The translations under genes and the position numbers were made by a program. From a virus (taxonomy: Duplodnaviria; Caudoviricetes), in the IMG/VR virus record IMGVR_UViG_3300043414_000845, positions 1 to 60,552 of that record: DNA of 60,552 bases; one strand, 5' to 3'. Numbering within the stretch: position 1 is the stretch's first letter; each line of letters starts with the position of its first letter. Below, in pieces: positions 1-60,552 of the stretch. Below the pieces are notes generated by a model. That model was not told the DNA's origin. It did not search any database and saw only the letters and a list, made by a program, of their open reading frames with translations.

Positions 1-632
1 ACCTTCGGCTTCTGCGACTGCGGGTCCATGACCGGCTGGCCGTCCTGGCCGATGACGGGCTTGCCGTTGTCCTCGCCGACGACGATGCCCTTCACGACGT
101 CACGCCCTTGGATGATGGCCGGGTAGGCCGCGGCGGCGAAGTCGTTGGCCGCCATGCTCAGCAGGGGCCAGATGACGTTCGAGGCCTTGGCAAAGGGGTA
201 GTTCTTGGGCTCGGCCTTCTGGAGCGCCAGAGCCTTGTAGCGCTCGACCTTGTCGAGCCACTCGGTGCGGCTGCGCTTGTCGATCTCGTACTCGAACTTC
301 GCGCGCGCGCCGATGTCGGCCATCTTCGTGTCGTCCAGATCGTCGCAGATGTTGTCCATCTGGGCGTACTGGACCAGCTTGCGGAAGCTGTCCGGGACCT
401 GCGGGGCGGCCTGCGGACCAGGTGACGGCTGACCCAGCTCGCTGGGCTCCGGTGCCTCGCCCTCAGCAGCCTCGTGCTCTGGCGAACCGTCGGGGCCAGG
501 TCCTTCGACCGGCTCCATCTCATTCGCCTCGTCGTCCTGGCTATTCAGGGTCGGCCTTGCGCCTGGAAGGAACCTTTCCTCGTCCATCGGCGGCAGAAGG
601 TCCGGTCCCGGTGGTCGCTGCTGTCCGCTCAT
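1..632 (-). CDS. Portal protein, N-terminal part (truncated at window start)
   Basis: Hand translation from ATG at 632 (AGGAG RBS upstream) gives MSGQQRPPGPDLLPPMDEE...EIDKRSRTEWLDKVERYKALALQKAEPKNYPFAKASNVIWPLLSMAANDFAAAAYPAII. The P-F/W-x-x-AS-N-V-x-x-P motif is typical of podovirus portal N-termini; it follows terL. Confidence 0.85.
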   Translation of the reverse strand, partial: MSGQQRPPGPDLLPPMDEERFLPGARPTLNSQDDEANEMEPVEGPGPDGSPEHEAAEGEAPEPSELGQPSPGPQAAPQVPDSFRKLVQYAQMDNICDDLDDTKMADIGARAKFEYEIDKRSRTEWLDKVERYKALALQKAEPKNYPFAKASNVIWPLLSMAANDFAAAAYPAIIQGRDVVKGIVVGEDNGKPVIGQDGQPVMDPQSQKPK

Positions 633-1047
633 CGCTAGGCTCCTGGGCTTTTGGTTGTTCTGCGGCCTCTACCATAGGTGGCGATTCGGACGAAGCTGGC
701 GTCCCAGGCTCGAACTTGATGGCCGAGAACATCGAGTACCGGAAGGTCGTGAAGCGCTGCGTGCGCTTCATGTCTTCCATCGTCATCGTGTACTTCCAGA
801 GGATCGGGATGGTGTGCCAAACCAGCTTGGTCATACCCTTGCCGTACTGAGTCCAGAAGCGCAGAAGTGTCTCTCCCCACAGCTTGATGGCGAGCTCCTC
901 GCTGTCGCAGAGGATCGGGGGCTGTTCCGGATTGTCGCCGAAGGCCCCCGACCAGATGATCGTGACCCCCTTGGCCGTCGGGTCGGTCTCGACCTCCTCG
1001 AACATGGTCTGGAACGCCTCGACCTTGCGTTGCACTTCTGGAAGCAT
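541..1047 (-). CDS. Hypothetical protein between terL and portal
   Basis: Starts 4 nt after the terL stop; phage-like codon use; its 3' end overlaps the portal start. Confidence 0.6.
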   Translation of the reverse strand: MLPEVQRKVEAFQTMFEEVETDPTAKGVTIIWSGAFGDNPEQPPILCDSEELAIKLWGETLLRFWTQYGKGMTKLVWHTIPILWKYTMTMEDMKRTQRFTTFRYSMFSAIKFEPGTPASSESPPMVEAAEQPKAQEPSDERTAATTGTGPSAADGRGKVPSRRKADPE

Positions 1048-1050
1048 GGC

Positions 1051-2517
1051 TCAGTATCCTGTCACTTCGTTGCGGCCGCTCTCGTCGCCGAACTCTGCCT
1101 GGCCGTCGAGGCTGTCGACGTATTCGCGATCCTTCCGCAGCATCGTCTGCTGCTCCCTGGACAGCACGAGGGAGGCGGCGAACACCCTGGTGCACACGTA
1201 CTGGAGCGCGTCCATGATGTGGCTGGCCTCGTTCTTGTCGGGCTGGTCGGTGAACCGGTCGCCCTGGACCTTCATCTTGCGGTAGCGATACAGGCCCAGG
1301 AACGCCTTGCGGAGACGGGTGCAGCGCGGGTGCAGGATGAACTGGGGCATGCCACTGACCATCGTCGTCAGCGGCTTGCGGACAGCCTCCAGGCGCATCG
1401 AGAGGGACTGGATGCCAGGCTCGATCAGGATGTCCTTGGCATGGAGAATCTGGAAGCAGGTCTTCTCGTCCGTCTGGCTGCGCTGCATGCCCGCCGGGTC
1501 ACCGATGTCGATATACCTGGGCTGCTTGGCGAAGACCTGGGACGTGTAGCGCAGCACGGCATCGGAGAAGGCGTCGATGCCAGAGCTGTCGGAGTAGAGC
1601 TCGTCGAACACCAGGAACCGGCCGTCGGGCAGCACCTGGCACAGCACGCACGCTGGCGTCAGACCGAAGTCGAACCCGCGGTAGACCGGCAGGTTCGGCA
1701 TCGGCTCGATCTCTTTGATGTGCACCTGGTCGCTGAACTCAGGGAACACGGCCTTGCCGGTCTGCGTGAACCCGTACTTGCCGTGGACGTAGATGTCGAT
1801 CCAGTTCTGGCTCTTGCCCTGGACCAGGTTCGAGTAATACCGGCGGCCACCAGGGAGGTTCGGGAGGTTCTCGGCATCCGGCGACAAGCCGCTTGGCTGC
1901 CTGAATACCTGGGCGAAGGTCGGATCGTGCTGCTGCTCTTCGAAGAACTTGTAGAACTCGCTGTCGACGTCGGGCGGGTTGGTGTCCATCCAGACACCGT
2001 GCCAGGACGGGCCGCCATCGCGCTGCGCCGGGTAGCGTCCAACACGCCCCTGCACGGCCTCGATGACGGCCCACGGCACTTCCCGCGCCTCGTTGATCCA
2101 GGCCCCGGTGAGGTCAAGAGACAGCAGCTTCTTGACTGACTCGGGTGTGTCGAGGGCGCGGAACATGACCTCGATCTCGATGCCGATGTTGCCCCACTTG
2201 CGGATGTAGTAGGTGTGCTCGCCAGCCACGTAATCCCCGAAGTGCTTGGGCGGCATCCAGTCGAAGAACGTCTTCATCGTGGTGTCGTTGAGCTGCGGGA
2301 ACGTGTTGCGGATGATGGCGAACCTGGAGCGCCGCTTGCCGTCGTGCAGGGGCTTCTGAGCTCGACCCCGCTGGGCCACCTCAGCCACGCAGGCCGACGA
2401 CTTGCCGCTGCCGAAGGGCCCGACGATGCCACGCATGAAGGCGTCCGACCTGGCGAATGATGCCAGGGTCGGACACCCATCGTAGTCGTAGATCAGGCTA
2501 ATTTTGGGACTGGACAT
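1051..2517 (-). CDS. terL: Terminase large subunit
   Basis: Walker A GPFGSGKS, Walker B-like AWINEARE, coupling motif DTNPP, nuclease GFDFG and HIMDALQY; likely start MSSPKIS at 2517. Confidence 0.95.
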   Translation of the reverse strand: MSSPKISLIYDYDGCPTLASFARSDAFMRGIVGPFGSGKSSACVAEVAQRGRAQKPLHDGKRRSRFAIIRNTFPQLNDTTMKTFFDWMPPKHFGDYVAGEHTYYIRKWGNIGIEIEVMFRALDTPESVKKLLSLDLTGAWINEAREVPWAVIEAVQGRVGRYPAQRDGGPSWHGVWMDTNPPDVDSEFYKFFEEQQHDPTFAQVFRQPSGLSPDAENLPNLPGGRRYYSNLVQGKSQNWIDIYVHGKYGFTQTGKAVFPEFSDQVHIKEIEPMPNLPVYRGFDFGLTPACVLCQVLPDGRFLVFDELYSDSSGIDAFSDAVLRYTSQVFAKQPRYIDIGDPAGMQRSQTDEKTCFQILHAKDILIEPGIQSLSMRLEAVRKPLTTMVSGMPQFILHPRCTRLRKAFLGLYRYRKMKVQGDRFTDQPDKNEASHIMDALQYVCTRVFAASLVLSREQQTMLRKDREYVDSLDGQAEFGDESGRNEVTGY

Positions 2518-2749
2518 CCACGACCCCGTCAACCGTGAACCGCGGCAATTCAATGCGCTGCCGGTACTCGTGACAGTGGTCGGTGATCGTAACGATGGGC
2601 CAGATGCTCATGATCTGAACCCCGTGCGGGCCGTGGATCGCCACAGCGTTCGGCGGCATGCGTTTGCACTGCCGCTGCTGAGGGTTGATCGTCTTGTCTG
2701 GGGCGACGAACGCTGTGGCCCAGCGGCAGGTGGCGCAGTTGTCGCTCAT
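2498..2749 (-). CDS. Small Cys-rich hypothetical protein
   Basis: MSDNCATCRW...QCKRMPP...WPIVTITDHCHEY, a pattern common in small phage proteins; overlaps the terL start. Confidence 0.65.
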   Translation of the reverse strand: MSDNCATCRWATAFVAPDKTINPQQRQCKRMPPNAVAIHGPHGVQIMSIWPIVTITDHCHEYRQRIELPRFTVDGVVDVQSQN

Positions 2750-3003
2750 CACTGGCCTCTCAGGATCATGTTGATGCACGCACCGAAGACCTGGCGCACT
2801 TCGTGGTCGGACAGCTTGTGTGGCACCGCGTCCTGGCCTGCCATGATCGAGGCGGACGTCAGGCCGTCCTTGACTGCCTCGATGACGGCCGTCGCCATCG
2901 CCTGGCACTCGCGTTCAATCGTGAAGATGTCTCGGGGGTCGAAGTCAGGGCTCATGTCCTTGACCTTCATGGCGGCCTTTGTGGCCGCCTCAATCGTGTT
3001 CAT
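2749..3003 (-). CDS. Hypothetical protein
   Basis: ORF with GGAAGAGG RBS; stop/start overlap with the next gene. Confidence 0.6.
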   Translation of the reverse strand: MNTIEAATKAAMKVKDMSPDFDPRDIFTIERECQAMATAVIEAVKDGLTSASIMAGQDAVPHKLSDHEVRQVFGACINMILRGQ

Positions 3004-3148
3004 CTGTGCCTCTTCCAGGTTGGGGACGACCGGTGTCACGGTGGGGGCTATGACACCGGTCTGGCGAACCTGGAAATTGCCACTGGGAATGCAGCGGGGG
3101 CTGTGATGGCAAACGCTTCCAGATCAGCTTTGCGTGCGCCGCATGGAG

Positions 3149-3155
3149 CGAATCA
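3149..3155 (-). promoter_or_regulatory. TGATTCG (GANTC, GcrA-type) site in the intergenic region upstream of the terL/structural operon
   Basis: CGAATCA at 3149-3155 in a gene-free gap; fits the YGAKTC(G/K) GcrA preference. Confidence 0.4.
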
Positions 3156-3190
3156 CGCAGTTAACTGTACCTGGGAACAGTCAGACGTGG

Positions 3191-3430
3191 CTAGTGCACG
3201 GTCTCTGACACCTTGGTTTCCTTCCCCATATTCTCGACGGAGGTGGGTGGCATGTCGCTGAGTACCTGGCCGATCTGGTCCAGGTCACGCTCGACCACGC
3301 CGACGCAGTAGACCAGGACCTCGACCTTCGTGCCGTTCTCCCCCTGGCCGATGAACACACGGTACATCTGGCCGTTCGCAGCCTTAACGAACCGCTGGGT
3401 GGGCTGGAGGTGTAGGGTGAATATCCCCAT
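3191..3430 (-). CDS. Hypothetical protein
   Basis: MGIFTLHLQPTQRFVKAANGQMYRVFIG...; good codon use. Confidence 0.6.
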   Translation of the reverse strand: MGIFTLHLQPTQRFVKAANGQMYRVFIGQGENGTKVEVLVYCVGVVERDLDQIGQVLSDMPPTSVENMGKETKVSETVH

Positions 3431-3670
3431 CGCTCGGCTTCCTTTTGCTGGTCTGTGGAGTGTAGTCGACGAAGGGGCAGCCAAGGTCCCTGGCCCTGGT
3501 CATGCCGTGCCGCCTCATGCCCGCGAGCTGCCTGCTTGTGGGGGCAACCTGCCGGTCCAGGCGCTCCGTTGAGCCGTCTGGACGGATGTACCGGAGCACC
3601 GCGGCTGGCGAGCTGCCGACCTCGGTGGCTGGGGTGAGGATCATGACCACCTTGCTGGGCACTTGTTCGT

Positions 3671-3991
3671 TCATGTCAGGCAGCTCACACACTTGCGGGT
3701 TGGACCAGGGCCGATGGGATTGCTCCGACCGGGCTCAGCGAGGATTCGCAGCTCGTGGCCGCAACTCAACCGCTCGACGATGTATTTACCATGCCGACGG
3801 CGGCCGACAATGCGGACCTCCGGGGCGGTCTCCAGCTCGGCGCGGTTCAGCGCTTCCTTGAGCAGTTTCACCTGCTCGGCTTGCTTGGCCATGTTGGCTT
3901 CCAGGCGGACGATGATGTCACGCGCGGCCCTGGTCTTCTCCCTGGGCGTGACCAGGTAGGTCACCAGGGCGGCTTTGTATTGTTCAGTCAT
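3671..3991 (-). CDS. Hypothetical coiled-coil/Zn-finger protein
   Basis: MTEQYKAALV...LSCGH...KCVSC; GGAGG RBS. Confidence 0.55.
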   Translation of the reverse strand: MTEQYKAALVTYLVTPREKTRAARDIIVRLEANMAKQAEQVKLLKEALNRAELETAPEVRIVGRRRHGKYIVERLSCGHELRILAEPGRSNPIGPGPTRKCVSCLT

Positions 3992-4010
3992 TGATAATCT
4001 CCTCCAGGCC

Positions 4011-4292
4011 TCAGCGCAGGGCCAGGGCACGGATGCCCCGGCACATGGTCCGAACGTCCTGGTGCAACGCCTTGTCGACGCGGCCCCAGGTGCGACCCTG
4101 CGGGGCCAGATACCAGGTGCGGCCCTTGGGTGTGACCGACATGATGCGGTCGATGTAGATGGCTGGGTCGCGCTTATCAGGGGTGAACACGCTCCAGGTC
4201 GCAACCAGGCGCGTGCCCGACTTGTCGTCGGCGTACGTGGCCTCACCATCCCGCAGGCGCACGAGCGTCAGGCTGGTTGGGTAGCTGGTCAC
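4011..4292 (-). CDS. Hypothetical protein
   Basis: GTG start overlapping the upstream stop, GAGGAGG RBS. Confidence 0.55.
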   Translation of the reverse strand: MTSYPTSLTLVRLRDGEATYADDKSGTRLVATWSVFTPDKRDPAIYIDRIMSVTPKGRTWYLAPQGRTWGRVDKALHQDVRTMCRGIRALALR

Positions 4293-4510
4293 CGCGCCTC
4301 CTCGTAATACGAGTCGAACCACGGGCCGAACTTGCTGGTGTGCTCCAGCTTGCCTGGACCCAGGGCCGTGCGGCTCGATGTCTCCGGGTCGGCGCAATGA
4401 GCGCGAGCCTCGGTCAGCGTCAGGCCGGTGTCGACGATCACGTCGGGGTGGCCCTTGGCGTATTTGCGGACGACGGTGTACTTGCCGTCCGGATTGTAAG
4501 TGTCAGTCAT
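4289..4510 (-). CDS. Hypothetical protein (GLTLxEAxAHCxDPETSS type)
   Basis: Motif typical of small early phage proteins; GGAGAGG RBS and upstream promoter. Confidence 0.7.
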   Translation of the reverse strand: MTDTYNPDGKYTVVRKYAKGHPDVIVDTGLTLTEARAHCADPETSSRTALGPGKLEHTSKFGPWFDSYYEEAR

Positions 4511-4533
4511 GTGCCCTCTCCATTGTTGGACGA

Positions 4534-4566
4534 GGAGTACATAGACTGTACCGGGCTGCGGGACAA
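4534..4566 (-). promoter_or_regulatory. Putative early sigma70-type promoter (CTTGTC...TATGTACT)
   Basis: Minus strand CTTGTCCCGCAGCCCGGTACAGTCTATGTACT; shares TATGTACT with the promoters at about 5022 and 5954. Confidence 0.5.
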
Positions 4567-4596
4567 GAGGGGTAGGTTAAGACCGCGCCGGTAATT

Positions 4597-4616
4597 GACC
4601 CCACTCGGGTCTTTTA
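4597..4616 (+). terminator. Short hairpin followed by a T-run
   Basis: GACCC-CACTC-GGGTC-TTTT. Confidence 0.35.
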
Positions 4617-4638
4617 TCGGCGCGCATTGTGACATGCG

Positions 4639-4677
4639 GAAAGGTGCGGGAATTATACCCCTTTATCCGCACCTTTC
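4639..4677. repeat. 11-bp inverted repeat / stem-loop
   Basis: GAAAGGTGCGG (4639-4649) and CCGCACCTTTC (4667-4677) around an AT-rich loop. Confidence 0.7.
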
Positions 4678-4711
4678 GTTGTGGCAGCCCTGGCTGTACC
4701 GGATTGCGGCT

Positions 4712-4936
4712 CTACGCCGCAGGCACCTTCAGCTCGACCGGAACAGGCTTCGGACGCCCGTGCAGCACCTTGGCCGCCGCCTTGACGGTGTCCCATTCCG
4801 TGGCCTCCAGGCATTCGAGAAGCCTGGCCATGAGCTCCGCGGCTGGCTCGGGCTTTGAGCTCCAGGGGCGGGAAGGGTCACCCTCGTAGCTGAGGATCAG
4901 CCCGCTCGGTAACCGTATCTCTGCTTTCGCAACCAT
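4712..4936 (-). CDS. Hypothetical protein
   Basis: Strong AAGGAGG RBS. Confidence 0.6.
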   Translation of the reverse strand: MVAKAEIRLPSGLILSYEGDPSRPWSSKPEPAAELMARLLECLEATEWDTVKAAAKVLHGRPKPVPVELKVPAA

Positions 4937-4945
4937 GTGTCCTCC

Positions 4946-4958
4946 TTAACCATTCGTG
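4946..4958. promoter_or_regulatory. TTAACCATTCGTG, CtrA-like TTAACCAT box (copy 1 of a 13-bp direct repeat)
   Basis: Identical 13-mer at 7978-7990. Confidence 0.45.
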
Positions 4959-5021
4959 CCCAGGATGGGGCAGGGTCGCTCGTACCTGGCTGTTTGTGTC
5001 CCTGTCAAATCGCTGTACGGG

Positions 5022-5054
5022 CTTGCAATACAGGAACCTGATCATATATGTACT
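5022..5054 (+). promoter_or_regulatory. Putative early promoter (CTTGCA...ATATATGTACT)
   Basis: Lies upstream of the + strand cassette; resembles the alphaproteobacterial CTTGAC-N17-CTATAT consensus. Confidence 0.55.
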
Positions 5055-5094
5055 GTCTGGCGGCACAGAGCCGCCGAAGAATGGAGAGACTACA

Positions 5095-5370
5095 ATGCTT
5101 AACAGACCAACCAAGCGCACCACGCCGAAGACCAAGCGTGCGATCCCTGCCCCTGGCACGACCAGGTTCGTGGTGACGAAGAGCCGGGCTGGCCACTACA
5201 GCCTGACGCTCAAGGTCGTCCGCGAGGCCCGCATCGAGCGCGCCCCTGGCGACTTCGTGACGTGGACCAGGTGGGTCGACGCTGGCCACAAGAACATGAT
5301 CAGCGCCCCTCCTCCGCAATGGATGAAGGACGAGATGATGGCCGCGCTCACCAACAAGGACCCACGCTAA
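5095..5370 (+). CDS. Hypothetical basic protein
   Basis: GGAGAG RBS, first gene after the promoter. Confidence 0.65.
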   Translation: MLNRPTKRTTPKTKRAIPAPGTTRFVVTKSRAGHYSLTLKVVREARIERAPGDFVTWTRWVDAGHKNMISAPPPQWMKDEMMAALTNKDPR

Positions 5371-5480
5371 TGCCCGTATGCAAGCGCTGCTACGAAATCA
5401 CTGACGAACCGTGCCGCAACGACACGGAGACCCTGTACTGCCCCAGGCTGACGAGACAGCCGAAGAAGAAGGAACTGACT

Positions 5481-5675
5481 ATGACTACCAACGACACCCT
5501 GACCGCCGAGCAGAAGGTCGAGAAGCTCAAGGAGGCCTTCCGTACCCTCTGGGAAGAGGCTACGGACCAGTATGTCCGGAGCACGGCCCTGGAGGCCATG
5601 AACCTCTGCGACATGGAACCGGCCTCGGCCGCCCGCGTCTACGACGTGATGGTCAGCCTGGGCGGTGTGAAATGA
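5481..5675 (+). CDS. Hypothetical protein
   Basis: AAGGA RBS, MTTNDTLTAEQKVEKLKEAF. Confidence 0.6.
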   Translation: MTTNDTLTAEQKVEKLKEAFRTLWEEATDQYVRSTALEAMNLCDMEPASAARVYDVMVSLGGVK

Positions 5676-5911
5676 GCCAAGGACCAGTCGGCCCCAAGCG
5701 GCTCCAGCGGGAGAGCCGCCACCTCATCGACCACCTGGTCGACCTGATGCACCAGGCGGACGGCAAGAACCTCAGTTTTGCCTTCCACCTGGACGCCGCC
5801 AGGGATGTTTACCTGGCCGAAGAGGCTGAGGCCCACGCCCTTTACAGGGGTGATGTGACCGTCCTGGACTCCTTCATGGAGGGCAAAAAGGCCCGCAGAA
5901 CAGGCACTTAA
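5672..5911 (+). CDS. Hypothetical protein
   Basis: Start overlaps the upstream stop; followed by a terminator. Confidence 0.6.
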   Translation: MSQGPVGPKRLQRESRHLIDHLVDLMHQADGKNLSFAFHLDAARDVYLAEEAEAHALYRGDVTVLDSFMEGKKARRTGT

Positions 5912-5914
5912 CAG

Positions 5915-5943
5915 AAAGCCAGGCTCACCACCTGGCTTTTTTC
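5915..5943 (+). terminator. Rho-independent terminator
   Basis: AAAGCCAGG-CTCACCA-CCTGGCTTT followed by further Ts. Confidence 0.75.
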
Positions 5944-5953
5944 TTGTCCCGTA

Positions 5954-5986
5954 TTGACGCCCAGCGAACCCATCTCTATATGTACT
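5954..5986 (+). promoter_or_regulatory. Putative early promoter TTGACG-N16-CTATAT(GTACT)
   Basis: Close to the alphaproteobacterial sigma70 consensus. Confidence 0.65.
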
Positions 5987-6030
5987 GGGCACCGGGACAG
6001 CCGGTGAGCACACAAACGGAGACCCGTGTG

Positions 6031-6756
6031 ATGAATACCCAAGTGACTATCTATACCCAGCTCAAGGCGCTCGCCGTGGCTGGTCGTACTAACGACTTCG
6101 GCACAGCCCTGGTCGCCAACTTCGAACGGTACGGCCGTTGGAGCGACAAGCAGCAGTATTGGGCCAACAAGCTCTGTGCTGAGGCCACCACTCCTGCCGG
6201 TCAGCCAGCCAACGTCATCGACGTGGCCCCGCTGTTCGCCATGATGGCTACTGCCCAGGCCGCGCTGAAGCGCCCCAGCATCCGCCTCCAGGCCGCAGAC
6301 GGCAGCGTCTGGTCGGTCCGCCCGGCGGGTGAAACCAGTGCCAACGCTGGCCAGCTCTACCTCTACGACGGTGTGACGAAGGCCTACGCTGGCAAGATCA
6401 GCCCCCAGGGCGAGCTGCGTTGCCGCCGCGAGGTGACCACGCCTGGCCAGGTTCACGAAGCCGTCAAGGGCTTCTGCAAGGACCCCCAGGGCGCTGCCAA
6501 GGCCTACGGTTTTAGCACCAAGACGTGCTGCTTCTGCGCCAAGGCCCTCAGCGACGCCTTCAGCGTCGAGAACGGCTACGGTCCGGTCTGCGCCAAGCGG
6601 TTCGGCCTGGTGCACAAGGCCGCTGGCCAGCCCCAGGCTGCTGTGATGGACACGGCTGGCACCGTGACCAAGATCAGCCTGGTCGACCTGGTCAAGGCCC
6701 TGCCGTTCGGCTCGGGCCCAGGCACTGACAACTCGTTCGACAACGGTAGCCAGTGA
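6031..6756 (+). CDS. DUF6011-like Zn-ribbon protein
   Basis: CCFCAKALSDAFSVENGYGPVCAKR matches CxxCxxxLxDxxSxxxGxGPxC. Confidence 0.8.
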   Translation: MNTQVTIYTQLKALAVAGRTNDFGTALVANFERYGRWSDKQQYWANKLCAEATTPAGQPANVIDVAPLFAMMATAQAALKRPSIRLQAADGSVWSVRPAGETSANAGQLYLYDGVTKAYAGKISPQGELRCRREVTTPGQVHEAVKGFCKDPQGAAKAYGFSTKTCCFCAKALSDAFSVENGYGPVCAKRFGLVHKAAGQPQAAVMDTAGTVTKISLVDLVKALPFGSGPGTDNSFDNGSQ

Positions 6757-7004
6757 TGACCTGGACAGTCGAATACACCGACACCTTCGCTGGCGAGGCC
6801 AACTACGGTTGGGTTCGCCGGGTGAAGATCGGCAACGAGTGGGGCATGCAGCCGTCGCGCCGCATGCTGGTCGGTCAAGCCAAGAAGCTCCTGGGCCTGA
6901 ACGGCGTGCCGTGCAAGGTCGAGGAGTACGGCGAGACGATCACCCTGCGCCCGCAAGGCCAGTGCACCATCGTCTTCATCACGGAGGACGCTGACAATGG
7001 CTAA
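6753..7004 (+). CDS. Hypothetical protein
   Basis: VEYTDTFAGEANYGWVRR motif; overlaps its neighbours. Confidence 0.7.
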   Translation: MMTWTVEYTDTFAGEANYGWVRRVKIGNEWGMQPSRRMLVGQAKKLLGLNGVPCKVEEYGETITLRPQGQCTIVFITEDADNG

Positions 7005-7194
7005 GCGCAGCAGGAAGAAGCGCAGCGACCTTCGGGTGTACCTCTACGACGAGGTCCCGCGGGTCGGCACCGGCTGGCGTGGCGTCCAGTTAGTCAAGCG
7101 CGGCAGGGTCTGGGTCCACCTCAAGGAGACCGCCACTGGCATCGCTTTCAAGCTGCCCGTCGGCATCTTCGCCAGGATGGAGCGCTGCCAATGA
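6997..7194 (+). CDS. Hypothetical basic protein
   Basis: GGAGG RBS, translationally coupled. Confidence 0.6.
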   Translation: MAKRSRKKRSDLRVYLYDEVPRVGTGWRGVQLVKRGRVWVHLKETATGIAFKLPVGIFARMERCQ

Positions 7195-7406
7195 CCCTCT
7201 ACCACAGCCTCAGCGGTCACATCGTGCCCGTTGAGGTCCTCACCTGGACGAGCGCCAGGGGTGCCATGAGCCGGAACGTCAAGGTGACGGCAGTGGCCCT
7301 GGCTTCGACCTTCGACGGTGAGTTCCTGGAGGGCCGAGCCTTCACCGGCCAGGCCCGACACTTCAGTGGCCTGGACCCCAGCATCCCGAAGGAGGAGCTG
7401 CTATGA
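7191..7406 (+). CDS. Hypothetical protein
   Basis: ATGA overlap with the upstream gene. Confidence 0.55.
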   Translation: MTLYHSLSGHIVPVEVLTWTSARGAMSRNVKVTAVALASTFDGEFLEGRAFTGQARHFSGLDPSIPKEELL

Positions 7407-7609
7407 GAACGATGGATCGGCCAGCGAGGGAATCGCTGGCCTACATCTACAACAACCACGTCAGGCGGGGACTGAGCTACCTCAGCTTCCGCCGACGGGT
7501 CGGCTTCAGCGTCTGTGATGCGTGCTGGTTCGTGTACGTGGACGGCTACCGGGTCGACCTCTACGAGGGCGGCAGCTACAGCCTCACAGAAGCCTGGTCA
7601 GCGCTTTAA
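7403..7609 (+). CDS. Hypothetical protein
   Basis: ATGA overlap, AGGAGGAG RBS. Confidence 0.55.
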   Translation: MRTMDRPARESLAYIYNNHVRRGLSYLSFRRRVGFSVCDACWFVYVDGYRVDLYEGGSYSLTEAWSAL

Positions 7610-7945
7610 GGCGGCCAGCCTGTTATCCAGCACCGTGACCAGCTTGATCGCGTCACGGTGCGCCCCCTGGAGCTTGGGGCTGAGCTGCGAGCTCGACGCC
7701 TCCGAGATCACCCTCACGATCCGCAACGCCTGGCTGGCCAGGGCCTGCTCGATGTGCCTGGACGTGACGGCATGCCAGGCCTGCATCTTGGCCAGGGCCT
7801 TCTGCGCCTCCCGGTAATCCGCCGACGGCTTGTGATGGGTGAGGCAGTACCACCCGCCCTCGAACCCCGCCTTTGCCGTGTTCGAGCAGGGCCTGGGACC
7901 GTCTCGCCCGTTCACCGTTGCCTGGCACATCCCACGCTCGTTCAT
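7598..7945 (-). CDS. Hypothetical Zn-finger protein
   Basis: CQAT...PCSN...YCLTHH; GAGGAG RBS. Confidence 0.55.
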   Translation of the reverse strand: MNERGMCQATVNGRDGPRPCSNTAKAGFEGGWYCLTHHKPSADYREAQKALAKMQAWHAVTSRHIEQALASQALRIVRVISEASSSQLSPKLQGAHRDAIKLVTVLDNRLAALKR

Positions 7946-7977
7946 CCACTGTACTCCTCAGCCGCACTCCTGGCCTT

Positions 7978-7990
7978 TTAACCATTCGTG
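7978..7990. promoter_or_regulatory. TTAACCATTCGTG, CtrA-like box (copy 2)
   Basis: Lies in the divergent intergenic region between 7945(-) and 8029(+). Confidence 0.45.
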
Positions 7991-8028
7991 TGCCAAAAGC
8001 CAGGCCACCTCAACGATGGAGACCCAAG

Positions 8029-8628
8029 ATGATGAGGACGATCCTGGCTGTGCTTTGCATGGCGACTGTACTGGCTACGCCTGCACTTGCTGACGGCTTC
8101 TACGTGACCGCTTACGGCGGCGCGAACTGGAACGACACCAACGAATCCGGCTCGGGCTGGACCGCGGGCTCGGACGTCGGCACCGTGATCGGCGCGGCCT
8201 ACGGGGCATCGGTCAAGAGCGTGCCAGGCCTGCGGGTCGAGGCTGACGCCAGCTACCGCACCAACAACCTCAGCATCGCCCTGGGCAGCTACCAGCTCGC
8301 CGCCAGGGACGAGACCTGGGCGCTGATGGGAAACGCCGTGTACGACCTGCCGCTCGACCTGGGCCCGGTGCATCCGTACGTCCTGGCAGGCGCTGGTGTC
8401 GGCAAGCGCGACATCTCGCTGAAGGCCTTGTCCCTCTCGGCGTTGCAGCTTGAGAACACGGGCATCGTCTGGCAGGTGGGTGCAGGGGTCAATACGACGG
8501 TCGCAGACGGCGTCCAGGTCGGCCTGGGGTATCGCTACCTCGACGCCCCGGACATCGGCCTGGGGCCGTTCAGCAACGCCGGAGGCAACCAGTCCTTGGT
8601 GCTCCAGGCGACGTTTGATATGAACTGA
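8029..8628 (+). CDS. Outer-membrane beta-barrel protein (8-stranded OMP/opacity-like family)
   Basis: Signal peptide MMRTILAVLCMATVLATPALA, GFYVTAYGG start, alternating beta-strands (LMGNAVYDL, HPYVLAGAGVG, WQVGAGV, LGYRYL), Phe near the C-terminus. Confidence 0.85.
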   Translation: MMRTILAVLCMATVLATPALADGFYVTAYGGANWNDTNESGSGWTAGSDVGTVIGAAYGASVKSVPGLRVEADASYRTNNLSIALGSYQLAARDETWALMGNAVYDLPLDLGPVHPYVLAGAGVGKRDISLKALSLSALQLENTGIVWQVGAGVNTTVADGVQVGLGYRYLDAPDIGLGPFSNAGGNQSLVLQATFDMN

Positions 8629-8650
8629 CGCCTACCGTACGAACAAAAGG

Positions 8651-8680
8651 AAAGGGGGGCTATCAGCCCCCCTTTTTCTT
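8651..8680. terminator. Bidirectional terminator between convergent genes
   Basis: AAAGGGGGGCT-ATC-AGCCCCCCTTT followed by further Ts. Confidence 0.8.
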
Positions 8681-8959
8681 TCTTGGTTTCGGTTTCGGTT
8701 TCGGCTCGAACCTGGGCATGACACCCAGCAGCTCTAGCTCCATGACGGCCCAGGCCACCATCGCGATCTGACCCCTCATCTCCGGCACCAGCTCCTGGAA
8801 GACCGAGAGCGGGACGTCGACCTCGTCGGCCTCCCACCTGCGAAGGGTCCTGGGGTTGACCTTCAGCGTCCTGAGAAGCCAGGACTTGTACGATGGCCCG
8901 TAGAGCACGGTCCCGCACAGCCGCAGCAGAACGCCTCGCGTGATCGTGCCTGGTTTCAT
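8663..8959 (-). CDS. HTH DNA-binding protein
   Basis: LYGPSYKSWLLRTLKVNPRTLRRWEA, HTH-like. Confidence 0.6.
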   Translation of the reverse strand: MKPGTITRGVLLRLCGTVLYGPSYKSWLLRTLKVNPRTLRRWEADEVDVPLSVFQELVPEMRGQIAMVAWAVMELELLGVMPRFEPKPKPKPRKKKGG

Positions 8960-9615
8960 CGATCCTCCTGGATGATCTCCAGGGCGTGGACGAACAGCTC
9001 GCTGAACTTCAGCAAGTCGGCGCAGGCCACGTTGCCCTGGTTGGCCTCACCCGACAGCCTGGAACGCAGGTCAGCCAGGGCGGCCTTGGCACGGAACGCA
9101 TCACGCTGGGTGCGGCTGAGGACCGAACCCCAGTTGCGACCGTAGAGCTCGACGATCTCGTTGTTGGCGTCCATTGCGGCGTCCTTGGCCGTGGCCAGGA
9201 GACGAGCGCGATCAGGCGACTGCGAGGGGTTGACGGTGACGATGGTGATCGCCTTGTCGGTGCCATCCTGCATCATCGTGACCAGGTCGCGGTCAGCGGT
9301 GGCTTCGGGTTGCGGATCGGGCGTGTTGACCATCTGGTTGAGCTTGTCGAGCTCGGCCTGGAACTGCTCCGTACCCCAGCCCGCGATGCGGAATACGGGG
9401 AACTGCTCCGGCCGCATCGACATGACGACGGCCTTGTCCTTGCCACCGTAGTAGTACGGCTTCCTGAGCTTGGTGATCTTGTAGCCGCCCATGCTCTTCA
9501 CACGGACCTTGTGATCGCCAATGGCGCGCGCGGCACAGAACTCGTGCCACTCGTGACTGTAAAGGCGATAGACGTCACCGCTGACGACGACCATCACGCG
9601 CTTGTAGTTTTGCAT
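8956..9615 (-). CDS. Hypothetical protein
   Basis: 219-aa ORF, AGGAGG RBS. Confidence 0.65.
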   Translation of the reverse strand: MQNYKRVMVVVSGDVYRLYSHEWHEFCAARAIGDHKVRVKSMGGYKITKLRKPYYYGGKDKAVVMSMRPEQFPVFRIAGWGTEQFQAELDKLNQMVNTPDPQPEATADRDLVTMMQDGTDKAITIVTVNPSQSPDRARLLATAKDAAMDANNEIVELYGRNWGSVLSRTQRDAFRAKAALADLRSRLSGEANQGNVACADLLKFSELFVHALEIIQEDR

Positions 9616-9707
9616 TCAGTTGGGCCTCCTGCCCTGGTATCGGCCGGGCCCTTTGCCCGGCTATCCAGTACAGGTAGAGGCCAACGTCTATCCTGTCAAG
9701 ACGTACT

Positions 9708-9977
9708 CTACTCGATCTCGCCGTCGTCGGCGCGCATGTCGACCGACTCCATGCTCTCCGGCCAGACGATGATCGGGGTCGAGGGCCCAACGTAAGCGCC
9801 CTCCATATTGAACGAAACGTGCTCCCTGGCATCGTCCTCGGACAGGTCATCGCCCTCCATCAGGAGTTCAACGATCTTGTCGCCGTCGTAGACCAGGCGC
9901 TGGGCCAGGGTGCCGTCGGGGTGCCACACCGTGGCGACACCGATGAGGCAGGTGTCATAGCCGTCGAACTTCAGCAT
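9708..9977 (-). CDS. Conserved phage hypothetical protein
   Basis: MLKFDGYDTCLIGV...VYDGDKIVELLM...EDDAREHVSFNMEGAYVGPSTPIIV. Confidence 0.75.
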   Translation of the reverse strand: MLKFDGYDTCLIGVATVWHPDGTLAQRLVYDGDKIVELLMEGDDLSEDDAREHVSFNMEGAYVGPSTPIIVWPESMESVDMRADDGEIE

Positions 9978-10369
9978 CACGGGGCCTCCGGATAGATGAG
10001 CGGGGAGAGCTGATGGAGCGCGCGCCACTGGGCCAGGGTGAAGGCCAGCATCTCGGCGTTGACGTCCACCAGGGTGTCGGTAAGGAACAGAGACCCCAGG
10101 ACGCGACCGTACTTGTCGTCCTTGTCCAGGGTGGTGGTGATGTTGACGTGGTGGCCAGCCAGGAGACCTTCCAGGTGCTCCTTGGCCAGCTTGCCCATGT
10201 TGCGCTCGTCCAGGGTCTTGGCGTGCCCTGGGAAGAGCTCGGGGGCATTGTAGCCCAGCATCCTGACCGTCTTGCGGATGTTCACGTAGAGGCCCAGGTC
10301 GATGTCAGCGACCAGGGTGTCTCCGTCAACGACCCGCCTCACCTCGCAGCGGTACTCGTACAGGCTCAT
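9977..10369 (-). CDS. Thermonuclease (SNase-like)
   Basis: RVVDGDT...VRMLGYNAPE...DDKYGRVLG motifs; no signal peptide. Confidence 0.9.
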   Translation of the reverse strand: MSLYEYRCEVRRVVDGDTLVADIDLGLYVNIRKTVRMLGYNAPELFPGHAKTLDERNMGKLAKEHLEGLLAGHHVNITTTLDKDDKYGRVLGSLFLTDTLVDVNAEMLAFTLAQWRALHQLSPLIYPEAP

Positions 10370-10522
10370 AGTTCATCTCCTTGCTGATGACCGTCTTGCC
10401 CATGTCGAGCGCTACGTCGACTCGGGCAATGGCCTCGATCAAGGAACCTATACGGGACTGGTACAGGTCAATGACTCCTATGAGCTTTTGCACATCGGCT
10501 TCCATGTTGGCCGCGTGCTCGG

Positions 10523-10783
10523 CTAGACCGTGATCCAGTCGTCCGCCAGGAGGTCGCTCTGGGAGGCGACCCACGGCACGTACTGTCCATCCGCTGTTCT
10601 CATATCCAGGTGCGGTCGGTACTGCACCTCCGTCCCCTCCGGCAAAAGCCCAAGCAGCGGTGGCCTGTTCACAACGAAGGTCGAGCCAGCCACGAGGTAG
10701 ATGTACATGCCCTTGCCGTTCCAGCCTTCGCGCGCCAGGCGCTGCTTCTCTTTCAGTAGAACCAGGGCCATTGAAAAGTTCAT
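10523..10783 (-). CDS. DUF2829 / Tad2-like (Thoeris anti-defence) protein
   Basis: MNFSMALVLLKEKQRLAREGWNGKGMYIYL...PWVASQSDLLADDW is the characteristic DUF2829 pattern. Confidence 0.88.
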   Translation of the reverse strand: MNFSMALVLLKEKQRLAREGWNGKGMYIYLVAGSTFVVNRPPLLGLLPEGTEVQYRPHLDMRTADGQYVPWVASQSDLLADDWITV

Positions 10784-11102
10784 TGCTTGCTCCTCGGGTT
10801 GCACGGAGCCGGATGATCTCCGTGTAGGCTTGGCAGTACATGCACGGCACCTCGATCCGGCGCTCGCAGAGGCACTTCATCTTCAGCCGCTTGGCGATGT
10901 CGATCATCTAGCACCCGAAGTAGCTGAACCGCGGCAGTAGGTCTTCATGGCAGCCTCCCGTTGAACACTTCCCAGACGATGATGATGAGCCCGGCGTCGA
11001 ACACGCCCTGGAGGAACGCCCGCCAGTTGAAGGGCTGGAAGTTCTTGCGCCAGCCCTCAGCGAAGCCCTCGGAGAAGGCCCTGGCCATGCCCCACAGCAG
11101 GC

Positions 11103-11411
11103 TCATGGCTTAGCCTCCAGTGCGCGTGTTAATACTGTAATCGTGTCTGCTGGCAGTCCATACCCATGCTCCTCAATGACCATTGTCAGCGCCTCCTTCA
11201 GCGCAGCTACTTGGGACTCTGCGGTTTCTGCGCGGACAGTCAAAGCGGAGCCGTCTTGCAGATAGCGATGTTCTGCTGCTCTCGCCTCATATCGTTCCTT
11301 CGTCAACGCTTCGATGAGGTCTGCGGCTTCCCGCATGAGCGGGAGCCAATCACAACCAATACCCGTCATGTCGGCACGCAACCGCTTCACCAAGTCCTTG
11401 CTGTCGGTCAT
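11103..11411 (-). CDS. Hypothetical protein (DLVKRLR...EAADLIE type)
   Basis: Common phage coiled-coil motif; ATGA overlap. Confidence 0.6.
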   Translation of the reverse strand: MTDSKDLVKRLRADMTGIGCDWLPLMREAADLIEALTKERYEARAAEHRYLQDGSALTVRAETAESQVAALKEALTMVIEEHGYGLPADTITVLTRALEAKP

Positions 11412-11869
11412 GGCTTTACCTCCACGAACTTGATGAAAAGTCCGCAGACTGGGCAGAGTTTGCCACTGTAATGGGCGGGGCCATGCGGCGTGACGTAGTA
11501 CGAAGTTGTGTATCGGCTCTTCGTCCACACACACTGCGGCGGGTCGGCGGCGGGTGTCTGCAATTGCGCCCGCTCTACACGCGCTTCGCCATGCCCATCC
11601 TCACGGGTAGGGCCACCCGCCGCCTTCACGTCGCTGGCCTCAGCCAGGATGTGCTCGATCAGCTCGTCGGCACCTTCAAAGCACTTCGCCGCATCTGGCT
11701 GGCCGTTCATCTCCATGATACCGGCAGCGATTGCCGCGGCAAAGTCCTCGCGCAGCGCATAGACCACCCGCCTCAGCCCGGCCTTCTCCAGGTCGCCCTT
11801 GCCGTCGGTCCGCTCCTGCTCGTCACCGAACCCGTCGTGGTAGATGCGCTCCAGCTTGTCCAGGTTCAT
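11408..11869 (-). CDS. Hypothetical protein with C-terminal Zn ribbon
   Basis: MNLDKLERIY...CVW...LCPVCG. Confidence 0.6.
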   Translation of the reverse strand: MNLDKLERIYHDGFGDEQERTDGKGDLEKAGLRRVVYALREDFAAAIAAGIMEMNGQPDAAKCFEGADELIEHILAEASDVKAAGGPTREDGHGEARVERAQLQTPAADPPQCVWTKSRYTTSYYVTPHGPAHYSGKLCPVCGLFIKFVEVKP

Positions 11870-12054
11870 CGCACCGGCCCCGTCAGGAACTTCATGTCGC
11901 CCCAGGTGCCGTCCGACGTGCACGAGATGTCGTTGAGGATGTCGGCCAGGGCCCCGTCGATGTAGCTGGCCCCGAGCGACCTGGCCTGCTCGATCTTCAG
12001 GTGGATGACACCGATGTACTTCTCCAGCTCAACGATGCGCTCAGCGTCAGTCAT
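11866..12054 (-). CDS. Hypothetical protein
   Basis: Coupled small ORF. Confidence 0.55.
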   Translation of the reverse strand: MTDAERIVELEKYIGVIHLKIEQARSLGASYIDGALADILNDISCTSDGTWGDMKFLTGPVR

Positions 12055-12268
12055 GGCTGGTCTCCGTGTGGACGAACGTCACGCCTAGCTCGATGGGCTC
12101 GATGGGCCCCAGGATGTCGGTGAAGTACATCCCGGTGTCGTGGAGCAGGTGCATGTCGTCGCGGATCATCTCGACGACGGCACGCATGCCAGCCCGCTCC
12201 GCCTGGACGAAGGGAATGCTCTTGGCGTAGGCGTCGTGGTACGCCTTGATCAGGTCGGCCAGGGTCAT
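12047..12268 (-). CDS. Hypothetical protein
   Basis: Coupled small ORF; its AGMRAVV segment resembles AGLRRVV in 11408-11869. Confidence 0.55.
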   Translation of the reverse strand: MTLADLIKAYHDAYAKSIPFVQAERAGMRAVVEMIRDDMHLLHDTGMYFTDILGPIEPIELGVTFVHTETSHD

Positions 12269-12431
12269 GGGTGCACCACGCAGACGTACTCGGCCGACCG
12301 CATGAGGCCGTCGACCTCGGCCACGTAGGCCTTGCCCGCGGACTTGCAGGACGCCTCCGTCGGGAACTCGATGTGGTCGAGGGCTGCGCCGCCACCGTTG
12401 CCGTAGATCAGGATGATGATGAGGATGTATT

Positions 12432-12773
12432 TCATGGGTTACCTTTCGTGGTTGTGGCCTGACGGCCCTTGTCGGTGATGGCCCAGACGATCCTGGTCCG
12501 ACCGGACGCGCCTGGACGGCGCATGGTTGTACGCTCAGCCAGGCCAGCCTCTTCCAGGGGCACCAGGCGCGGCGTGATGGACTGGAGGTTCAGGCCAGAG
12601 CTGGCCGCGATCTCCTCGCTCGTCTTCGGTCCCTGGTCGAGGGCTTGGAGGCAAGCCAGGTAGAGGCCGCTCGCGTCGAGCTCCAGGGCAGCCGCCTTGG
12701 AGGTCAATGGGTCGGAGCGCCTGGACGCTCCACCGGTACGCAGGGCGTCAAACAGGTCGGGCTGCTTGGTCAC
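12432..12773 (-). CDS. Winged-helix DNA-binding protein
   Basis: RRSDPLTSKAAA...TSEEIA...SITPRLVPLEEAGL...RIVWAIT. Confidence 0.75.
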   Translation of the reverse strand: MTKQPDLFDALRTGGASRRSDPLTSKAAALELDASGLYLACLQALDQGPKTSEEIAASSGLNLQSITPRLVPLEEAGLAERTTMRRPGASGRTRIVWAITDKGRQATTTKGNP

Positions 12774-12955
12774 TTGATCACCCAGGTGATGAACGCCGCC
12801 AGGCCCCACATCCCGCACACCGTCGCGATAGCCGTGATGAGGTTGGTGATGGGTGCTGGGTGAGCCCCTTCGTCCTCGTCGCTCCGCTGGAGCCAGTCGA
12901 AGAACACGAGGAAGAGGATGGGGGTGGCAAGGGCCGAGAAGATGATGGCAGTCAC
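12770..12955 (-). CDS. Small two-TM membrane protein
   Basis: Two hydrophobic segments. Confidence 0.55.
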   Translation of the reverse strand: MTAIIFSALATPILFLVFFDWLQRSDEDEGAHPAPITNLITAIATVCGMWGLAAFITWVIK

Positions 12956-13644
12956 GGTTTTCTGATCTCCAAGTCTGTATGTTCCCCCGGTACAGTAACC
13001 GTGTCAACCTCCCTGGCCTGCTCAATCTGCCTGGCTCGCTCGGCCCTGTACCGCTGAAGCACTGGTTCTGGGTCACCGATGATGAACTGCACGTTCGGAG
13101 TATCCACAGATTCCGGAAGCTCCCGCATGATGCCGGAGACCTTGGCCAGCTTCTCCAGGGCCATGAGCCGGTCGACGAATCGCACCTCGACGGACCCGTC
13201 CTTCGCCATCTTGACGCTCTCGATGCCTGCCCAGTCGGCCGCGGTGAGCTTGTTCGAGGGCTTCAGCTTGAGCCCCTTGTCGTCCCAGGACAGGACGTTT
13301 CCTGGGTTGAAGAATGCCATCTTGGCGAGGCCATCCACGATGCTCGCCTTGCCACTCGAAAACCGCTCGGCCAGGGCCTGGTCTACAGCCTCCCGAATGT
13401 GGGGCTTCCGGATGAGCTCCCAGGCCACCCGCTGGGCACATGATTTGGCATAGCCCGCAGCGACCGCAGCCTCGAAAAGTCGCAGATTTGCTAGATAGGC
13501 CTCCACGAACGCATATTCGCGATCTGACAGGCCATCGGCCCATCCAGGTAGGGTGGTGGCTGCCCCCCTGTCTTTCGCCAGCCCACGCCCTCCTGTGGGC
13601 TGTGGCGGCCTATCCCGGAGGTTCTTCGGACGTTTGACTGCCAT
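12952..13644 (-). CDS. terS: Terminase small subunit
   Basis: LSDREYAFVEAYL...AAVAAGYA...LIRKPHIREAV HTH; LAKMAFFNP and DRLMALEKLAK motifs. Confidence 0.85.
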   Translation of the reverse strand: MAVKRPKNLRDRPPQPTGGRGLAKDRGAATTLPGWADGLSDREYAFVEAYLANLRLFEAAVAAGYAKSCAQRVAWELIRKPHIREAVDQALAERFSSGKASIVDGLAKMAFFNPGNVLSWDDKGLKLKPSNKLTAADWAGIESVKMAKDGSVEVRFVDRLMALEKLAKVSGIMRELPESVDTPNVQFIIGDPEPVLQRYRAERARQIEQAREVDTVTVPGEHTDLEIRKP

Positions 13645-14685
13645 TTACGCCTCCACCCCGCTCAGAGCCAACCGGTGAGCTTCCAGGATCGGCTTCGCAT
13701 CCCGCTCGCTCGGACGGGTGCCATTGTCGGTCAAGTAGAACAGCTTCAGCGACCTCGGAATCGGGGCCTCCTTGAGCTGGCTGCACCAGGGCTCCGGGAA
13801 CGTGAACCCAGGCATGAACGGAAGCGCCTCGCTGAGGCTCATCTCCCAGGTGCCACCATCGATGTACAGCCGCACAACCGTGTCGAGCATTCCGGGTGTC
13901 GTGGTCCCAGCGCGACCAGGCACCGGGATGCGCTCGGCCTTGGGTGGCGGCGCTGGCATGGCCAGCCGGAAGTCCCTGGCCTCCAGGATCGCCTTGGCAA
14001 AATACAGCGGGGCCTTGGGTGGGTGGCCATGCTTGGCGATGAACGGAACTCCGACCCGTTCGACGGTCGGCCAGATGTCCTCGTCGGTGCACCCGAGTTG
14101 GACCCAGTCATCGTAGGTCCCGGCGAAGCTGATCCAGCCCTGGCCAGCTCTGAGAAGTTGCTCGTGGGTGATCTTCATCGCATTGACAAATTTGTCTAGC
14201 AGGAAGGCGGTAGGCACTCCCTTCCTTTCCTTGGTCCTTGATCCAAGGTCGACTCCCTTCCCTTCCAACGACGAGGGCTCGTCGAGGGCTCGCGAATGCT
14301 CGCGAGGATGCGTCGAGGGCTCGCGAGGCTTCGACGAGGGCTCGGCGAGGCCGCTCGGTGGTTGTGGAAACCTGGAGGCTGTGGGCCTGTCAATTCGTTG
14401 GTGATCTGCCCATTTATTGACCTTGATGTAAGTTGAGCCGTCAACCTCGTATTGGGTGATACAACCCTCAGCGTGTAATTCCTCGACCCATCCTCGCAGA
14501 AGGCTCGGCGCATCCTCGTCGTAAGGGTACAGAAGGCTCGCGAGCATTCGCGAGGACCCGCGAGTGACCCCTGTATCGTCGCAAATGGTCCAGAGGAGGA
14601 TGAAAAACAGTCTCGCTTCACGGGACACCCGCCCGATGCTTTCCGACTGCGAGAACTCCGGTTTGATGGTCCTGATGCGTGCCAT
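13645..14685 (-). CDS. Phage replication initiator (lambda O-like)
   Basis: MARIRTIKPEF...ARLFFILLWTICDDTG...WADHQRIDRP; adjacent to dnaB; contains iterons. Confidence 0.85.
   Translation of the reverse strand: MARIRTIKPEFSQSESIGRVSREARLFFILLWTICDDTGVTRGSSRMLASLLYPYDEDAPSLLRGWVEELHAEGCITQYEVDGSTYIKVNKWADHQRIDRPTASRFPQPPSGLAEPSSKPREPSTHPREHSRALDEPSSLEGKGVDLGSRTKERKGVPTAFLLDKFVNAMKITHEQLLRAGQGWISFAGTYDDWVQLGCTDEDIWPTVERVGVPFIAKHGHPPKAPLYFAKAILEARDFRLAMPAPPPKAERIPVPGRAGTTTPGMLDTVVRLYIDGGTWEMSLSEALPFMPGFTFPEPWCSQLKEAPIPRSLKLFYLTDNGTRPSERDAKPILEAHRLALSGVEA
14272..14554. repeat. Putative replication origin: 4 x CGAGGGCTCG iterons plus an 18-bp inverted repeat
   Basis: Direct repeats at 14272, 14283, 14314 and 14335; CTCGCGAATGCTCGCGAG (14289-14306) is inverted at 14537-14554; AT-richer stretch between them. 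Confidence 0.7.
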
Positions 14686-16100
14686 TATTGCCCTCCATTA
14701 CTCAGTGGTAGTGATGCCTGCGCCATGTCCTCTCCGACCTCGGAAAACAGGGTCCGTTCGGCATTGAATTTGACCTTGGTAAACCCCGTCGGGCCGCGAC
14801 GCCTTTTGGCCACGATGATGTCGGCCTGGCCAGCAACCCTGTTCAGCTCGGTGAGGAAGTCCTGGTTCTCCTCTCCTGGGCCGGGACGCTCCTTGTCCAG
14901 CCAGTATTCGTCGCGGTGGACGAAGAGGACGGTGTCGGCGTTCTGCTCGATGGCTGAGGCCCCGTAGAGGTCGGACAGGGTGGGCCGCTTGTTCTCGCGG
15001 GTCTTGTTGTCACGATTGAGATGGGCGACCAGGAGGACCGGAACGCCTAGCTCCTTAGCCATACTCTTGATGTCCCTGGTGATCTGCTGGAGCTGGTCAC
15101 GCTCGAATGCCCTGGGGTCGTTCGCCTGGATGAAGCGCAGGTGGTCGATCAGGATGAAGCCGACACCACCGCGGCGGCGCAGGCGGCGGGTCCTGGCGCG
15201 CATCTGGCCGACGGTGAGGTTCGGGGAGGCGTCGATCCAGATGGGCAGGTCCCGGAAGCTCTGCCTCGCCAGCACCAGGCGCTGCATATCGTTCTCGGAC
15301 AGGGAACCATCTTCCATCGAGGTCGTTGATACACCGGAGATTTGAGACAGATGACGAGCGACGTAATCCTCGGCGGACATTTCCTTGCTGAACACCATGC
15401 AGCGGTGCCCACGGGCGGCGATGAACCAGGTGATCTGCTGGGCCAGGGCAGTCTTGCCCATGCTGGTGGCCCCGCCCAGGACGATCAGGTCGCCAGGGGA
15501 GAACCGGCCGACGGTCCGGTCGAAGGACAGGAAGCCGGTGGCGATGCCTGCTCTGGCTGGCTCCTGGAAAGCCTTCTCGGTCCGGATCAGAGCCCGCTCG
15601 GCGACGTCCTCGATCTTCTCAATCGCAGCCAGTGCCTGGTCGGAGCTCACCAGGATGTGGAGCCGGTCCTCGGCCAGCTCGACCAGGAGCTCGGGGGTCA
15701 TGTCGGCCTGCATGCCCTCGGCTGCGGCGACCAGCTCCCGGCCCACGTTGGCCAGCCCGCGACGCACGGCCGCATCCTTCACGAGCTTCGCCAGCTCACC
15801 CAGGTTCATGCCTGGCACGTAGACCGTGCAGAGGGCTGTCAGGTAGTTCTTGTCGACCTTGGCCAGGTCGGGATCGGTCTTCAGGTAGCTCTTGACCGAC
15901 ATCGGGCTGGCGGTCTTTTTGAGGCGGACAAGCGCGGCTATTGTACTGTAAATGCGCTGGTGCAACCCGTCATAGAAATGGTCCGCTCGGATGATGTCGG
16001 CCACTGCGTCGATCCGGTCGTTGTCCAGGAGCAGCCCCCCCAGGATGGCTTGCTCAATCTCAATGTCCTCACTCGCACGCTCGGTGTTTTGCTCTTGCAT
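14685..16100 (-). CDS. dnaB: Replicative DNA helicase
   Basis: EQAILGGLL N-domain, GATSMGKT Walker A, ILIDHL, RPTLSDLYGASAIEQNAD. Confidence 0.95.
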   Translation of the reverse strand: MQEQNTERASEDIEIEQAILGGLLLDNDRIDAVADIIRADHFYDGLHQRIYSTIAALVRLKKTASPMSVKSYLKTDPDLAKVDKNYLTALCTVYVPGMNLGELAKLVKDAAVRRGLANVGRELVAAAEGMQADMTPELLVELAEDRLHILVSSDQALAAIEKIEDVAERALIRTEKAFQEPARAGIATGFLSFDRTVGRFSPGDLIVLGGATSMGKTALAQQITWFIAARGHRCMVFSKEMSAEDYVARHLSQISGVSTTSMEDGSLSENDMQRLVLARQSFRDLPIWIDASPNLTVGQMRARTRRLRRRGGVGFILIDHLRFIQANDPRAFERDQLQQITRDIKSMAKELGVPVLLVAHLNRDNKTRENKRPTLSDLYGASAIEQNADTVLFVHRDEYWLDKERPGPGEENQDFLTELNRVAGQADIIVAKRRRGPTGFTKVKFNAERTLFSEVGEDMAQASLPLSNGGQ

Positions 16101-16107
16101 CGCGGCG

Positions 16108-16139
16108 TTGACTTCCTGTGCTGAATGGGGGTACAGACT
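16108..16139 (+). promoter_or_regulatory. Putative promoter for the tRNA pair
   Basis: TTGACT...TACAGACT upstream of the tRNAs; its -35 overlaps the dnaB RBS on the other strand. Confidence 0.4.
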
Positions 16140-16230
16140 TCCACCAACTCAGCGTCTCGTGTCGAATCATTAATCGGCATGGTGAACGGTTTTCCCCAAC
16201 AGGGGCAAGGCCGCAACCGCTGGGTAGCAT

Positions 16231-16320
16231 GGAAGAATGGCAGAGCGGCTTATCGCAACACCTTGGAAAGGTGTCGTTCCTGAAAGGGAACCGTAGGTTC
16301 AAATCCTACTTCTTCCGCCA
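16231..16320 (+). tRNA. tRNA-Ser(GGA)
   Basis: GGAAGAA/TTCTTCC acceptor stem, ACACC-TTGGAAA-GGTGT anticodon arm, long variable arm, GTTCAAATC T-loop, G discriminator, encoded CCA. Confidence 0.93.
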
Positions 16321-16375
16321 ATTCGCCGGGAGCCCGCCATCGGGGCTCCCAGGCACTGTGCACAGATGGCACCCA

Positions 16376-16464
16376 GGACGGGTGGCAGAGTGGTCTATCG
16401 CGGCGGTCTTGAAAACCGCTGTCCCTACTGGGGACCGTGGGTTCGAATCCTACCCCGTCCGCCA
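16376..16464 (+). tRNA. tRNA-Ser(TGA)
   Basis: GGACGGG/CCCGTCC acceptor stem, GCGGT-CTTGAAA-ACCGC anticodon arm, long variable arm, GTTCGAATC, encoded CCA. Confidence 0.95.
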
Positions 16465-16466
16465 AT

Positions 16467-17018
16467 TCATCCCAGCTCGTTGCCCCAGGCAGCCCAGTTC
16501 ACCCCACCGATGCGGCGCGCGAAGAGCTCCAGGTACGGACCTGGGAACAGCGCCTCGATGCGCGCGTACTGCTCGTCAGGCTTCCGGGAGTGCTCCCGTC
16601 TGGGAGCCAGGATGAAGTCCCGCACCGATGCCGACTGCCGCTTAGGCGAGCCCCTGGTCGCCAGCAGACAGGGCTCCAGGTTCTTCCGGGTGCCGTAGCC
16701 GGTGCCGAAGGCGTACTTGCCGGTCGCCTTGTTGAACTTGATCCACTCCCAGGCGAGCCCCTTGTACTCGAACCCCCACGCCTCGATGACGTCGAAGGCC
16801 TGGGGCAGCGTCGGCCAGGTGGCCCACATGAACAGCGCACAGTCGCGCTTGCCCAGGCTCGCCACCGGCATGGCCATGATGTCGTCCCTGGTCATGCAGT
16901 CGTAGTGGGCCTGCGCCGACTTTCCCAAGCCCTTCGACGACCTGGTCTGGAACGTCCAGGGCGGGTCCGCCAGGATGACGCCGTACTTGCCCAGCGGCAC
17001 CCCCTGGAACACCGTCAT
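16467..17018 (-). CDS. MT-A70 family N6-adenine methyltransferase
   Basis: ILADPPW, LFMWAT, AWGFEYK, EPCLLATRG, REHSRKP, LELFAR, WGNE. Confidence 0.95.
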   Translation of the reverse strand: MTVFQGVPLGKYGVILADPPWTFQTRSSKGLGKSAQAHYDCMTRDDIMAMPVASLGKRDCALFMWATWPTLPQAFDVIEAWGFEYKGLAWEWIKFNKATGKYAFGTGYGTRKNLEPCLLATRGSPKRQSASVRDFILAPRREHSRKPDEQYARIEALFPGPYLELFARRIGGVNWAAWGNELG

Positions 17019-17503
17019 GTGCGCCGCCCTCGAACGTAGCGTTCACCAGGGACAGGCGGCTTGACCTGGGTGTAGCACCGATGGTGGTGGTGATCGCAGA
17101 ACCTGGACCTGGAGATCGCAGGGTGAGCGCACATCCGCCAGGTGCTGCCTGATGACGTGTCGCCATGTACCCACCGGCAGGCGTTGTGCTCGTCCGGTAT
17201 CTGCCCAGGCAGGCCAAGAGGCTCCGGCTCGCCTGTCGCCGGTCGCATCTCCAGGACCGGGTTGCGGCTCACGGACTTCGGCCTGGTCCGCATTCTTGGG
17301 GCCGGGCGCGTCGGCTCGATTAGCTTCTTGGTCTTCTCGTCCTGGGCCCGCGCCAGGGCGATGTTCTCCCGGCGCAGGCGGCCGATTACCGCGGACCTGG
17401 TGAACTTTCCCCCGAAGCGCCTGGTGATCTGGCCGGAGGTCAGCTTATCGACCGTGGCCAGGCGGCGGAGCATCTCAGTCTCTTCCCTGGTCCAGTGGGT
17501 CAT
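17015..17503 (-). CDS. gcrA: GcrA-family cell-cycle transcriptional regulator
   Basis: WTREETEMLRRL...TSGQI...TRSAVIGRLRR N-terminal HTH; CRWVHGD...C...FCDHHHHRCY C-terminal domain. Confidence 0.88.
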   Translation of the reverse strand: MTHWTREETEMLRRLATVDKLTSGQITRRFGGKFTRSAVIGRLRRENIALARAQDEKTKKLIEPTRPAPRMRTRPKSVSRNPVLEMRPATGEPEPLGLPGQIPDEHNACRWVHGDTSSGSTWRMCAHPAISRSRFCDHHHHRCYTQVKPPVPGERYVRGRRT

Positions 17504-18027
17504 GCCCGCTCCCTGATCATCATCCGCAGCTTGGAACCCCGCACGTCCTGAACGTAGGTCAGCAGCGCCAGGGCATCGGCCTCGTGGTCGGTGCAGACCT
17601 TCCACCCCATGACCTTGCACTGGCGCATGATCGCCTGCTTGATCTCGGGGCTCTTGCGGGGCGTGTTGCCCTTGCCCAGGAAATGCTTCCGCACCGGCCC
17701 AGGCTCGATCTCGCCGACCTCGATCCTGGCGTCGTGCGCCATCATCTCGATCAGGGCTCCCATCGCGAACATCTTCCGCAGGGTCATCACGTTGTTGGAT
17801 CGAACCACGACCGGGGCCTCGTAGGCCACGAAGTCGATCACCGGCTCCTCCCGCACCGGGTCCATCCAGCGCCAGAGGAACGACCTGACGTCACGCATCA
17901 GGAGCCCCAGGTCGAGGCCAGCTTGGACCGGCTGGTAGGTGCCGAAGAGCGGGGGCTTCCCGTCTTCGACATCACCGCAAGCCCACCCGAACCCGTAGGT
18001 GCCAGGGTCGATGGCCAGAACCCTCAC
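17500..18027 (-). CDS. ruvC: RuvC-like Holliday junction resolvase
   Basis: VLAIDPG, VAYEAP, VRKHFLGKG, HEADALAL. Confidence 0.85.
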   Translation of the reverse strand: MRVLAIDPGTYGFGWACGDVEDGKPPLFGTYQPVQAGLDLGLLMRDVRSFLWRWMDPVREEPVIDFVAYEAPVVVRSNNVMTLRKMFAMGALIEMMAHDARIEVGEIEPGPVRKHFLGKGNTPRKSPEIKQAIMRQCKVMGWKVCTDHEADALALLTYVQDVRGSKLRMMIRERA

Positions 18028-18665
18028 TGCGTGGGCTCCTGGGAGGCGCGGATCAGCTCCTCCTGGCCAGCGTGCCAGCCTTCCAGCCAGGCTTGGCCGA
18101 ACGTCTGGTGACCCTGGTGCGGGTTCTCGGTCGTGCTGATCCCCTGGAGACCGGCCTCACGCCCCTGGCGAATGGCCCGGTTGTAAGCCTCGGTCGGGTC
18201 CTCGATGGGGTTCGACCAGAAGGTGAGCTGCGTGCCGACCGGGATGCCAGCCGCGCGCATGGCCCAGATCGTGGCCTCCATCTCGTCCCGGAGCTCCTGC
18301 TCGTCACGGTTGGAAATCTCGAACAGGCTCTTCAGGACCCGCTTGCTGATGCCCCTGGACTTCAGGATGTCGGCGGCGTCCGCGTAGAGCTTGTCCAGGG
18401 TGGCCTTGGCGTCCTTGACCTCGGCGCGGCACTTGTCGCGCACCTTGGCGTAGTCGCGCTCCTCGGCCGCGATCAGCACGAAGTAGCGGCGCAGGTCGGC
18501 CTCGGTGGCGACGTTGGCGGCGATGGTCTTGGTGGTCGGGGCCGCGTCCGGGAAGTTCTCGTCGTGCTCCTTGAACGCTGCCTGGAACTGGGCATCGGCT
18601 TTCGCCCTGGCGTTCTTGCGCGACGTACCCTGGACGTCACGGTCTGCTCTGATCTTGGTGGCCAT
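18024..18665 (-). CDS. GapR(DUF2312)-like domain fused to an RMF-like C-terminus
   Basis: LYADAADILKSRGISKRVLKSLFEISNRDEQELRDE resembles GapR; AIRQGREAGLQGISTTENPH...AWLEGWHAG resembles ribosome modulation factor. Confidence 0.6.
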   Translation of the reverse strand: MATKIRADRDVQGTSRKNARAKADAQFQAAFKEHDENFPDAAPTTKTIAANVATEADLRRYFVLIAAEERDYAKVRDKCRAEVKDAKATLDKLYADAADILKSRGISKRVLKSLFEISNRDEQELRDEMEATIWAMRAAGIPVGTQLTFWSNPIEDPTEAYNRAIRQGREAGLQGISTTENPHQGHQTFGQAWLEGWHAGQEELIRASQEPTQ

Positions 18666-18754
18666 CTTGCTCTCGACGCCCTCGTGGGAAGGCGGGGAGC
18701 GCACGAGCGCTTGGTGTACGCTCCCCACCTGAAACGCCTGCGGGGCAGGGCGGG

Positions 18755-18797
18755 CGAATCAGGGAAGAGAGTCGTACAGCGAGAGTCTTGGCGTCAA
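18755..18797 (-). promoter_or_regulatory. TTGACG promoter carrying three GANTC sites
   Basis: Minus strand TTGACGCCAA-GACTC-TCGCTGTAC-GACTC-TCTTCCCT-GATTC-G. Confidence 0.6.
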
Positions 18798-18800
18798 CTG

Positions 18801-19070
18801 CTAGGCGGCAAGTTTCCCACGGCCACCACGGGTGGGCCATTTCAGGAAGTGCGCGGGGGTCAGCTTGATGCCCGCTGCGAAGGCGGCGTCGATGATCACC
18901 TGCTGCCGATGCGCCGGTACGAAGCCGAACTTCCGCCAGCCGCTGATGGTCGTCGGGGGGATGCCCGTGATCTTGGCTGCCGAGCGGACCCCGCCCAGGA
19001 GGAAGATGATGAGGTCCACCTGGCTGTCAGACAGGGGGGCTGTTTCTGGTTTGCGAGGTTTGTTGGTCAT
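18801..19070 (-). CDS. Cro-like HTH regulator
   Basis: LLGGVRSAAKITGIPPTTISGWRKFGFVPAHRQQVI; divergent from the 19231 operon. Confidence 0.8.
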   Translation of the reverse strand: MTNKPRKPETAPLSDSQVDLIIFLLGGVRSAAKITGIPPTTISGWRKFGFVPAHRQQVIIDAAFAAGIKLTPAHFLKWPTRGGRGKLAA

Positions 19071-19152
19071 GGTGCTTCGCAAAATAAAGCGCAGATTTGC
19101 TGGGGTCAACGACCTTGAGCGGGTTTGCAGCACAAAAATGTGCCTAGCCCCC

Positions 19153-19181
19153 TTGACCTCTGTACCGTCCGTCAGTACATA
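19153..19181 (+). promoter_or_regulatory. Putative promoter TTGACC-N17-TACATA
   Basis: Upstream of the + strand early/recombination operon. Confidence 0.55.
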
Positions 19182-19230
19182 CACCTCCATCAGAGGCCGA
19201 ACCGGCTCTGACAGTTAAACGGAGACTACA

Positions 19231-20298
19231 GTGAAATACGGACGTGGACTTAATGAGCTTGCCGCCGAAATCGTGCGCCAGGCTGAATCGAAGCAGGACC
19301 TGATTGCCCCCACCAATCAGTTGACTGTTATCCCTGGTCAGGCTGGCGATACCCGCCCGCGCCTGGTCGTGGAGAACACTGGCGAGTTCCCAATTCGCCA
19401 GATCGCCCTCAATCAGATGGGCGAGCGTACCGGCATCCCAGCCAAGTACGTCGAGAAGATGACTGAGGAAGCCCCTCAGCTCCTGGCTGACAACTTGAAC
19501 CACTGGTTCAAGGCGAAGCCGGAACGCCGGTTGGTCCGTCTTCTGGACAACGACAACCGCGCGTTTCTGAGCGACAGCTTCCGCCGCGTGGACCACCACG
19601 ATCTCTTGCAGACAGCTCTGCCGGTGGTCATGGACATCCAGGGGATGCGGGTTCGCAGTTGCGAAGTGACGGAGCGCAAGCTCTACGTGAAGGTCACCTT
19701 CGACAGCCTGGAACGTGAGATCAAGAGTGCCCGCGTCGGCGATGTCGTCCGCGGCGGTCTGGTCTTCGGCAACTCGGAGGTGGGCCACGGCTCGTACTTC
19801 GTGAGCCCCTGGGCTGAGTACCTCTGGTGCACCAACGGTGCGTTCCGCGAAGGCGGGAAGCGCTGGGCCCACATCGGTCGCAAGATCGAGGGTGACGCTG
19901 GTGAGACCCGGTTCTTGTCGGACGAGACGTTGCAGGCGGGTGACCGCTTCGACGTCCTGGCCTTCCGGGACCACCTCAAGGCCGCTCTTGACCCGGTCAT
20001 CTTCAATGACTGGATCGAGAAGGTCCAGGGGACCACTGAGCGCCAGGTGACGGGCAACGTCGCCAAAGGCGTCGAGGTGCTCGGCCAGAAGATCGGCCTG
20101 ACGAAGGGTGAGGGAGCCAACGTGCTCCGCCACCTGATCGCCGGGGGCGACCTCAGCCAGTACGGTCTCTACAACGCGGTCACGCGCACGGCAGAAGATG
20201 CCGCCAGCTACGACCGTGCCACGGAGATCGAGGCCATCGGGCAGAAGGTCATCGACCTGAACCAGCGCGAATGGCGCGACGTCTCGGAGGCCGCCTAA
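19231..20298 (+). CDS. DUF932/DUF945-like phage protein
   Basis: RAFLSDSFRRVD, NSEVGHGS, LWCTNG, YGLYNAVT motifs. Confidence 0.75.
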   Translation: MKYGRGLNELAAEIVRQAESKQDLIAPTNQLTVIPGQAGDTRPRLVVENTGEFPIRQIALNQMGERTGIPAKYVEKMTEEAPQLLADNLNHWFKAKPERRLVRLLDNDNRAFLSDSFRRVDHHDLLQTALPVVMDIQGMRVRSCEVTERKLYVKVTFDSLEREIKSARVGDVVRGGLVFGNSEVGHGSYFVSPWAEYLWCTNGAFREGGKRWAHIGRKIEGDAGETRFLSDETLQAGDRFDVLAFRDHLKAALDPVIFNDWIEKVQGTTERQVTGNVAKGVEVLGQKIGLTKGEGANVLRHLIAGGDLSQYGLYNAVTRTAEDAASYDRATEIEAIGQKVIDLNQREWRDVSEAA

Positions 20299-20359
20299 CA
20301 GGTAGCGGGGGACGCGGAGGGTGTGACGCCCCTCCGCACCTCTGCCCCAGGGCAACACC

Positions 20360-20641
20360 ATGACCCATCGACTTGTAGAGAGCTTCAGCATGGAGCGGTT
20401 TCCGCACCTCGTGATCGCCACCGAGTATTCGAAGGTTTGGCTGGTCACGGTTCGACTGGACGGGCGCTTATACAAAGCCCACCTGCGCCTGTCGCACGAG
20501 GACCGGCTGAGCTTCGGCCCGATCTACCTGGGGCCCAAGTCGCTCGTCCGCACGGGCGAGGCTTACAACCGGGTGCATCACGTCCTCAGCGCCATGCTGC
20601 GCGGAGTGACGCAAACGCAGGTCGAGGCCGTCGCACAATGA
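20360..20641 (+). CDS. Hypothetical protein
   Basis: ORF coupled to the next gene by ATGA. Confidence 0.5.
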   Translation: MTHRLVESFSMERFPHLVIATEYSKVWLVTVRLDGRLYKAHLRLSHEDRLSFGPIYLGPKSLVRTGEAYNRVHHVLSAMLRGVTQTQVEAVAQ

Positions 20642-20826
20642 CGGCCAGGCCAACCATTTCCTGGACCCGACCCATGCTGGGCAAGCTCACCCAGGCCTAC
20701 CAGGCCGCCAAGAGCACCGGCAAGACGGATGACGACACTATCGAGTTCGAAGGGCACACCTTCCTGCTCGGCTACACCAGGCACCTGATCGAATACCTCG
20801 ACGGGCACCTGGCACCGAATTTTTGA
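20638..20826 (+). CDS. Hypothetical protein
   Basis: FEGHTFLLGYTRHLIEYL motif seen in small phage proteins. Confidence 0.65.
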   Translation: MTARPTISWTRPMLGKLTQAYQAAKSTGKTDDDTIEFEGHTFLLGYTRHLIEYLDGHLAPNF

Positions 20827-20839
20827 AGAGGAACTACCA

Positions 20840-21049
20840 ATGCTGACTCTAATTACCTGGCAGGCCACCCTGGCCTCGACCGTTGCCATCACCGCCGCCC
20901 TGCACGCCCTGCTGGTCACGCTGCGACCGGAGCTCTTCCGCCGCACGTTCGCTACCACCAACGTGGCAGTCGTGGCCTCCTTCATGGTCGTTGACATCTT
21001 GTTCACAGCCTTCATGGTCACGAGCATGATGTACTGGTTGAAAGTATAA
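20840..21049 (+). CDS. Small two-TM membrane protein
   Basis: GAGG RBS; two hydrophobic helices. Confidence 0.6.
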   Translation: MLTLITWQATLASTVAITAALHALLVTLRPELFRRTFATTNVAVVASFMVVDILFTAFMVTSMMYWLKV

Positions 21050-21109
21050 CCCCGAGCCATAACAGTGGGGGGTGTGCCCTGGGTTTCCTCTCCGTTTTCC
21101 AGGGCCATC

Positions 21110-21149
21110 TGGCCCGGCCGCGTCACCAGCGAGGCCGGGCCATTTTTTT
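21110..21149 (+). terminator. Rho-independent terminator
   Basis: TGGCCCGGCC...GGCCGGGCCA followed by TTTTTTT. Confidence 0.7.
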
Positions 21150-21160
21150 GAGAGCATACG

Positions 21161-21580
21161 ATGAGAAAGCCGACACCAAACGCCTACGAGTGGCACGCGA
21201 ACCGACTGTCGGGCCGCGAAGACGGCTGGCCGATAACCCACGAGCCCCAGTGCGGATTCTTCAAGCAGCGCCTGGTGCGCGGAGGGCCCTGGGTGGGCGT
21301 CCACATCGGGTACAGCTTCCTCACAGATGAAAACGGAGAGCTGGTCAGCGACGAGGTCCTGACATGCACGGTCGACGGTAAGCCCGCCGACCCGGAGCAG
21401 GTGTGGACCTACGTGGCTAAGCGGCCGATCAGTTCGGAGGAGTACCGGTTCCTGATGAACCTGTCCGCCTACGCCAAAGCCCGCGACCCCGACGAACCCC
21501 TGGCTCAACCCAGGAAGCCTATCAACGACCTGACGACACCGATACCGGTGCTGAAGAGAAAACGGAGAACTAACAAATGA
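21161..21580 (+). CDS. Conserved alphaproteobacterial phage protein
   Basis: EPQCGFFKQRLVRGGPWV...RPISSEEY motif. Confidence 0.7.
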   Translation: MRKPTPNAYEWHANRLSGREDGWPITHEPQCGFFKQRLVRGGPWVGVHIGYSFLTDENGELVSDEVLTCTVDGKPADPEQVWTYVAKRPISSEEYRFLMNLSAYAKARDPDEPLAQPRKPINDLTTPIPVLKRKRRTNK

Positions 21581-22323
21581 GTGACGACCTTTTTGAAAGC
21601 CGCGAAGTGAACATCGGCCACAACTCCAGGACCGGCGCGAGCGGCATGGACGGGCTCGGCCAGCAACTGACCGCGGCCCTGCCGAACATCCCGGAGTGGC
21701 TGAACCAGCGGCACGCCCTGGTGATCAACCGGCTGCATGACCTGGTGGATGCCATCTCGGACCTACCCAAGAAGCTGGCCGACGACACGGACGCCGAGAA
21801 GGCCAGCGACCTCCGCAAGCAGCTCATCGCCGCCAACAAGGCCGCCGATGCCTGCCGGGTCTCGGACAAGAAGCTGTTCGATGAGCCTGGCAAGGTCATC
21901 CACCAGTTCTGGGGCAAGCGCATGGAGGCCACAGCCCCAGGCATGGCTGACGTCGACAAGCTGTTGAAGGACTACCTGCGCGCCAAGCAGGAGAAGGCTG
22001 ACGCCGCTGCCGCCAAGGAGCGGGAGAAGTTGCGCCTGGCCGCCGAGAAGGCTATCGCCAAGGGCAAGGAGCCGCCTCCTCCGGTCGCCGCGCCCAAGCC
22101 TGTCGCCACAACCCGCGTGCATGGCGACCTGGGCTCGTCCACGTCGACCCGCAAGGTCTGGACGTTCAAGGACGCGGACCCCACAACAATCGACCTGGAA
22201 AAACTGCGCCCGTACTTGACCCAGGACGCGATTGAGAGTGCTGTCCGACAGTACATCCGCAACGGTGGCCGCGAGCTTGCCGGTGTGACCATCTTTGAAG
22301 ACATCAGCATCACAACGAGATAA
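21577..22323 (+). CDS. Coiled-coil recombination-module protein
   Basis: IGHN N-terminus; STRKVWTF...YIRNGGRELAGVTIFE C-terminus. Confidence 0.7.
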   Translation: MSDDLFESREVNIGHNSRTGASGMDGLGQQLTAALPNIPEWLNQRHALVINRLHDLVDAISDLPKKLADDTDAEKASDLRKQLIAANKAADACRVSDKKLFDEPGKVIHQFWGKRMEATAPGMADVDKLLKDYLRAKQEKADAAAAKEREKLRLAAEKAIAKGKEPPPPVAAPKPVATTRVHGDLGSSTSTRKVWTFKDADPTTIDLEKLRPYLTQDAIESAVRQYIRNGGRELAGVTIFEDISITTR

Positions 22324-22325
22324 CC

Positions 22326-23462
22326 ATGAGCAACACCATCACGAACCCGGCCCAGCAGCAGCTTGAGGCCATCGACCCATCCACCGGCGAGCTCGTCGGC
22401 CTCAGCCAGCAAGGCATGGCCATGAGCGCCTCCGAAGGCGAGATCAACATGCAGATCACCACGGCCAAGCGCTACCCGCGCTCGGTCAAGGCGTTCCGCA
22501 ACAAGGTCCTGGAGCTCTGCACCCTGAACGAGGCCGTCGCCGCCGAGTGCATCTATGCCCTCCCGCGTGGCGGCAAGGTCATCGAGGGAGCCTCCATCCG
22601 GTTCGCCGAGATCGTCCAGAGCGCCTGGGGCAACTGCCGCGTTGGCGGCAAGGTCGTCGAGGACGACGGCCGGTTCCTCACCTGCCAGGGCATGTTCCAC
22701 GATTTGGAAAGCAACTCCGCCATCGCGATGGAAGTGCGCCGCAAGATCACCGACTCCAAGGGCCGGAAGTACAACGACGACATGATCGGCGTTGCCGGTG
22801 CCGCTGGCACGTCGATTGCCATCCGCAACGCCATCCTGCGCGGTGTGCCCAAAGCCTTCTGGGCCGACCTCTACGACAGTGCCCGCCAGGTCGTGGCCGG
22901 AGACTACAAGACCCTGGCCAACCGTCGCCAGTCCGCCCTCCAGGCCTTCGTGATCTACGGCGTCACCCCCGAGCAGATTTACACCCTGCTGGAGATCGCC
23001 TCCCTGGAGGAGATGACCATCGACCACCTGGTCCAGCTCCGCGGCGTCCTGAACGCGATCAAGGACGGAAACGCCACGGTCGAGGACATTTTCAAATCCG
23101 CCGCCCAGGCGACAGCCCCTGAGACCAGGCCCACGAAGGAGGCCGCCAAGCCGAAGACCGAAGCTAAGGCCAAGGACAAGCCACCAGCCAAGGCCACAGA
23201 GGCGAAAGCCGATGTCCAGGCCCAGGAGGAGCCCAGGCAGGAAACGCCCGCCCAGGAGCATGTGAGGAAGGAACCGGCGACATCGGAGTGGTCCGCAGAG
23301 CTGACCCGCGCGCTGGACATCCTGCGGTCGTCGAAGCATGCTGACGACATCGGCGGCATGCGAAGCGTCCTGCGCGAGGACCTGAGCCCCTCCGACTTCG
23401 CCCTCTGGCAGGGCGAGGCCATGAAGCTGGAAATGCAACTGGCGAAAGGTAAGGGTCGATGA
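22326..23462 (+). CDS. Putative ssDNA-annealing/recombination protein
   Basis: QITTAKRYPRS, YALPRGGKVIEGASIRFAE...WGN, RNAILRGVP; position in the early recombination operon. Confidence 0.6.
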   Translation: MSNTITNPAQQQLEAIDPSTGELVGLSQQGMAMSASEGEINMQITTAKRYPRSVKAFRNKVLELCTLNEAVAAECIYALPRGGKVIEGASIRFAEIVQSAWGNCRVGGKVVEDDGRFLTCQGMFHDLESNSAIAMEVRRKITDSKGRKYNDDMIGVAGAAGTSIAIRNAILRGVPKAFWADLYDSARQVVAGDYKTLANRRQSALQAFVIYGVTPEQIYTLLEIASLEEMTIDHLVQLRGVLNAIKDGNATVEDIFKSAAQATAPETRPTKEAAKPKTEAKAKDKPPAKATEAKADVQAQEEPRQETPAQEHVRKEPATSEWSAELTRALDILRSSKHADDIGGMRSVLREDLSPSDFALWQGEAMKLEMQLAKGKGR

Positions 23463-23953
23463 TCAAGCCGATGATGAGCGATGCCGACAAGCGCCTCAGC
23501 AAGCGCGTCGCACTGGTCCTGGAAGGCTACCGCACGTTCGCGGCCAAGCTCGCGACCTGCGACTGCGGCAACCCTGATCACGACTGCACCGTCGAGACCG
23601 GACGCCTGCTGGAGGTGATCACGGAGGCCCTGGTCCCGTACATCACCGACAGCGAAAACAAGGAGAAGCTGGAGAACACCCTGATCATGGCCATCGTCGG
23701 GTCGTTCCTGACGGCCGAGCTCCTGACCACGAACTTCGCCTTGAACAAGGATGTCGACGAGGAGAACCGGCGCGACATGATGCTGACGATGGCCGACCAC
23801 TTCATCGACTTCGGCGAGGTCATGAAGCTGCGGGCAGCCGGGGCGGATCAGCGAGGCGGGCTCTCCAAGTTCACGGCTGAAGAGCTCCAGCAGGCCGTCA
23901 AGAATATCGTCGAGGGCAAGACCGGCTCACTCAGGCGGCGCAACGAAAACTAG
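23459..23953 (+). CDS. Hypothetical protein
   Basis: ATGA-coupled last gene of the operon. Confidence 0.65.
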   Translation: MIKPMMSDADKRLSKRVALVLEGYRTFAAKLATCDCGNPDHDCTVETGRLLEVITEALVPYITDSENKEKLENTLIMAIVGSFLTAELLTTNFALNKDVDEENRRDMMLTMADHFIDFGEVMKLRAAGADQRGGLSKFTAEELQQAVKNIVEGKTGSLRRRNEN

Positions 23954-24225
23954 GGGACCGGAGCGGTCACCGCATCCAGCCCAGGGTAGTACCACTCTGG
24001 GTATCGATCCTTGGGGCACAACGACCGGCGAACGGCGTTGTGCTCTTTCACTTGCTTCACCGTCGAGGCCGAGTCCTCCGGCCGCCAGTGGATGAGGCCG
24101 ATGCCTCCACACAACGTCCGCACCGGATCATAAGGCTGCAACGTCGGCCTGGGCGCGAACAGCCCGCAGGCTCCCAGGAGCCACAGCAGCGCGAACACCG
24201 CGGCCAGGTCACGGGCCTTCTTCAT
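23950..24225 (-). CDS. o-spanin (Rz1-like lipoprotein)
   Basis: Lipobox LLGAC, Pro-rich, overlaps the i-spanin. Confidence 0.75.
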   Translation of the reverse strand: MKKARDLAAVFALLWLLGACGLFAPRPTLQPYDPVRTLCGGIGLIHWRPEDSASTVKQVKEHNAVRRSLCPKDRYPEWYYPGLDAVTAPVP

Positions 24226-24455
24226 GGCAGCATGTCCTGGTCTGGCTTCTTGATGATCTTCGGGTCGTTGCCCAGGATCGCCGCGGTCTCCTGGATGATG
24301 ATCTTCGCCTTCGCGATGGTCTCCAGGTCCGCCTTCAGGTTCTCGTCCTCGACCAGGGCGCGGACCATCCGGTCACGCTCGGCGTCGTTGAGCCTGGTCG
24401 TGATCATGGAGATCAGCTTGACCAGGCCCAGCGCCAGGGAGAGCCAGACGCTCAC
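24222..24455 (-). CDS. i-spanin (Rz-like)
   Basis: N-terminal hydrophobic segment followed by a helical domain. Confidence 0.6.
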   Translation of the reverse strand: MSVWLSLALGLVKLISMITTRLNDAERDRMVRALVEDENLKADLETIAKAKIIIQETAAILGNDPKIIKKPDQDMLP

Positions 24456-24763
24456 GGAGCCTTCGTGGCAGAGACTCCAGCGGCAGGGACCGTGAAGGGT
24501 TTCATGAAGTGGACAGGCTGCGTGCCCTGCACCCGGCCGACAGTCGTGATCAGGGTTCCCAGGAGCGCCACGAGGATCGAGACCAGCGACATCCAGTTCT
24601 TCGTGGAGATCGCTTCAATCAGGCCAGGGATTTGGTTGGTGACGGCCGCCGACGCATCAGTGCTGATGGCGAACCCGGCCATGCCGAGCAGGGCTGACAG
24701 CATCGTGACGACGACGCCCCAGATGGTCACTGATTCGTACCAGGGCTTTGACTGGACTTCCAT
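24452..24763 (-). CDS. Holin
   Basis: KPWYESVTIWG motif, two TM segments, ITTVGR. Confidence 0.75.
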   Translation of the reverse strand: MEVQSKPWYESVTIWGVVVTMLSALLGMAGFAISTDASAAVTNQIPGLIEAISTKNWMSLVSILVALLGTLITTVGRVQGTQPVHFMKPFTVPAAGVSATKAP

Positions 24764-24802
24764 TGCTGAGCCTCCTTGTTTGGCGACTCAGCTTGTACGA
24801 CT

Positions 24803-25555
24803 TTAACCTTGAACGGTCCACATATCGTCGGACAGGTTCCGGTCCGCCAGGTACGCAAACGGCATCGAGCAGTAGCCCTTGTTGCCCCAGTCCGGACCCC
24901 AGGAGTTGCGAACGATGAACCTCTTTGATTTCTGCGAGTACCCGACGGCCAGGACCGCATGACCACCCTCGACCTGGTCACCAGGCTTCGGCATCGGCAC
25001 CTTGCCGGTGCGCGCCACCGCATCGCTCATGAACGACGTGTAGACCGTGAACCCGAAGACGAACGGGAACCCCGCCGCCAGGCAGCGCAGCATGTCGTCG
25101 AGCGTGACGATGCGCTGGTACTTCGTGAACTTGTGGTTGGCAGCGCTGGCATAGGCTTGCGTCGACGGCTTCACGGCAAACATGCTGATGTCGTAGGGCC
25201 AGATCGCCTCCAGGGATGCGCCGGTCGTCCGGATCGCCTTGATGCCGTCCCGGATGTACGCGCCGGAGTCCTGACTGACCTCGTTGATGTACTCGCGCTC
25301 GCAGTAGTAGATGAACAAACGGCTGATGTCGGCCGCCGACTTGCCACCCTTGCCCTCCAGGAGCTCAATGGCCCCGGCGATTGCGTTGCCGGTGCACGAG
25401 CCGAGTTGCCCCTGGTCCTCGACCGGCGAGCACAGAGGGCGAAGGTCCTTGATGATCGGGAGCTTGGCCACCGCAACCTTCTTCGGTGCGTAGATGTGGT
25501 CGCGTTGGTCCGGGAGGTCCGGACGCCAGTTCAGCTTCCTACTTTGGTTCGTCAT
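24803..25555 (-). CDS. C1A papain-like cysteine peptidase (xylellain-like)
   Basis: DQGQLGSCTGNA (oxyanion Q, catalytic C), GGHAVLAVGY (H), RNSWGPDWGNKGY (N); WRPDLPDQRD N-terminus; no signal peptide. Confidence 0.93.
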   Translation of the reverse strand: MTNQSRKLNWRPDLPDQRDHIYAPKKVAVAKLPIIKDLRPLCSPVEDQGQLGSCTGNAIAGAIELLEGKGGKSAADISRLFIYYCEREYINEVSQDSGAYIRDGIKAIRTTGASLEAIWPYDISMFAVKPSTQAYASAANHKFTKYQRIVTLDDMLRCLAAGFPFVFGFTVYTSFMSDAVARTGKVPMPKPGDQVEGGHAVLAVGYSQKSKRFIVRNSWGPDWGNKGYCSMPFAYLADRNLSDDMWTVQG

Positions 25556-25958
25556 CTTTGGGCTCCACTACCATGCGCCTCATGATCAGATCGATCTGGC
25601 GCTCCGCCTCGACCTTCTGCGCCTTCGCCGTCCTCGACGTCGGCACCGTCTTCAGCTCATCCTCGGCCTCGTCGAGCCTGGCCTGCCAGAACGCCAGCAT
25701 CAGGGCAGACTGGTCCTTGCGGATCGCGTTCTGCGTGCTGGCCAGCTCCTTGATGAGGTCCATCATCGCCTGGTCTCGGTCCAGCTCCTTCTTGACCATC
25801 GTCTCCAGGTCAGCCGCCGACACCCAGGGCACCAGGTCGATGCCCAGCGCGTTGGCCCCGCCGATCACTGATGTGACCGACACCGCAATCGCGGCCAGGC
25901 TGGAGATGACCGGTGTCTGCTGCACCGCGCCCATGCTCCTCATCAGAAACTCTTTCAT
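25539..25958 (-). CDS. Membrane-anchored coiled-coil protein
   Basis: N-terminal hydrophobic segment; GGAGG RBS. Confidence 0.6.
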   Translation of the reverse strand: MKEFLMRSMGAVQQTPVISSLAAIAVSVTSVIGGANALGIDLVPWVSAADLETMVKKELDRDQAMMDLIKELASTQNAIRKDQSALMLAFWQARLDEAEDELKTVPTSRTAKAQKVEAERQIDLIMRRMVVEPKDDEPK

Positions 25959-25967
25959 AGCTCCCTC

Positions 25968-26282
25968 CTATTGGACCGGCGGCCTGACCCCGAGCCGCTC
26001 CGATACACGATCAATCTTCACTTCCAAGCGATCCAGTTGCTGGTCGAGGTGGGCCTGGGTAGCCCTCATATCGACCGTGGCAGCCTCCTCGACGGCCATC
26101 CGCTCCCGGATGCGAGTGGCCTTCAGCTCATTGGTGTAGACCTCAAGGGCCTCGATCCGGCTGTTCATGCTGGATACCATCCAGGCAAGAGCCATCGCCT
26201 GAATCACGATGGCCCCAATCGTGGCTATCGGAACCCGCTTGTCCAGGTGCCAAGAGCCACCCGTCTCCGTCACAAGTGTCAT
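25968..26282 (-). CDS. Single-TM coiled-coil lysis-region protein
   Basis: WHLDKRVPIATIGAIVIQ motif, C-terminal RLEVKIDR. Confidence 0.7.
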   Translation of the reverse strand: MTLVTETGGSWHLDKRVPIATIGAIVIQAMALAWMVSSMNSRIEALEVYTNELKATRIRERMAVEEAATVDMRATQAHLDQQLDRLEVKIDRVSERLGVRPPVQ

Positions 26283-26295
26283 TCCCCTCAATCCC

Positions 26296-26784
26296 TCAAT
26301 GTACTGTCGCGAACTGAAAATGCTGGCAGTCGGGGCGGTCATGCCAGCGCCCACCCCAGGTCGCCCCCGCCCCTTCGAAAATGCCGACGACGGCCATCGG
26401 GATCATGCCCGCAGACCAGGGTGTGCCGAGCGGGTTGCCGGTCGGGTTCAAGTCGATGGCGCAGCCGTAGCTGTGCGTCGAGAGCTTTGTGCTGCCTCGC
26501 ATGAGGCGGAAGTTGTACGCGCCACCGTAGAGGTGCAAGCCGTGGAGCTCGCGCTGCTGGACGTCGTAGAGCTGGCCGATGGCCTTCAGGCAGTCCTGCA
26601 TCGCGTTGGCGCAGTTCTTGTGCGCCACGATCTTGCTGACCTTGGTGGTCGGCTCCCAGGCCAGGACCATGTCGTAGGGCGGCACGAACCGGACAAGGTT
26701 GGCGACTTCCCAGGAGCGGTCGGCCATGCCATCACCGTTGATGTCCGGGTTGCCGTAGAAGAACTTGCAGTTCGCTTGGGTCAT
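26296..26784 (-). CDS. Endolysin, M15 metallopeptidase
   Basis: GAYNFR...STHSYGCAIDLNP...WGGRW...DCQHFQ. Confidence 0.9.
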   Translation of the reverse strand: MTQANCKFFYGNPDINGDGMADRSWEVANLVRFVPPYDMVLAWEPTTKVSKIVAHKNCANAMQDCLKAIGQLYDVQQRELHGLHLYGGAYNFRLMRGSTKLSTHSYGCAIDLNPTGNPLGTPWSAGMIPMAVVGIFEGAGATWGGRWHDRPDCQHFQFATVH

Positions 26785-27386
26785 TTGAAAGCTCCGAACA
26801 GCAGGATGAGCAGACTCCAGTGATACGCACCAGCCAGGAGTTCGGATGTCTGCGACGAGCTGCCGATGCGCCAGCCTGCCCAGTACACGACGCCCAGGAG
26901 AGCGCCGGAGGCGGCATACAGCCCCGCCTGGAGCGGGTGGAACCAGAACAGCGGCAGGATCGCCAGGGAGCAGCGCAGGAGGCCGATGAAGCCCATGCCG
27001 GTCATGTGGAAGGACCAGCGCCTCCAGGTGTCCCAGCTCGCGTCAGGCAGCCCGCCAAAGAGCTTGGGGAGCCACCAGGACGTGGTGATCTCGGTCTGGG
27101 TCCCCTGGATGATGTCGCTGGCTGGAACCCGCCCAGGGAACATCATGTGCCCCCCGTGGCCCAGGAGCGCGTAGGAGGCGAACGCGGTGACCACCAGGAC
27201 CGGCAGCAGCCAGAGCGGCCCACCGGCCAGCTCGTAGGTCAGCGCCCCGGTCGGGATCGCCCAGACCGCCCGCATGGTGTGCGTGCCGGTGTACCAGTGC
27301 GGACCAAGCAGGTCCCGCCACCAGCCACCACGCAACCGGTTCAGGATCGCGCCGATGAACGCGCCAATGATGAGCTTGACGAGCAT
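26781..27386 (-). CDS. Multi-TM membrane protein
   Basis: NRLRGG motif, several TM helices, SELLAG C-terminus. Confidence 0.7.
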   Translation of the reverse strand: MLVKLIIGAFIGAILNRLRGGWWRDLLGPHWYTGTHTMRAVWAIPTGALTYELAGGPLWLLPVLVVTAFASYALLGHGGHMMFPGRVPASDIIQGTQTEITTSWWLPKLFGGLPDASWDTWRRWSFHMTGMGFIGLLRCSLAILPLFWFHPLQAGLYAASGALLGVVYWAGWRIGSSSQTSELLAGAYHWSLLILLFGAFK

Positions 27387-28885
27387 CAGGCGTTGACCTT
27401 GTCCGTCCAGCCCCAGACCCATATGCCATTGGTGGCACCACCCGCTGCGGTCGACGTGTAATAGAGCGAGGTACTTTCGAGCTGAAATTCCGTCAGCGTC
27501 TGGGTTTCCGTGAACGTACCCGCGCCCATCGAAGTGCCGCCGAAAAATCTCGTTTGGCTCGCATCGACCCATCCACCGTCATTGCTGGGGAAAATCATGA
27601 GCCTTTGGTTATTAAAACCACCCTCCCACACGACGATGGAGATCGCTGAGGCTGTTGAAGGGATGTTCTTTGCGTTGCCAGAGCCAGTGGACCCTTGCAC
27701 CTGAATGGCTGTCAGGGTGGCTCCGACGTTGGCGATAGTCAGTCGCGTCATGAAGGTTGTGGTCGAGCCAGCCGTGACAACGTACTGGACCTTCCTGCCG
27801 ATCTGCTTCGTACGCAGGAACGTCGACGCGCCGCCCGTGATCATGCAGCCGATGCGATACTTGAACCCGCCGCTGTACCCGGTGGGGAGCGTCGGAGCTG
27901 TTGCACTCAGGGATGCAAGGGAGCCCACGCCCGTGCCATCCGGCTTGGCGATGATGAAGATGTGATACTCGGACGTCGCCGCGATGGAGCCGGTGTCGAG
28001 CTTGTTGAGGGCACCGTTCGACGAGCAGTCGCAGGTGAAGGAGCCAGCCAGGGACGCGATGCCTCGGCCATTCGAGTCCACGATCACGACCTGGTCATAG
28101 GTGATCGAGATGTTCGTGGTCGCGCCACCATTGGTGATGACCAGCCCGGTTGCACCAGGCAAGGCTACGAACAGCGATATGGTTGATGGCGTGAAGCCGA
28201 CGAGCTCCAGAATCCAGGCCGAGTCCACCGCGGAGTAGGTGCAGCGGTACGTGTTGCCGGTCACAATCTCGCCGCCGACGCAGGCCGTCAGGCCAGAGGT
28301 CGTGGCCACCTTGACCGTGATCGCACCGACCCCGCCATAGTCCAGCGTGGTGCCGGATGAGTTGGAGGATGTTGCCTTGAAGTAGCAGACGGTTCCGCCC
28401 GCCAGGGAGAACGGTGTCACGGTCGGCGTGACGATGATGGCGTTTGCCGTGCCGCTGGTCGTGCCGTAGCTGAACCCCTGCTGGATCGCAGAGGCTGTGT
28501 CCTGGGGGGTCATGGCCCTGGCTGTGTCCGTCCCGATGACGGCCTCCGTCTGCGTCGCCAGCTCCACGGTGCCAGCGACCGTCGTGCTCGCAGCCGACAC
28601 GGTTCCGGACGCTATCGCCGTCGCCGTCCAGATCGTCGAACCCGACGAGTTCTTCAGCACCGCGTCGTAGGTGACGCCTGACGCCAGGTAGATCACCGGG
28701 AACATGCCAGAGCCGTCCGCGACGACAGGGTTCGTGTTCGGAACCGTCTGCGCGGTGTCGGAGTACGTGTTCGACGGGGTCGTCGTACCCGTCAGGTAGA
28801 AGTAGAGCAGCCCGCCAGGATACGGGTTCCCGGAGCCGTCGACCGGCTGCAAGAAGGGCTGCGGAACTCTGTTGGTGGCTGGCAT
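27386..28885 (-). CDS. Tail fibre/spike
   Basis: N-terminal head-binding-type domain (GNPYPGGLLYFYLTGTTTPSNTYSD...NTNPVVADGSG), AGTVELATQTE, G/S/T-rich. Confidence 0.85.
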   Translation of the reverse strand: MPATNRVPQPFLQPVDGSGNPYPGGLLYFYLTGTTTPSNTYSDTAQTVPNTNPVVADGSGMFPVIYLASGVTYDAVLKNSSGSTIWTATAIASGTVSAASTTVAGTVELATQTEAVIGTDTARAMTPQDTASAIQQGFSYGTTSGTANAIIVTPTVTPFSLAGGTVCYFKATSSNSSGTTLDYGGVGAITVKVATTSGLTACVGGEIVTGNTYRCTYSAVDSAWILELVGFTPSTISLFVALPGATGLVITNGGATTNISITYDQVVIVDSNGRGIASLAGSFTCDCSSNGALNKLDTGSIAATSEYHIFIIAKPDGTGVGSLASLSATAPTLPTGYSGGFKYRIGCMITGGASTFLRTKQIGRKVQYVVTAGSTTTFMTRLTIANVGATLTAIQVQGSTGSGNAKNIPSTASAISIVVWEGGFNNQRLMIFPSNDGGWVDASQTRFFGGTSMGAGTFTETQTLTEFQLESTSLYYTSTAAGGATNGIWVWGWTDKVNA

Positions 28886-28887
28886 GG

Positions 28888-31800
28888 CTAGTCCCCTAAA
28901 TCGACGCCAAGGTCTCGATAATAATCGAGCAGCGGGTCTTCCCGCTCCCTGGTGGTGGTGATGCGTGGGATAGGCTTCGGCGCAGGCAGTCGTGGCCGGA
29001 TCGGTGGCTGTTCGGATTTTTGCTCTGCGCGCTTCCGCAGGCCGGTCAACTTCTTGACCCCCCGTGGCAGTGCCTGGCGCAAGATAGCACCAAGATGCTG
29101 AATCGAGCTATCGCTGAGTCCGTCGTCGCCGCCCAGCATTCCGAGCCAGCTCACCTCCATGCTTTCGCCACTCACCGTGCCGTTGATGCGGCCGATGGGC
29201 TTGCCGTGCAGCATGATGGCGAACTGCTTCAGGTGCGGTGCCCCGCGGCGCTGCTCCAGCCAGTCCTTCTTGTAGACCCGCTCCAGGTCTCCCTGCTGGT
29301 CCGAGATGGTGGCCTGCTCGCCAGCGTCGACCTTGCCGTTGGCAAAGCCGTCACGAAGGGTGTCGAGGAACCGGCCGCCCTGGGGCGCGTCCTCGTACTT
29401 CGTGTCGAACTTGTCACCCATCTGGTACAGGATGTGGTTCATGCGCTCGCTGAACGAACCGGTGTTGTTGACCGATTTGATCTGGTTCGGGTGGAAGGCG
29501 ATGTAATGCACGACGTCGTCGTCGATGCGGGGGCGCTCTGCGCTACCACCGTCGAACTGAGCAGGCCAGCGGTCCTTTACTTCCGTATCGATGACGCCGT
29601 CGTAGCCCATCTTCTCGAACAGGCTCCGCATCACTTCCGGGATCGGGTTGTCAGCCCGAAACTTCGGAAGCTCTGTCATTACGGCATGCAACAACTTCGG
29701 GTCGTCCATCAGTTGCCAGACAAAGTAGCCCGCCCCAATCGTTGTCCCGTGTGGCACCGTGTTCATGATTTTGGAAAGCCATTCAGTGAACTTCTGCCTC
29801 ACCACCTTGTTCTTGTAGAGGTCACCATCGACTCCCTTCAGAACGCTCGGCAGGTGGTCCAGCATCGCGTGCATTGTTGACTTCGGGATGCTGGTTTCGT
29901 TTGGCCCTCCAAGGTAGAGGGGCTTTTGGATGCTGAGGTAGAACGAATAGATAGCCCCCTCATGCGCCGTGGTTGCCTGCTTCCACTCCTTCACTTTCTG
30001 CTCCAGCTCCTTCGTGGTCAATGTGGGAGCTTCCGACGCGGCGTGATCCCACGCCCTCTGATCGAAGTCCGGGGCGTCGTAGCCGGTGTAGTTAAACGAG
30101 GCGTCGTCACGGCTATTGGTGAAGTAGAACCTGTTGCCAAAGAAGTTCCCGTTGTTGCCAGGCTTGAACTCGGTGATGTCGTGGTTCGACCCGTGGAACA
30201 CCGTGATCGGATGACCGACGCTGTCGATGGCGTGGCTCTTCTTCCACCAGGACTTGAACTCCGGCGTGTTGACCTTCGGGTCCGCCGGGGCCAGCTCGCC
30301 CTTTTTGTATTTATCCTTCACCGGCACATACGGCAGCTCCTTCTGGTACATGACCCGCTTGTCGGTCGTGCTCCATTCGCCGCCGTTGTTGACGCCCTTG
30401 ATCTGCCCCTGGTCGAACACGCGGTATTCGACGGCATCCTTGGCAGCGCTCCACGCGAGATGGATTGCTCCGTCATAGCCCTTCGACGCCGCCAGCTTCA
30501 CAAACCCAGGGTCGTCCAGGAGGATGTTGGCCTGAATGTAAAGGTCGTTGATGGCGGCCGGGTTCTCGTCCAGGAGTTCCCTCACAGAATCGTAGTCGTC
30601 GAACTTCTCGTGCCAATTGTCCGTGTCCATGATGGCGCTCTCCAGGACGTCGCCGTCCTCGATCACCTTGAGCAACTCGCGCTTGCCCAACTTCCGAACC
30701 AATGGGGCGAGCTCGGTAAACGGATCATCCTTGTCTTCGAAGATCGGGTGCTCGATCCTGGCGTAGTACGTGCCAACCCTTGGGGCCTCCGCAACGTCTC
30801 TGCGGATGTTTGGCTCTAGGGCATACATGCTCGCCATGTCCGGGTCCTCGACGAGCGTGATGGACGGCAGCCTGGTCTGGATGTCCTCGCCGTTAGGCTC
30901 CCCGTGCTCACCGCGGTACAGCGCGAGCGGCTTGCCCTTGCCATCGACAACCCTGGAAATGCCGAACCACTTCTTGAAGTTATGGCTCTCCGGGTCACCT
31001 GCCGCCTGGTAGAGGATGCGCTTGTCGCCCCTGTTCCAGGTGCCGCTGTTGTGCGTCGACTTCACCTGCCCCTGCTCGAACGGCCGGTAGGTGTCATGAA
31101 CCGGAACGCCAGTGCTGCCCTCCTCCAGCTTGTCCCTGCCAGGCTCGTAGTGGTCAGCGCCGCCTTCGAAGACGTCCTTGTGGATCACGCCGTCGTAGCC
31201 AAGCTGCTTCAGCATGTCGACGAACATGGGTGAGTCCGCGAAGCTGTAGGCGTCCAGCGAACTGTCGTGCAGGGCGTTCTCCAGCTCCTCGTACTTGCCG
31301 TCTTCGCCGAGCTGCTCGATCAGATCGGCCAGCTCGTCAAAGCTGCGGACCTGCATGCCGTCGCTGTCCCCCGCGCGAATGTCGTGCTCGGCACCAGTGC
31401 GGTAAGCCGTGGTGTCCATGTCCCGAAGAGCTTCCGCGATGTCGATGTATCCGACCTTGCCATCGTGCAGGCCTGTAGGCTCGTTCCAGTCGTAGTTCAG
31501 GAGCTCGACGACGTCGCCCAGCGATGGGTGTTCGCCGACGGCGCGCAGGTCCAGGGGCTTCTTGATTGACAGGTAGGTGGGCAGCACGTTCGATCCAGCG
31601 CCGTACTGCTTGCCTGGCAACTGCCTGGAGTAGACGGACGCCACATCCGGATCAGGCGTGAAGGACGGCGTCGCCCGGCCACTGGTGAGGGTAAACCCAT
31701 CCTCCCTGGCATTGCGACGCTGGCCGCGGAACAGCTTGAGCGGGCGGCCGTCAGGAGTTGTTGCAACACTGCCTTCAAAGAAGCGTTTGAACGCAGGTGT

Positions 31801-34800
31801 ATCGGTCGTCGCCCTGGCTACGCGGTCAGCGTAGTCCGTCTCGCCGTCCGCGATCTGGTAGCGCAGCATCTTGTTGGCAGGCTTCACAACCACACCAGCC
31901 TTGTCCGTGATCTCCGTCTGGTAGCCCTGGCGAGCCTCCGGCGTGACCTTGATGCCGTGGATTTCGTGGAAGGCTTTGGCGTTCCGCTCAACCTTCAGCT
32001 CCGACCACGATGGCGTCGACCCCTCCGCGATGTCGCTCTCGTTCTGAAGTCGCTTGGCTTCGGCGTATGCCTCGGCCGCTTCGCGCGTGCTGAACGATTC
32101 GACGTTTTCTCGGAGTCCTGATTGTTCCCAACGGTGCTGACCAGTGACCGCCCACGCCTCTGCTGGGTTCTTCACGACCCGCAGCGTCCCCCACTTCAGG
32201 CCCATCTTCGCCAGGAAGGCCTTCGAGTCCTTCTGAACGGTCTTGTCGTAGAAGTTCATCATGCCCTGGTTATTGATCGCGAGGCCGCCATCTTCGATGG
32301 TGCCAGACGCGATGTACTTATCTGTCGGATCGAACGCGGAGTTGTGCCCGTGCCGTTGCTGGACGATCTGCTCCGCCCCAGCCTTGCCAAGGTTGTTCTT
32401 GATGTCGAGCTCCGTCAGCCCTTCCAGGACGTGCCGCTGCCGGTGCTGCCGGTCTTTCTGCATGTCGATCTCAAGGTCGAACTTGCCGTCGCGGCGCTCC
32501 TTCCAGACCAGCTTCTTCACCGCGGTCCGCAGGGCCCCTGGATAGCGCTCGACCTGCTGCGCGCCCGTGGGCATGCCGACCCAGTCGTAGCCGTTCACAA
32601 TCGCCTCATGCAGGATGTACTTGAGGGCGACCATCGGCCACGAGTCTTTGTGGGGAAGGCTGTCTGGCTGAGGATCGGCTGACATGAGCTTCGACCAGGC
32701 TTCATCCGACTTGTTGATTCCGCGGCCAATGCGAAGCCTTGCGCGCGACAATAATTCGGCCTCAACAAGCGCGTTAGAGGCGTTCGGTACAATCCCCCGG
32801 CTTGGCAGCTTCTTGAGCTGCTCCTTCAGGTATCTCACCGCCCCTTGCATGTGACTTGGGATTTTGTCGGAGTCGACGCCAAGGTATTCCGAAGTGTACT
32901 CCACGTCGTCCCACTTGGCGTAGTCGCCAAACGTCCAGTCCTCTCCCTTGCGCGGGTCCGTGTCGTACAGACGCTTCAGGTCGAGGTTCAACGAGATGGC
33001 TTCTTTCAGGGCATGTGAGAGCGCGCGTGCGTTATCCCTCACGCCCTCCTTATGCTTGTTGAGCTCTGTGGTCCCCAGGTACTTAAGCTCGCGCTCTTCT
33101 GCCCCGTACCCAGTATACCCTTGTTCGCGCGGGCCAAGCACATCGGCCAGAATCTTGGCTGCCTGGCGAGCTGCCTGGTGCGGGTCGGACTGGTCTTCCT
33201 CGAACACGATGGCCTTGCCACCGTCTTCCGCTTCAAAGTCCTGCGCGCGGAAATGCTGCGCGATGTTGCGATGGTCATCCGATCCGAAGTGCGATGGCAG
33301 GCCTCTGCTGACCTGGTCCCGGATTCGCTCTGCCGGAGAGGACGGGTCTGGCTGGTAAATCTGCACAGCGTTCTCACCAGGAGGCGCGAGCAGCAGCTTG
33401 TCTGGCAGCGTCGGGATCGTCACCAGGTACTCGCGCTTGTAGGTGCCACCACCCTTGAGGTTGTAGCTGCCGTACCGGGTGCTATCCACTGAGGTCGGGA
33501 TACGTGGTCGGTTGTTGTTGTTGTTCCGACGGCGATTGTTACCGTACCAGTGGTGCCGCACGCGATCCGCCAGGTCGTTATGATCCAGCTCTGACCCAGC
33601 TTCATCGACCAATGCGTCAACGGCCTGTGACACCCACCAGTCGTGGTCATCGTTCAGCTCCTCTTCTATTTCGTCGTGAGCCTGCTCGGACCATTCTTCA
33701 TACCAATCGTTGTTCAGGCGCTCAGCGGCACGCTCGCCAGAGCGCTCCGTTTCAAAGTGGTCGCCGGATTCCTCCCAGTCGTCGTTCTTCAGGTCGTAGA
33801 CCCGGTAGCCTTCCTGCGGCTCCTCCTCGGTGTAGAAGACGCGGGACTCGTCGCGGATGTGTTGAAGCGCCTTCTTGATGGCCTCTTCTTCACTGTCGCC
33901 AACGATAGTTTCCTTGACCTCGTGGTTGTGAAAATCCGCGTCATGATCGTGATTGTCAGGGTCGGAGAGCTGGTACTCCGGCTGGTCATCGTTTGACAGC
34001 TCGTCGGTGTCGATCTCTTCTCCGCCAATATCGACGGGCTTGTTCTTCCTGTTCGTGGCATGCTGGTGAATGTCGACCTCCCACTTCGAAGGCCTTCCCA
34101 TCAGGCGGGTCAGCAACCCTCCGACCTCACGCGGCTTGCCGTGGAAGTAGACCGTGGGCTTCATATACCGGTTGTTGCTAACGTCCCAGTCAGCGTCGCT
34201 CTCGCTTTCATGGATGTCGTGGTAGTCGACGGTTTCCCCACGACCGTCGCGCTCCACGACCCGATAGGCTGGGTTGTCGTACTCGCGGTGCTCGTACCGG
34301 GTGCGCGGGTTGTCGTCGCCGCCATCGTAGTGATCCAAGCGGTCGCTAATTTCGTCTGAGGCGAAGTTGTCCCGGATGTACTCCCTGACGTCGTCCATAT
34401 CGTCGAAGCGAGATTCGTCCATGTCAACCGTCTCGAACGGATCGCCTGGAAAGTCCGGGTCCGCGGGCGGCGCGGCTGGCACCGGCTTCTTCTTCTCTTC
34501 CTGGACCGTCAATGCCCGCGACAGCGGCTTCGTGCCGTCGTCCTTGATAATGACGTGCAGCTCGGTGCGGTTGTCCTCGCGCCGGTTGACGACGTGGTCC
34601 TTGGTCAGCGGCTTGTCTTTGAACTCGGTGAACAGATGCTCCAGGCCGGTGTCGCGCAGCTCCTCCGGCTTCACACCCTGCTTGATGAGCTCCGCTCGCC
34701 ACTGGGCCCCGTGGCCCCTGGTGAGCTTGGTCGACCCAAGGGCGATGTCCAGGGCGCTGTCGAAGACGTTGTCGAGCTTGGACTCCGGCGTGACCTGGTA

Positions 34801-37800
34801 GTGCACCTTGCCGGAAGCGTCCGTCGCCAGGCCGTAGTCCGTGGTCGCCGTTGCCCCGAGCTTCCTCAGCTTCCGCTTGGCGCGGGCACCGATGTGACCG
34901 GCGTCCAGCATGGCCATGACGTCCTCGCCCTTGACCTTCTTGCCCAGGACGCGATGCACGCCGACGCGGATCGCCTTCAGGACTCCGTCCATGCGGTAGA
35001 GCATCTTGCGGATGATCGGCGGGTAGCCCTTGAACTTCGTCGGGCGGCCGACCCCGAGCTCCTGGACGATGGCTTCCGACATCATCACGTCGGGGCCCTT
35101 GTTCTCGTAGTAACTCAGGAACTTCTCGTGTTTTTTGAACAGCTTCTCCTTGGCGTAGCGCGTGAGGGCTTCCCACTCGTGCGGCTTGAAGATGCCAAGG
35201 CCCTTGAAGAAGTCGACGACGACGTGGCCGCCCTCGTGCCTACCCGACCCCATCGCATCCTTGTTGCGGAGCGCCACGACGACCATTTCGCCGAAGTTCA
35301 CACCACCCAGGGGGGACATGCGGCCGTCCTCGCCGCGGGTCAGCAGGCGTTCGACGAAGGCCACCTTGGCCCCTGGCGCGATGCGCTGGATTTCCTCGAT
35401 GATCGACTTCATGAGCGGGGCGTGCTTGGCCGCCTGCTCCTTCGTCAGAGAGACCTTCCGCAGGTCGTCCATGTTGCCGGTGAGCTCGCCGCCGCCCTCG
35501 GTCCGCTGGAGCCGCAGCTTCTTGTAAGCGGCTATCGCCTGGTTACGATTGAACTCGTTCTGAATAGGGTCGTCCGAGTGCTGATAGATGATGCGCTCTG
35601 CCACACCGTTTTTGTCGAGAACCGCTGAGGCGTCCTCGCGGAGGTTGGACGGAACCACCGCTGCGCTGAACTCGTCGATCCCAACTGGTCGCGTGACCTT
35701 CGCTTCAAAGTACGGCCGCGGCATAACCTTCAGGCGACTGAGCATTTCGGTCGCGCTCGCGATCTCTTCGTCCGTCGCGCGAGGAATCTTCGCCCTGATC
35801 GAGCCAGCGACGTCCCCGGTGCGCGCCGCTTCCGTGAGCGCTTCGGCGGCCCAGGCGTTCGACGGGCCACGATATGCGCCCCCGAAGACCTCACCCTTAC
35901 GCGCTGCGACCTCCTCCGGAACCTTTTCCGAAAGGCTACCGATCAGGTCGCTATAGATTTTGTTGACCTCATCGAAGTCCTTGGTGAAGGCAGACTTCGG
36001 AGCCAGCCTGTCAGAGGCCGCCCTGATCTCGTCGAGGGTTTTGAACTGCTGGGCCTGCGCCCCACGCACACGGCCAACGGAGGAAAAGTCTCCAGTGGCG
36101 CGGATGTCGTCGGTGTCGGTCATCATCCGCACCACGTTTTCCAGCGTGTGCGGCAGGTCCCCCTGGAACTTCCAACCTGGGCGAGCGCGGACGTACTCGT
36201 CCTTGAACATGGGCCGGAAGGTCCGGTCGATCCAGGCCTTGAGCCTGGGGTGCTTGGAGACCTGAGCGGCCACCTCTTTGGTCCGAGCAACCGCTGCCGC
36301 CTTGGCTTCCGGGGTTGGCTTCTTGCCCTTACCCTGCCCATGCGGCGACATGATGTTCTCATCCGCCCCGATGATCCCGTGCTCCCTGGCGAACTTCATG
36401 ATCGCAGGGTGGATGCTCCCGAAGTAGTGAGGTGATGCGTCCTTGCCGAAGTCAGACGGCACGGGCTCGCGCTCGTGGCCGGAGCGCCTGATCTCGTCGG
36501 CGAGAATCTCCTTCATCAGGGGGAGCTTGGCCATGTCGATCTTCGCCCCGGTGTACGGGTAGCGGGGCGAGTAGATGTCCGAGTCATAGACCTTGTTGTG
36601 CTGAGAGCGCTGCGGGTCGATCAGGTCGGCATGCCCAAGCAGGGAGATTTCGCCGAACCCAGGCAGTCCATGTTCTGCCTTCACGATGCCAATCGACGGG
36701 GCCGCAAGGCCACCCATGCGGTCAGCGTGGATCAGAGCATCGGCCGAGATGTTGTGCACCACAGCCAGCGTGCCAGGGCGAGCCTCCTCCTCCTCCTTGG
36801 CGATCTGGTAGCGGAACTGTTTCCCCATCTTCGGGGTGATTTCCATGCGCCACATCTGGCGCGGGGTCCTTGCGGTATGTGCCATCTCAAAGAGGGGCTT
36901 GGCGCTATCCCCGAACATCGACCTCTGTTCGTGCTGGATGGCGCGCATGAGCAGGTCGGCGTCATCCTGCGAATCCAGCCGCTCACGAAGGCTATCGAAG
37001 TATCCAGGCATGTCCCGGTTCGGGGTCTGAACCGTAAATTCGAGATCGTCTAGGAGGTGAGGGTTCCTGAAGTCGTTCCTATTGAACCAGGAGCGAAGGA
37101 GGCGCGTGTAATCGCCAGCCTTCACTTTTTGATTGAGCTTGGTGATGGCGGCCAGCATCTGGCGGCGACCTTCGCTGCCAATCGGATGGTCAATCGCCAC
37201 CTTGCGACCATTGCCAATCGCTTCAGGAACCTTGCTGGCCAGAACCTTGAGGACCTTGTTCCGGTCGTTGGTGGACAAGTAGTAGTGCATGAAGTCGACC
37301 AGGTCGGCGGATGACCCACCCCCCTGTTTCTCCATGAGGTTCATCTCCTCGTAGACGCGCATCATCGGGTCCAGGAGCTCGTACGCGAGACCGTTCTGGT
37401 CGGTCAGGACGCCCTTCACGGCATCCTTGAACTTGCCCCAGCCAGCGTCACCTACGCTGAACGGGTTGAGCGTCTGTGGCATGTTGGTCGGGTCGTGCGA
37501 CGCGGACTTGAGCTCCGGCTTGAACCCGAACGGCTTGCCGAGCTCCCTGGCCCACTCAACCTTCTTTTGGTCGTAGAGCTTCTTGTGGAACTCGCCGCCC
37601 GTCTTCAGGTCTTCACCCTCGTAGCGCAGCCATGTGTCCTGGTTGCCTTCAGGGTCCCACGTCTTCGCCTTGTCGAATATCTTCTTGGCGTGCTCTGCGC
37701 TGATGTGGTCGGCAAGGTCCTTGAACGTCGACTCCCGGTGATTGATTGGCGTGTCGCCACCAATCTTGACGGCAGTCCAGACGACCTTGTCACCGTTGGG

Positions 37801-40764
37801 GTTGCTGCGGTCGGCCGGGCGGAAGGTGATATGCTCCAGCTTATTTTCCAGGCTGTTGCGCTTGGCCTGCTGCTCGCCCGTCGTCCAGGAGATGTGGCGC
37901 AGACCTTTCGACAGCGCGACCTGGACCATGCGCTTCATCGACGTCTTGCCCCAGGAATCCAGGTGCGGGACTATCGGCGTCCGGTTGACTTCGCTCTCGA
38001 CGTCCATGCGCTTCTGGTCGAGAGCCTGCCACTCGGCCTGAAGGCGGATGACCTCGTCGTAGTCCCGCCTTGCAATCTCCTGCTCGTATGGCGAGTAGCC
38101 CATCCTGGCGGCATCGGCCGGATCGCGCTCAGCCAACTCCAGGAGGTGCTTGGCTCTGGGGGCGACCCGGTTACGCATGCTGGGCTCGGTGGGGCCGATC
38201 CCCACCAACTTTTCAACAAGGCCGCTGTAGTCGCTGAGGATGGCGTTCCAGGCTGCGTGCTTGCTCTTGAACTCATCTTGGAGGGCATCCGCTCGGTTGC
38301 GGATGGCGGTTGGCGACTCTTCGCGGAACCCTTCCGTCCGTCCCCTCTGGATGACGTCAGACTGAGCCTCGTCGTCTTGAAGGGAGGTTACTCCGTCGTC
38401 GAACTCCAGCGTGCCATAGCGGTTGTGGAACACGGAGTTCTTGTGGCCAAAGTGGTCACCGTGCGTGTCGCCGATGTTCCAGCGGCTGTCATTCCACTGC
38501 TGCGAGGCGTCCTTCCACGGCTCAACAACGTCCCGCTCGTAGTCCTTGTTGAACGCCTCTTTTTCCTCCAGCGACATCCGTGACCACAGCTCACGAGAGT
38601 CTGAACCAAGCCTCTCGCCGACATACTCCGTCAGACTCTTGAGCGACGGGCGCTCCTTGACCTGCTGGACGACTCGCTCTTCGTAGTTGCCGACCCCTGG
38701 GGAGACGAGCTCCTGGCCGGTGTATTTGTCCCACTTGGAGTAGCCGACTTCGGAGAGCGGGCCATCATGTGTAACGCCATCCGTATCCACCATCTCGATG
38801 GCGTCCGGGGGCGGTGAGGTCAGAGCTTCGTCCTTGCTGGCGAACTCACCAGTCTTCTCACCAGTCCTCTGATCGACCCACCTGAATGCCCCATCTGGGT
38901 CATTCACGTATGGGTTAGATCGGTCCTGAATCAGGACGTAGCGTTTCTCGTCGTGCCTGGCCGCCGAGTACAGGTGCTCCTTGAAGACCGGCGTGTTGCG
39001 CTTGATGAGCGCATCGATCTCGGCCCGCGACCACGCCTTCTTCGGGTCCTTCTTGAACTCAGCGGTGAGCCCCAGGTCCTTCATCTCCTCCGGCTTCACG
39101 CCCTTGTTCAGCATGATGCCATGCCAGTCCGACATGGGGGCCTTGGAGAGCTTCAGGTTGTCGAAGACCTCGCGCGACTTGAGCGGGAGCTGCTCGTTGA
39201 TGTCGCGCAGCCTGGTGTCGACCGGCTCCTCGTCCGCCTTCTGGTAGCGAACGGTTCTGCGCGGCTGCTGACCATCGTTGTGCATGCCCTGGTAGTCAGA
39301 CTCAGCCCATGATTGAGCCACTTCCGGAGATAGCTTCAAAGGGGTCGACGGCCTGGTCTTCCCGGCAGACCTCATGTCCTGGTTGACCCAGTCCGCGTCG
39401 CCGGTCTTGTCGTCCTCTTCAAGGACATGACGGTCCGTTTGGCCATCATCATAGGTGACTGTTCGCCGAACGCGGCCGTCGTCCAGGTGATCGTACCTGA
39501 CGTTGTGGTCCTCGTTCTTGCCATGCACCCGGTGTTCTTCGCCCAGGTTCACACCCTGGTCGGCGGGCTTTGCCCTTGGTTTGATGTCCGTTGGGGCAGC
39601 GCCAGCCTGTTGGCTCCGCGGATCGCTACCGTTCAGGTGGGCGTAGTCGGACGGCCGTGCCTCCTGGATGCCGTTGATGAAGTGCTCGTCGCCACCAGCC
39701 CCGCCAGGGCCGTCAGGGCCTCCAGGAAGGCTGGAGCCGGGTTGGTGGTCACCGAGCCCTAGTACAGAGCCCAGCCTCTCCGCGCCCGTCTGGAGGACGG
39801 ATGGGCCCACGTTTTCGATGTAGCGGTCCAGGAACGACTGGTCCGAGCGGTCGCCCGTGTACTCCTCATCGGCGATCATATTCCAGATGCCAACTGTCGG
39901 TTGCAGACCGAACATCTGGAAAACGCCGTTCGCGATCTCGTTGGAGAACGGGTTGGCCCCCATCAGCAATCCAGCCGCGCCCGCGAACCCCGTGTCGATC
40001 AGGGCGGCATTCCCGGCTTCCTGCCAGGCACGCTCCGGATCATCCGGATACTTCTGTAACGCAGCCTGGAACTTCGGGCCTGCGGACTGCAACCAGGTGC
40101 CAACCATTGCGCCACCAGCGCCGCCTTCAACAGCCGTGCTGAGCGCCACCGTCGGACCAGCGCCCATCATCGCTCCAGCCATCACTTGAAGAGCCATCGG
40201 TGCCATACGCATCGCACGCGACGTGATCTTCTTGGCGGTCAGGCTCCAGTCGTCGTTCGCTACGTTGATCGGGCTGTCGGTCTTGTCCAGCGGAAGTCGA
40301 CGCATGTTCGCCGGAGTGCCGTCAGCCAGCGTCGCCACGGTCTGGGCCATGTCGCCCACGCCCTTGCCGACCTGGCCTGCGGTCGCACGGAACCAGCCAG
40401 GCTCCTCCAGCGACAACGGCTCGCCCTGGGACGGCGTCACACCAGGCACGAAGGAGCGCGCGTGGAAGAGCTCGCCTTCAGGCCTCACGAAGTCCTGGGT
40501 GTTCGCGTCCTCGTGCAGCAGCTCCGGAGCCTGGTACTCTTCGTTGATCAGGTTGTTGGCGACGTTGGACTGGCCAATGGTCACCATAGGCTTGATGCGG
40601 CGATAGTCCTGGGACGCAGCCGACTGCTCGGCCCGGTTAAAGTCAAAGTTCAGCATCCAGGGGGGGGTGGTCGGCGGCTGCGCTACAGGCGGCTTCGCTA
40701 CAGGCGGCTGCGCCGGAGCCTGATCGTCGTCCGTGACCCAGTTGAACTCCCAAGGATTCGCCAT
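28888..40764 (-). CDS. Giant (3958 aa) polyvalent virion/ejection protein with several ADP-ribosyltransferase-like domains, an HExxH metallopeptidase, a duplicated QSD domain and a C-terminal GNAT-like domain
   Basis: Follows the ejection genes; three modules of the form FKxWF/W...G.P...(R/H)G...GYDG...F...Q(I/V)K (ART-PolyVal type); RHEGGH; two GVKPEE...QSD...TGxQQ...YD modules. Confidence 0.85.
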   Translation of the reverse strand: MANPWEFNWVTDDDQAPAQPPVAKPPVAQPPTTPPWMLNFDFNRAEQSAASQDYRRIKPMVTIGQSNVANNLINEEYQAPELLHEDANTQDFVRPEGELFHARSFVPGVTPSQGEPLSLEEPGWFRATAGQVGKGVGDMAQTVATLADGTPANMRRLPLDKTDSPINVANDDWSLTAKKITSRAMRMAPMALQVMAGAMMGAGPTVALSTAVEGGAGGAMVGTWLQSAGPKFQAALQKYPDDPERAWQEAGNAALIDTGFAGAAGLLMGANPFSNEIANGVFQMFGLQPTVGIWNMIADEEYTGDRSDQSFLDRYIENVGPSVLQTGAERLGSVLGLGDHQPGSSLPGGPDGPGGAGGDEHFINGIQEARPSDYAHLNGSDPRSQQAGAAPTDIKPRAKPADQGVNLGEEHRVHGKNEDHNVRYDHLDDGRVRRTVTYDDGQTDRHVLEEDDKTGDADWVNQDMRSAGKTRPSTPLKLSPEVAQSWAESDYQGMHNDGQQPRRTVRYQKADEEPVDTRLRDINEQLPLKSREVFDNLKLSKAPMSDWHGIMLNKGVKPEEMKDLGLTAEFKKDPKKAWSRAEIDALIKRNTPVFKEHLYSAARHDEKRYVLIQDRSNPYVNDPDGAFRWVDQRTGEKTGEFASKDEALTSPPPDAIEMVDTDGVTHDGPLSEVGYSKWDKYTGQELVSPGVGNYEERVVQQVKERPSLKSLTEYVGERLGSDSRELWSRMSLEEKEAFNKDYERDVVEPWKDASQQWNDSRWNIGDTHGDHFGHKNSVFHNRYGTLEFDDGVTSLQDDEAQSDVIQRGRTEGFREESPTAIRNRADALQDEFKSKHAAWNAILSDYSGLVEKLVGIGPTEPSMRNRVAPRAKHLLELAERDPADAARMGYSPYEQEIARRDYDEVIRLQAEWQALDQKRMDVESEVNRTPIVPHLDSWGKTSMKRMVQVALSKGLRHISWTTGEQQAKRNSLENKLEHITFRPADRSNPNGDKVVWTAVKIGGDTPINHRESTFKDLADHISAEHAKKIFDKAKTWDPEGNQDTWLRYEGEDLKTGGEFHKKLYDQKKVEWARELGKPFGFKPELKSASHDPTNMPQTLNPFSVGDAGWGKFKDAVKGVLTDQNGLAYELLDPMMRVYEEMNLMEKQGGGSSADLVDFMHYYLSTNDRNKVLKVLASKVPEAIGNGRKVAIDHPIGSEGRRQMLAAITKLNQKVKAGDYTRLLRSWFNRNDFRNPHLLDDLEFTVQTPNRDMPGYFDSLRERLDSQDDADLLMRAIQHEQRSMFGDSAKPLFEMAHTARTPRQMWRMEITPKMGKQFRYQIAKEEEEARPGTLAVVHNISADALIHADRMGGLAAPSIGIVKAEHGLPGFGEISLLGHADLIDPQRSQHNKVYDSDIYSPRYPYTGAKIDMAKLPLMKEILADEIRRSGHEREPVPSDFGKDASPHYFGSIHPAIMKFAREHGIIGADENIMSPHGQGKGKKPTPEAKAAAVARTKEVAAQVSKHPRLKAWIDRTFRPMFKDEYVRARPGWKFQGDLPHTLENVVRMMTDTDDIRATGDFSSVGRVRGAQAQQFKTLDEIRAASDRLAPKSAFTKDFDEVNKIYSDLIGSLSEKVPEEVAARKGEVFGGAYRGPSNAWAAEALTEAARTGDVAGSIRAKIPRATDEEIASATEMLSRLKVMPRPYFEAKVTRPVGIDEFSAAVVPSNLREDASAVLDKNGVAERIIYQHSDDPIQNEFNRNQAIAAYKKLRLQRTEGGGELTGNMDDLRKVSLTKEQAAKHAPLMKSIIEEIQRIAPGAKVAFVERLLTRGEDGRMSPLGGVNFGEMVVVALRNKDAMGSGRHEGGHVVVDFFKGLGIFKPHEWEALTRYAKEKLFKKHEKFLSYYENKGPDVMMSEAIVQELGVGRPTKFKGYPPIIRKMLYRMDGVLKAIRVGVHRVLGKKVKGEDVMAMLDAGHIGARAKRKLRKLGATATTDYGLATDASGKVHYQVTPESKLDNVFDSALDIALGSTKLTRGHGAQWRAELIKQGVKPEELRDTGLEHLFTEFKDKPLTKDHVVNRREDNRTELHVIIKDDGTKPLSRALTVQEEKKKPVPAAPPADPDFPGDPFETVDMDESRFDDMDDVREYIRDNFASDEISDRLDHYDGGDDNPRTRYEHREYDNPAYRVVERDGRGETVDYHDIHESESDADWDVSNNRYMKPTVYFHGKPREVGGLLTRLMGRPSKWEVDIHQHATNRKNKPVDIGGEEIDTDELSNDDQPEYQLSDPDNHDHDADFHNHEVKETIVGDSEEEAIKKALQHIRDESRVFYTEEEPQEGYRVYDLKNDDWEESGDHFETERSGERAAERLNNDWYEEWSEQAHDEIEEELNDDHDWWVSQAVDALVDEAGSELDHNDLADRVRHHWYGNNRRRNNNNNRPRIPTSVDSTRYGSYNLKGGGTYKREYLVTIPTLPDKLLLAPPGENAVQIYQPDPSSPAERIRDQVSRGLPSHFGSDDHRNIAQHFRAQDFEAEDGGKAIVFEEDQSDPHQAARQAAKILADVLGPREQGYTGYGAEERELKYLGTTELNKHKEGVRDNARALSHALKEAISLNLDLKRLYDTDPRKGEDWTFGDYAKWDDVEYTSEYLGVDSDKIPSHMQGAVRYLKEQLKKLPSRGIVPNASNALVEAELLSRARLRIGRGINKSDEAWSKLMSADPQPDSLPHKDSWPMVALKYILHEAIVNGYDWVGMPTGAQQVERYPGALRTAVKKLVWKERRDGKFDLEIDMQKDRQHRQRHVLEGLTELDIKNNLGKAGAEQIVQQRHGHNSAFDPTDKYIASGTIEDGGLAINNQGMMNFYDKTVQKDSKAFLAKMGLKWGTLRVVKNPAEAWAVTGQHRWEQSGLRENVESFSTREAAEAYAEAKRLQNESDIAEGSTPSWSELKVERNAKAFHEIHGIKVTPEARQGYQTEITDKAGVVVKPANKMLRYQIADGETDYADRVARATTDTPAFKRFFEGSVATTPDGRPLKLFRGQRRNAREDGFTLTSGRATPSFTPDPDVASVYSRQLPGKQYGAGSNVLPTYLSIKKPLDLRAVGEHPSLGDVVELLNYDWNEPTGLHDGKVGYIDIAEALRDMDTTAYRTGAEHDIRAGDSDGMQVRSFDELADLIEQLGEDGKYEELENALHDSSLDAYSFADSPMFVDMLKQLGYDGVIHKDVFEGGADHYEPGRDKLEEGSTGVPVHDTYRPFEQGQVKSTHNSGTWNRGDKRILYQAAGDPESHNFKKWFGISRVVDGKGKPLALYRGEHGEPNGEDIQTRLPSITLVEDPDMASMYALEPNIRRDVAEAPRVGTYYARIEHPIFEDKDDPFTELAPLVRKLGKRELLKVIEDGDVLESAIMDTDNWHEKFDDYDSVRELLDENPAAINDLYIQANILLDDPGFVKLAASKGYDGAIHLAWSAAKDAVEYRVFDQGQIKGVNNGGEWSTTDKRVMYQKELPYVPVKDKYKKGELAPADPKVNTPEFKSWWKKSHAIDSVGHPITVFHGSNHDITEFKPGNNGNFFGNRFYFTNSRDDASFNYTGYDAPDFDQRAWDHAASEAPTLTTKELEQKVKEWKQATTAHEGAIYSFYLSIQKPLYLGGPNETSIPKSTMHAMLDHLPSVLKGVDGDLYKNKVVRQKFTEWLSKIMNTVPHGTTIGAGYFVWQLMDDPKLLHAVMTELPKFRADNPIPEVMRSLFEKMGYDGVIDTEVKDRWPAQFDGGSAERPRIDDDVVHYIAFHPNQIKSVNNTGSFSERMNHILYQMGDKFDTKYEDAPQGGRFLDTLRDGFANGKVDAGEQATISDQQGDLERVYKKDWLEQRRGAPHLKQFAIMLHGKPIGRINGTVSGESMEVSWLGMLGGDDGLSDSSIQHLGAILRQALPRGVKKLTGLRKRAEQKSEQPPIRPRLPAPKPIPRITTTREREDPLLDYYRDLGVDLGD

Positions 40765-40769
40765 TGTGC

Positions 40770-41396
40770 CTACCGCTGTTTCCAGTTGTTCTTGTCACGA
40801 TAATTGCCACCCATGTAGGTGTAGCCGCCGACCGTCATGCCGGGTCGTAGCGTGTTCGTGCCGCTAACCGGCCGGTTGCCGCCGCCCTGCCCGGTCCAGT
40901 TCGCCTCCTGGTCGGACGGGATGTAGCCCTTGCGGAGCTGGTCTTCCATCGGCTCTTCCGACGGAAGCATCGGACGTTGGCGGGGCCTGTTCTGAGCGAT
41001 CAGCCGGTCCATGTCGCCGGAGTAGGTATGCAGGGCCTTCAGGTAATTGTAGACGCTGCGCTCCGGGTCGTTCGGCCCGAGCTGCCCCAGCTTCTGGTTC
41101 AGGTACTGGCCCGCCTGCATGTGCCTGCCCCGGTCAATCATTCCCTGCGCGAACTGCTTTTGGCGCTGCATGTTGTTCCACGCCCCTTCGTTGAGGGGGG
41201 CGTCGAGGCCAGGCTGCTCCTGAACCGGCGACGGACCGTACGACACGCGACCAGGAGCCTGGGCTGGCATCCTGCGCTGGATCGGCTGCGAGTACGGCAT
41301 GGGCGCAGGCGGCCGACGGATCGGCATGACCACGGACTCGTCCGGATCATCGAACTGCAACCCATGAGGAAGGTAGTCGATTGGTTCAAAGGGCAT
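40770..41396 (-). CDS. Putative ejection/internal virion protein
   Basis: C-terminal GMTVGGYTYMGGNYRDKNNW motif typical of ejection-region proteins. Confidence 0.6.
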   Translation of the reverse strand: MPFEPIDYLPHGLQFDDPDESVVMPIRRPPAPMPYSQPIQRRMPAQAPGRVSYGPSPVQEQPGLDAPLNEGAWNNMQRQKQFAQGMIDRGRHMQAGQYLNQKLGQLGPNDPERSVYNYLKALHTYSGDMDRLIAQNRPRQRPMLPSEEPMEDQLRKGYIPSDQEANWTGQGGGNRPVSGTNTLRPGMTVGGYTYMGGNYRDKNNWKQR

Positions 41397-41405
41397 GTGC
41401 CACCT

Positions 41406-43970
41406 CTATCGTTTGTCAGGCGTCCACTTCAGATAGCCGCCAGGAACCTTTGGGTTCTTGCCGTACCAGGCACCATCGCTGTGCCGCTTGAAACCAGGCG
41501 GCGGCACATTGCTCATGTCTGGTCGCGAGTCTGCCCCAAGAGCTGACACCGCGCCGCGACCGGAGGCCTGCATGCCCTGGCGCACAACGCGACCGGCACG
41601 CTGACGACCGATGATGCGGTTGGCCGCAGCAAAGATCATGTCCGCATAGACCTGCTGCTTCTTCGGATCGGTCTCGGTCAGCATCTTCGACAGCTCGTTT
41701 CGAACAGCATCATGTAAGCCGCCCGGCTGGTTCGAAGCCAGTGTCCGACCGAGCCATCCGGTCAGTGCATGGTAGAGACCACCAGTGCCGCCGCGCGCCG
41801 CGGCCACGATGCTCTCGGCCGTGCCGCCGTTGGTGATTGTCTCTTCCAGCGCTGCATCCTTCGCAATGCGCTCCGCCGTCGACGAGTTGCCGAGCTCCAT
41901 GAAGGATTTGAACTTGTTGCTCTCGGCCATCATGCGGCCGATGAACTCCTTGTACTGCTGGGGAGAGAAGGCCGCTCCCAGGCGCATCTGGATGTCAGGC
42001 GTGTTGAAAAAGATGCGTGCGCTGTCGCCGCCGATGACCTTTCCGGTTACCTTCTGCTCAAGCGCTTGAGCCACACCGGCAATGTACAGTTGCCGTTCCG
42101 GACCAGAGAGTTTTGCAACATGCGAGCGAACGTCCTGAAGCGACCCCTTGAATATCTCCGTACCTGTCTGGACCGCTTCGCGCAGCTTTGCGATGCCGCT
42201 ATACGTGTTCCGCGCAATCGTATAGTCGCCAGGCTTGCCAGCGCCCCCACCGGTCGCCTCGTCAAGCATGTCGAGCAGGCGGCCTTGCAACGCCTTGATG
42301 GACGCCGCCTTCATCCCGCTCTTCTTGGCCGCGCGCTCGATCATCACGTCGAGGCCAATCTTCGCAACGTGCCAGACCTGGATCGGGACCGTGGCATCCG
42401 GCAGCTCAGCATCAGGCATTTTGAAGTTCGACGGCAGCTCGCCAAAGTCCTTGGCAACCTGGATGCCTTCCTTGATCGCAGCCTTTATGCGTGGGTTGCG
42501 GAGAAGCTCAGCGGCTTCAGGACTGTTCGGAGCGGGCCAAGCCCGAGCTTTATCATAGAGCGGCTTCGCAGCACGCGAGAGGGTTTCGGATATAGAGCGG
42601 ATCAGATCGTGGGTGTTTGCAGCGCTGACAGCCTCGCGGATGTGCCGAAGCGACTGCGTCCACTGACCGCCACCAGCCTCCCCCTGCATCGGGTCACCAA
42701 GCTGCCGTGACTCCAGGAAGTCCTTCGCGCGCTTGCCGCCCTGGCCACCAGCCCTGGCGACGGTGCCGAGCATGTCGCGCGCGTTCGATGACACGTCCGA
42801 GAACGTCAAATCGTTGATCGCGTTACCGCCAGGCCCCGCCATCTGAGCTGCCGGTCCAGGGGCATTCGGGCCCATCTGTGGTGACACAGCCAGGTCGTCT
42901 CCGATCCCGGACGCGAACACTCGGGCCGCTTGCTTCTCCGGGTTGAAGAGCCCTGGAGCGACTGTCGTGCCAAGCCAGCGGCCTCCTGCTGCCAGCGTCG
43001 ACGCGGCAGGCGGGATCACGGCTCCAAGGCCAGCACCGGTCAGAGCTCCAAGCCCTGCACCACCAACGCGCGCCGCAGTCTCTTCCAGGAGCGACGACTC
43101 GGGGTCTCCAGAACCACCAGCACCGAAGCCCGCCAGGCCTCCGCCGATCATCCCCTGGACCGCGCCGTCGACCATGCGGTCGGCAAGCGTGGCTGCGGCT
43201 TCCGTCGTCATCGCACCACCAGCGGCGACCTTCGGAGCGATCTTCTTGGCCGCCAGGCGCTCCGCCATCTCAGGAGCCACACGCTTGATCGCAGCCAGGC
43301 TGAGCTTGGGGAGGGTTGCCACGCCTGTCGCGACGGCTCCGGCGATGCGCGTGCCATAGGCTTCATATGGCCGCTCGGAGAGCATCCTGGCGTCCAGGTC
43401 GCGCGCTCGGTCACGGTAGTATTCGTACTTCGATGTCCAGGTCTGCGGCTTCTGCCCTGGGGCTGGGCCAGCACCAATCGGTCGGCCAGGCTCAGACCCG
43501 GTCATGTTGTCCAGTGTCGCCGCGCCAGCGCCCAGCGCCTCATCGCCAAAGTCGAACCCAACTCCCTGCATGCCTTCCACGAGGCGGCCAGCAGCCAGGT
43601 CATTGCCAGCCAGCTTGGGCTGCGCGTTGCCGGTCAGGATGCCAAGAGGGGGACCGGACGTCGTTTCCTCATACGAGGACGGCTGGGCCGGGACCTCTTC
43701 GAACTGCGAGCGCGGCGGCGTGGGCTGAAGGGTGACCTCCAGGGAGCCATCAGGCGTGAACGAAGGCTCACGAGAAGAACCGGTCAGGCCATCCAGGCCT
43801 GTCGCCACATTGGGGCCTCGTGTACCGGCGGGATCAGGCTCCGGCTGGAGCGTGCCAGCCGCGCGCCTGCGCTGAATGTCGGCCGCAGCCTTATCCTGCG
43901 GAATGTCCGCTGGGTAATAGACGGTGAAGCCTTCCTTGGTCTTGTAGCCAAGGAACCGTTGCCCGGCCAT
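41406..43970 (-). CDS. DNA ejection protein
   Basis: QGVGFDFGDEALG, Gly/Ala-rich membrane-like helices, AKPLYDKA, GNSSTAER motifs. Confidence 0.75.
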   Translation of the reverse strand: MAGQRFLGYKTKEGFTVYYPADIPQDKAAADIQRRRAAGTLQPEPDPAGTRGPNVATGLDGLTGSSREPSFTPDGSLEVTLQPTPPRSQFEEVPAQPSSYEETTSGPPLGILTGNAQPKLAGNDLAAGRLVEGMQGVGFDFGDEALGAGAATLDNMTGSEPGRPIGAGPAPGQKPQTWTSKYEYYRDRARDLDARMLSERPYEAYGTRIAGAVATGVATLPKLSLAAIKRVAPEMAERLAAKKIAPKVAAGGAMTTEAAATLADRMVDGAVQGMIGGGLAGFGAGGSGDPESSLLEETAARVGGAGLGALTGAGLGAVIPPAASTLAAGGRWLGTTVAPGLFNPEKQAARVFASGIGDDLAVSPQMGPNAPGPAAQMAGPGGNAINDLTFSDVSSNARDMLGTVARAGGQGGKRAKDFLESRQLGDPMQGEAGGGQWTQSLRHIREAVSAANTHDLIRSISETLSRAAKPLYDKARAWPAPNSPEAAELLRNPRIKAAIKEGIQVAKDFGELPSNFKMPDAELPDATVPIQVWHVAKIGLDVMIERAAKKSGMKAASIKALQGRLLDMLDEATGGGAGKPGDYTIARNTYSGIAKLREAVQTGTEIFKGSLQDVRSHVAKLSGPERQLYIAGVAQALEQKVTGKVIGGDSARIFFNTPDIQMRLGAAFSPQQYKEFIGRMMAESNKFKSFMELGNSSTAERIAKDAALEETITNGGTAESIVAAARGGTGGLYHALTGWLGRTLASNQPGGLHDAVRNELSKMLTETDPKKQQVYADMIFAAANRIIGRQRAGRVVRQGMQASGRGAVSALGADSRPDMSNVPPPGFKRHSDGAWYGKNPKVPGGYLKWTPDKR

Positions 43971-45418
43971 TAGTGAACTCCCTCTACGATAGGCGAAACG
44001 CCGATGCCGTTCGTGCGTGGCGGCGGCTTCTTCGGCGGGGGCGCGGTGCCAGGCGGCGGCGGCGGCAGGTCCTCAGTCCCGCCCATGTCACCAGACCAGA
44101 GGTCGGGGATCGCGCGTTCCGGGTCGATGTACGGCGCATAGACCTTGAGACGGCCGCGTTGCTGCTTGAGCTTGAAGTCGTACGTGTGCTTCGCGATTGC
44201 CTTCAACTGCCTGGCAGCGTCCTGCATCTGCGTGATGACCTCGGGGGTCATGATGTGGCCAGCCTTGGCGTTACCCGCGAGCGACTTCATGCGCTGCACG
44301 TAGGACTGCGCCGTTTGGAGCAGCGAGATTTCACCCTCGCGCACAGCCGATGTCGGGTCGAGCGCGCGCACCATGCTGTAGACCGCGCCAATTTCATCCA
44401 TGCCGGTCGTCGCCTTTGGATCGAGCGCCAGGATGTAGTCGATGGCGGTCTTCTGGCTGAGCACGGGCGCGATGGACTGTGACCACTGGTTGGACTCCTG
44501 GTACTCAGCCGCATGCCTGTCCTTGAGGCCCTCCGGGAATGCGCCAGTCGGTTTGCCGCCAGACGGGCTGCTGGTGCTGAAGGTCGTCCCACCGCCTGGT
44601 GTGATCGTCGTGACGACGCCCTGGTTGTTCTTCGGGTCCCACTCGGTCTTGATCGTCGGGTCGTTGGTGACCGGGTTGATGCCGAACGCAGTTGCGTTGT
44701 TCAGCTCGTTCAGGTGGGCCTGGATCAGCTTCTGGTGCTGGTACTCGTCCTGGAAGTTCTTCCAGCCGTTTACAGGGTTGGTGAACGCTTGCAAGTACTG
44801 CTGAGCGTGCTCCGGCGAGATCATCCCGCGCCCTTGCAGGTCTTCCATCACAGCCTGGAGGTCGGCCTCATTGTTGACGCCGCTCATCGCGTTGACGACG
44901 TGGTTATACTTCTTCGCAGCCGCCATCCGCTCGTCCGGTGTCATGCGGTCGATGGCCGTGGTCACGTAGTCCGGTGCGCCACCCGTGCGCGGCTTGCCAG
45001 CGGCCGGTGCTGCGCCTGGCGTATAACCGGAGGCGGCTTCCGGTGTCGACGGGTCGGTGATCGAGCCGTTCCGGTTGATGCCGCTGTTGTAAGCGTTCTG
45101 CCAGGACTGCAACATCATCGGAGCCCTGACTGGGTTCCACTTGCCGATGAGCGAAGCCGCCTGCTGGTTGCCGCTCTGGGCCAAGGATGTCATGGCCGAG
45201 TCCCACTGATTGGGGTCGCTCTTGCCGATCTCCATCGCACGCATCAGCTCCTGGGCCTTCTGCGCCTGGGTCTGCGCGTCGGCACCGGCCTGGGCTTGTG
45301 CCAACTTCAGGTCATTCATCCTGATGTTCTGGCCAGCCAGCTCACCGTCCGTGAAGGCCCAGCCGCTGGCAGGTGTCGGCGCAATCGCGCCGCCTGGAAT
45401 ACCGAGACCATCAGCCAT
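43970..45418 (-). CDS. DNA ejection protein
   Basis: VRALDPTSAVREGE motif; Q/A-rich; located in the ejection cluster. Confidence 0.75.
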   Translation of the reverse strand: MADGLGIPGGAIAPTPASGWAFTDGELAGQNIRMNDLKLAQAQAGADAQTQAQKAQELMRAMEIGKSDPNQWDSAMTSLAQSGNQQAASLIGKWNPVRAPMMLQSWQNAYNSGINRNGSITDPSTPEAASGYTPGAAPAAGKPRTGGAPDYVTTAIDRMTPDERMAAAKKYNHVVNAMSGVNNEADLQAVMEDLQGRGMISPEHAQQYLQAFTNPVNGWKNFQDEYQHQKLIQAHLNELNNATAFGINPVTNDPTIKTEWDPKNNQGVVTTITPGGGTTFSTSSPSGGKPTGAFPEGLKDRHAAEYQESNQWSQSIAPVLSQKTAIDYILALDPKATTGMDEIGAVYSMVRALDPTSAVREGEISLLQTAQSYVQRMKSLAGNAKAGHIMTPEVITQMQDAARQLKAIAKHTYDFKLKQQRGRLKVYAPYIDPERAIPDLWSGDMGGTEDLPPPPPGTAPPPKKPPPRTNGIGVSPIVEGVH

Positions 45419-46142
45419 GACCGAACCCTCCTGAACCTGCTTCTTGATAAGACCCGGAGGTCTGCACTGTAGGCGCACTGCTTTGCCAGAGGCTCTGAAC
45501 CGGCTTGTTGAGCCAGCTACCTGGGTCCTTCTTTCCTATCTTGCCCACCATCGCAGGCAGCGTGTTGGCCGCGAAGTTGCTCCAGATTTGTCCATTGGCC
45601 GCCTGGCCCTGGGCGCGTGCAGCAGCCGCGTCGGTCTGAAGCTGGCTGACGTTGTTCGCCGTGCCGGTGGCCGCCGATGCGTACGTCGCGTTCGCGCGCT
45701 CGCCCATGCCTGTCAGGTTGCCCAGGTTGCCCAGGTACTTGTCGAACAGCGAGCTCGCCGAGTTCTTCATGAAGTCGATAGCACCGGCCAACTGGTTGCC
45801 GCCCAGGCGCGAGCCCTGCTTGGCTGCCTCGGCGTTGAGGCCCTGCATCCCCTGCTTGAGGGCGAATTGGTAGCCTGGGTACTTCTCCAGGGCCGCCATC
45901 ATCGAGTCTGAGTTGCCGTTGCCGATGCCCGTGATCGCCTGGGTGAGCTGCGGCAGCGCCTGCGTGCCTGCATCCAGGTACGGCTGAAGGTGGCCCTTGA
46001 TGTCGGCCAGGTTGTTTTGCTGCGTGAGCTGTGCCGCAGCCGCTCCGGCCGCCTGCGTCTTCGCCGCCTTCTTCGCTGCGCTGCTGGAGATCAGTGCCCC
46101 ACCAAGGGCACCGACAGCCCCGATTGTAGCTCCTATTGGCAT
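45411..46142 (-). CDS. P22 gp7-like DNA transfer protein
   Basis: GALGGALISSSAAKKAAKTQ, LQPYLDAG, PGYQFALKQG. Confidence 0.85.
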   Translation of the reverse strand: MPIGATIGAVGALGGALISSSAAKKAAKTQAAGAAAAQLTQQNNLADIKGHLQPYLDAGTQALPQLTQAITGIGNGNSDSMMAALEKYPGYQFALKQGMQGLNAEAAKQGSRLGGNQLAGAIDFMKNSASSLFDKYLGNLGNLTGMGERANATYASAATGTANNVSQLQTDAAAARAQGQAANGQIWSNFAANTLPAMVGKIGKKDPGSWLNKPVQSLWQSSAPTVQTSGSYQEAGSGGFGHG

Positions 46143-46912
46143 TTGACGACCTCCAGGCTGCCGTCATCGCGGACGAGCACAGCCATGTCTCCGATGTGAA
46201 TGATCATAGGCGTGAGTGAGACGGGCGAGATCGGCATGTAGCCAGCCATCGCGGCCCACCGGTTGTAGGACAGCACAGCCTTTCCGACGTGGCCGCTGCG
46301 GATCATCATGTAGGCCGCTCCGGCCATGCGCTCGTGCACCGCATCATCCGGATGCTCTGACCGCTCGACCCCAGCCTTCTGGCAGGCCGCCTCGACGTGA
46401 TCGTGGAACTCCTTGCCGTACGACTCCAGGTGCTCGCCGATGTTCAGCCAGTCGGTCAAGGAGATCGCGTAGATGTCACACGGCATCACCTCGCCGTTGA
46501 CCTGCCAGCCCTGCGCCACCTCGAACTGGAGCTTGAAGCCGGTCGCCTGGACGAGCGCACGCGCCGCCTTGTTGGCCTTCGGAACCCTGGTGATGACCTC
46601 AATGCAGTTCGTCTTGAGGAACATATGCTCCAGCGACGCCTTGGCCGCGGGCAGGACCAGGCCGCCCTCGCGCGCTTCCTTCGATGCCTGGGTGTGGACC
46701 TCGAACAGGCCTGGCTGGATCGCGACGTAGATGCCAACGAAGCCGTCCATCTCCAGGACGACGTTGTTGGTGTTGGAGATCACGTTCGTGAGGTCGACCG
46801 GCTCGTCCAGGAAGCCGCCCAGGTAGGGGCGCACGTCAGGGCTGTTGCACAGCTCGTTGACTGGCTGGGCGTCAAATACGCGCTTCGGGGACGTGATTGA
46901 TGGAAGGGTCAA
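46133..46912 (-). CDS. GNAT-like virion assembly protein (P22 gp14 position)
   Basis: FEVHTQ...EHMFLKTNCIEVITRVPKANKAARALVQATGF; start uncertain (TTG). Confidence 0.75.
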   Translation of the reverse strand: MTLPSITSPKRVFDAQPVNELCNSPDVRPYLGGFLDEPVDLTNVISNTNNVVLEMDGFVGIYVAIQPGLFEVHTQASKEAREGGLVLPAAKASLEHMFLKTNCIEVITRVPKANKAARALVQATGFKLQFEVAQGWQVNGEVMPCDIYAISLTDWLNIGEHLESYGKEFHDHVEAACQKAGVERSEHPDDAVHERMAGAAYMMIRSGHVGKAVLSYNRWAAMAGYMPISPVSLTPMIIHIGDMAVLVRDDGSLEVVKCQ

Positions 46913-46992
46913 AGGAACCTCGTAGCTGTCGATGTCGAGCTACTGGCGCGGGTTCCTATGCCAGATTGAGCGGGACTATGATCGATGGTCAT

Positions 46993-49458
46993 CTATTTTG
47001 CAACCCAGACGGTAGACTTGGACAAGCTCTCCTTCACGTACATCGTGCCTCCAGCGCCGCCGCTGATGTTCAGGTAAATCGAACCAGGCTCCGCCGCGAA
47101 CTGGGGCACGCCGCTGCCGACGTACATCTGGAGCCCACCAAGACTGATCTGCGAGACGTTCGACATGGCCCCCGACACCATTTTCTGGGACGTGGTCCCG
47201 GTGAGCGCGTCATTGACGGACTGCATCATGGCCAGGCTGTCCGTCGGCAGCTTCTTCTTGTCCGACACGAGGCTGGAGTGCTTGCGCGGCGGCAGGATGC
47301 GCTTCTTGTTGAGCGTGGCTATCCCATAAAGCCCGGTCGCGCTGATCGACAGCAGCGGCATCGTGATCGACGCGGTTGCCGTGATTTCCGTTACATCTTC
47401 GCTCGGGGAGCAGAGATGCCCATCCGTGACAGGTTCGTCTTCATCCACCCAGTCGTTATTGGACGTCCCGGTGATGTCGTCGTTCGCAGGCGGCGCGTCT
47501 TCCAGCGGGCTGGCAGTGAAGCCTTCGATGACGGGCTCATCGTCGTCGATGACCAGGCCCATCTCCTGGGGACCGACCTCGGCAGCGGTGAGCGGGGCGT
47601 CGTCAAGCGGGGACGCAAGCCAGCCATCGGCGAGCTCCTCTTCCTCGAACAGATGCTCACAGCCCTGGCCAGCCGAGCAGACCGGCGTGCGGGCGTACTC
47701 GTCGTCCTGGTCAGGAGGCGTCGAGGTCCAGCCGTCTGTGACCGGTTCGTCTTCGTCGACCCAGTCGTTGTTGGACGTCGCGCCAGCCGTCTGGCCGGTT
47801 TCATCGAACTGGTCCGTCGGGACCGGCTGGAGCCAGCCGTCTGTGACCGGTTCATCCTCGTCAACCCAATCTTCGTTGGAACGGGCACCGGTTGTCTCAC
47901 CGGTTTCGTCGAACTGGTCGGTCGGGACGACCTGGGTCCAGAACTCGACGATAGGCTCATCGTCGTCATAGACCTGGCCGAGCTCTTGCGGCCCGACAGT
48001 GTCGTCGGTCGGAGGCTGGGTCTCGTCGTACTGCGCCCACAGCCAGCCATCGGTGACCGGCTCGTCATCGTCCCAAACGTCGGCGAACGAGGTGCCGGTG
48101 ATGTCGTCGTTGAACGACGGCTGCGTTTCGTCGGCCTGGAAGTAAACCCAGTCCTGGACGATGGGCTCGTCCTCGTCGACCCAGTCTTCGTTCGAGCGGC
48201 CACCAGTGGTCTCGCCGGTCTCGTCGAACGCATCTGTCTGGACAACCTGGGTCCAGAACTCAATGATGGGCTCATCGTCGTCGTAAACTTGTCCCAGCTC
48301 CTGCGGCCCAACGTCGTCAACTGTGGCTACAGTGGTGTCTTGCAGGGGGGACGCTGTAAATCCGTCTGTAAGCTCTTCGTCTTCGCAGAAAGAGCAGCAG
48401 TCCAGCAGCGCGGCGCACGTCGGCGGCCTGACGTACTCATCGTCGGAGAATAGCGGGGAACTGAAAGAACCGTCAGTTACCGGCTCGTCTTCATCGACCC
48501 AGTCGTTGTTGCTGAAGCGGCCGGTGGTCTGGCCGGTTTCGTCTCCAAGGCTGGTAGGTGGTGCCTGCGCCCAGCCTGGCTCCCAGTAGGAGTCTTCGTC
48601 GCCCCACTCGATCATCTCGAACGCGATGGTGTTCTTCGTGATGATGTTGACGGCTTCATCGTGCGTCGGAGATGCGGTGAACCCAGAGGTGTCGTAGCCG
48701 CCATCGACCTCGTCGTCGTAGCCGGAGAACCCCTCGTTGAACACCGTCATCTGGGTGGCAATGGAGTCGTCCGCGGCCCCAGCCAATTCCTTTACGAGGA
48801 ACCCGACGTTGCGGAAGGTGGTGGACACGCCAGACGTTGCGTTGCCGCCGGAGATCGTCGTGGAGGCCGCTGTCAGAGGCGCGGTCTGAATGTCGAACGT
48901 CGTGACCGTTCCGTTGTCTTCGGCTGCGGCCTCCGTCCAGTCGCCACCAGACTCACCCGACGATGACGTGACCGTCGTGCTGCTCGTCAGCGTGATGATG
49001 CAGACAGCCAGTTCGTTTGCCGACGCGGTTGGTCCAAGCGTTGGCATGCCAAGCGACGTCGCAGCCGAGCCTGTTGTTACAACGGCAGAGCCATCGAACG
49101 TCGACGACGTGGCGTTGTTCTTGATCAGGTAAATCTGGCCACCAGCACGTCCCGCTGTCGGGGACGTGAAGAACATGGCCATTGCCGCTGTGCCAGATTC
49201 CGTGCCGTCAGAGATTCTGTACCGGACACCCTGATATGTCTGCGTACCAGCACCAGTCTCGTCGATATTAGTCCACGACTTGTCCGTGGAGAAGACGTCA
49301 GCGCTACCAGCGGAACACGACCCCTTGAAGACGAGGATGAGCAAGTCCCCGGTCGCGATACCGGCTGGGTACGCTGGCGTCACAGACGCGAACCCCAAGC
49401 AGGCGTCGTAAACGCCAAAATTCGCCGTGCCTTTGGCGCTGAAACTCGGGATCGTCAT
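46993..49458 (-). CDS. Virion-region protein with about 13 acidic repeats
   Basis: N-terminal TPAYPAGIATGDLLIL beta domain, central DWVDEDEPVTDG repeats, C-terminal PGSIYLNISGGAGGTMYVK...W tail-type motif. Confidence 0.75.
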   Translation of the reverse strand: MTIPSFSAKGTANFGVYDACLGFASVTPAYPAGIATGDLLILVFKGSCSAGSADVFSTDKSWTNIDETGAGTQTYQGVRYRISDGTESGTAAMAMFFTSPTAGRAGGQIYLIKNNATSSTFDGSAVVTTGSAATSLGMPTLGPTASANELAVCIITLTSSTTVTSSSGESGGDWTEAAAEDNGTVTTFDIQTAPLTAASTTISGGNATSGVSTTFRNVGFLVKELAGAADDSIATQMTVFNEGFSGYDDEVDGGYDTSGFTASPTHDEAVNIITKNTIAFEMIEWGDEDSYWEPGWAQAPPTSLGDETGQTTGRFSNNDWVDEDEPVTDGSFSSPLFSDDEYVRPPTCAALLDCCSFCEDEELTDGFTASPLQDTTVATVDDVGPQELGQVYDDDEPIIEFWTQVVQTDAFDETGETTGGRSNEDWVDEDEPIVQDWVYFQADETQPSFNDDITGTSFADVWDDDEPVTDGWLWAQYDETQPPTDDTVGPQELGQVYDDDEPIVEFWTQVVPTDQFDETGETTGARSNEDWVDEDEPVTDGWLQPVPTDQFDETGQTAGATSNNDWVDEDEPVTDGWTSTPPDQDDEYARTPVCSAGQGCEHLFEEEELADGWLASPLDDAPLTAAEVGPQEMGLVIDDDEPVIEGFTASPLEDAPPANDDITGTSNNDWVDEDEPVTDGHLCSPSEDVTEITATASITMPLLSISATGLYGIATLNKKRILPPRKHSSLVSDKKKLPTDSLAMMQSVNDALTGTTSQKMVSGAMSNVSQISLGGLQMYVGSGVPQFAAEPGSIYLNISGGAGGTMYVKESLSKSTVWVAK

Positions 49459-49745
49459 CGGTCGAGCTTCTTCTGGACGTTGTAGACGGTCGACAGGTCG
49501 GCCGCCCCCTCGATCTCGTGCGTCTGCTGATGCTCAGCGAAGTCGATCAGCTCGCCCGCGATGAGAACCTGCATCGTCTCTCCGCCTGGGAAGGAGACCA
49601 TGACGGTGCCCTTGGCGCAGATCGTGACATGCTCATACCCAGGAGCATGCGTGTGCATCGGGACCTTCTCACCACGCTTGAGGTCGTAGCGCGTGATGAG
49701 AATGTCCCGATATTCAGTGACTAACCCCTTTGGTGAGGGGTTCAT
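49455..49745 (-). CDS. Cupin-domain protein
   Basis: PMHTH...HVTICAKGTV...HEIE. Confidence 0.75.
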   Translation of the reverse strand: MNPSPKGLVTEYRDILITRYDLKRGEKVPMHTHAPGYEHVTICAKGTVMVSFPGGETMQVLIAGELIDFAEHQQTHEIEGAADLSTVYNVQKKLDR

Positions 49746-49749
49746 ACGT

Positions 49750-50229
49750 TTAGAGTTCGTCGAACACGCAGTTGAAGCTGTTGACGCCAGTACCCAACGT
49801 CTGCTTCAGGCTTACGGCACCAACACCACCGATCCCCGTCGCCGCAATGGCTCTGGTGACGATTTCGCCGTTCGGACGCGCCGTCCAGCGGTAGATGCCA
49901 CCGTAGTTGTTGCAGCCAAGGATGACCCACGCCGTGGTCAACGCGCCGATGGTTGGGTCGGTTGTGTCACCAAAGGCAGAGGTCGTGGTGGACGTATGGT
50001 TGTCAGCAGCCCACTTGTTTGGCGTGATTGTCGTGCCGATGGTGACACCAGCCGCCGTCATGGGGGCAGCAACGACTTCCTGATAGGCGGCGGCGGCACT
50101 GGTTGCACCGTTTCCGACCATCGAGATTTCGTTGATCTTGTTGGTCGTGGTCGTTCCGGCGACAACCGAAAAGATGTCCTTGGAGGCAACCATAGTCACA
50201 GCCGAGCGGGCGATATTGTAGATGGACAT
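49750..50229 (-). CDS. Putative virion structural protein
   Basis: T/A/G-rich beta protein ending FDEL; AAGGAG RBS. Confidence 0.65.
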   Translation of the reverse strand: MSIYNIARSAVTMVASKDIFSVVAGTTTTNKINEISMVGNGATSAAAAYQEVVAAPMTAAGVTIGTTITPNKWAADNHTSTTTSAFGDTTDPTIGALTTAWVILGCNNYGGIYRWTARPNGEIVTRAIAATGIGGVGAVSLKQTLGTGVNSFNCVFDEL

Positions 50230-50609
50230 TATTTAGTCTCCTTGCATGTGGTGAGGGCTTTTGCTTCTTCCCAAATTCCGCCCTCATCGAGATGATTGCG
50301 TAGCGCCCCAGGAAGCATAAGGCGTCCTCGTTTATTCTTTTCCTTCAACTCATACTCGCGCCCCACGCGCCGACGCTCATCCATCATCGCCTCTGCGACA
50401 TGCTGGTAGATGATGTTGACGGCTTGCAGCTTCCACTCAAGCAACTGCGTCTTGAGTGGCTGCGGTGCGTGCTTAGCGCTCATGAACAACGCCGTGGCGA
50501 TCATGTCGGTGTACTGTTGGGCGGTAAACCCACCGTCGGTCCCGACATAAAACCTGCCAGCGACTTGCTGGTTTAGAGATGAATCAACAGTCGTTTCTCT
50601 CTGTCTCAT
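50229..50609 (-). CDS. Conserved hypothetical virion-region protein
   Basis: TDGGFT...APQPLKTQL motif. Confidence 0.65.
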   Translation of the reverse strand: MRQRETTVDSSLNQQVAGRFYVGTDGGFTAQQYTDMIATALFMSAKHAPQPLKTQLLEWKLQAVNIIYQHVAEAMMDERRRVGREYELKEKNKRGRLMLPGALRNHLDEGGIWEEAKALTTCKETK

Positions 50610-50947
50610 GCTTGCAACCCGCTGCTCATCCAGCGACCATCTTCACGCGAGTTCCAAGCGTCCATGACGCTCTTGCTCGTTGAGATGGCGCGAAGGGGAT
50701 GTCCACAATAAAGGCAACTGTGCCCAAAACTTTCCATGATCCTTCCAACCAGCACCTCGCTGGAGGCCTCGCCTGGGTACACCCCGGCCACACCGATGAC
50801 ATGGCCGCGGGCGCATTCAATGCGCCGCCCCTGCATGTCGTTGTCGCCAAGGATGCTGAGGGCTTCAGCTTTCAAATCACATACTCCGCTCGATGCCCCC
50901 CGCGCGACCCTTGTATGGCCAGCCTGGATTCGTCTCAAGTCGGACAT
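50606..50947 (-). CDS. Hypothetical Zn-ribbon protein
   Basis: ECARGH...CLYCGHP. Confidence 0.55.
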   Translation of the reverse strand: MSDLRRIQAGHTRVARGASSGVCDLKAEALSILGDNDMQGRRIECARGHVIGVAGVYPGEASSEVLVGRIMESFGHSCLYCGHPLRAISTSKSVMDAWNSREDGRWMSSGLQA

Positions 50948-51357
50948 CACGAGCCCCCTTCCGTGAAGGTCAGCGAGGTCACGTTGATGACCTGGCCCGT
51001 GACGAGATCGACGCTGCTGAGGATGAAGTCCGCAGCACTCGTCCCACAGGTGCCCTGCATGAAGCAAAAGGAACTATTGTACATCCTGAAAAACGTGGCA
51101 GTGCCAGTGCCGGAGCAGGTCCCAGTGATCGGGCCATACAGTGCAAAGTTGTATGATGCTGAGCCTCCGGAGGCCGCCGCCAGCCAATCCGACCCGCCGA
51201 TCAAGCCGGATGTCCAGAGCGTGGAACCCGCCGGTATTGCGGCGCAGTTTGCAGGCAGAGCCCCAGAAAAGAAGATTATCTGGAACGTGGACGGAAACAG
51301 GGTTTCCATCACCTCGACTCTAGCGTTCCGGAGCGCTGTCGACAGTTGGATTGTCAT
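50947..51357 (-). CDS. Virion structural protein
   Basis: LSTALRNAR...GTGTATFFR...QGTCG...VTSLTFTEG, common in tail modules. Confidence 0.75.
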   Translation of the reverse strand: MTIQLSTALRNARVEVMETLFPSTFQIIFFSGALPANCAAIPAGSTLWTSGLIGGSDWLAAASGGSASYNFALYGPITGTCSGTGTATFFRMYNSSFCFMQGTCGTSAADFILSSVDLVTGQVINVTSLTFTEGGS

Positions 51358-51465
51358 CAGCCACCTCCTTTCCTTCTGCGACAGGAGGGAGCGACGGAGC
51401 GGAGCTCGGCATCCTGATGATGCCGACCGCGGTGATGACCGGCAGCTCTTGTGGCTTGTCGTCGC

Positions 51466-52884
51466 TCATTCATCAGCCTCCAGGTCAACGAATGAGGAGA
51501 TGATCGTGCGCCGGATGGGGTCAGAGACCTCCAGCTTCATCGTGCGCTGGTAGAACGAGCCCAGCGCTGACCAGCGGAGCCTGGCGTTGTACTGGCCGGT
51601 CTTGCCCATCGACGCCCACTTGACCTGGTTGAAGGTGTAGCCGCCGTCGTCTGACAGGCTCAGCACGAGCTGCGGGTCGCTGCCCTGGCCGGTTGTCAGG
51701 CCCATGCCCGCCTCGATGTCCAGCTCGAACCTTGGCATGAACACCCGGTTGCCGTTCTTGTGCATCGGTGAGCCCTGCGCCAGGCCTTTGATGGTGTTGC
51801 CGTACTCGGTGTAGTCGGTCGACGACTGGTAGCCGATGACGTTGCTCTCGTAGTCGCCGATCAGTTGCCGGTTGAAGGCCGCCACGGCGCAGTTCGCGCG
51901 CCAGCGGCCGAGCGGCTGGTTGTTCGCGTCCGTCGACTCCCGCTCGTGCCACAGCCCGGTGGTCAGGTCGAAGCACCAGGTCTTCGGCACCGACGGGAAG
52001 GTGACGTAGATGAAGTCGTGGCCTTCCCAGGTCATGGAGAAGCAGAACGCATCGGAGATGTCGCCGTAGTTGGCCCACTCCTGCTCGGTGCCATGCTTGG
52101 ACACCCGGACGGCGTTCACGCCTTCCAGGCGATAGAAGTTGCGGTCGTTTCCGATGAAGAGCAAGGCCTCACGCACCTTTGTCCAGGCCAGCGGACCGGC
52201 CATGCCGATCTGGATCGCCGCGCCAGTGTACTTCGCCCAGGGGAAGTTCTCGCCGCCAGCCAGATACCAGATTTCAATCGACCGCTGCCCCGCCACGATG
52301 AGCTGTTGCAGGTGGTTGATCGTTGCCAGCACGTAGTCGGACAGGGACTCAGCGGTGCCATAGAATAGCGGGTTGTAGATCAGCCCCTGGATGGAGTCCG
52401 AGCTGAAGAACTGGTTCGTGTTCTTGCGGTCGAACAGGAAGTAGGTTTCGTTGTGGCTGATCGTGTTCGCCGGGTAGAAGTTCACGTCGCTGATTTGCTG
52501 CCAGGTCAGGTTGTCGGAGTTGTAGATGTACCCGCCAGAGCCATCGACGACACCAACCTCGACCCCGTTGTCATCCATTGAAACCGGCCCGGTGCCAGCC
52601 AGGAGACCAGACCCGAGCAGGTCGGACGACCCATCTGAGGCCATCCTGTAGAACTGGCTGCCGGAGACCACGTAGACGTACTCGTTCAGGATGTGCATGG
52701 CACGGATCGGACCGGTGCCCACCTGCGCGAACTCGACCAGGCCTGGCGTACCGAACAGCACCACCTTCGACTTGGCGTTGACCTCATCGGGCTGGAGCTC
52801 GGAGTACAGGTTCACCAGGCGCTGCGACGACACGGGGCGCGCGCGGCTGATGTAGGTCTCCAGGGCGAAGGGTATCTGAGCCAT
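51466..52884 (-). CDS. P22 gp10-like packaged-DNA stabilisation / tail hub protein
   Basis: LVNLY, GTPGL, TWCFDLTTGLWHER, GQGSDPQLVLSLSDDGG, WSALG, SDPI motifs. Confidence 0.9.
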   Translation of the reverse strand: MAQIPFALETYISRARPVSSQRLVNLYSELQPDEVNAKSKVVLFGTPGLVEFAQVGTGPIRAMHILNEYVYVVSGSQFYRMASDGSSDLLGSGLLAGTGPVSMDDNGVEVGVVDGSGGYIYNSDNLTWQQISDVNFYPANTISHNETYFLFDRKNTNQFFSSDSIQGLIYNPLFYGTAESLSDYVLATINHLQQLIVAGQRSIEIWYLAGGENFPWAKYTGAAIQIGMAGPLAWTKVREALLFIGNDRNFYRLEGVNAVRVSKHGTEQEWANYGDISDAFCFSMTWEGHDFIYVTFPSVPKTWCFDLTTGLWHERESTDANNQPLGRWRANCAVAAFNRQLIGDYESNVIGYQSSTDYTEYGNTIKGLAQGSPMHKNGNRVFMPRFELDIEAGMGLTTGQGSDPQLVLSLSDDGGYTFNQVKWASMGKTGQYNARLRWSALGSFYQRTMKLEVSDPIRRTIISSFVDLEADE

Positions 52885-53855
52885 TAGCCCTCCAGGTCCG
52901 GTACGAAGCTGATGGCTTCAGGCTCTCGATCCCAGGAGATCAGGATTTGCGCCGTCGCCGTCGCAAGGGCCTCCAGGACCTGAATGCGGGTCGCTGGGGC
53001 CTGGTAGGCTTGGGCCAGGCGCAGGGCCAGTCCGCTCGTCAAAGCCTCCTGCCACTCCTGTGGGAAGTCCCCAGTGTCGCTGTTCAGGACGAAGTCGTAG
53101 ATCGGCCTGGAGTACGTGAACCGGATCGCCACGTCTGGGTCTTCGGCCGCGGGCCAGACGTACATCTCACCCAGGGGCAGCTTGGGGGCGTAGAAGAGCA
53201 GGTTCGGGTTGCCCACGTTCGATTTGGTTGGAAGGTCCATATACTCCTGGCGGGAGTACACGCGCATCGGGGTTTCCGTGTCGGTGCGCCCTGCTGAGCC
53301 GAACTGCACGGCTGCGGCGCGGCTGATCTTCAGCGGCCGAATGAGCTTGGACGTGTACCCGAAGAGCTTCCCGCCAACGTAGTTCGCTGCGGTCAGGGGC
53401 GTGGAGATGGTCACCACCAGGCCAGCGACGTTCGTAACCGTCGACCACTGGACCGTTTCCCCGAAGAGCTCGATGCCGATGGTGTCGCCGATGGCGAGCG
53501 TCGTGCCGTCGACCTTGGTCGTCGATGTCAAGGTGACCGTGGTGTCCGCCGCCGCGGAGGCGACCGAAGCCTCGGTCTCCAGGTACGTCCAGGCGTCCGT
53601 CGCGTTGTCGCCCGTCAAGCCGAGCTGGTAGCGGTACTGGTTGGGTTGGAGGAACAGGATGCCCTCCTCCTCGGTCCACACCCGGATGTTCTGCGCCTGC
53701 CAGGTCTTGATCATCTCGTTGAGGATCGTCAGGCCCATCGCGCGCTTGTCGGCACCGATGACCTCGTCGTCGCGGATGATGCCAGCCTTGAAGAAGGCCG
53801 TCGTCAGGATCGACAGCATCGATGGGTTTATGGTGGCGACGCCGGAGCTTGTCAT
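52884..53855 (-). CDS. P22 gp4-like head-to-tail adaptor
   Basis: AFFKAGI...LNEMIKTW...YVWP...FPQEWQEALTSGLALRLA. Confidence 0.8.
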   Translation of the reverse strand: MTSSGVATINPSMLSILTTAFFKAGIIRDDEVIGADKRAMGLTILNEMIKTWQAQNIRVWTEEEGILFLQPNQYRYQLGLTGDNATDAWTYLETEASVASAAADTTVTLTSTTKVDGTTLAIGDTIGIELFGETVQWSTVTNVAGLVVTISTPLTAANYVGGKLFGYTSKLIRPLKISRAAAVQFGSAGRTDTETPMRVYSRQEYMDLPTKSNVGNPNLLFYAPKLPLGEMYVWPAAEDPDVAIRFTYSRPIYDFVLNSDTGDFPQEWQEALTSGLALRLAQAYQAPATRIQVLEALATATAQILISWDREPEAISFVPDLEG

Positions 53856-54235
53856 AGGCCGAGCACCGCTTTCGGAACGACCAGGACCCGGATGGTCTGG
53901 CTGGCCGCGTCGAATGGACTGCCGCTGTCGTTGACCAGGAACACGCCGACCACTCCGGCCGCGGTTACTGACCCGTGGAGGCTGATGCCATTGGTCGTGT
54001 CGATGTTGCCGCTGGCTGACACCCCGATGACGAAGTCCCCCGCCACTGCTCCGGTCACCGACACGTTCGAGGTCGCCGACACTGCATTGTCCGCGACGCT
54101 GGCGAAGTCGATCACCGCGCTGCCGGTCAGAAACAGGGACGAGATGGAAAGGTTCTTGTTGGTGCCGCCCTGGAGGATCGGCAGAAGCGCTCCCACCAGG
54201 TTGGCCGCTGTCGTGAAGGATGAGAGCTTGGCCAT
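53852..54235 (-). CDS. Small virion protein
   Basis: VSVTGAVAGDFV motif. Confidence 0.7.
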   Translation of the reverse strand: MAKLSSFTTAANLVGALLPILQGGTNKNLSISSLFLTGSAVIDFASVADNAVSATSNVSVTGAVAGDFVIGVSASGNIDTTNGISLHGSVTAAGVVGVFLVNDSGSPFDAASQTIRVLVVPKAVLGL

Positions 54236-54237
54236 GT

Positions 54238-54525
54238 CTATCCTACCAGGAGGGCTGAATTGTCTTCGTCTTGGAGAAGCCCGTCACCGTCGACTTCGGA
54301 CTCCAGGACGTATGGCATGGAAGGAGCCAGGTCTCCTGGACGGGGCCTGGCTCCCTTTACTGCTTGCTGGTCGACGCGACCCTTGACGAAGTCCTGGGGG
54401 TGGCGAGCCTCGTACACGCCCTTCTTGACGATGAGGCCGTTCCACTCCTCCTGCGTATCGGACGCCCACACCTTGAACCCGGTGCGGTCGCAAATACGCA
54501 GGAAGTCTCCAGGACGATAGGTCAT
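54238..54525 (-). CDS. Conserved head-region protein
   Basis: ICDRTGFKV...EWNGL...RHPQDFV...ARP. Confidence 0.8.
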   Translation of the reverse strand: MTYRPGDFLRICDRTGFKVWASDTQEEWNGLIVKKGVYEARHPQDFVKGRVDQQAVKGARPRPGDLAPSMPYVLESEVDGDGLLQDEDNSALLVG

Positions 54526-54932
54526 ACCTGCGGCACACCCTTGATCATCACGAGGAAGACGTCGTAGCCGGAACCGGCACCGAACCCGTTCGTCGTGAAC
54601 TTCAGGCTGCCCGTGGCACCAGCGATAGCTGGGCACTTGATGCAGCCATACGGCGCGAAGTCGATCTGCCCGTCGTAAGAGCAGACGAAGGCGTCCTCGT
54701 CTGCCGTTGCCTGCCACCGGATGCGGAGAACCGCGGTGCCGGTGACCGCCCAGTTGATGTACTGGAGCTTCAGGTTCACGCCAGGGGCAACGCCCTGGTA
54801 GCCGTTGGCGACGTTTGTGGCGTCCACCTTCACGACACCCGATTCGCCAGTCGCGTCACTGAAGTTCGTGAACCTCATGGCGAGGCTCCGCGCACTGTTC
54901 GAGACGATCCTGCTCGTTACGGTATCAGCCAT
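54522..54932 (-). CDS. Virion structural protein
   Basis: MADTVTS...SDATGESGVVKVD...TGSLKFTT motif. Confidence 0.8.
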   Translation of the reverse strand: MADTVTSRIVSNSARSLAMRFTNFSDATGESGVVKVDATNVANGYQGVAPGVNLKLQYINWAVTGTAVLRIRWQATADEDAFVCSYDGQIDFAPYGCIKCPAIAGATGSLKFTTNGFGAGSGYDVFLVMIKGVPQV

Positions 54933-54949
54933 TGACCGTCACTCCTGGG

Positions 54950-55702
54950 TTAGAAGCGCGACTGGCCAAGGCCGAAGTAGTCGACCGTCATCGTGCGAGC
55001 CGCCGCGGTGCCGTTCTGCAAGGCAATCGTTGGCGTGATGAGCGTGCCGACCGGCACGTTCGTCGTTGGCACCGCGATGCGCGTGACCAGGTTCGGGTTG
55101 TCGTCCGTGCCGAAGAAGACGTCGAAGTTGTAGCTGGCGACACCCGTCACCGAGCTGACGAACTGCTTGCCTTCGCAGTGGTAGCCAACTGTGTAGAAGG
55201 TGTCGCTCGCGAGCGCTCCGAAGGCCGATGAGTTCGTGTACGAGCTCGCCTTGCCGACCTTCAGGAGCATCGACGTTCCGGCTGCTGCCTTCGTGAAGTA
55301 GATGCCTTCCGACGGAGCCGACGCAATCGGTGAGGTGTCCAGGATCATCGCTCCGATGGCGACCGAAGCGTTGGTGGAGTCATCGACCTTGAAGCGGGTC
55401 TTGCACCAGAACGCCTTGCCGTCCGCGAACGCGAAGCCTGGCGTTGCAAGCTGAATCGAGCTGACGTCGGCCGACGCGGCTGAGTTGGTGTGGACGAACC
55501 AGCCACCAAGGCCAGTGGCCAGGAGCTGCGTGGCACCGGCCTGGGTCTCCGTGACGGTCCAGTCGGCGGCGGCGAACGTGTCGAAGTCGTTCCAGTAGAC
55601 GTGGTGACGGGCCGGGTCGAACACCTGGATGCGGCCGAACTGCTTTTCGCGAGCGACGTTCGATACGCCAGCGGGGAACCTGGTGGGATTTCTATTTGGC
55701 AT
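54950..55702 (-). CDS. Virion structural / decoration protein
   Basis: PTRFPAGVSN N-terminus, YWNDFD, TMTVDY; directly after the capsid gene. Confidence 0.75.
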   Translation of the reverse strand: MPNRNPTRFPAGVSNVAREKQFGRIQVFDPARHHVYWNDFDTFAAADWTVTETQAGATQLLATGLGGWFVHTNSAASADVSSIQLATPGFAFADGKAFWCKTRFKVDDSTNASVAIGAMILDTSPIASAPSEGIYFTKAAAGTSMLLKVGKASSYTNSSAFGALASDTFYTVGYHCEGKQFVSSVTGVASYNFDVFFGTDDNPNLVTRIAVPTTNVPVGTLITPTIALQNGTAAARTMTVDYFGLGQSRF

Positions 55703-55736
55703 GGAAGACGATCCTTATGGGGGCTGGAAGCAGGAT

Positions 55737-55765
55737 CGCGGGCCACCTGCCAGGGTGACCCGCGT
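55737..55765. terminator. Hairpin downstream of the major capsid gene
   Basis: CGCGGGCCACC...GGTGACCCGCG. Confidence 0.4.
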
Positions 55766-55785
55766 CTTACGCACTCATCGTGCGA

Positions 55786-56697
55786 TTACAGGCCAGGCGT
55801 TCCGTAGATGCCACGGAAGTCCGTGGAACCGGCGGAGAAGCGCATGTACATGGCTGCCTTGGCGTTCTTGGTGTCGAAGTCGTTGTCCTTGTCGAACATC
55901 GGCTCGTCGCGCCAGAAGAACGTCATGCCGCGCGGTACGTTCGTGCGGATGAACCAGGCAGTCGTGGAGTTGAAGTAGTGGTTCACCTTCACGCCTTCAG
56001 GGAACATATTTGTTGCCTTGATGACGTTGATGGCGTTGTTCGCCGTATCATTCTGCTGAACCGAGTTCAGGATACGGTTGGCCTCGTACCAGAGCGCCGT
56101 CGGCACCAGGAGCGAGCGCGGCATGATCGTGATCTTGTGACCACGAGCATTGACGCCGTCCATGATCTGAATACCAAGGTCTTCGATGGAGGCCTCAGTG
56201 AGGTCCGAAGCGGTGGTCAGCAGGTTGGACTGGTTGCCGGTGAGGGTCGGATGCGAGGCCGAGATGAGCGTCGCGCCGTCGCCGAACGTGTACGTGCTGT
56301 TGAAGGCACGGTTGTAGACGTTGGCGCAGATGTTCTCCAGCGTCTGACGACCAGAGAAGGCAAGGGCCTGGGCGCGACGCTCAGAGACCTGCTTGTACTG
56401 GTTGTCCCGGAGCTCTTCGTACGTCACGATGTAGCCAAGGGCGTAGGCGACGTGCGTGTAGCGCGTCACTGTTCCCTGGGTTTCCGTGTCGAATGTGATG
56501 CCCTGGCCCTGGCTCTTGACCGGGAGCATGCCGAAGCCCGTGACTTCCACGTCTTCTTCATACGCCTTGTCGGAGGTCTGCACATCGAACAGGTCGGTGT
56601 ACTCCTCCTTGTGCTCGTCGTAGGTCTGACCCCAGACGGCATGAATGCCAGGCCACAACAGTTTTGGGTGGACGCCCGTGGTGATTGGATTTGCCAT
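55786..56697 (-). CDS. Major capsid protein (HK97 fold)
   Basis: LLWPGIHAVWG, SDKAYEE, YALGYIVTYE, GDGATLISASHP, NHYF...AWFIRT, DFRGIYGTPG. Confidence 0.92.
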   Translation of the reverse strand: MANPITTGVHPKLLWPGIHAVWGQTYDEHKEEYTDLFDVQTSDKAYEEDVEVTGFGMLPVKSQGQGITFDTETQGTVTRYTHVAYALGYIVTYEELRDNQYKQVSERRAQALAFSGRQTLENICANVYNRAFNSTYTFGDGATLISASHPTLTGNQSNLLTTASDLTEASIEDLGIQIMDGVNARGHKITIMPRSLLVPTALWYEANRILNSVQQNDTANNAINVIKATNMFPEGVKVNHYFNSTTAWFIRTNVPRGMTFFWRDEPMFDKDNDFDTKNAKAAMYMRFSAGSTDFRGIYGTPGL

Positions 56698-56712
56698 GTG
56701 TGCGTGCTCCCC

Positions 56713-57324
56713 TTAAATGCCGGTTGTGTTGCGAAGTGAGTGCAGGTTGATCTTGCACAGCCACTTGCTGAGCGTGACACCCGTGCCTGAACCCATGTCG
56801 TTGTTCGCGCGGCGGACACCGGAGACCAGACGCATCTGGAGGGTGTTCGTGGTTGCAATCGTCGAGCTGTCCAGCATCCAGCCGGAGAAGCCGGTGACGG
56901 TCGAACCAGAGGCCGAGATCAGGTCGATGTTCTTCGTGCCTGCGGTTGCCATCGCGATGTTGCCACCGACGCTGTCTTCCTGGGCTTCGAAGATGAGGTC
57001 CGGGTCGTCAGCGACCAGAATGTACTGGGCGACCGACGCTTGGCGGTAAACCGGCAGATCGCGGGTGATCGAGATGATGGGTTCGCCACCGTCAACGATG
57101 CCCACCATCGGGCCGAGCAGGAAGTTACCACCGGCCGCGGTGGCAGTCGTCACGACGGGGATACCGTTCGCGTCAGATGCACCGGTTGCGATGACAGGTT
57201 GGCCAATGAAAATGCTCGCGGCGTTTGACGCCGGGACGGAATAGATGTTCGCCTTACCATTGTACGGCGAGCCATCCAGACGCTGCACGGGGATAATCCC
57301 GCGCGGCAGATTTGGATTCGGCAT
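56713..57324 (-). CDS. Capsid decoration/cement protein
   Basis: PRGIIPV, IFIGQPV, VADDPDLIFEAQ motifs; directly upstream of the capsid gene. Confidence 0.75.
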   Translation of the reverse strand: MPNPNLPRGIIPVQRLDGSPYNGKANIYSVPASNAASIFIGQPVIATGASDANGIPVVTTATAAGGNFLLGPMVGIVDGGEPIISITRDLPVYRQASVAQYILVADDPDLIFEAQEDSVGGNIAMATAGTKNIDLISASGSTVTGFSGWMLDSSTIATTNTLQMRLVSGVRRANNDMGSGTGVTLSKWLCKINLHSLRNTTGI

Positions 57325-57439
57325 TGCGAAGTCTCCAAGATTGAACAGGGCTGGCGGCCAGCATCACCACGACGCTGACCCGAATGGCGCTTCTGCGCCT
57401 AAGCTCTTTGTTCGATTGCTCTTCGACTTCGCCCCGGCG

Positions 57440-57985
57440 TCAGCGCTTGGCCTCGTTCTTAATCGAGATGCCCTGATCCGGAACGTAAAATGATCCCTGC
57501 TTCTCGCCGCCTTTGCCAAGCTGGGCTTGCCCATGCTTGATGGCTGCCTCGCCCTCGTCGACTCGCTCCGACTGTGCCTTGAGGTCTTCCCTCCACAGCA
57601 CTTCGGGTATCTCCATGAGATAACCCAGCATCGCGCGACCGTCACGGTGACGTCCGTGTAGCTTAGAGACCGTCTTTCCTTCGTGGTCCTTCACATGCTC
57701 ATACCCGGCAAGCCGTGCCTCTTCTACCCGGCCGGGATGATCTGCGAACCAGTGGCGATGATACCCAGGTCGGACAGGGTACGCAAGTTTCTGCGTGCGT
57801 CGGCCGAAGGGGGCACGCTTACCGCGCAACTCGTTGATGCGCCGCTCCAGCTCATCGTTGGCGTCCTCGACGGGAGCCTGGATGGGTGCAGCAGCCTCCA
57901 GCGCCGTCGCCTTCGGCTTCACCGGGGCGCGCGCTGGCATGGTCGGATACGGCTGTGGTTTCTCGTTGATGTCAGTCATGATCAA
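57440..57985 (-). CDS. Conserved head-region protein
   Basis: RPGYHRHWFAD...GYEHV...YLMEIP. Confidence 0.75.
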   Translation of the reverse strand: MIMTDINEKPQPYPTMPARAPVKPKATALEAAAPIQAPVEDANDELERRINELRGKRAPFGRRTQKLAYPVRPGYHRHWFADHPGRVEEARLAGYEHVKDHEGKTVSKLHGRHRDGRAMLGYLMEIPEVLWREDLKAQSERVDEGEAAIKHGQAQLGKGGEKQGSFYVPDQGISIKNEAKR

Positions 57986-58962
57986 TCCTCTGTGTCACCG
58001 TGGTACAGGCGAAGGAACTCCGCCTTTTGGTAGGGCTTGTAGCCAGGCTTGCCCTTGCGGGCCTCGTACGACTTCGCGACCCGTTCGTACTCGCGCTTGA
58101 CCTCGGCTGGTAGCGCGTCGAACGTCTTGTCCGCCTTACTGCCTCCGCCTCTCGGCTTGTTCACCTCGCCGCCGGAATCAACGGGCGAGGTGTTCCTGGT
58201 AATGTTGCGACCGGCGAAGAAGCCGGAGTTCGACCAGCGCTGCTGGACCTCGTACTCAACCTCGTTGAGCTTCTCGGCCATTGGCATGTTCGGCTTGCGA
58301 TCAGACAGGTCTGTGAAGATCGCATTGGCGTATTCGAACATCGGTGCGCTGGATCGATACCATTCGCGTTCCGGTGAGCTGGCCCAGGCGACCGCAACCG
58401 GGTCTGGCTGCTGCTGCGCCGCGGCGTTGTTCGGACGATTGGCTGCCACGGACCTCTGGGCCTGCTCTTTCGGCTTGGCTGGCCCCGCCTTCTGCCCGGT
58501 CTCAAGCAGCTTCTCTACCTGCTCCAGGGCCTCGCCAACGGCCACCGCGTCACCGTCCGCCGCCGCCTGGGCAGCGTTGCGCTTGATGGCGGCCAGAGCC
58601 CGTTCGCGCCCGCGCTGCTCAGCCTTGGAGTTGAGCTCCCGCATGGCGTCGAGGGCCTCGGACATCTCCTCGACCTTCGCGTTCACCGACGTGAGCTGGT
58701 CGTTGAGCTGCTTGGCGGTCAGCTCCGCCCTGGCTGCTCGATGATCCAGGCGCTTCAGGTTCTCGCGCAGGATCGGATGCTCGCGCTCCGCCCTCTCGAT
58801 GAACTTCTCGGCGTCAATCCAGTCATCCGGACGTCCGTGGAACTCCTCCTGCGGATACCAGCCCATGCGACGTGCACGGGCCTCTGGGCTCATGTCCAGG
58901 TCATCAGAGCTGATGCCTGGCGCTGCGCTGTCGCCAAGGCGACGATCTACTGCGCCGCTCAC
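57982..58962 (-). CDS. Scaffolding protein
   Basis: ARRMGWYPQEEF...WIDAEKFIER, coiled coil, TFDALPAE C-terminus. Confidence 0.8.
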   Translation of the reverse strand: MSGAVDRRLGDSAAPGISSDDLDMSPEARARRMGWYPQEEFHGRPDDWIDAEKFIERAEREHPILRENLKRLDHRAARAELTAKQLNDQLTSVNAKVEEMSEALDAMRELNSKAEQRGRERALAAIKRNAAQAAADGDAVAVGEALEQVEKLLETGQKAGPAKPKEQAQRSVAANRPNNAAAQQQPDPVAVAWASSPEREWYRSSAPMFEYANAIFTDLSDRKPNMPMAEKLNEVEYEVQQRWSNSGFFAGRNITRNTSPVDSGGEVNKPRGGGSKADKTFDALPAEVKREYERVAKSYEARKGKPGYKPYQKAEFLRLYHGDTED

Positions 58963-59381
58963 TTGCCTGCGTCCTTCTTGGCGGACTTCATCTTGTCCCG
59001 GTCGATGGTGGCCGCGATGACACGGTCCGTCATGACTCGGTACTGCTTGCCGTCCAGGCCGGTCTGCTCGCGGCCCGCGTAGCGCTCAAAGGCGATGTGC
59101 TCACCCACCTCCGGCACGCGGCCAATCCAGGGCCTGGTGCGGTCCGAGAGCCACTTGAAGGCCCCCTCACCGATAGCCACGATGACGCCGGTTTCGGCCA
59201 TCATCTGCTGGCGGAGCTGTGTGTCGGCGGTGATGAACAGGTTGCCCGCCGTCTTGTCGGGGGCCACGTCGCACATCACGATGACGGTGTCTGCCAGGGG
59301 GTTCAGCCCGCTGGTGTTGACCCCGTTGAAATCGGCGACCTCGTATTCGAAGTCACTCGCTACTATCCTCTTTGACTGCAT
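58959..59381 (-). CDS. groES: GroES-like co-chaperonin
   Basis: PLADTVIV...KTAGNLFI...GVIVAIGEG...FERYAG...DGKQYRVM. Confidence 0.85.
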   Translation of the reverse strand: MQSKRIVASDFEYEVADFNGVNTSGLNPLADTVIVMCDVAPDKTAGNLFITADTQLRQQMMAETGVIVAIGEGAFKWLSDRTRPWIGRVPEVGEHIAFERYAGREQTGLDGKQYRVMTDRVIAATIDRDKMKSAKKDAGK

Positions 59382-59661
59382 TGCTGTCGCTTTCCTGTTC
59401 GACGCCGTAGAACGTCGCCAGGACATCGAACTCCATCTCCGTGACTTCACGCAGCATGATCGATCTCCCGCGACCCTCCAGGTCGTCCGTTAGCTTCAGC
59501 GCTCCTGCCTCCCATGCCTGGACTACCTGCCGCGTCATTGCCCCGCGATAGTCTTCCAGGTACTTCATCACAACCTTGGTCACCGGGTGGTGTTTCCAAA
59601 GCTGGAACTCTGCTTCACGAATGCCGCCGACTTCGGGTGGCTTACTTTTGACGTCTGGCAT
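59353..59661 (-). CDS. Conserved hypothetical protein after the portal
   Basis: EFQLWKHHPVTK motif. Confidence 0.75.
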   Translation of the reverse strand: MPDVKSKPPEVGGIREAEFQLWKHHPVTKVVMKYLEDYRGAMTRQVVQAWEAGALKLTDDLEGRGRSIMLREVTEMEFDVLATFYGVEQESDSNAVKEDSSE

Positions 59662-60552
59662 CCGTGGCTTTCCTTCTTTCTCTAATCTCCTCCATCCTGG
59701 CCTCGTTGTTCGTTGCCATGATGAGGTTGCGGACCCCTTCCAGGTGGAGCTTCGTGAAGTCCATCTGCTTGTCGATGAAGTGGCTGTCCGCCGCGTTGGC
59801 GACCTGCTTGGCCTTCATCATGTTCACCAGGGCCGCGGTATGGCTCTCCATCTCCTGCGCCCTGGTCTTGTCGACGTTGGCCTTTGCCTGCTCCATCGTC
59901 ACGATGTCCATCGCCGACGGGGTCTGATTCTCGACGATCAAGTTCTCGATGCCGTCCATGTTAACGGCTCCCAGGGCGCGCTTGCGGACCTCGACCTGGT
60001 TGATGAGCGGGTCATCCTTGAACGACATCAGGAACTGCGCCCTGCCCATGCGCTGCACGTCGGTGATCATGGATGGGTCGCCGATGGGCTCGACGCCTGA
60101 GCCACGCTGGTAGTCTGCCTTGGTGACCGTCTCGAACGTGTCGCCCATCTGGTAACGCACACCCTGCTCTGGCAGGCACTCGGCGTTGATGTCGTAGAGC
60201 AGCTTGAACTCCTCGTTCAGCGCCGCGTAGATGCGCTTGTAAATGTCTTTGAAGACCTTCTGGCCCTGCTCCATGATGGCGTAGAGCGTGGCCGGATCGG
60301 TCGACGCCGGGGATGTGTTCCCCTGCATCACGTCACGCATGCCACCGAACTCCTTGCCCGCGTCGAACAGCGACGACAGGAGCTGCAACAGGACCGGCGA
60401 CGGGCCAGGGAATTGCATCGGGTAGATCGCGTCCCGGATATTGGAGCCCATCGTGTTGACGACCTTGTACTCGCCGACCTTGAACTTCACCTGACCGCTG
60501 TGCATCGAGAGCTGGGAGCCGATGAAGCCGCCACCTGCGTTCTGGAGATGCG
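59642..60552 (-). CDS. Portal protein, C-terminal part (5'-truncated by window end)
   Basis: Frame is open to the window edge: HLQNAGGGFIG...GPSPVLLQLL...ATLYAIMEQGQKVFKDIYKRIY. Confidence 0.88.
   Translation of the reverse strand, partial: HLQNAGGGFIGSQLSMHSGQVKFKVGEYKVVNTMGSNIRDAIYPMQFPGPSPVLLQLLSSLFDAGKEFGGMRDVMQGNTSPASTDPATLYAIMEQGQKVFKDIYKRIYAALNEEFKLLYDINAECLPEQGVRYQMGDTFETVTKADYQRGSGVEPIGDPSMITDVQRMGRAQFLMSFKDDPLINQVEVRKRALGAVNMDGIENLIVENQTPSAMDIVTMEQAKANVDKTRAQEMESHTAALVNMMKAKQVANAADSHFIDKQMDFTKLHLEGVRNLIMATNNEARMEEIRERRKATDARRQK

Follow-up and report, generated by a model that had tools for sequence, protein, structure and literature searches.

Positions 29425-31854 of the window, by which we mean the whole stretch of viral DNA analyzed (IMGVR_UViG_3300043414_000845, 60,552 nucleotides), encode three tandem homologous modules, A, B and C, on the minus strand. 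The modules make up aa 2971-3780 of a 3958-aa ORF and belong to a known kind, the ART-PolyVal ADP-ribosyltransferase (ART) domains of phage polyvalent proteins (Iyer 2017, PMC5512222). We conclude that the region is probably the C-terminal ART effector array of a polyvalent protein, composed of three old subfamilies, injected into the host and NAD-using. The modules lie in frame in one ORF, at the positions given in the initial annotation, and carry the motifs it quoted, with codons checked individually.

Three ART-PolyVal modules in a giant protein at the ejection-gene position

A Pfam search with the whole 3958-aa ORF returned ART-PolyVal (PF18760, E 6.8e-25, 88.9 bits) and the predicted RNase domain PBECR5 (E 3.3e-19). 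The modules and their surroundings, in window coordinates, are as follows.

55786..56697, minus strand: major capsid protein gene (Phage_capsid_4, E 2.9e-11)
52884..53855, minus strand: adaptor-like gene, upstream, in the structural module of the giant ORF (SU10_adaptor, E 6.4e-4, under cut-off)
28888..40764, minus strand: 3958-aa ORF, phage polyvalent or putative ejection protein, containing all modules (ORF call and Pfam)
36532..36813, minus strand: PBECR5 predicted RNase domain, aa 1318-1411, with FRYQ just before it
31009..31854, minus strand: module A (aa 2971-3252), an R/S-type ART-PolyVal-like domain carrying a ~115-aa helical insert
30346..31005, minus strand: module B (aa 3254-3473), an ART-PolyVal-like domain of R/(S,T)/E type (hhalign, AF2)
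29425..30342, minus strand: module C (aa 3475-3780), an H/Y/H-type ART-PolyVal domain of canonical appearance that carries a long insert
28891..29421, minus strand: C-terminal 177 aa following module C, no family match
27386..28885, minus strand: tail-fibre-like gene, directly downstream of the giant ORF (phrog_8443, tail fiber, E 1e-4)

From the capsid gene, the order runs through the adaptor-like gene and large ORFs to the giant ORF and the tail fibre, in a viral record estimated to be 93% complete. Flanked by the capsid, adaptor-like and tail-fibre genes, the giant gene lies where a podovirus-like structural module would encode its ejection proteins, the position that runs from the tail adaptor/nozzle genes to the tail fibre, here with a weak adaptor match (E 6.4e-4). 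The setting is also the one described for ART-PolyVal, a large multidomain phage protein amid late/virion genes. Judging from gene order, the 3958-aa protein is most likely an ejection protein carried in the capsid, and it would enter the host with the DNA; its position at the ejection slot fits the published idea of injected multi-effector proteins (PMC5512222; Iyer 2022). The C-terminal slice beyond the modules (28891-29424, 178 aa) matched no Pfam family at E<=1.

The HMM search recommended by the initial annotation gave a divided answer. Modules A (33.6 bits, E 8.2e-8) and C (55.7 bits, E 1.2e-14) exceed the PF18760 gathering cut-off of 31.2, and module B alone falls under it (23.5 bits, E 1e-4), though hhalign pairs B with H-type domains at a probability of 99.4% (E 1.3e-21). 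PF18760 is also matched by 21 of 22 A-type relatives, and a precomputed match exists for 14 of 24 stand-alone B-type proteins. Module B matches phrog_8642, annotated 'unknown function', and module C weakly matches DUF3990 (PF13151, E 0.0081, under that family's cut-off). Internal BLAST relates A to B at E 5e-15, A to C at 5e-5 and B to C at 8e-4, and profile-profile comparisons yield E-values of 1e-21 to 5e-32. The shared scaffold that had been described, GYDG and F...Q.K...N.G, is invariant across A, B and C in a three-way alignment.

Active-site residues and subfamilies

The residues at the classical active-site positions differ among the modules, as first claimed; hhalign, codon checks and conservation across relatives all bear this out. 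The residues concerned are listed below.

31726..31728, minus strand: R3013 of module A, strand 1, where the family has His (codon verified; hhalign sets R opposite H)
31663..31665, minus strand: S3034 of module A, strand 2, where the family has Tyr (hhalign, codon verified)
31084..31095, minus strand: D3224-T3225-Y3226-R3227 of module A, strand 5, with T at the Glu-equivalent position and R3227 invariant (codons verified)
30913..30915, minus strand: R3284 of module B, strand 1, aligned to the family His (invariant 25/25; codon verified)
30856..30864, minus strand: S3301-I-T3303 of module B, strand 2, T3303 pairing with the family Tyr (hhalign, codons)
30427..30429, minus strand: E3446 of module B, in VEYRVF, strand 5, at a PARP-Glu-like position (invariant 25/25; codon verified)
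30193..30195, minus strand: H3524 of module C, strand 1 (codon verified; invariant in A4)
30124..30126, minus strand: Y3547 of module C, strand 2, in FYFT (codon verified)
29506..29508, minus strand: H3753 of module C, strand 5, in VVHYIAF, replacing the family's acidic residue (codon verified)

The codon-verified motifs are LFRG, PSFT and HDTYRPF in A, LYRG, PSIT and VEYRVF in B, and VFHGS, FYFT and HYIAF in C, and hhalign equates R with H and S/T with Y. The PSIT assigned to module B is present, but in the profile alignments its Tyr-aligned residue is T3303, and S3301 lies two residues before it. The published ART-PolyVal triad, His/Tyr/Asp, is complete in none of the three modules, with His and Tyr together only in C. 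The strand-1 Arg and strand-2 Ser-type motif of the R-S-E clade are found in A and B and not in C. Members of that clade typically carry a Q/E-x-E motif; at the strand-5 Glu position, module B has a single invariant Glu, and 76 of 78 A-type domains have T, A, S or V. R-S-E Pfam families, Alt-like ones included, gave no match at E<=10, and no other ART family in Pfam matched module A or B at E<=10.

A census of 184 ART domains from 57 giant homologues of the 3958-aa ORF (nearest P0002, 74% identity across the ART region) places each module in a recurring type. The R types are a minority (21/184), and the module C type accounts for 27/184 domains, with a median length of 287 aa. In a set of 83 type-A domains, strand 1 carries R in 78, and 75 of these 78 also have the Ser; their Glu-equivalent residue is T in 53, A in 16, S in 5, E in 2 and V in 2, so that the type is without a conserved acidic residue there, and the second Arg, that of YRPF, is present in all 78. 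For type B, R31 and E193 (module B numbering) are retained in 25/25 sequences despite ~40% identity. We therefore describe the predicted subfamilies as Arg/Ser without a conserved Glu but with an invariant YRPF Arg (A), Arg/(Ser,Thr)/Glu (B) and His/Tyr/His (C).

In a midpoint-rooted tree, the R types A and B sit inside the H-type ART-PolyVal domains (support 0.905 for the A clade, 0.999 for B and 0.858 for A+B). Stand-alone proteins of the B type (24) and of the A type also occur, and the giant relatives arrange their domains in orders such as ABC, AC, ABCh, BCh, hChB and hCB. The description of the modules as paralogues calls for correction: A, B and C are not local or recent duplicates but members of three old, widespread subfamilies, found alone or combined in many other proteins. 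New here are the assignment of the modules to these subfamilies, the minority standing of the R types and a motif at the domain boundaries.

Predicted fold and possible activities

The ART fold, on which the initial annotation had staked its reading beforehand, is present in the confident AF2 models predicted for A (pLDDT 91.4, pTM 0.89) and B (pLDDT 87.7), whose matches are nearly all ART-fold chains, with Z-scores all below 8, the tool's 'middling' range. When module B was compared with 48,161 chains, 23 of the 28 matches listed at Z>=5 carried the name of a PARP, tankyrase, diphtheria/exotoxin-A type toxin, MbcT, ParT, NatT or RES. A wide search with module A gave a similar set, and 49 of 50 matches listed for A are PARP1 or tankyrase (Z 6.0-6.7). 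PARP/tankyrase and diphtheria-toxin-like ARTs (H-Y-E) resemble both models in predicted fold (Z 6.0-6.7, 110-137 residues), and differ in that A and B have Arg/Ser(Thr) for His/Tyr, in identity (7-16%) and in the helical inserts of 75-115 aa. Against model B, classical R-S-E toxins score below the PARPs (Vis Z 3.7, HopU1 3.4, Scabin 3.2, PltA 2.9). E3446 falls within strand 192-196 of the module B model, and its E-Y-x-V-F strand resembles the catalytic strand of PARP. Of the three modules, B has the closest resemblance to a competent transferase. The A-type profile matches calmodulin in the module A insert (E 9.6e-5); EF-hand Pfam families are matched by 0/22 A-type members, and calmodulin chains are absent among the fold matches listed for module A.

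Each module is predicted to bind NAD+ and then to transfer or release ADP-ribose, and the differing active-site chemistry suggests different substrates, as the initial annotation supposed. We regard it as unlikely that some or all modules are catalytically dead, serving as structural or packing units of an internal core or as NAD/ADP-ribose- or target-binding modules. That reading draws on the best match of module B, chain B of the cyanophage A4 pre-ejectosome (9k3a; Foldseek E 5.6e-4, Z 7.7, 149 residues aligned), a structural protein that also matches module A (Z 6.1, 168 residues aligned). The chain is a large ejection protein whose gene lies between podovirus tail genes and the tail fibre; its authors do not name it an ART, and ADP-ribosylation has 0 occurrences in the main text (PMC12002296). 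However, the modules have no detectable sequence similarity to 9k3a_B, its aligned residues are scattered across ~660 chain positions, and its Z-scores of 6.1-7.7 equal those of the PARP rows; we treat the likeness as a lead only.

The census bears on the same question. Strand 5 carries D/E in only 33/184 domains, a highly variable position at which module A has no Glu and C has His, and giant relatives bear arrays of full-length copies, up to 12 in P0013, the longest array found. Since strand 5 varies in many array copies, some copies may be inactive. Against dead modules in general, the residues of the NAD site are the best conserved, with strand-1 His in 160/184 domains, R and E invariant in the B type and R and S nearly so in the A type, and the existence of stand-alone forms of 180-350 aa outside giant proteins argues against a purely architectural role.

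Still less probable, in our view, is that the modules act on small molecules, as NAD+ glycohydrolases or phosphorylases or as enzymes destroying or modifying immune signals derived from NAD, the array then serving in counter-defence against NAD-based host immunity. The H-Y-[EDQ] and R-S-E clades do include NADases and NAD+ phosphorylases (Iyer 2022), and the module B matches of lowest rmsd (3.5-3.9, Z 5.8-6.3) include NatT, RES toxins and MbcT, which is an NAD+ phosphorylase. In both A and B, the additional invariant Arg of Y-R-[PV]-F may serve to bind a phosphate. In addition, a tblastn match of module B (36.6% identity) falls in a Tunturiibacter phage gene that adjoins the portal gene and codes for a nucleoside deoxyribosyltransferase-like domain joined with two stretches of ART-PolyVal. 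On the other side, RES, MbcT, NatT and ParT only equal the protein-modifying PARPs in Z against module B, sequence does not separate hydrolase from transferase, and the published prediction for ART-PolyVal is macromolecule modification (PMC5512222). Finally, chance or alignment artefact as the source of the module similarity or of the differing signatures is refuted: MAFFT did misalign the strand-2 region in a first three-way alignment and the register of the module B Ser/Thr is ambiguous by two residues, but the Pfam, BLAST and profile-profile E-values lie far beyond chance, and dozens of independent sequences show these signatures, which orthologues of 45-74% identity also retain.

Boundary motif and comparison with known systems

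A short motif, h-x-Y-Q, occurs at each domain boundary of the giant protein and is kept in the relatives P0002 (6 sites) and P0003 (7 sites). The protein has 9 such sites, whereas 20,000 shuffles averaged 0.30 and never attained 9; the pattern was set after the sites had been seen, and 3 of the 9 lie in homologous domain tails. The sites around the modules, and a protease-like motif in the same protein, are as follows.

31855..31860, minus strand: Y2969-Q2970, LRYQ, directly ahead of module A (kept in P0002 and P0003)
31006..31011, minus strand: Y3252-Q3253, ILYQ, A/B junction (motif scan)
30343..30348, minus strand: Y3473-Q3474, VMYQ, B/C junction (motif scan)
29422..29427, minus strand: Y3780-Q3781, ILYQ, past module C (motif scan)
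35224..35238, minus strand: HEGGH, aa 1843-1847, an HExxH motif and candidate zincin site by motif only (codons verified)

The h-x-Y-Q sites are candidate processing sites, and their presence at every domain boundary suggests a polyprotein that is processed into individual enzymes; its own HExxH region or a head protease might do the cutting. RHExxH and its flanks are conserved in six relatives (P0001-P0006); a search for a peptidase model around HEGGH (aa 1801-2200) returned 0 Pfam families at E<=1 and 0 NCBIfam families. We offer, as a tentative extension, that A and B independently re-invented an R-S-E-like site within ART-PolyVal, a His/Tyr family, and that the protein is a true polyprotein, cut at no fewer than nine h-x-Y-Q sites, with three ART chemistries released at DNA entry. 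If true, the Arg/Ser lineage would cross a presumed top-level divide of the ART superfamily, the three chemistries would be those of a transferase that depends on Glu, an Arg-rich enzyme that lacks Glu and a His-His enzyme, and separate effectors would be freed in the host just as the DNA enters.

Published polyvalent proteins hold one to twelve ART copies and are proposed to act as injected effectors that modify the host (Iyer 2017, PMC5512222). The protein described here is like them in its PF18760 domains, its giant size and late-gene setting, its multiple copies and the PBECR RNase alongside. It departs from the published His (strand 1), Tyr (strand 2) and Asp (strand 5) in the Arg and Ser/Thr of A and B and the strand-5 His of C; we found no mention there of Arg-type members, which the supplementary files of that paper may list (PMC5512222). 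In the literature searched, we found no experimental work on any ART-PolyVal member.

T4 Alt (Alt/VIP2, R-S-E clade) is a head-packaged ART injected with the DNA (Iyer 2017, PMC5512222). Its Arg/Ser/Glu-type site resembles that of module B; it differs in that the Alt-like Pfam families find no counterpart here at E<=10. N4-like virion RNA polymerases are also fused to ARTs, for example in Roseovarius Plymouth podovirus 1 (Iyer 2017, PMC5512222). Pfam and NCBIfam detected no RNA polymerase or MPTase family in the 3958-aa protein, in which, unlike those fusions, only PBECR5 and ART domains are recognizable. What the two have in common is a giant podovirus protein bearing ART-PolyVal (PMC5512222) that is ejected in the N4-like case and, from its gene position, probably ejected here.

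Three tandem modules in one giant ORF

The initial annotation described three tandem ADP-ribosyltransferase (ART)-like domains on this viral record (60,552 bases, estimated to be 93% complete). All three, with every motif quoted for them, were found in a single ORF, and the key codons were verified individually:

28888..40764, minus strand: giant ORF, 3958 aa, containing all of modules A-C
aa 2971-3252, minus strand: module A, the first module of the initial annotation
aa 3254-3473, minus strand: module B, the second module
aa 3475-3780, minus strand: module C, the third module

A three-way alignment bears out the common scaffold: GYDG and the F..Q.K...N.G tail do not vary across the modules, whose pairwise identities are 29-32%. 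Windowed BLAST within the protein relates all three pairs, A/B most strongly (E 5e-15) and A/C (5e-5) and B/C (8e-4) more weakly. The three-module observation is genuine; chance does not account for it.

The whole protein matches the ART-PolyVal family (PF18760) in Pfam with an E-value of 6.8e-25. Searched singly, modules A (33.6 bits) and C (55.7 bits) exceed the family cut-off of 31.2 bits, but module B alone (23.5 bits) does not. No other ART family in Pfam matches A or B at E<=10, and module C has a weak Pfam match to DUF3990 (E 0.0081), under the cut-off of that entry. In profile-profile comparison, His-type domains of the family match the B-type alignment at E 1.3e-21 and the A-type alignment at E 5e-32.

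AlphaFold2 models were built from subfamily alignments for modules A (pLDDT 91.4, pTM 0.89) and B (pLDDT 87.7, pTM 0.84). When model B was compared with 48,161 PDB representatives without the Foldseek prefilter, 23 of the 28 matches listed at Z>=5 were PARP, tankyrase, diphtheria/exotoxin-A-type toxin, MbcT, ParT, NatT or RES toxin structures; the matches listed for model A include PARP and tankyrase (Z 6.0-6.7). All Z-scores for both models are below 8, "middling" on the scale of the tool, so that the ART-fold assignment draws on how consistent the lists are, together with the sequence evidence. Foldseek returned nothing for model A at E<=0.001, so for this module the fold assignment rests on VIA-align and Pfam. 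The absence of an ART fold from predicted structures, named at the outset as grounds for rejection, does not hold for these two models. Querying the PDB by sequence with module B, module C or the B-type profile produced nothing meaningful; the sole B-profile match, a designed helical spike construct, sits in the helical insert and was regarded as spurious.

The helical insert of module A (window 31210-31555, minus strand; approximately residues 100-215, aa 3070-3185) is calmodulin-like by sequence, with an E-value of 0.018 for the single sequence and 9.6e-5 for a 22-domain type-A profile over calmodulin residues 37-147. The insert is modelled as helix-loop-helix units plus two short strands. 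Support for an EF-hand was found in 0 of 22 members by Pfam, and none was found by Foldseek or VIA-align.

Active-site types and their relationships

The text of Iyer 2017 (PMC5512222) gives the ART-PolyVal family a His in strand 1, a Tyr in strand 2 and an Asp in strand 5, and Iyer 2022 assigns it to the H-Y-[EDQ] clade. A module B-seeded profile run against 57 giant relatives yielded 314 domain hits, which merged into 199 domains (184 full length, 15 partial). The strand-1 residue of the full-length domains is His in 160, Arg in 21, Thr in 2 and Leu in 1. The type of module C (H/Y/H with a long insert) accounts for 27 of the 184 (median length 287 aa) and that of module B (YRGEH...S-x-[ST]...GYDGAIH...EYRVF) for 11. 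We found a further 24 stand-alone type-B proteins of 178-320 aa; R31 and E193 of this type are invariant in 25/25 sequences at approximately 40% identity. Profile alignments match the family Tyr to T3303 of module B, with S3301 two residues upstream.

The type of module A ([FY]RG...PSFT...[TA]YRPF) accounts for 6 of the 184 domains. An exhaustive search with this module returned 834 proteins at E<=1e-3 (41 at E<=1e-30), from which 143 new representatives gave 83 domains spanning the type-A profile. Arg is present in 78 of these 83, and the Arg-bearing domains have Ser at the Tyr position in 75 cases and the YRPF Arg in all 78, with T (53), A (16), S (5), E (2) or V (2) at the Glu-equivalent position. 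These counts indicate that the Arg/(Ser,Thr)/Glu set is complete and conserved in B. In A, Arg/Ser is joined by another invariant Arg, but a conserved Glu is missing, and C carries His where an acid is expected. The three modules differ in the residues at their classical active-site positions.

Of the three, module B is the strongest candidate classical, Glu-dependent transferase; any catalysis in module A, with no Glu and two conserved Arg, and in module C, where His takes the place of the acid, may be substrate-assisted or chemically different. It is improbable, in our estimate, that the modules are instead inactive, serving as structural or binding units, in which case the locus would be merely another member of a catalogued family. 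That they carry out small-molecule NAD chemistry or act in counter-defence we consider somewhat less probable again. Full-text and further literature searches located no ART-PolyVal member with a known substrate and no biochemistry on ART-PolyVal/PF18760; only three papers name the family, and judging by title and abstract none of them concerns its biochemistry.

We built a FastTree phylogeny of 172 domains after 36 of 208, compact domains with more than 40% gaps, were dropped. A-type (6 leaves, support 0.905) and B-type domains (36 leaves, 0.999) form separate clades within a joint clade of 42 leaves (0.858). Under midpoint rooting this joint clade lies six nodes deep within a 69-leaf clade (0.87), which also contains a 23-leaf clade (0.78) with 22 C-type domains; the remaining half of the tree consists almost entirely of ordinary His-type domains. 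The domain orders ABC, AC, ABCh, BCh, hChB and hCB occur in relatives. The three modules, initially called paralogues, are thus homologous but are not recent duplicates: they fall in separate clades and recur in varied combinations, and so are members of three old subfamilies repeatedly deployed together. The nesting of the clades suggests that the Arg types derive from within the His/Tyr family, in a tree without an outgroup where this nesting depends on the midpoint root and the module B-seeded profile, and where insert columns favour the grouping of insert-bearing domains. If the Arg/Ser types truly arose inside the His/Tyr family, the split between H-Y-E and R-S-E would be less fundamental than usually thought.

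A related protein, gp225 of Tunturiibacter phage Tunturi_5 (L005:1456-5244), is annotated as a MutT/NUDIX hydrolase. Pfam identifies in it a nucleoside 2-deoxyribosyltransferase-like domain and two ART-PolyVal stretches; a Nudix domain is not among the matches at E<=0.01. A tblastn match to module B (36.6% identity) falls inside the gene. The portal gene is immediately downstream. Judged by its domains, the deposited name of gp225 looks wrong.

A recurrent boundary motif

Each module is closed by an h-x-Y-Q motif (ILYQ in A, VMYQ in B, ILYQ in C), and LRYQ is positioned directly N-terminal of module A. The giant protein contains 13 Y-Q dipeptides (4.8 expected), and the pattern [ILVMFQ][ILMRH]YQ, defined post hoc from the observed sites, occurs 9 times against a shuffle mean of 0.30 (0/20,000 shuffles reached 9), with 3 of the 9 in homologous tails. 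The other five sites are at boundary-like positions, each leading into an acidic or polar stretch; one of the five immediately precedes a PBECR5 domain. Six sites are conserved in P0002 and seven in P0003, both relatives of the giant protein; other lineages have different short motifs at the equivalent position, e.g. LQR, TES and ILSQ.

Polyvalent proteins have been proposed to be split into units by a zincin-like peptidase (Iyer 2017, PMC5512222). The giant protein has an RHExxH motif at aa 1843 that six relatives retain, and no peptidase model matches around this motif. In our reading the Y-Q sites are candidates for cleavage, which is hypothetical given the post hoc pattern and the three sites in homologous tails. 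If cleavage does occur, the motif would be the first concrete handle on polyprotein processing.

Probable ejection setting and the polyvalent-protein class

The gene order around the giant ORF is as follows:

55786-56697, minus strand: capsid gene, first in the order
52884-53855, minus strand: adaptor-like gene (weak match), after the capsid gene
minus strand: connector gene (phrog_578), after the adaptor-like gene
minus strand: four large ORFs, between the connector gene and the giant ORF
27386-28885, minus strand: tail-fibre-like gene, directly after the giant ORF

In T7-like podoviruses the corresponding slot holds the gene for the last internal-core/ejection protein, and by analogy of gene order the giant ORF occupies that slot. 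The gene order gp24-gp32 of cyanophage A4 was also used for comparison (PMC12002296). The top structural match of model B is a chain of the A4 pre-ejectosome (9k3a chain B; Foldseek E 5.6e-4; Z 7.7, 149 residues aligned), which also matches model A (Z 6.1), the matched region being chain residues ~929-1606. Profile searches detect no sequence similarity to this chain, and the main text of the A4 paper never mentions ADP-ribosylation (PMC12002296). We treat the match as a lead and not as evidence; 9k3a chain B may contain an unrecognised ART-like domain.

Downstream of the tail-fibre-like gene, a 263-aa ORF (26781-27572, minus strand) without a PHROG match overlaps the 3' end of that gene by 187 bases when counted from its first ATG; its true start is probably further downstream.

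Apart from PBECR5, the Pfam, NCBIfam and PHROGs matches in the rest of the giant protein are all to families of unknown function; none is to a peptidase, RNA polymerase, lysozyme or GNAT. The C-terminal 177 aa had appeared possibly GNAT-like by eye, a reading dropped when no family matched the last 178 aa in a scan. Two internal repeat pairs in the unannotated part may be traces of a large block duplicated long ago: 39001-39153 with 34543-34728 (minus strand; aa 538-588/2013-2074, 32% identity, E 1.7e-5) and 37858-37971 with 32545-32658 (minus strand; aa 932-969/2703-2740, 34%, E 5e-4). By eye, a Gly/Ala/Met-rich hydrophobic stretch near the N-terminus (~39900-40260, minus strand; aa ~170-290) could hold candidate membrane-inserting segments, as expected for an ejection protein. 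A long low-complexity acidic stretch rich in Asp/Glu/His, followed by an Asn/Arg run (~33500-34300, minus strand; aa ~2150-2420, also by eye), gave no match in a family scan. Hits in phage GenBank records number only 19, all distant, and none spans 80% of the array; IMG/VR contains one close relative, and no cultured close relative was found in either.

We favour, as reasonably probable, a mechanism in which the giant protein would be packaged in the capsid core, enter the host with the DNA and be cut at the boundary motifs, releasing three NAD-using enzymes with different host targets. At 220-306 aa the three modules are compact and well delimited, and they have contrasting active sites; two of them (A and B) have high-confidence models. 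These features, together with the large stand-alone subfamilies, make a side-by-side biochemical comparison practical.

Arg-type members go unmentioned in the text of Iyer 2017 (PMC5512222) and Iyer 2022, supplements aside, and the same text does not describe the active-site variation or the possible processing code. The initial observation stands, and its interpretation is supported in part. A giant protein with an ART array is a kind already known from Iyer 2017 (PMC5512222). The predicted RNase PBECR5 in the same protein (aa 1318-1411, Pfam E 3.3e-19) is another hallmark of this polyvalent class. Among the protein-modifying domains in polyvalent proteins of phages and plasmids, ART domains are described there as the most frequent; they are present in one to many copies (up to 12) and are predicted to be carried in with the DNA like T4 Alt (Iyer 2017, PMC5512222).

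What the first reader, a model, noticed from the sequence alone, without database searches (positions are those of the whole stretch)
28888..40764. Giant virion protein looks like a protease-processed effector polyprotein: a hydrophobic-x-Y-Q motif marks its domain boundaries
Seen: eight similar motifs fall at apparent module junctions. They are RTVRYQ (Q508, nt ~39241), KQFRYQ (Q1320, ~36805), KKLRLQ (Q1753, ~35506), GKVHYQ (Q1990, ~34795), KMLRYQ (Q2970, ~31855), KRILYQ (Q3253, ~31006), KRVMYQ (Q3474, ~30343) and NHILYQ (Q3781, ~29422). The consensus is basic residue, then [VILF]-[RHLM]-Y-Q. They divide the protein into nine pieces: N-terminal ejection anchor, QSD module, ART-like module, HExxH peptidase, second QSD module, three ART modules and a GNAT-like tail. 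Unrelated modules end in the same motif, so domain duplication alone does not explain it. Known: polyvalent proteins of phages and conjugative elements have been proposed to be delivered with the DNA and processed by embedded peptidases. Inference: the motif is a cleavage signal that releases several anti-host enzymes from one packaged precursor. Caveat: other YQ dipeptides occur inside modules, including RIIYQ at 1728.
Basis: partly seen in the sequence, partly recalled or inferred. Interest (0 to 1): 0.92.

Follow-up and report, generated by a model that had tools for sequence, protein, structure and literature searches.

The report
Junction motif in giant phage polyprotein
A 3958-residue phage protein made of many anti-host enzyme modules carries the same short motif at the end of every module, and related giant proteins each carry their own version of it, which looks like a set of protease cutting sites but has not been shown to be cut.

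Summary
Observation confirmed. The ORF at 28888-40764 (-) encodes a 3958-aa polyvalent protein, and all eight motifs sit at the stated residues. [VILMF]-x-Y-Q occurs 8 times against 1.08 expected (0 of 20000 shuffles). All eight sites are kept as hydrophobic-x-aromatic-Q in 7 of 7 orthologues; other YQ dipeptides are not.

The sites end five unrelated module families. All seven that were modelled lie in or at the edge of low-confidence AlphaFold segments. Fifteen of 15 stand-alone ART homologues lack the tail.

New here: the motif is one flavour of a general junction signal. In 62 of 69 polyvalent proteins, the last motif residue (Q, S, R, K or A) is the same at the PBECR5-module end and the ART tail (23.7 expected, 0 of 100000 shuffles). 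One shared reader, most simply a protease, would explain this.

Cleavage itself is unproven. The papain-like C1 protease is not linked to such proteins in 26 of 27 viral loci. The embedded HExxH module is the better candidate. Piece 3 is a PBECR5 module, not ART-like. Interest is fairly high because the processing hypothesis becomes testable.

The parts
28888..40764 (-). Giant polyvalent protein gene, 3958 aa, no cysteine
   Evidence: ORF and translation. Pfam ART-PolyVal 88.9 bits and PBECR5 70.1 bits. Six orthologue-like relatives.
39241..40764 (-). N-terminal region, residues 1-508: a conserved core 1-370 with the three most hydrophobic segments of the protein, then a variable linker ending in RTVRYQ
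   Evidence: Invariant columns. Hydropathy peaks at 194-212, 253-271 and 280-298. No homologue outside the 7 orthologues. 'Ejection anchor' is inference from gene order.
36805..39240 (-). QSD module 1, residues 509-1320, function unknown, ends in KQFRYQ
   Evidence: Homologous to 1991-2970. Homologues occur in many other polyvalent proteins. No Pfam family.
35506..36804 (-). PBECR5-containing module, residues 1321-1753, ends in KKLRLQ
   Evidence: Pfam PF18814, E 6e-19. 2824 representative proteins match it at E<=1e-3.
34795..35505 (-). HExxH module, residues 1754-1990 (HEGGH at 1843-1847), candidate embedded metallopeptidase, ends in GKVHYQ
   Evidence: R1842, H1843, E1844 and H1847 are invariant in 7 of 7. 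HExxH lies on a predicted helix, followed by a second helix carrying invariant E1863. Homologues in 9 further polyvalent proteins. No Pfam or PDB match.
31855..34794 (-). QSD module 2, residues 1991-2970, with a long acidic insert, ends in KMLRYQ
31006..31854 (-). ART-PolyVal module 1, residues 2971-3253, ends in KRILYQ
   Evidence: Pfam best stretch 3005-3240. HMM domain 2982-3257.
30343..31005 (-). ART-PolyVal module 2, residues 3254-3474, ends in KRVMYQ
   Evidence: Fold resembles the ART toxins ParT, RES and NatT, Z 5.8-6.4.
29422..30342 (-). ART-PolyVal module 3, residues 3475-3781, ends in NHILYQ
   Evidence: Fold match to cyanophage A4 pre-ejectosome chain 9k3a_B: Z 9.6, rmsd 4.0, 170 aligned.
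28891..29421 (-). C-terminal module, residues 3782-3958, GNAT fold, then a conserved DPLLDYYRxLG end. No junction motif follows it.
   Evidence: VIA-align: 3ey5_A Z 8.6, rmsd 3.2, 86 aligned, plus about 40 further rows of the 50 listed that are acetyltransferase or GNAT-type entries, Z 5.8-7.7. No Pfam hit. Invariant C-terminal residues.
39241..39252 (-). Junction motif VRYQ (Q508)
36805..36816 (-). Junction motif FRYQ (Q1320)
35506..35517 (-). Junction motif LRLQ (Q1753). LLFQ, LHFQ or LHWQ in orthologues.
34795..34806 (-). Junction motif VHYQ (Q1990)
31855..31866 (-). Junction motif LRYQ (Q2970)
31006..31017 (-). Junction motif ILYQ (Q3253)
30343..30354 (-). Junction motif VMYQ (Q3474)
29422..29433 (-). 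Junction motif ILYQ (Q3781)
24803..25555 (-). Papain-family C1 cysteine protease gene in the lysis cassette.
   Evidence: PF00112 E 8.8e-16. Q/C/H/N motifs are visible. Lies between endolysin and holin. Not linked to polyvalent genes elsewhere.

Best explanation
The gene encodes a polyvalent protein in the sense of Iyer et al. 2017: a string of anti-host enzyme modules. The phage is a 60.5-kb podovirus whose gene order resembles what the JC1 paper describes for Bcep22-like phages and their 933W-related head genes. The protein is most likely packed in the capsid and ejected with the DNA.

The hydrophobic-x-aromatic-Q motif is this lineage's version of a junction signal that ends modules in a large class of polyvalent proteins. 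Its form is an aliphatic residue, any residue, usually an aromatic residue, then a lineage-specific residue (Q, S, R, K, A or M), followed by a variable, often acidic linker. All junctions of one protein share the same flavour, whichever module precedes them. They are therefore read by one factor.

I infer that this factor is an endopeptidase that cuts the precursor into nine pieces: N-terminal core, QSD1, PBECR5 module, HExxH module, QSD2, three ARTs and a GNAT-fold tail. The cut would come after ejection or inside the head.

The most likely enzyme is the embedded HExxH module acting on its own polypeptide; a host protease is second.

Shown: the motif, its placement, its conservation and its co-variation. 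Inferred: virion packaging, cleavage, the enzyme and the cut bond. The cut could follow Q. It could instead precede the hydrophobic residue, which would suit a zincin-type preference for a hydrophobic residue after the cut.
For: (1) Real and specific. 8 sites against 1.08 expected, 0 of 20000 shuffles. No enrichment in 35 other ORFs of the window.

(2) Conserved. All eight sites are kept in 7 of 7 orthologues, while nearby linkers vary and carry gaps.

(3) Five unrelated module families end in it.

(4) Placement in the AlphaFold2 models. Q2970, Q3253, Q3474 and Q3781 lie inside pLDDT<50 segments directly after the last ART strand, while ART cores score 60-85. Q1320 and Q1753 lie at the C-terminal ends of helices where pLDDT falls below 50. 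Q1990 lies inside a pLDDT<50 segment.

(5) 15 of 15 stand-alone ART homologues, 10 of them on contigs above 6 kb, keep the ART core but lack the tail and motif.

(6) Other lineages have their own flavour at ART and non-ART module ends.
- P0019: S-I-T-A|A at 11 sites, 5 ART and 6 non-ART.
- L015, two ORFs: [IVL]-[TR]-K-S|[AE]DR at 12 sites, 5 ART and 7 non-ART.
- P0026-29: [MV]-R-F-Q|L, with no ART present.

(7) Co-variation. In 69 proteins where both the PBECR5-module end and an ART tail could be read, the last motif residue agrees in 62 (23.7 expected, 0 of 100000 shuffles). With the two multi-member lineages collapsed it agrees in 52 of 58. Rare flavours agree too, namely R, K and A; P0015 has M at both ends, seen, outside this count. 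The three residues after the motif often agree as well.

(8) On a FastTree of the module, about 5 of 6 independent pairs on supported branches change in the same direction and none in the opposite one.

(9) HExxH is invariant in the 7 orthologues. Homologous HExxH modules in 9 other polyvalent proteins are flanked by the local flavour.

(10) A natural split into two ORFs falls 18 residues after a junction motif in L009.

(11) Virion location by analogy. JC1 gp69 gave 51 unique peptides from CsCl-purified virions (passages). phi24B gp47 was detected in virions (passages). The gene lies between ejection-protein-like genes and the tail-fibre and lysis genes.

(12) Iyer et al. 2017 proposed processing by embedded zincins (passages).
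Against: - No cleavage product, neo-N-terminus or protease-substrate link was observed.
- The AlphaFold models are shallow (7-sequence alignments, mean pLDDT 55.5 and 62.6), so low confidence is weak proof of exposure. At 1320 and 1753 the motif is drawn as the end of a helix, and at 1990 as a short strand.
- The HExxH module matches no Pfam peptidase family, no PDB sequence and no fold.
- Pfam finds no peptidase in P0019, P0021 or the L015 ORF, which still have junction motifs.
- Each module family carries the motif within a conserved C-terminal extension, for example N.G.F..(D/N)-I-x-x-X after ART and IT..M..GQ.LFQ after QSD. That could be structural.
- Iyer et al. note that N4 virion RNA polymerase, ArdC and TraC1 travel unprocessed.
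- With relatedness controlled, the co-variation test reaches only p 0.0625.
- 7 of 69 pairs disagree. Five are mis-picks by my regular expression. Two look real: P0016 (R against S) and P0177 (R against A).
- Bcep22 gp75, a giant virion protein of the same genome type, shows no such motif.
Confidence: 0.55

Rival explanations
1. The motif is a structural end-piece of each module, a capping helix or strand or an inter-module docking element. The protein then works uncut as one giant ejected polypeptide.
For: Each module family carries the motif inside a conserved C-terminal extension. AlphaFold draws FRYQ and LRLQ at helix ends and VHYQ as a short strand. Other giant virion or transfer proteins are delivered unprocessed (Iyer 2017 passages).
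Against: Stand-alone ART homologues lack it, 15 of 15. All seven modelled sites border or lie in pLDDT<50 segments. A structural cap gives no reason for unrelated folds in one protein to share the same last residue and often the next three. At 508 the motif sits between two indel-rich, non-conserved stretches.
Confidence: 0.2
2. The motif is read by a shared factor that is not a protease. It could be a repeated handle for packaging into the head, for threading through the tail and ejectosome channel, or for a chaperone. Co-variation would then reflect that partner.
For: Co-variation shows only that there is a common reader. The protein must be packed and then passed unfolded through a narrow channel (established knowledge of podovirus ejection proteins). 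No protease could be tied to the motif.
Against: No candidate partner was found. The motif always lies exactly at module ends before linkers, as in polyprotein sites, rather than spread at regular spacing. A natural gene split falls at a junction.
Confidence: 0.13
3. The sites are cut in trans by the phage's papain-family C1 protease (24803-25555), whose substrate pocket for the residue before Gln would take the aromatic residue.
For: The C1 protease is intact, with Q/C/H/N motifs. It is kept at 93% identity at the same place in the closest complete relative. Papain-type enzymes favour a bulky hydrophobic residue at that position (general knowledge of the family, recalled).
Against: It lies between endolysin and holin in the lysis cassette. 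PF00112 is found in 1 of 10 related viral records that carry polyvalent genes, and is absent from a complete record with the ILFQ flavour. Of 27 viral loci with C1 homologues, only the close relative has polyvalent modules within 10 kb.
Confidence: 0.07
4. The pattern is a by-product of module duplication or chance and has no function of its own.
For: Three ART modules and two QSD modules are internal duplicates. A four-residue motif has low information content.
Against: 0 of 20000 shuffles reach the count. Five unrelated module families carry it. It is the most conserved element between variable flanks in 7 orthologues. It co-varies across lineages.
Confidence: 0.03

Closest known systems
Polyvalent proteins of phages and conjugative elements (Iyer, Burroughs, Anand, de Souza, Aravind 2017, PMC5512222)
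   Same: Many unrelated effector domains in one phage polypeptide. Signature families ART-PolyVal and PBECR5 are present. That paper proposes delivery with the DNA and processing by embedded zincin-like peptidases (passages).
   Different: The paper's main text names no cleavage or junction motif. My word searches for linker, boundar*, conserved motif and junction found none; its supplements could not be opened. The lineage-specific junction motif and its co-variation are added here. The HExxH module is not recognised by any Pfam peptidase model.
Polyproteins of RNA viruses with 3C or NIa-type protease sites
   Same: A short motif at every domain junction, with a fixed residue before the cut (Gln) and hydrophobic or aromatic residues two and four positions before it. 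The flavour is lineage-specific and shared by all junctions. The resemblance to rhinovirus 3C and TEV sites is recalled, not tested.
   Different: No chymotrypsin-fold protease was found. The protein has no cysteine at all. The organism is a DNA phage. Cleavage is not shown.
Head-protease processing of packaged proteins in T4 and phiKZ-like phages
   Same: Internal head proteins are cut at short consensus sites with an aliphatic or small residue two positions before the cut (recalled knowledge).
   Different: No prohead protease was found in this window. The gene between portal and capsid genes is a coiled-coil scaffold. The motif is absent from the other virion proteins.
Giant DarB-like virion proteins of Bcep22-like podoviruses (Bcep22 gp75, JC1 gp69) and phi24B gp47
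   Same: Same genome plan and same position before the lysis genes, with serine tRNA and GNAT genes nearby. Virion presence was shown by mass spectrometry. Bcep22 gp75 also has no cysteine.
   Different: Different domain content: transglycosylase, methylase and helicase. There is no BLAST-level similarity. Bcep22 gp75 shows no enriched junction motif.

Membership tests
Polyvalent protein (Iyer et al. 2017) | Several unrelated effector or enzymatic domains in one polypeptide | tested here: met
   ART-PolyVal x3, PBECR5, HExxH module, two QSD modules and a GNAT-fold tail.
Polyvalent protein (Iyer et al. 2017) | Encoded by a phage, plasmid or conjugative element | tested here: met
   The window is a virus record with portal, capsid, terminase, ejection-like and lysis genes.
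Polyvalent protein (Iyer et al. 2017) | Delivered into the host together with the DNA | not testable with these tools
   Only gene order and analogy to JC1 gp69 and phi24B gp47, which were found in virions.
Polyvalent protein (Iyer et al. 2017) | Embedded zincin-like metallopeptidase (common, not obligatory) | tested here: inconclusive
   HEGGH is invariant in 7 of 7 and lies on a predicted helix. There is no Pfam, PDB-sequence or Foldseek match.
ART-PolyVal (PF18760) | Score above Pfam's gathering cut-off | tested here: met
   88.9 bits against 31.2, four stretches.
ART-PolyVal (PF18760) | Catalytic residues of an active ADP-ribosyltransferase | not tested
   R-G-E and a later E are invariant in the alignment with stand-alone homologues. 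I did not map them to a catalytic triad.
PBECR5 (PF18814) | Score above Pfam's gathering cut-off over the domain | tested here: met
   70.1 bits against 25, but only profile positions 3-94 of 239 are matched. The rest of the module (to 1753) is conserved with other polyvalent proteins.
Protease-processed polyprotein | Conserved short motif at domain junctions | tested here: met
Protease-processed polyprotein | Cognate protease identified | tested here: inconclusive
   The HExxH module is unclassified. The C1 protease is not linked. No prohead protease was found.
Protease-processed polyprotein | Cleavage products observed | not testable with these tools
   Needs proteomics or expression.
Papain family C1 peptidase (PF00112), for the gene at 24803-25555 | Family score and catalytic Gln/Cys/His/Asn motifs | tested here: met
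   59.1 bits against 20.7. QGQLGSC, GGHAV and NSWG are visible in the translation.
GNAT acetyltransferase, for residues 3815-3917 | GNAT fold | tested here: met
   3ey5_A Z 8.6, rmsd 3.2, 86 aligned. About 40 further rows of the 50 listed are acetyltransferase or GNAT-type entries, Z 5.8-7.7. The model is of modest confidence.
GNAT acetyltransferase, for residues 3815-3917 | Sequence-family membership and acetyl-CoA motif | tested here: inconclusive
   No Pfam hit at E<=5. The Atlas lead scores only 0.87.

The most novel reading that the evidence does not exclude
Polyvalent proteins are true polyproteins of DNA phages, and perhaps of conjugative elements. Every module ends in a cleavage signal whose flavour (Q, S, R, K, A, M, or SITA, or TKS|ADR) is a lineage-specific code co-evolving with a dedicated, often embedded, peptidase. 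One injected precursor is thereby cut into a cocktail of independent anti-host enzymes. The motif would allow the mature products of thousands of such giant proteins to be predicted from sequence alone.
Probability: 0.45. Interest if true: 0.85.

Novelty: new variant of a known kind. Interest (0 to 1): 0.72.

Why it matters
Processing of polyvalent proteins has been a prediction since 2017, with no sites to test. A junction motif that can be read from sequence and that co-varies within each protein gives exact candidate cut points. Here those are residues 508, 1320, 1753, 1990, 2970, 3253, 3474 and 3781.

It also offers a way to delimit modules in a very large class of giant phage proteins: 2824 representative proteins match the PBECR5 module alone.

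If cleavage is confirmed, the motif would show how a single packaged precursor yields many separate counter-defence enzymes. It would also point to a protease family with tunable specificity.

Tried and rejected
- Complex prediction of the C1 protease with junction peptide 2945-2995: no verdict, score 0.00. Not used as evidence either way.
- Foldseek of the 1161-residue model against PDB: nothing at E<=0.001. The model has too many domains.
- PDB sequence searches with the protein and with the 7-sequence profile: nothing.
- NCBIfam: no family.
- ESM Atlas. HExxH module: unnamed clusters only, with LPD23 on 18% of one cluster. Tail: scores below 0.9.
- Megablast and tblastn against the phage collection. 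The gene and the N-terminal 1355 aa found nothing. Residues 989-3958 matched only short stretches in 22 records: 19 over ART module 2 (mostly jumbo phages) and 3 over the start of the PBECR5 module.
- Genome-contig scan: 4 distant loci only, no host assignment.
- A DNA-level recombination signal as the cause of the motif. The sites share only the preferred TAC CAG codons and at most about 14 nt, and flavours co-vary at protein level. Rejected as the main cause.
- ART modules at protein C-termini, as a test of whether the tail is junction-specific. Only 3 of 179 lie near an end, and each still has 20-50 residues after the motif. Uninformative.
- Gill et al. 2011 on Bcep22 virion proteomics is not held. 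I do not know whether gp75 ran as a full-length band.
- Supplements are closed, including those of Iyer 2017. Their domain alignments might already show the motif.
Full report
**What is there**

The window is a 60552-base virus record. The minus strand carries a late operon:
- portal (59642-60505), a Cpn10-like gene, a coiled-coil scaffold and the major capsid protein (55786-56697);
- an adaptor and a 933W-type 'head closure' protein;
- a GNAT-like gene and a P22 gp7-like 'DNA ejection' protein (45411-46142);
- proteins of 502, 854 and 208 aa;
- the giant ORF 28888-40764;
- a tail-fibre-like protein, an endolysin, a papain-family C1 protease, a holin and an Rz-like spanin.

Large terminase, a DnaB helicase and two tRNA-Ser genes lie elsewhere. 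No prohead protease was found.

This plan matches what the JC1 paper describes for Bcep22-like phages and for head genes related to 933W. There, a 'massive' protein before the lysis genes was detected in purified virions: JC1 gp69, 4515 aa, 51 unique peptides (passages of PMC9144972). The 2811-aa polyvalent gp47 of phi24B was also found in virions (passages of preprint 10.64898/2026.04.10.717836). Virion packaging of the protein studied here is inferred from this analogy and from gene order.

**The protein**

Translation gives 3958 residues and no cysteine. The module map is as follows.
- ART-PolyVal: Pfam 88.9 bits, three modules at 2971-3253, 3254-3474 and 3475-3781.
- PBECR5: Pfam match at 1318-1411.
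- QSD modules: 509-1320 and 1991-2970 are homologous to each other and to modules in many other polyvalent proteins.
- HExxH module: 1754-1990 has R-H-E-x-x-H invariant in all seven orthologues. It matches no Pfam family and no solved structure by sequence.
- Tail: 3815-3917 has a GNAT fold (3ey5_A Z 8.6, rmsd 3.2, 86 aligned; about 40 further acetyltransferase or GNAT-type rows).
- ART module 3 resembles a chain of the cyanophage A4 pre-ejectosome (9k3a_B, Z 9.6, rmsd 4.0, 170 aligned). This is a lead that fits a role as an ejected protein.
- The three most hydrophobic 19-residue stretches of the protein lie at 194-298.

[VILMF]-x-Y-Q occurs 8 times against 1.08 expected, and 0 of 20000 shuffles reach 8. 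YQ occurs 13 times against 4.76. The 35 other ORFs of the window show no enrichment, 5 against 9.1.

Six orthologue-like giant proteins of 30-72% identity were found. In the seven-way alignment all eight sites are kept as hydrophobic-x-aromatic-Q; site 1753 reads LRLQ, LLFQ, LHFQ or LHWQ. YQ at 492, 1728, 2265, 2471 and 2949 is not kept. Of 31 Q columns conserved in at least 6 of 7, exactly these eight have the motif form. The four motif residues are more conserved (0.61-0.86) than the 20 residues on either side at every site.

**Are the motifs in linkers?**

Two AlphaFold2 models were built on seven-sequence alignments: residues 2930-3958 (mean pLDDT 55.5) and 900-2060 (62.6).
- Q2970, Q3253, Q3474 and Q3781 fall inside pLDDT<50 segments that begin right after the last ART strand.
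- Q1320 and Q1753 sit at the C-terminal ends of helices where confidence drops below 50.
- Q1990 falls inside a pLDDT<50 segment.
- Q508 was not modelled. It lies between indel-rich stretches.

The models are shallow, so this is supportive rather than strong. An independent check points the same way. Fifteen of 15 stand-alone homologues of ART module 2 (200-362 aa, 10 of them on contigs above 6 kb) keep the core up to the last strand but have no tail and no motif.

**The motif is one flavour of a general junction signal**

In 35 giant relatives, ART modules end in N.G.F...(D/N)-I-x-x-X, where the last residue depends on the protein: DIRFS, DIRYR, RILFQ, SITA, NIMMQ. The same flavour recurs after non-ART modules of the same protein.
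- P0019 has S-I-T-A|A at 11 sites, 5 ART and 6 non-ART.
- Two ORFs of locus L015 have [IVL]-[TR]-K-S|[AE]DR at 12 sites, 5 ART and 7 non-ART.
- P0026-29 have [MV]-R-F-Q|L and no ART at all.

The PBECR5 module, whose end corresponds to Q1753, ends in ...FQ...FS...FR or ...FM according to the protein.

A full HMMER scan with this module found 2824 representative proteins at E<=1e-3, and I took the best 150. In 69 proteins I could read both the PBECR5-module end and an ART tail. The last motif residue agrees in 62 (23.7 expected, 0 of 100000 shuffles), or in 52 of 58 after collapsing the two multi-member lineages. Five of the seven disagreements are mis-picks by my pattern (P0001, P0002, P0010, P0055, P0122). 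P0016 and P0177 look real.

The residues after the motif often agree too, for example FFK|ATE with LYK|ATE and FQ|GAR with EQ|GAR. On a FastTree of the module with the motif columns left out, the flavour changes 18 and 15 times. Of 6 independent pairs on supported branches, the ART flavour follows in about 5 and never goes the other way. The sign test gives p 0.0625, the floor for so few pairs.

Homologues of the HExxH module in nine further proteins are also flanked by the local flavour. In L009 the ART and QSD modules are separate ORFs, split 18 residues after the motif.

**What this means**

Unrelated folds in one protein share not only a hydrophobic-x-aromatic pattern but also the same arbitrary last residue. 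A shared reader is therefore the simplest explanation. Placement exactly at module ends before linkers is the pattern of polyprotein cleavage sites. Iyer et al. 2017 proposed such processing by embedded zincins. In the passages I searched they give no site. Four other literature searches found none either. Supplements were closed.

I put cleavage at about 0.55.

**Which protease?**

Three results count against it:
- It lies within the lysis cassette.
- It is absent from 9 of 10 related viral records with polyvalent genes.
- Its homologues in 26 of 27 viral loci have no polyvalent module within 10 kb.

The embedded HExxH module is the better candidate, but it is unclassified. Several motif-bearing proteins show no Pfam peptidase, so a host protease remains possible.

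The cut bond cannot be placed. It may follow Q. It may instead precede the hydrophobic residue, which would suit a zincin's usual preference for a hydrophobic residue after the cut (recalled knowledge).

**Limits**

The signal is not universal. Bcep22 gp75, fetched as L038, has no enriched motif. No experiment bears on cleavage, and Gill et al. 2011 could not be read.

**Verdict**

The cleavage reading is partly supported. The C1 part of it is unsupported. The protein is a new member of a known class. The junction code appears to be an undescribed feature of that class.

Noticed in passing
window 28888-40764 (-); also 40770-41396, 41406-43970, 45411-46142: The 3958-aa protein has no cysteine, against 30.7 expected from the 35 other ORFs. 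P0002-P0006 and Bcep22 gp75 (4602 aa) also have none. The neighbouring 208-, 854- and 243-aa proteins have none either. This may be selection on proteins that cross the oxidising periplasm unfolded.
   Followed up: partly
window 28891-28935 (-), residues about 3943-3953: The C-terminal DPLLDYYRxLG is invariant in all seven orthologues, after a variable proline-rich stretch. It may be a packaging or anchoring tag.
   Followed up: no
window 24803-25555 (-): An intact papain-family C1 protease sits between endolysin and holin. Homologues of 32-58% identity occur in 26 other IMG/VR contigs with no polyvalent gene nearby. Its role, in lysis or otherwise, is unknown.
   Followed up: partly
window 16231-16320 and 16376-16464 (+): Two tRNA-Ser genes (GGA and TGA anticodons). 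The JC1 paper notes a serine tRNA in each Bcep22-like phage.
   Followed up: no
window 58959-59450 (-): A Cpn10/GroES-like gene (PF00166, E 1.5e-10) lies between the portal and scaffold genes.
   Followed up: no
P0002 / L002:10001-20920: The closest relative lacks one ART module. The deletion runs from one ART tail (..NTGTWNRG) to the next tail's DKRILYQ. Modules seem to be lost by recombination between the repeated tails.
   Followed up: partly
L009:5949-12592: A related polyvalent protein is split into consecutive ORFs. The first ends 18 residues after the ART junction motif (DITKK|) and the next starts with the QSD module.
   Followed up: partly
window 40531-40542 (-), residues 75-78: EEYQ followed by PELLHE is conserved in 5 of 7 orthologues (P0003 has DEWQ). 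It has no hydrophobic residue three before Q and is not at a junction. It is probably part of the N-terminal core.
   Followed up: no
phage records H3-H20: ART module 2 has 28-29% identical counterparts in jumbo phages of Serratia, Erwinia and Klebsiella. One is annotated 'PLxRFG domain-containing protein', a name that recalls the junction motif. I found no description of that motif.
   Followed up: partly
window 32700-34400 (-), residues about 2120-2690: QSD module 2 carries a long, highly acidic, His- and Asp-rich insert (including NNNNN). It is absent or much shorter in orthologues P0004-P0007.
   Followed up: no
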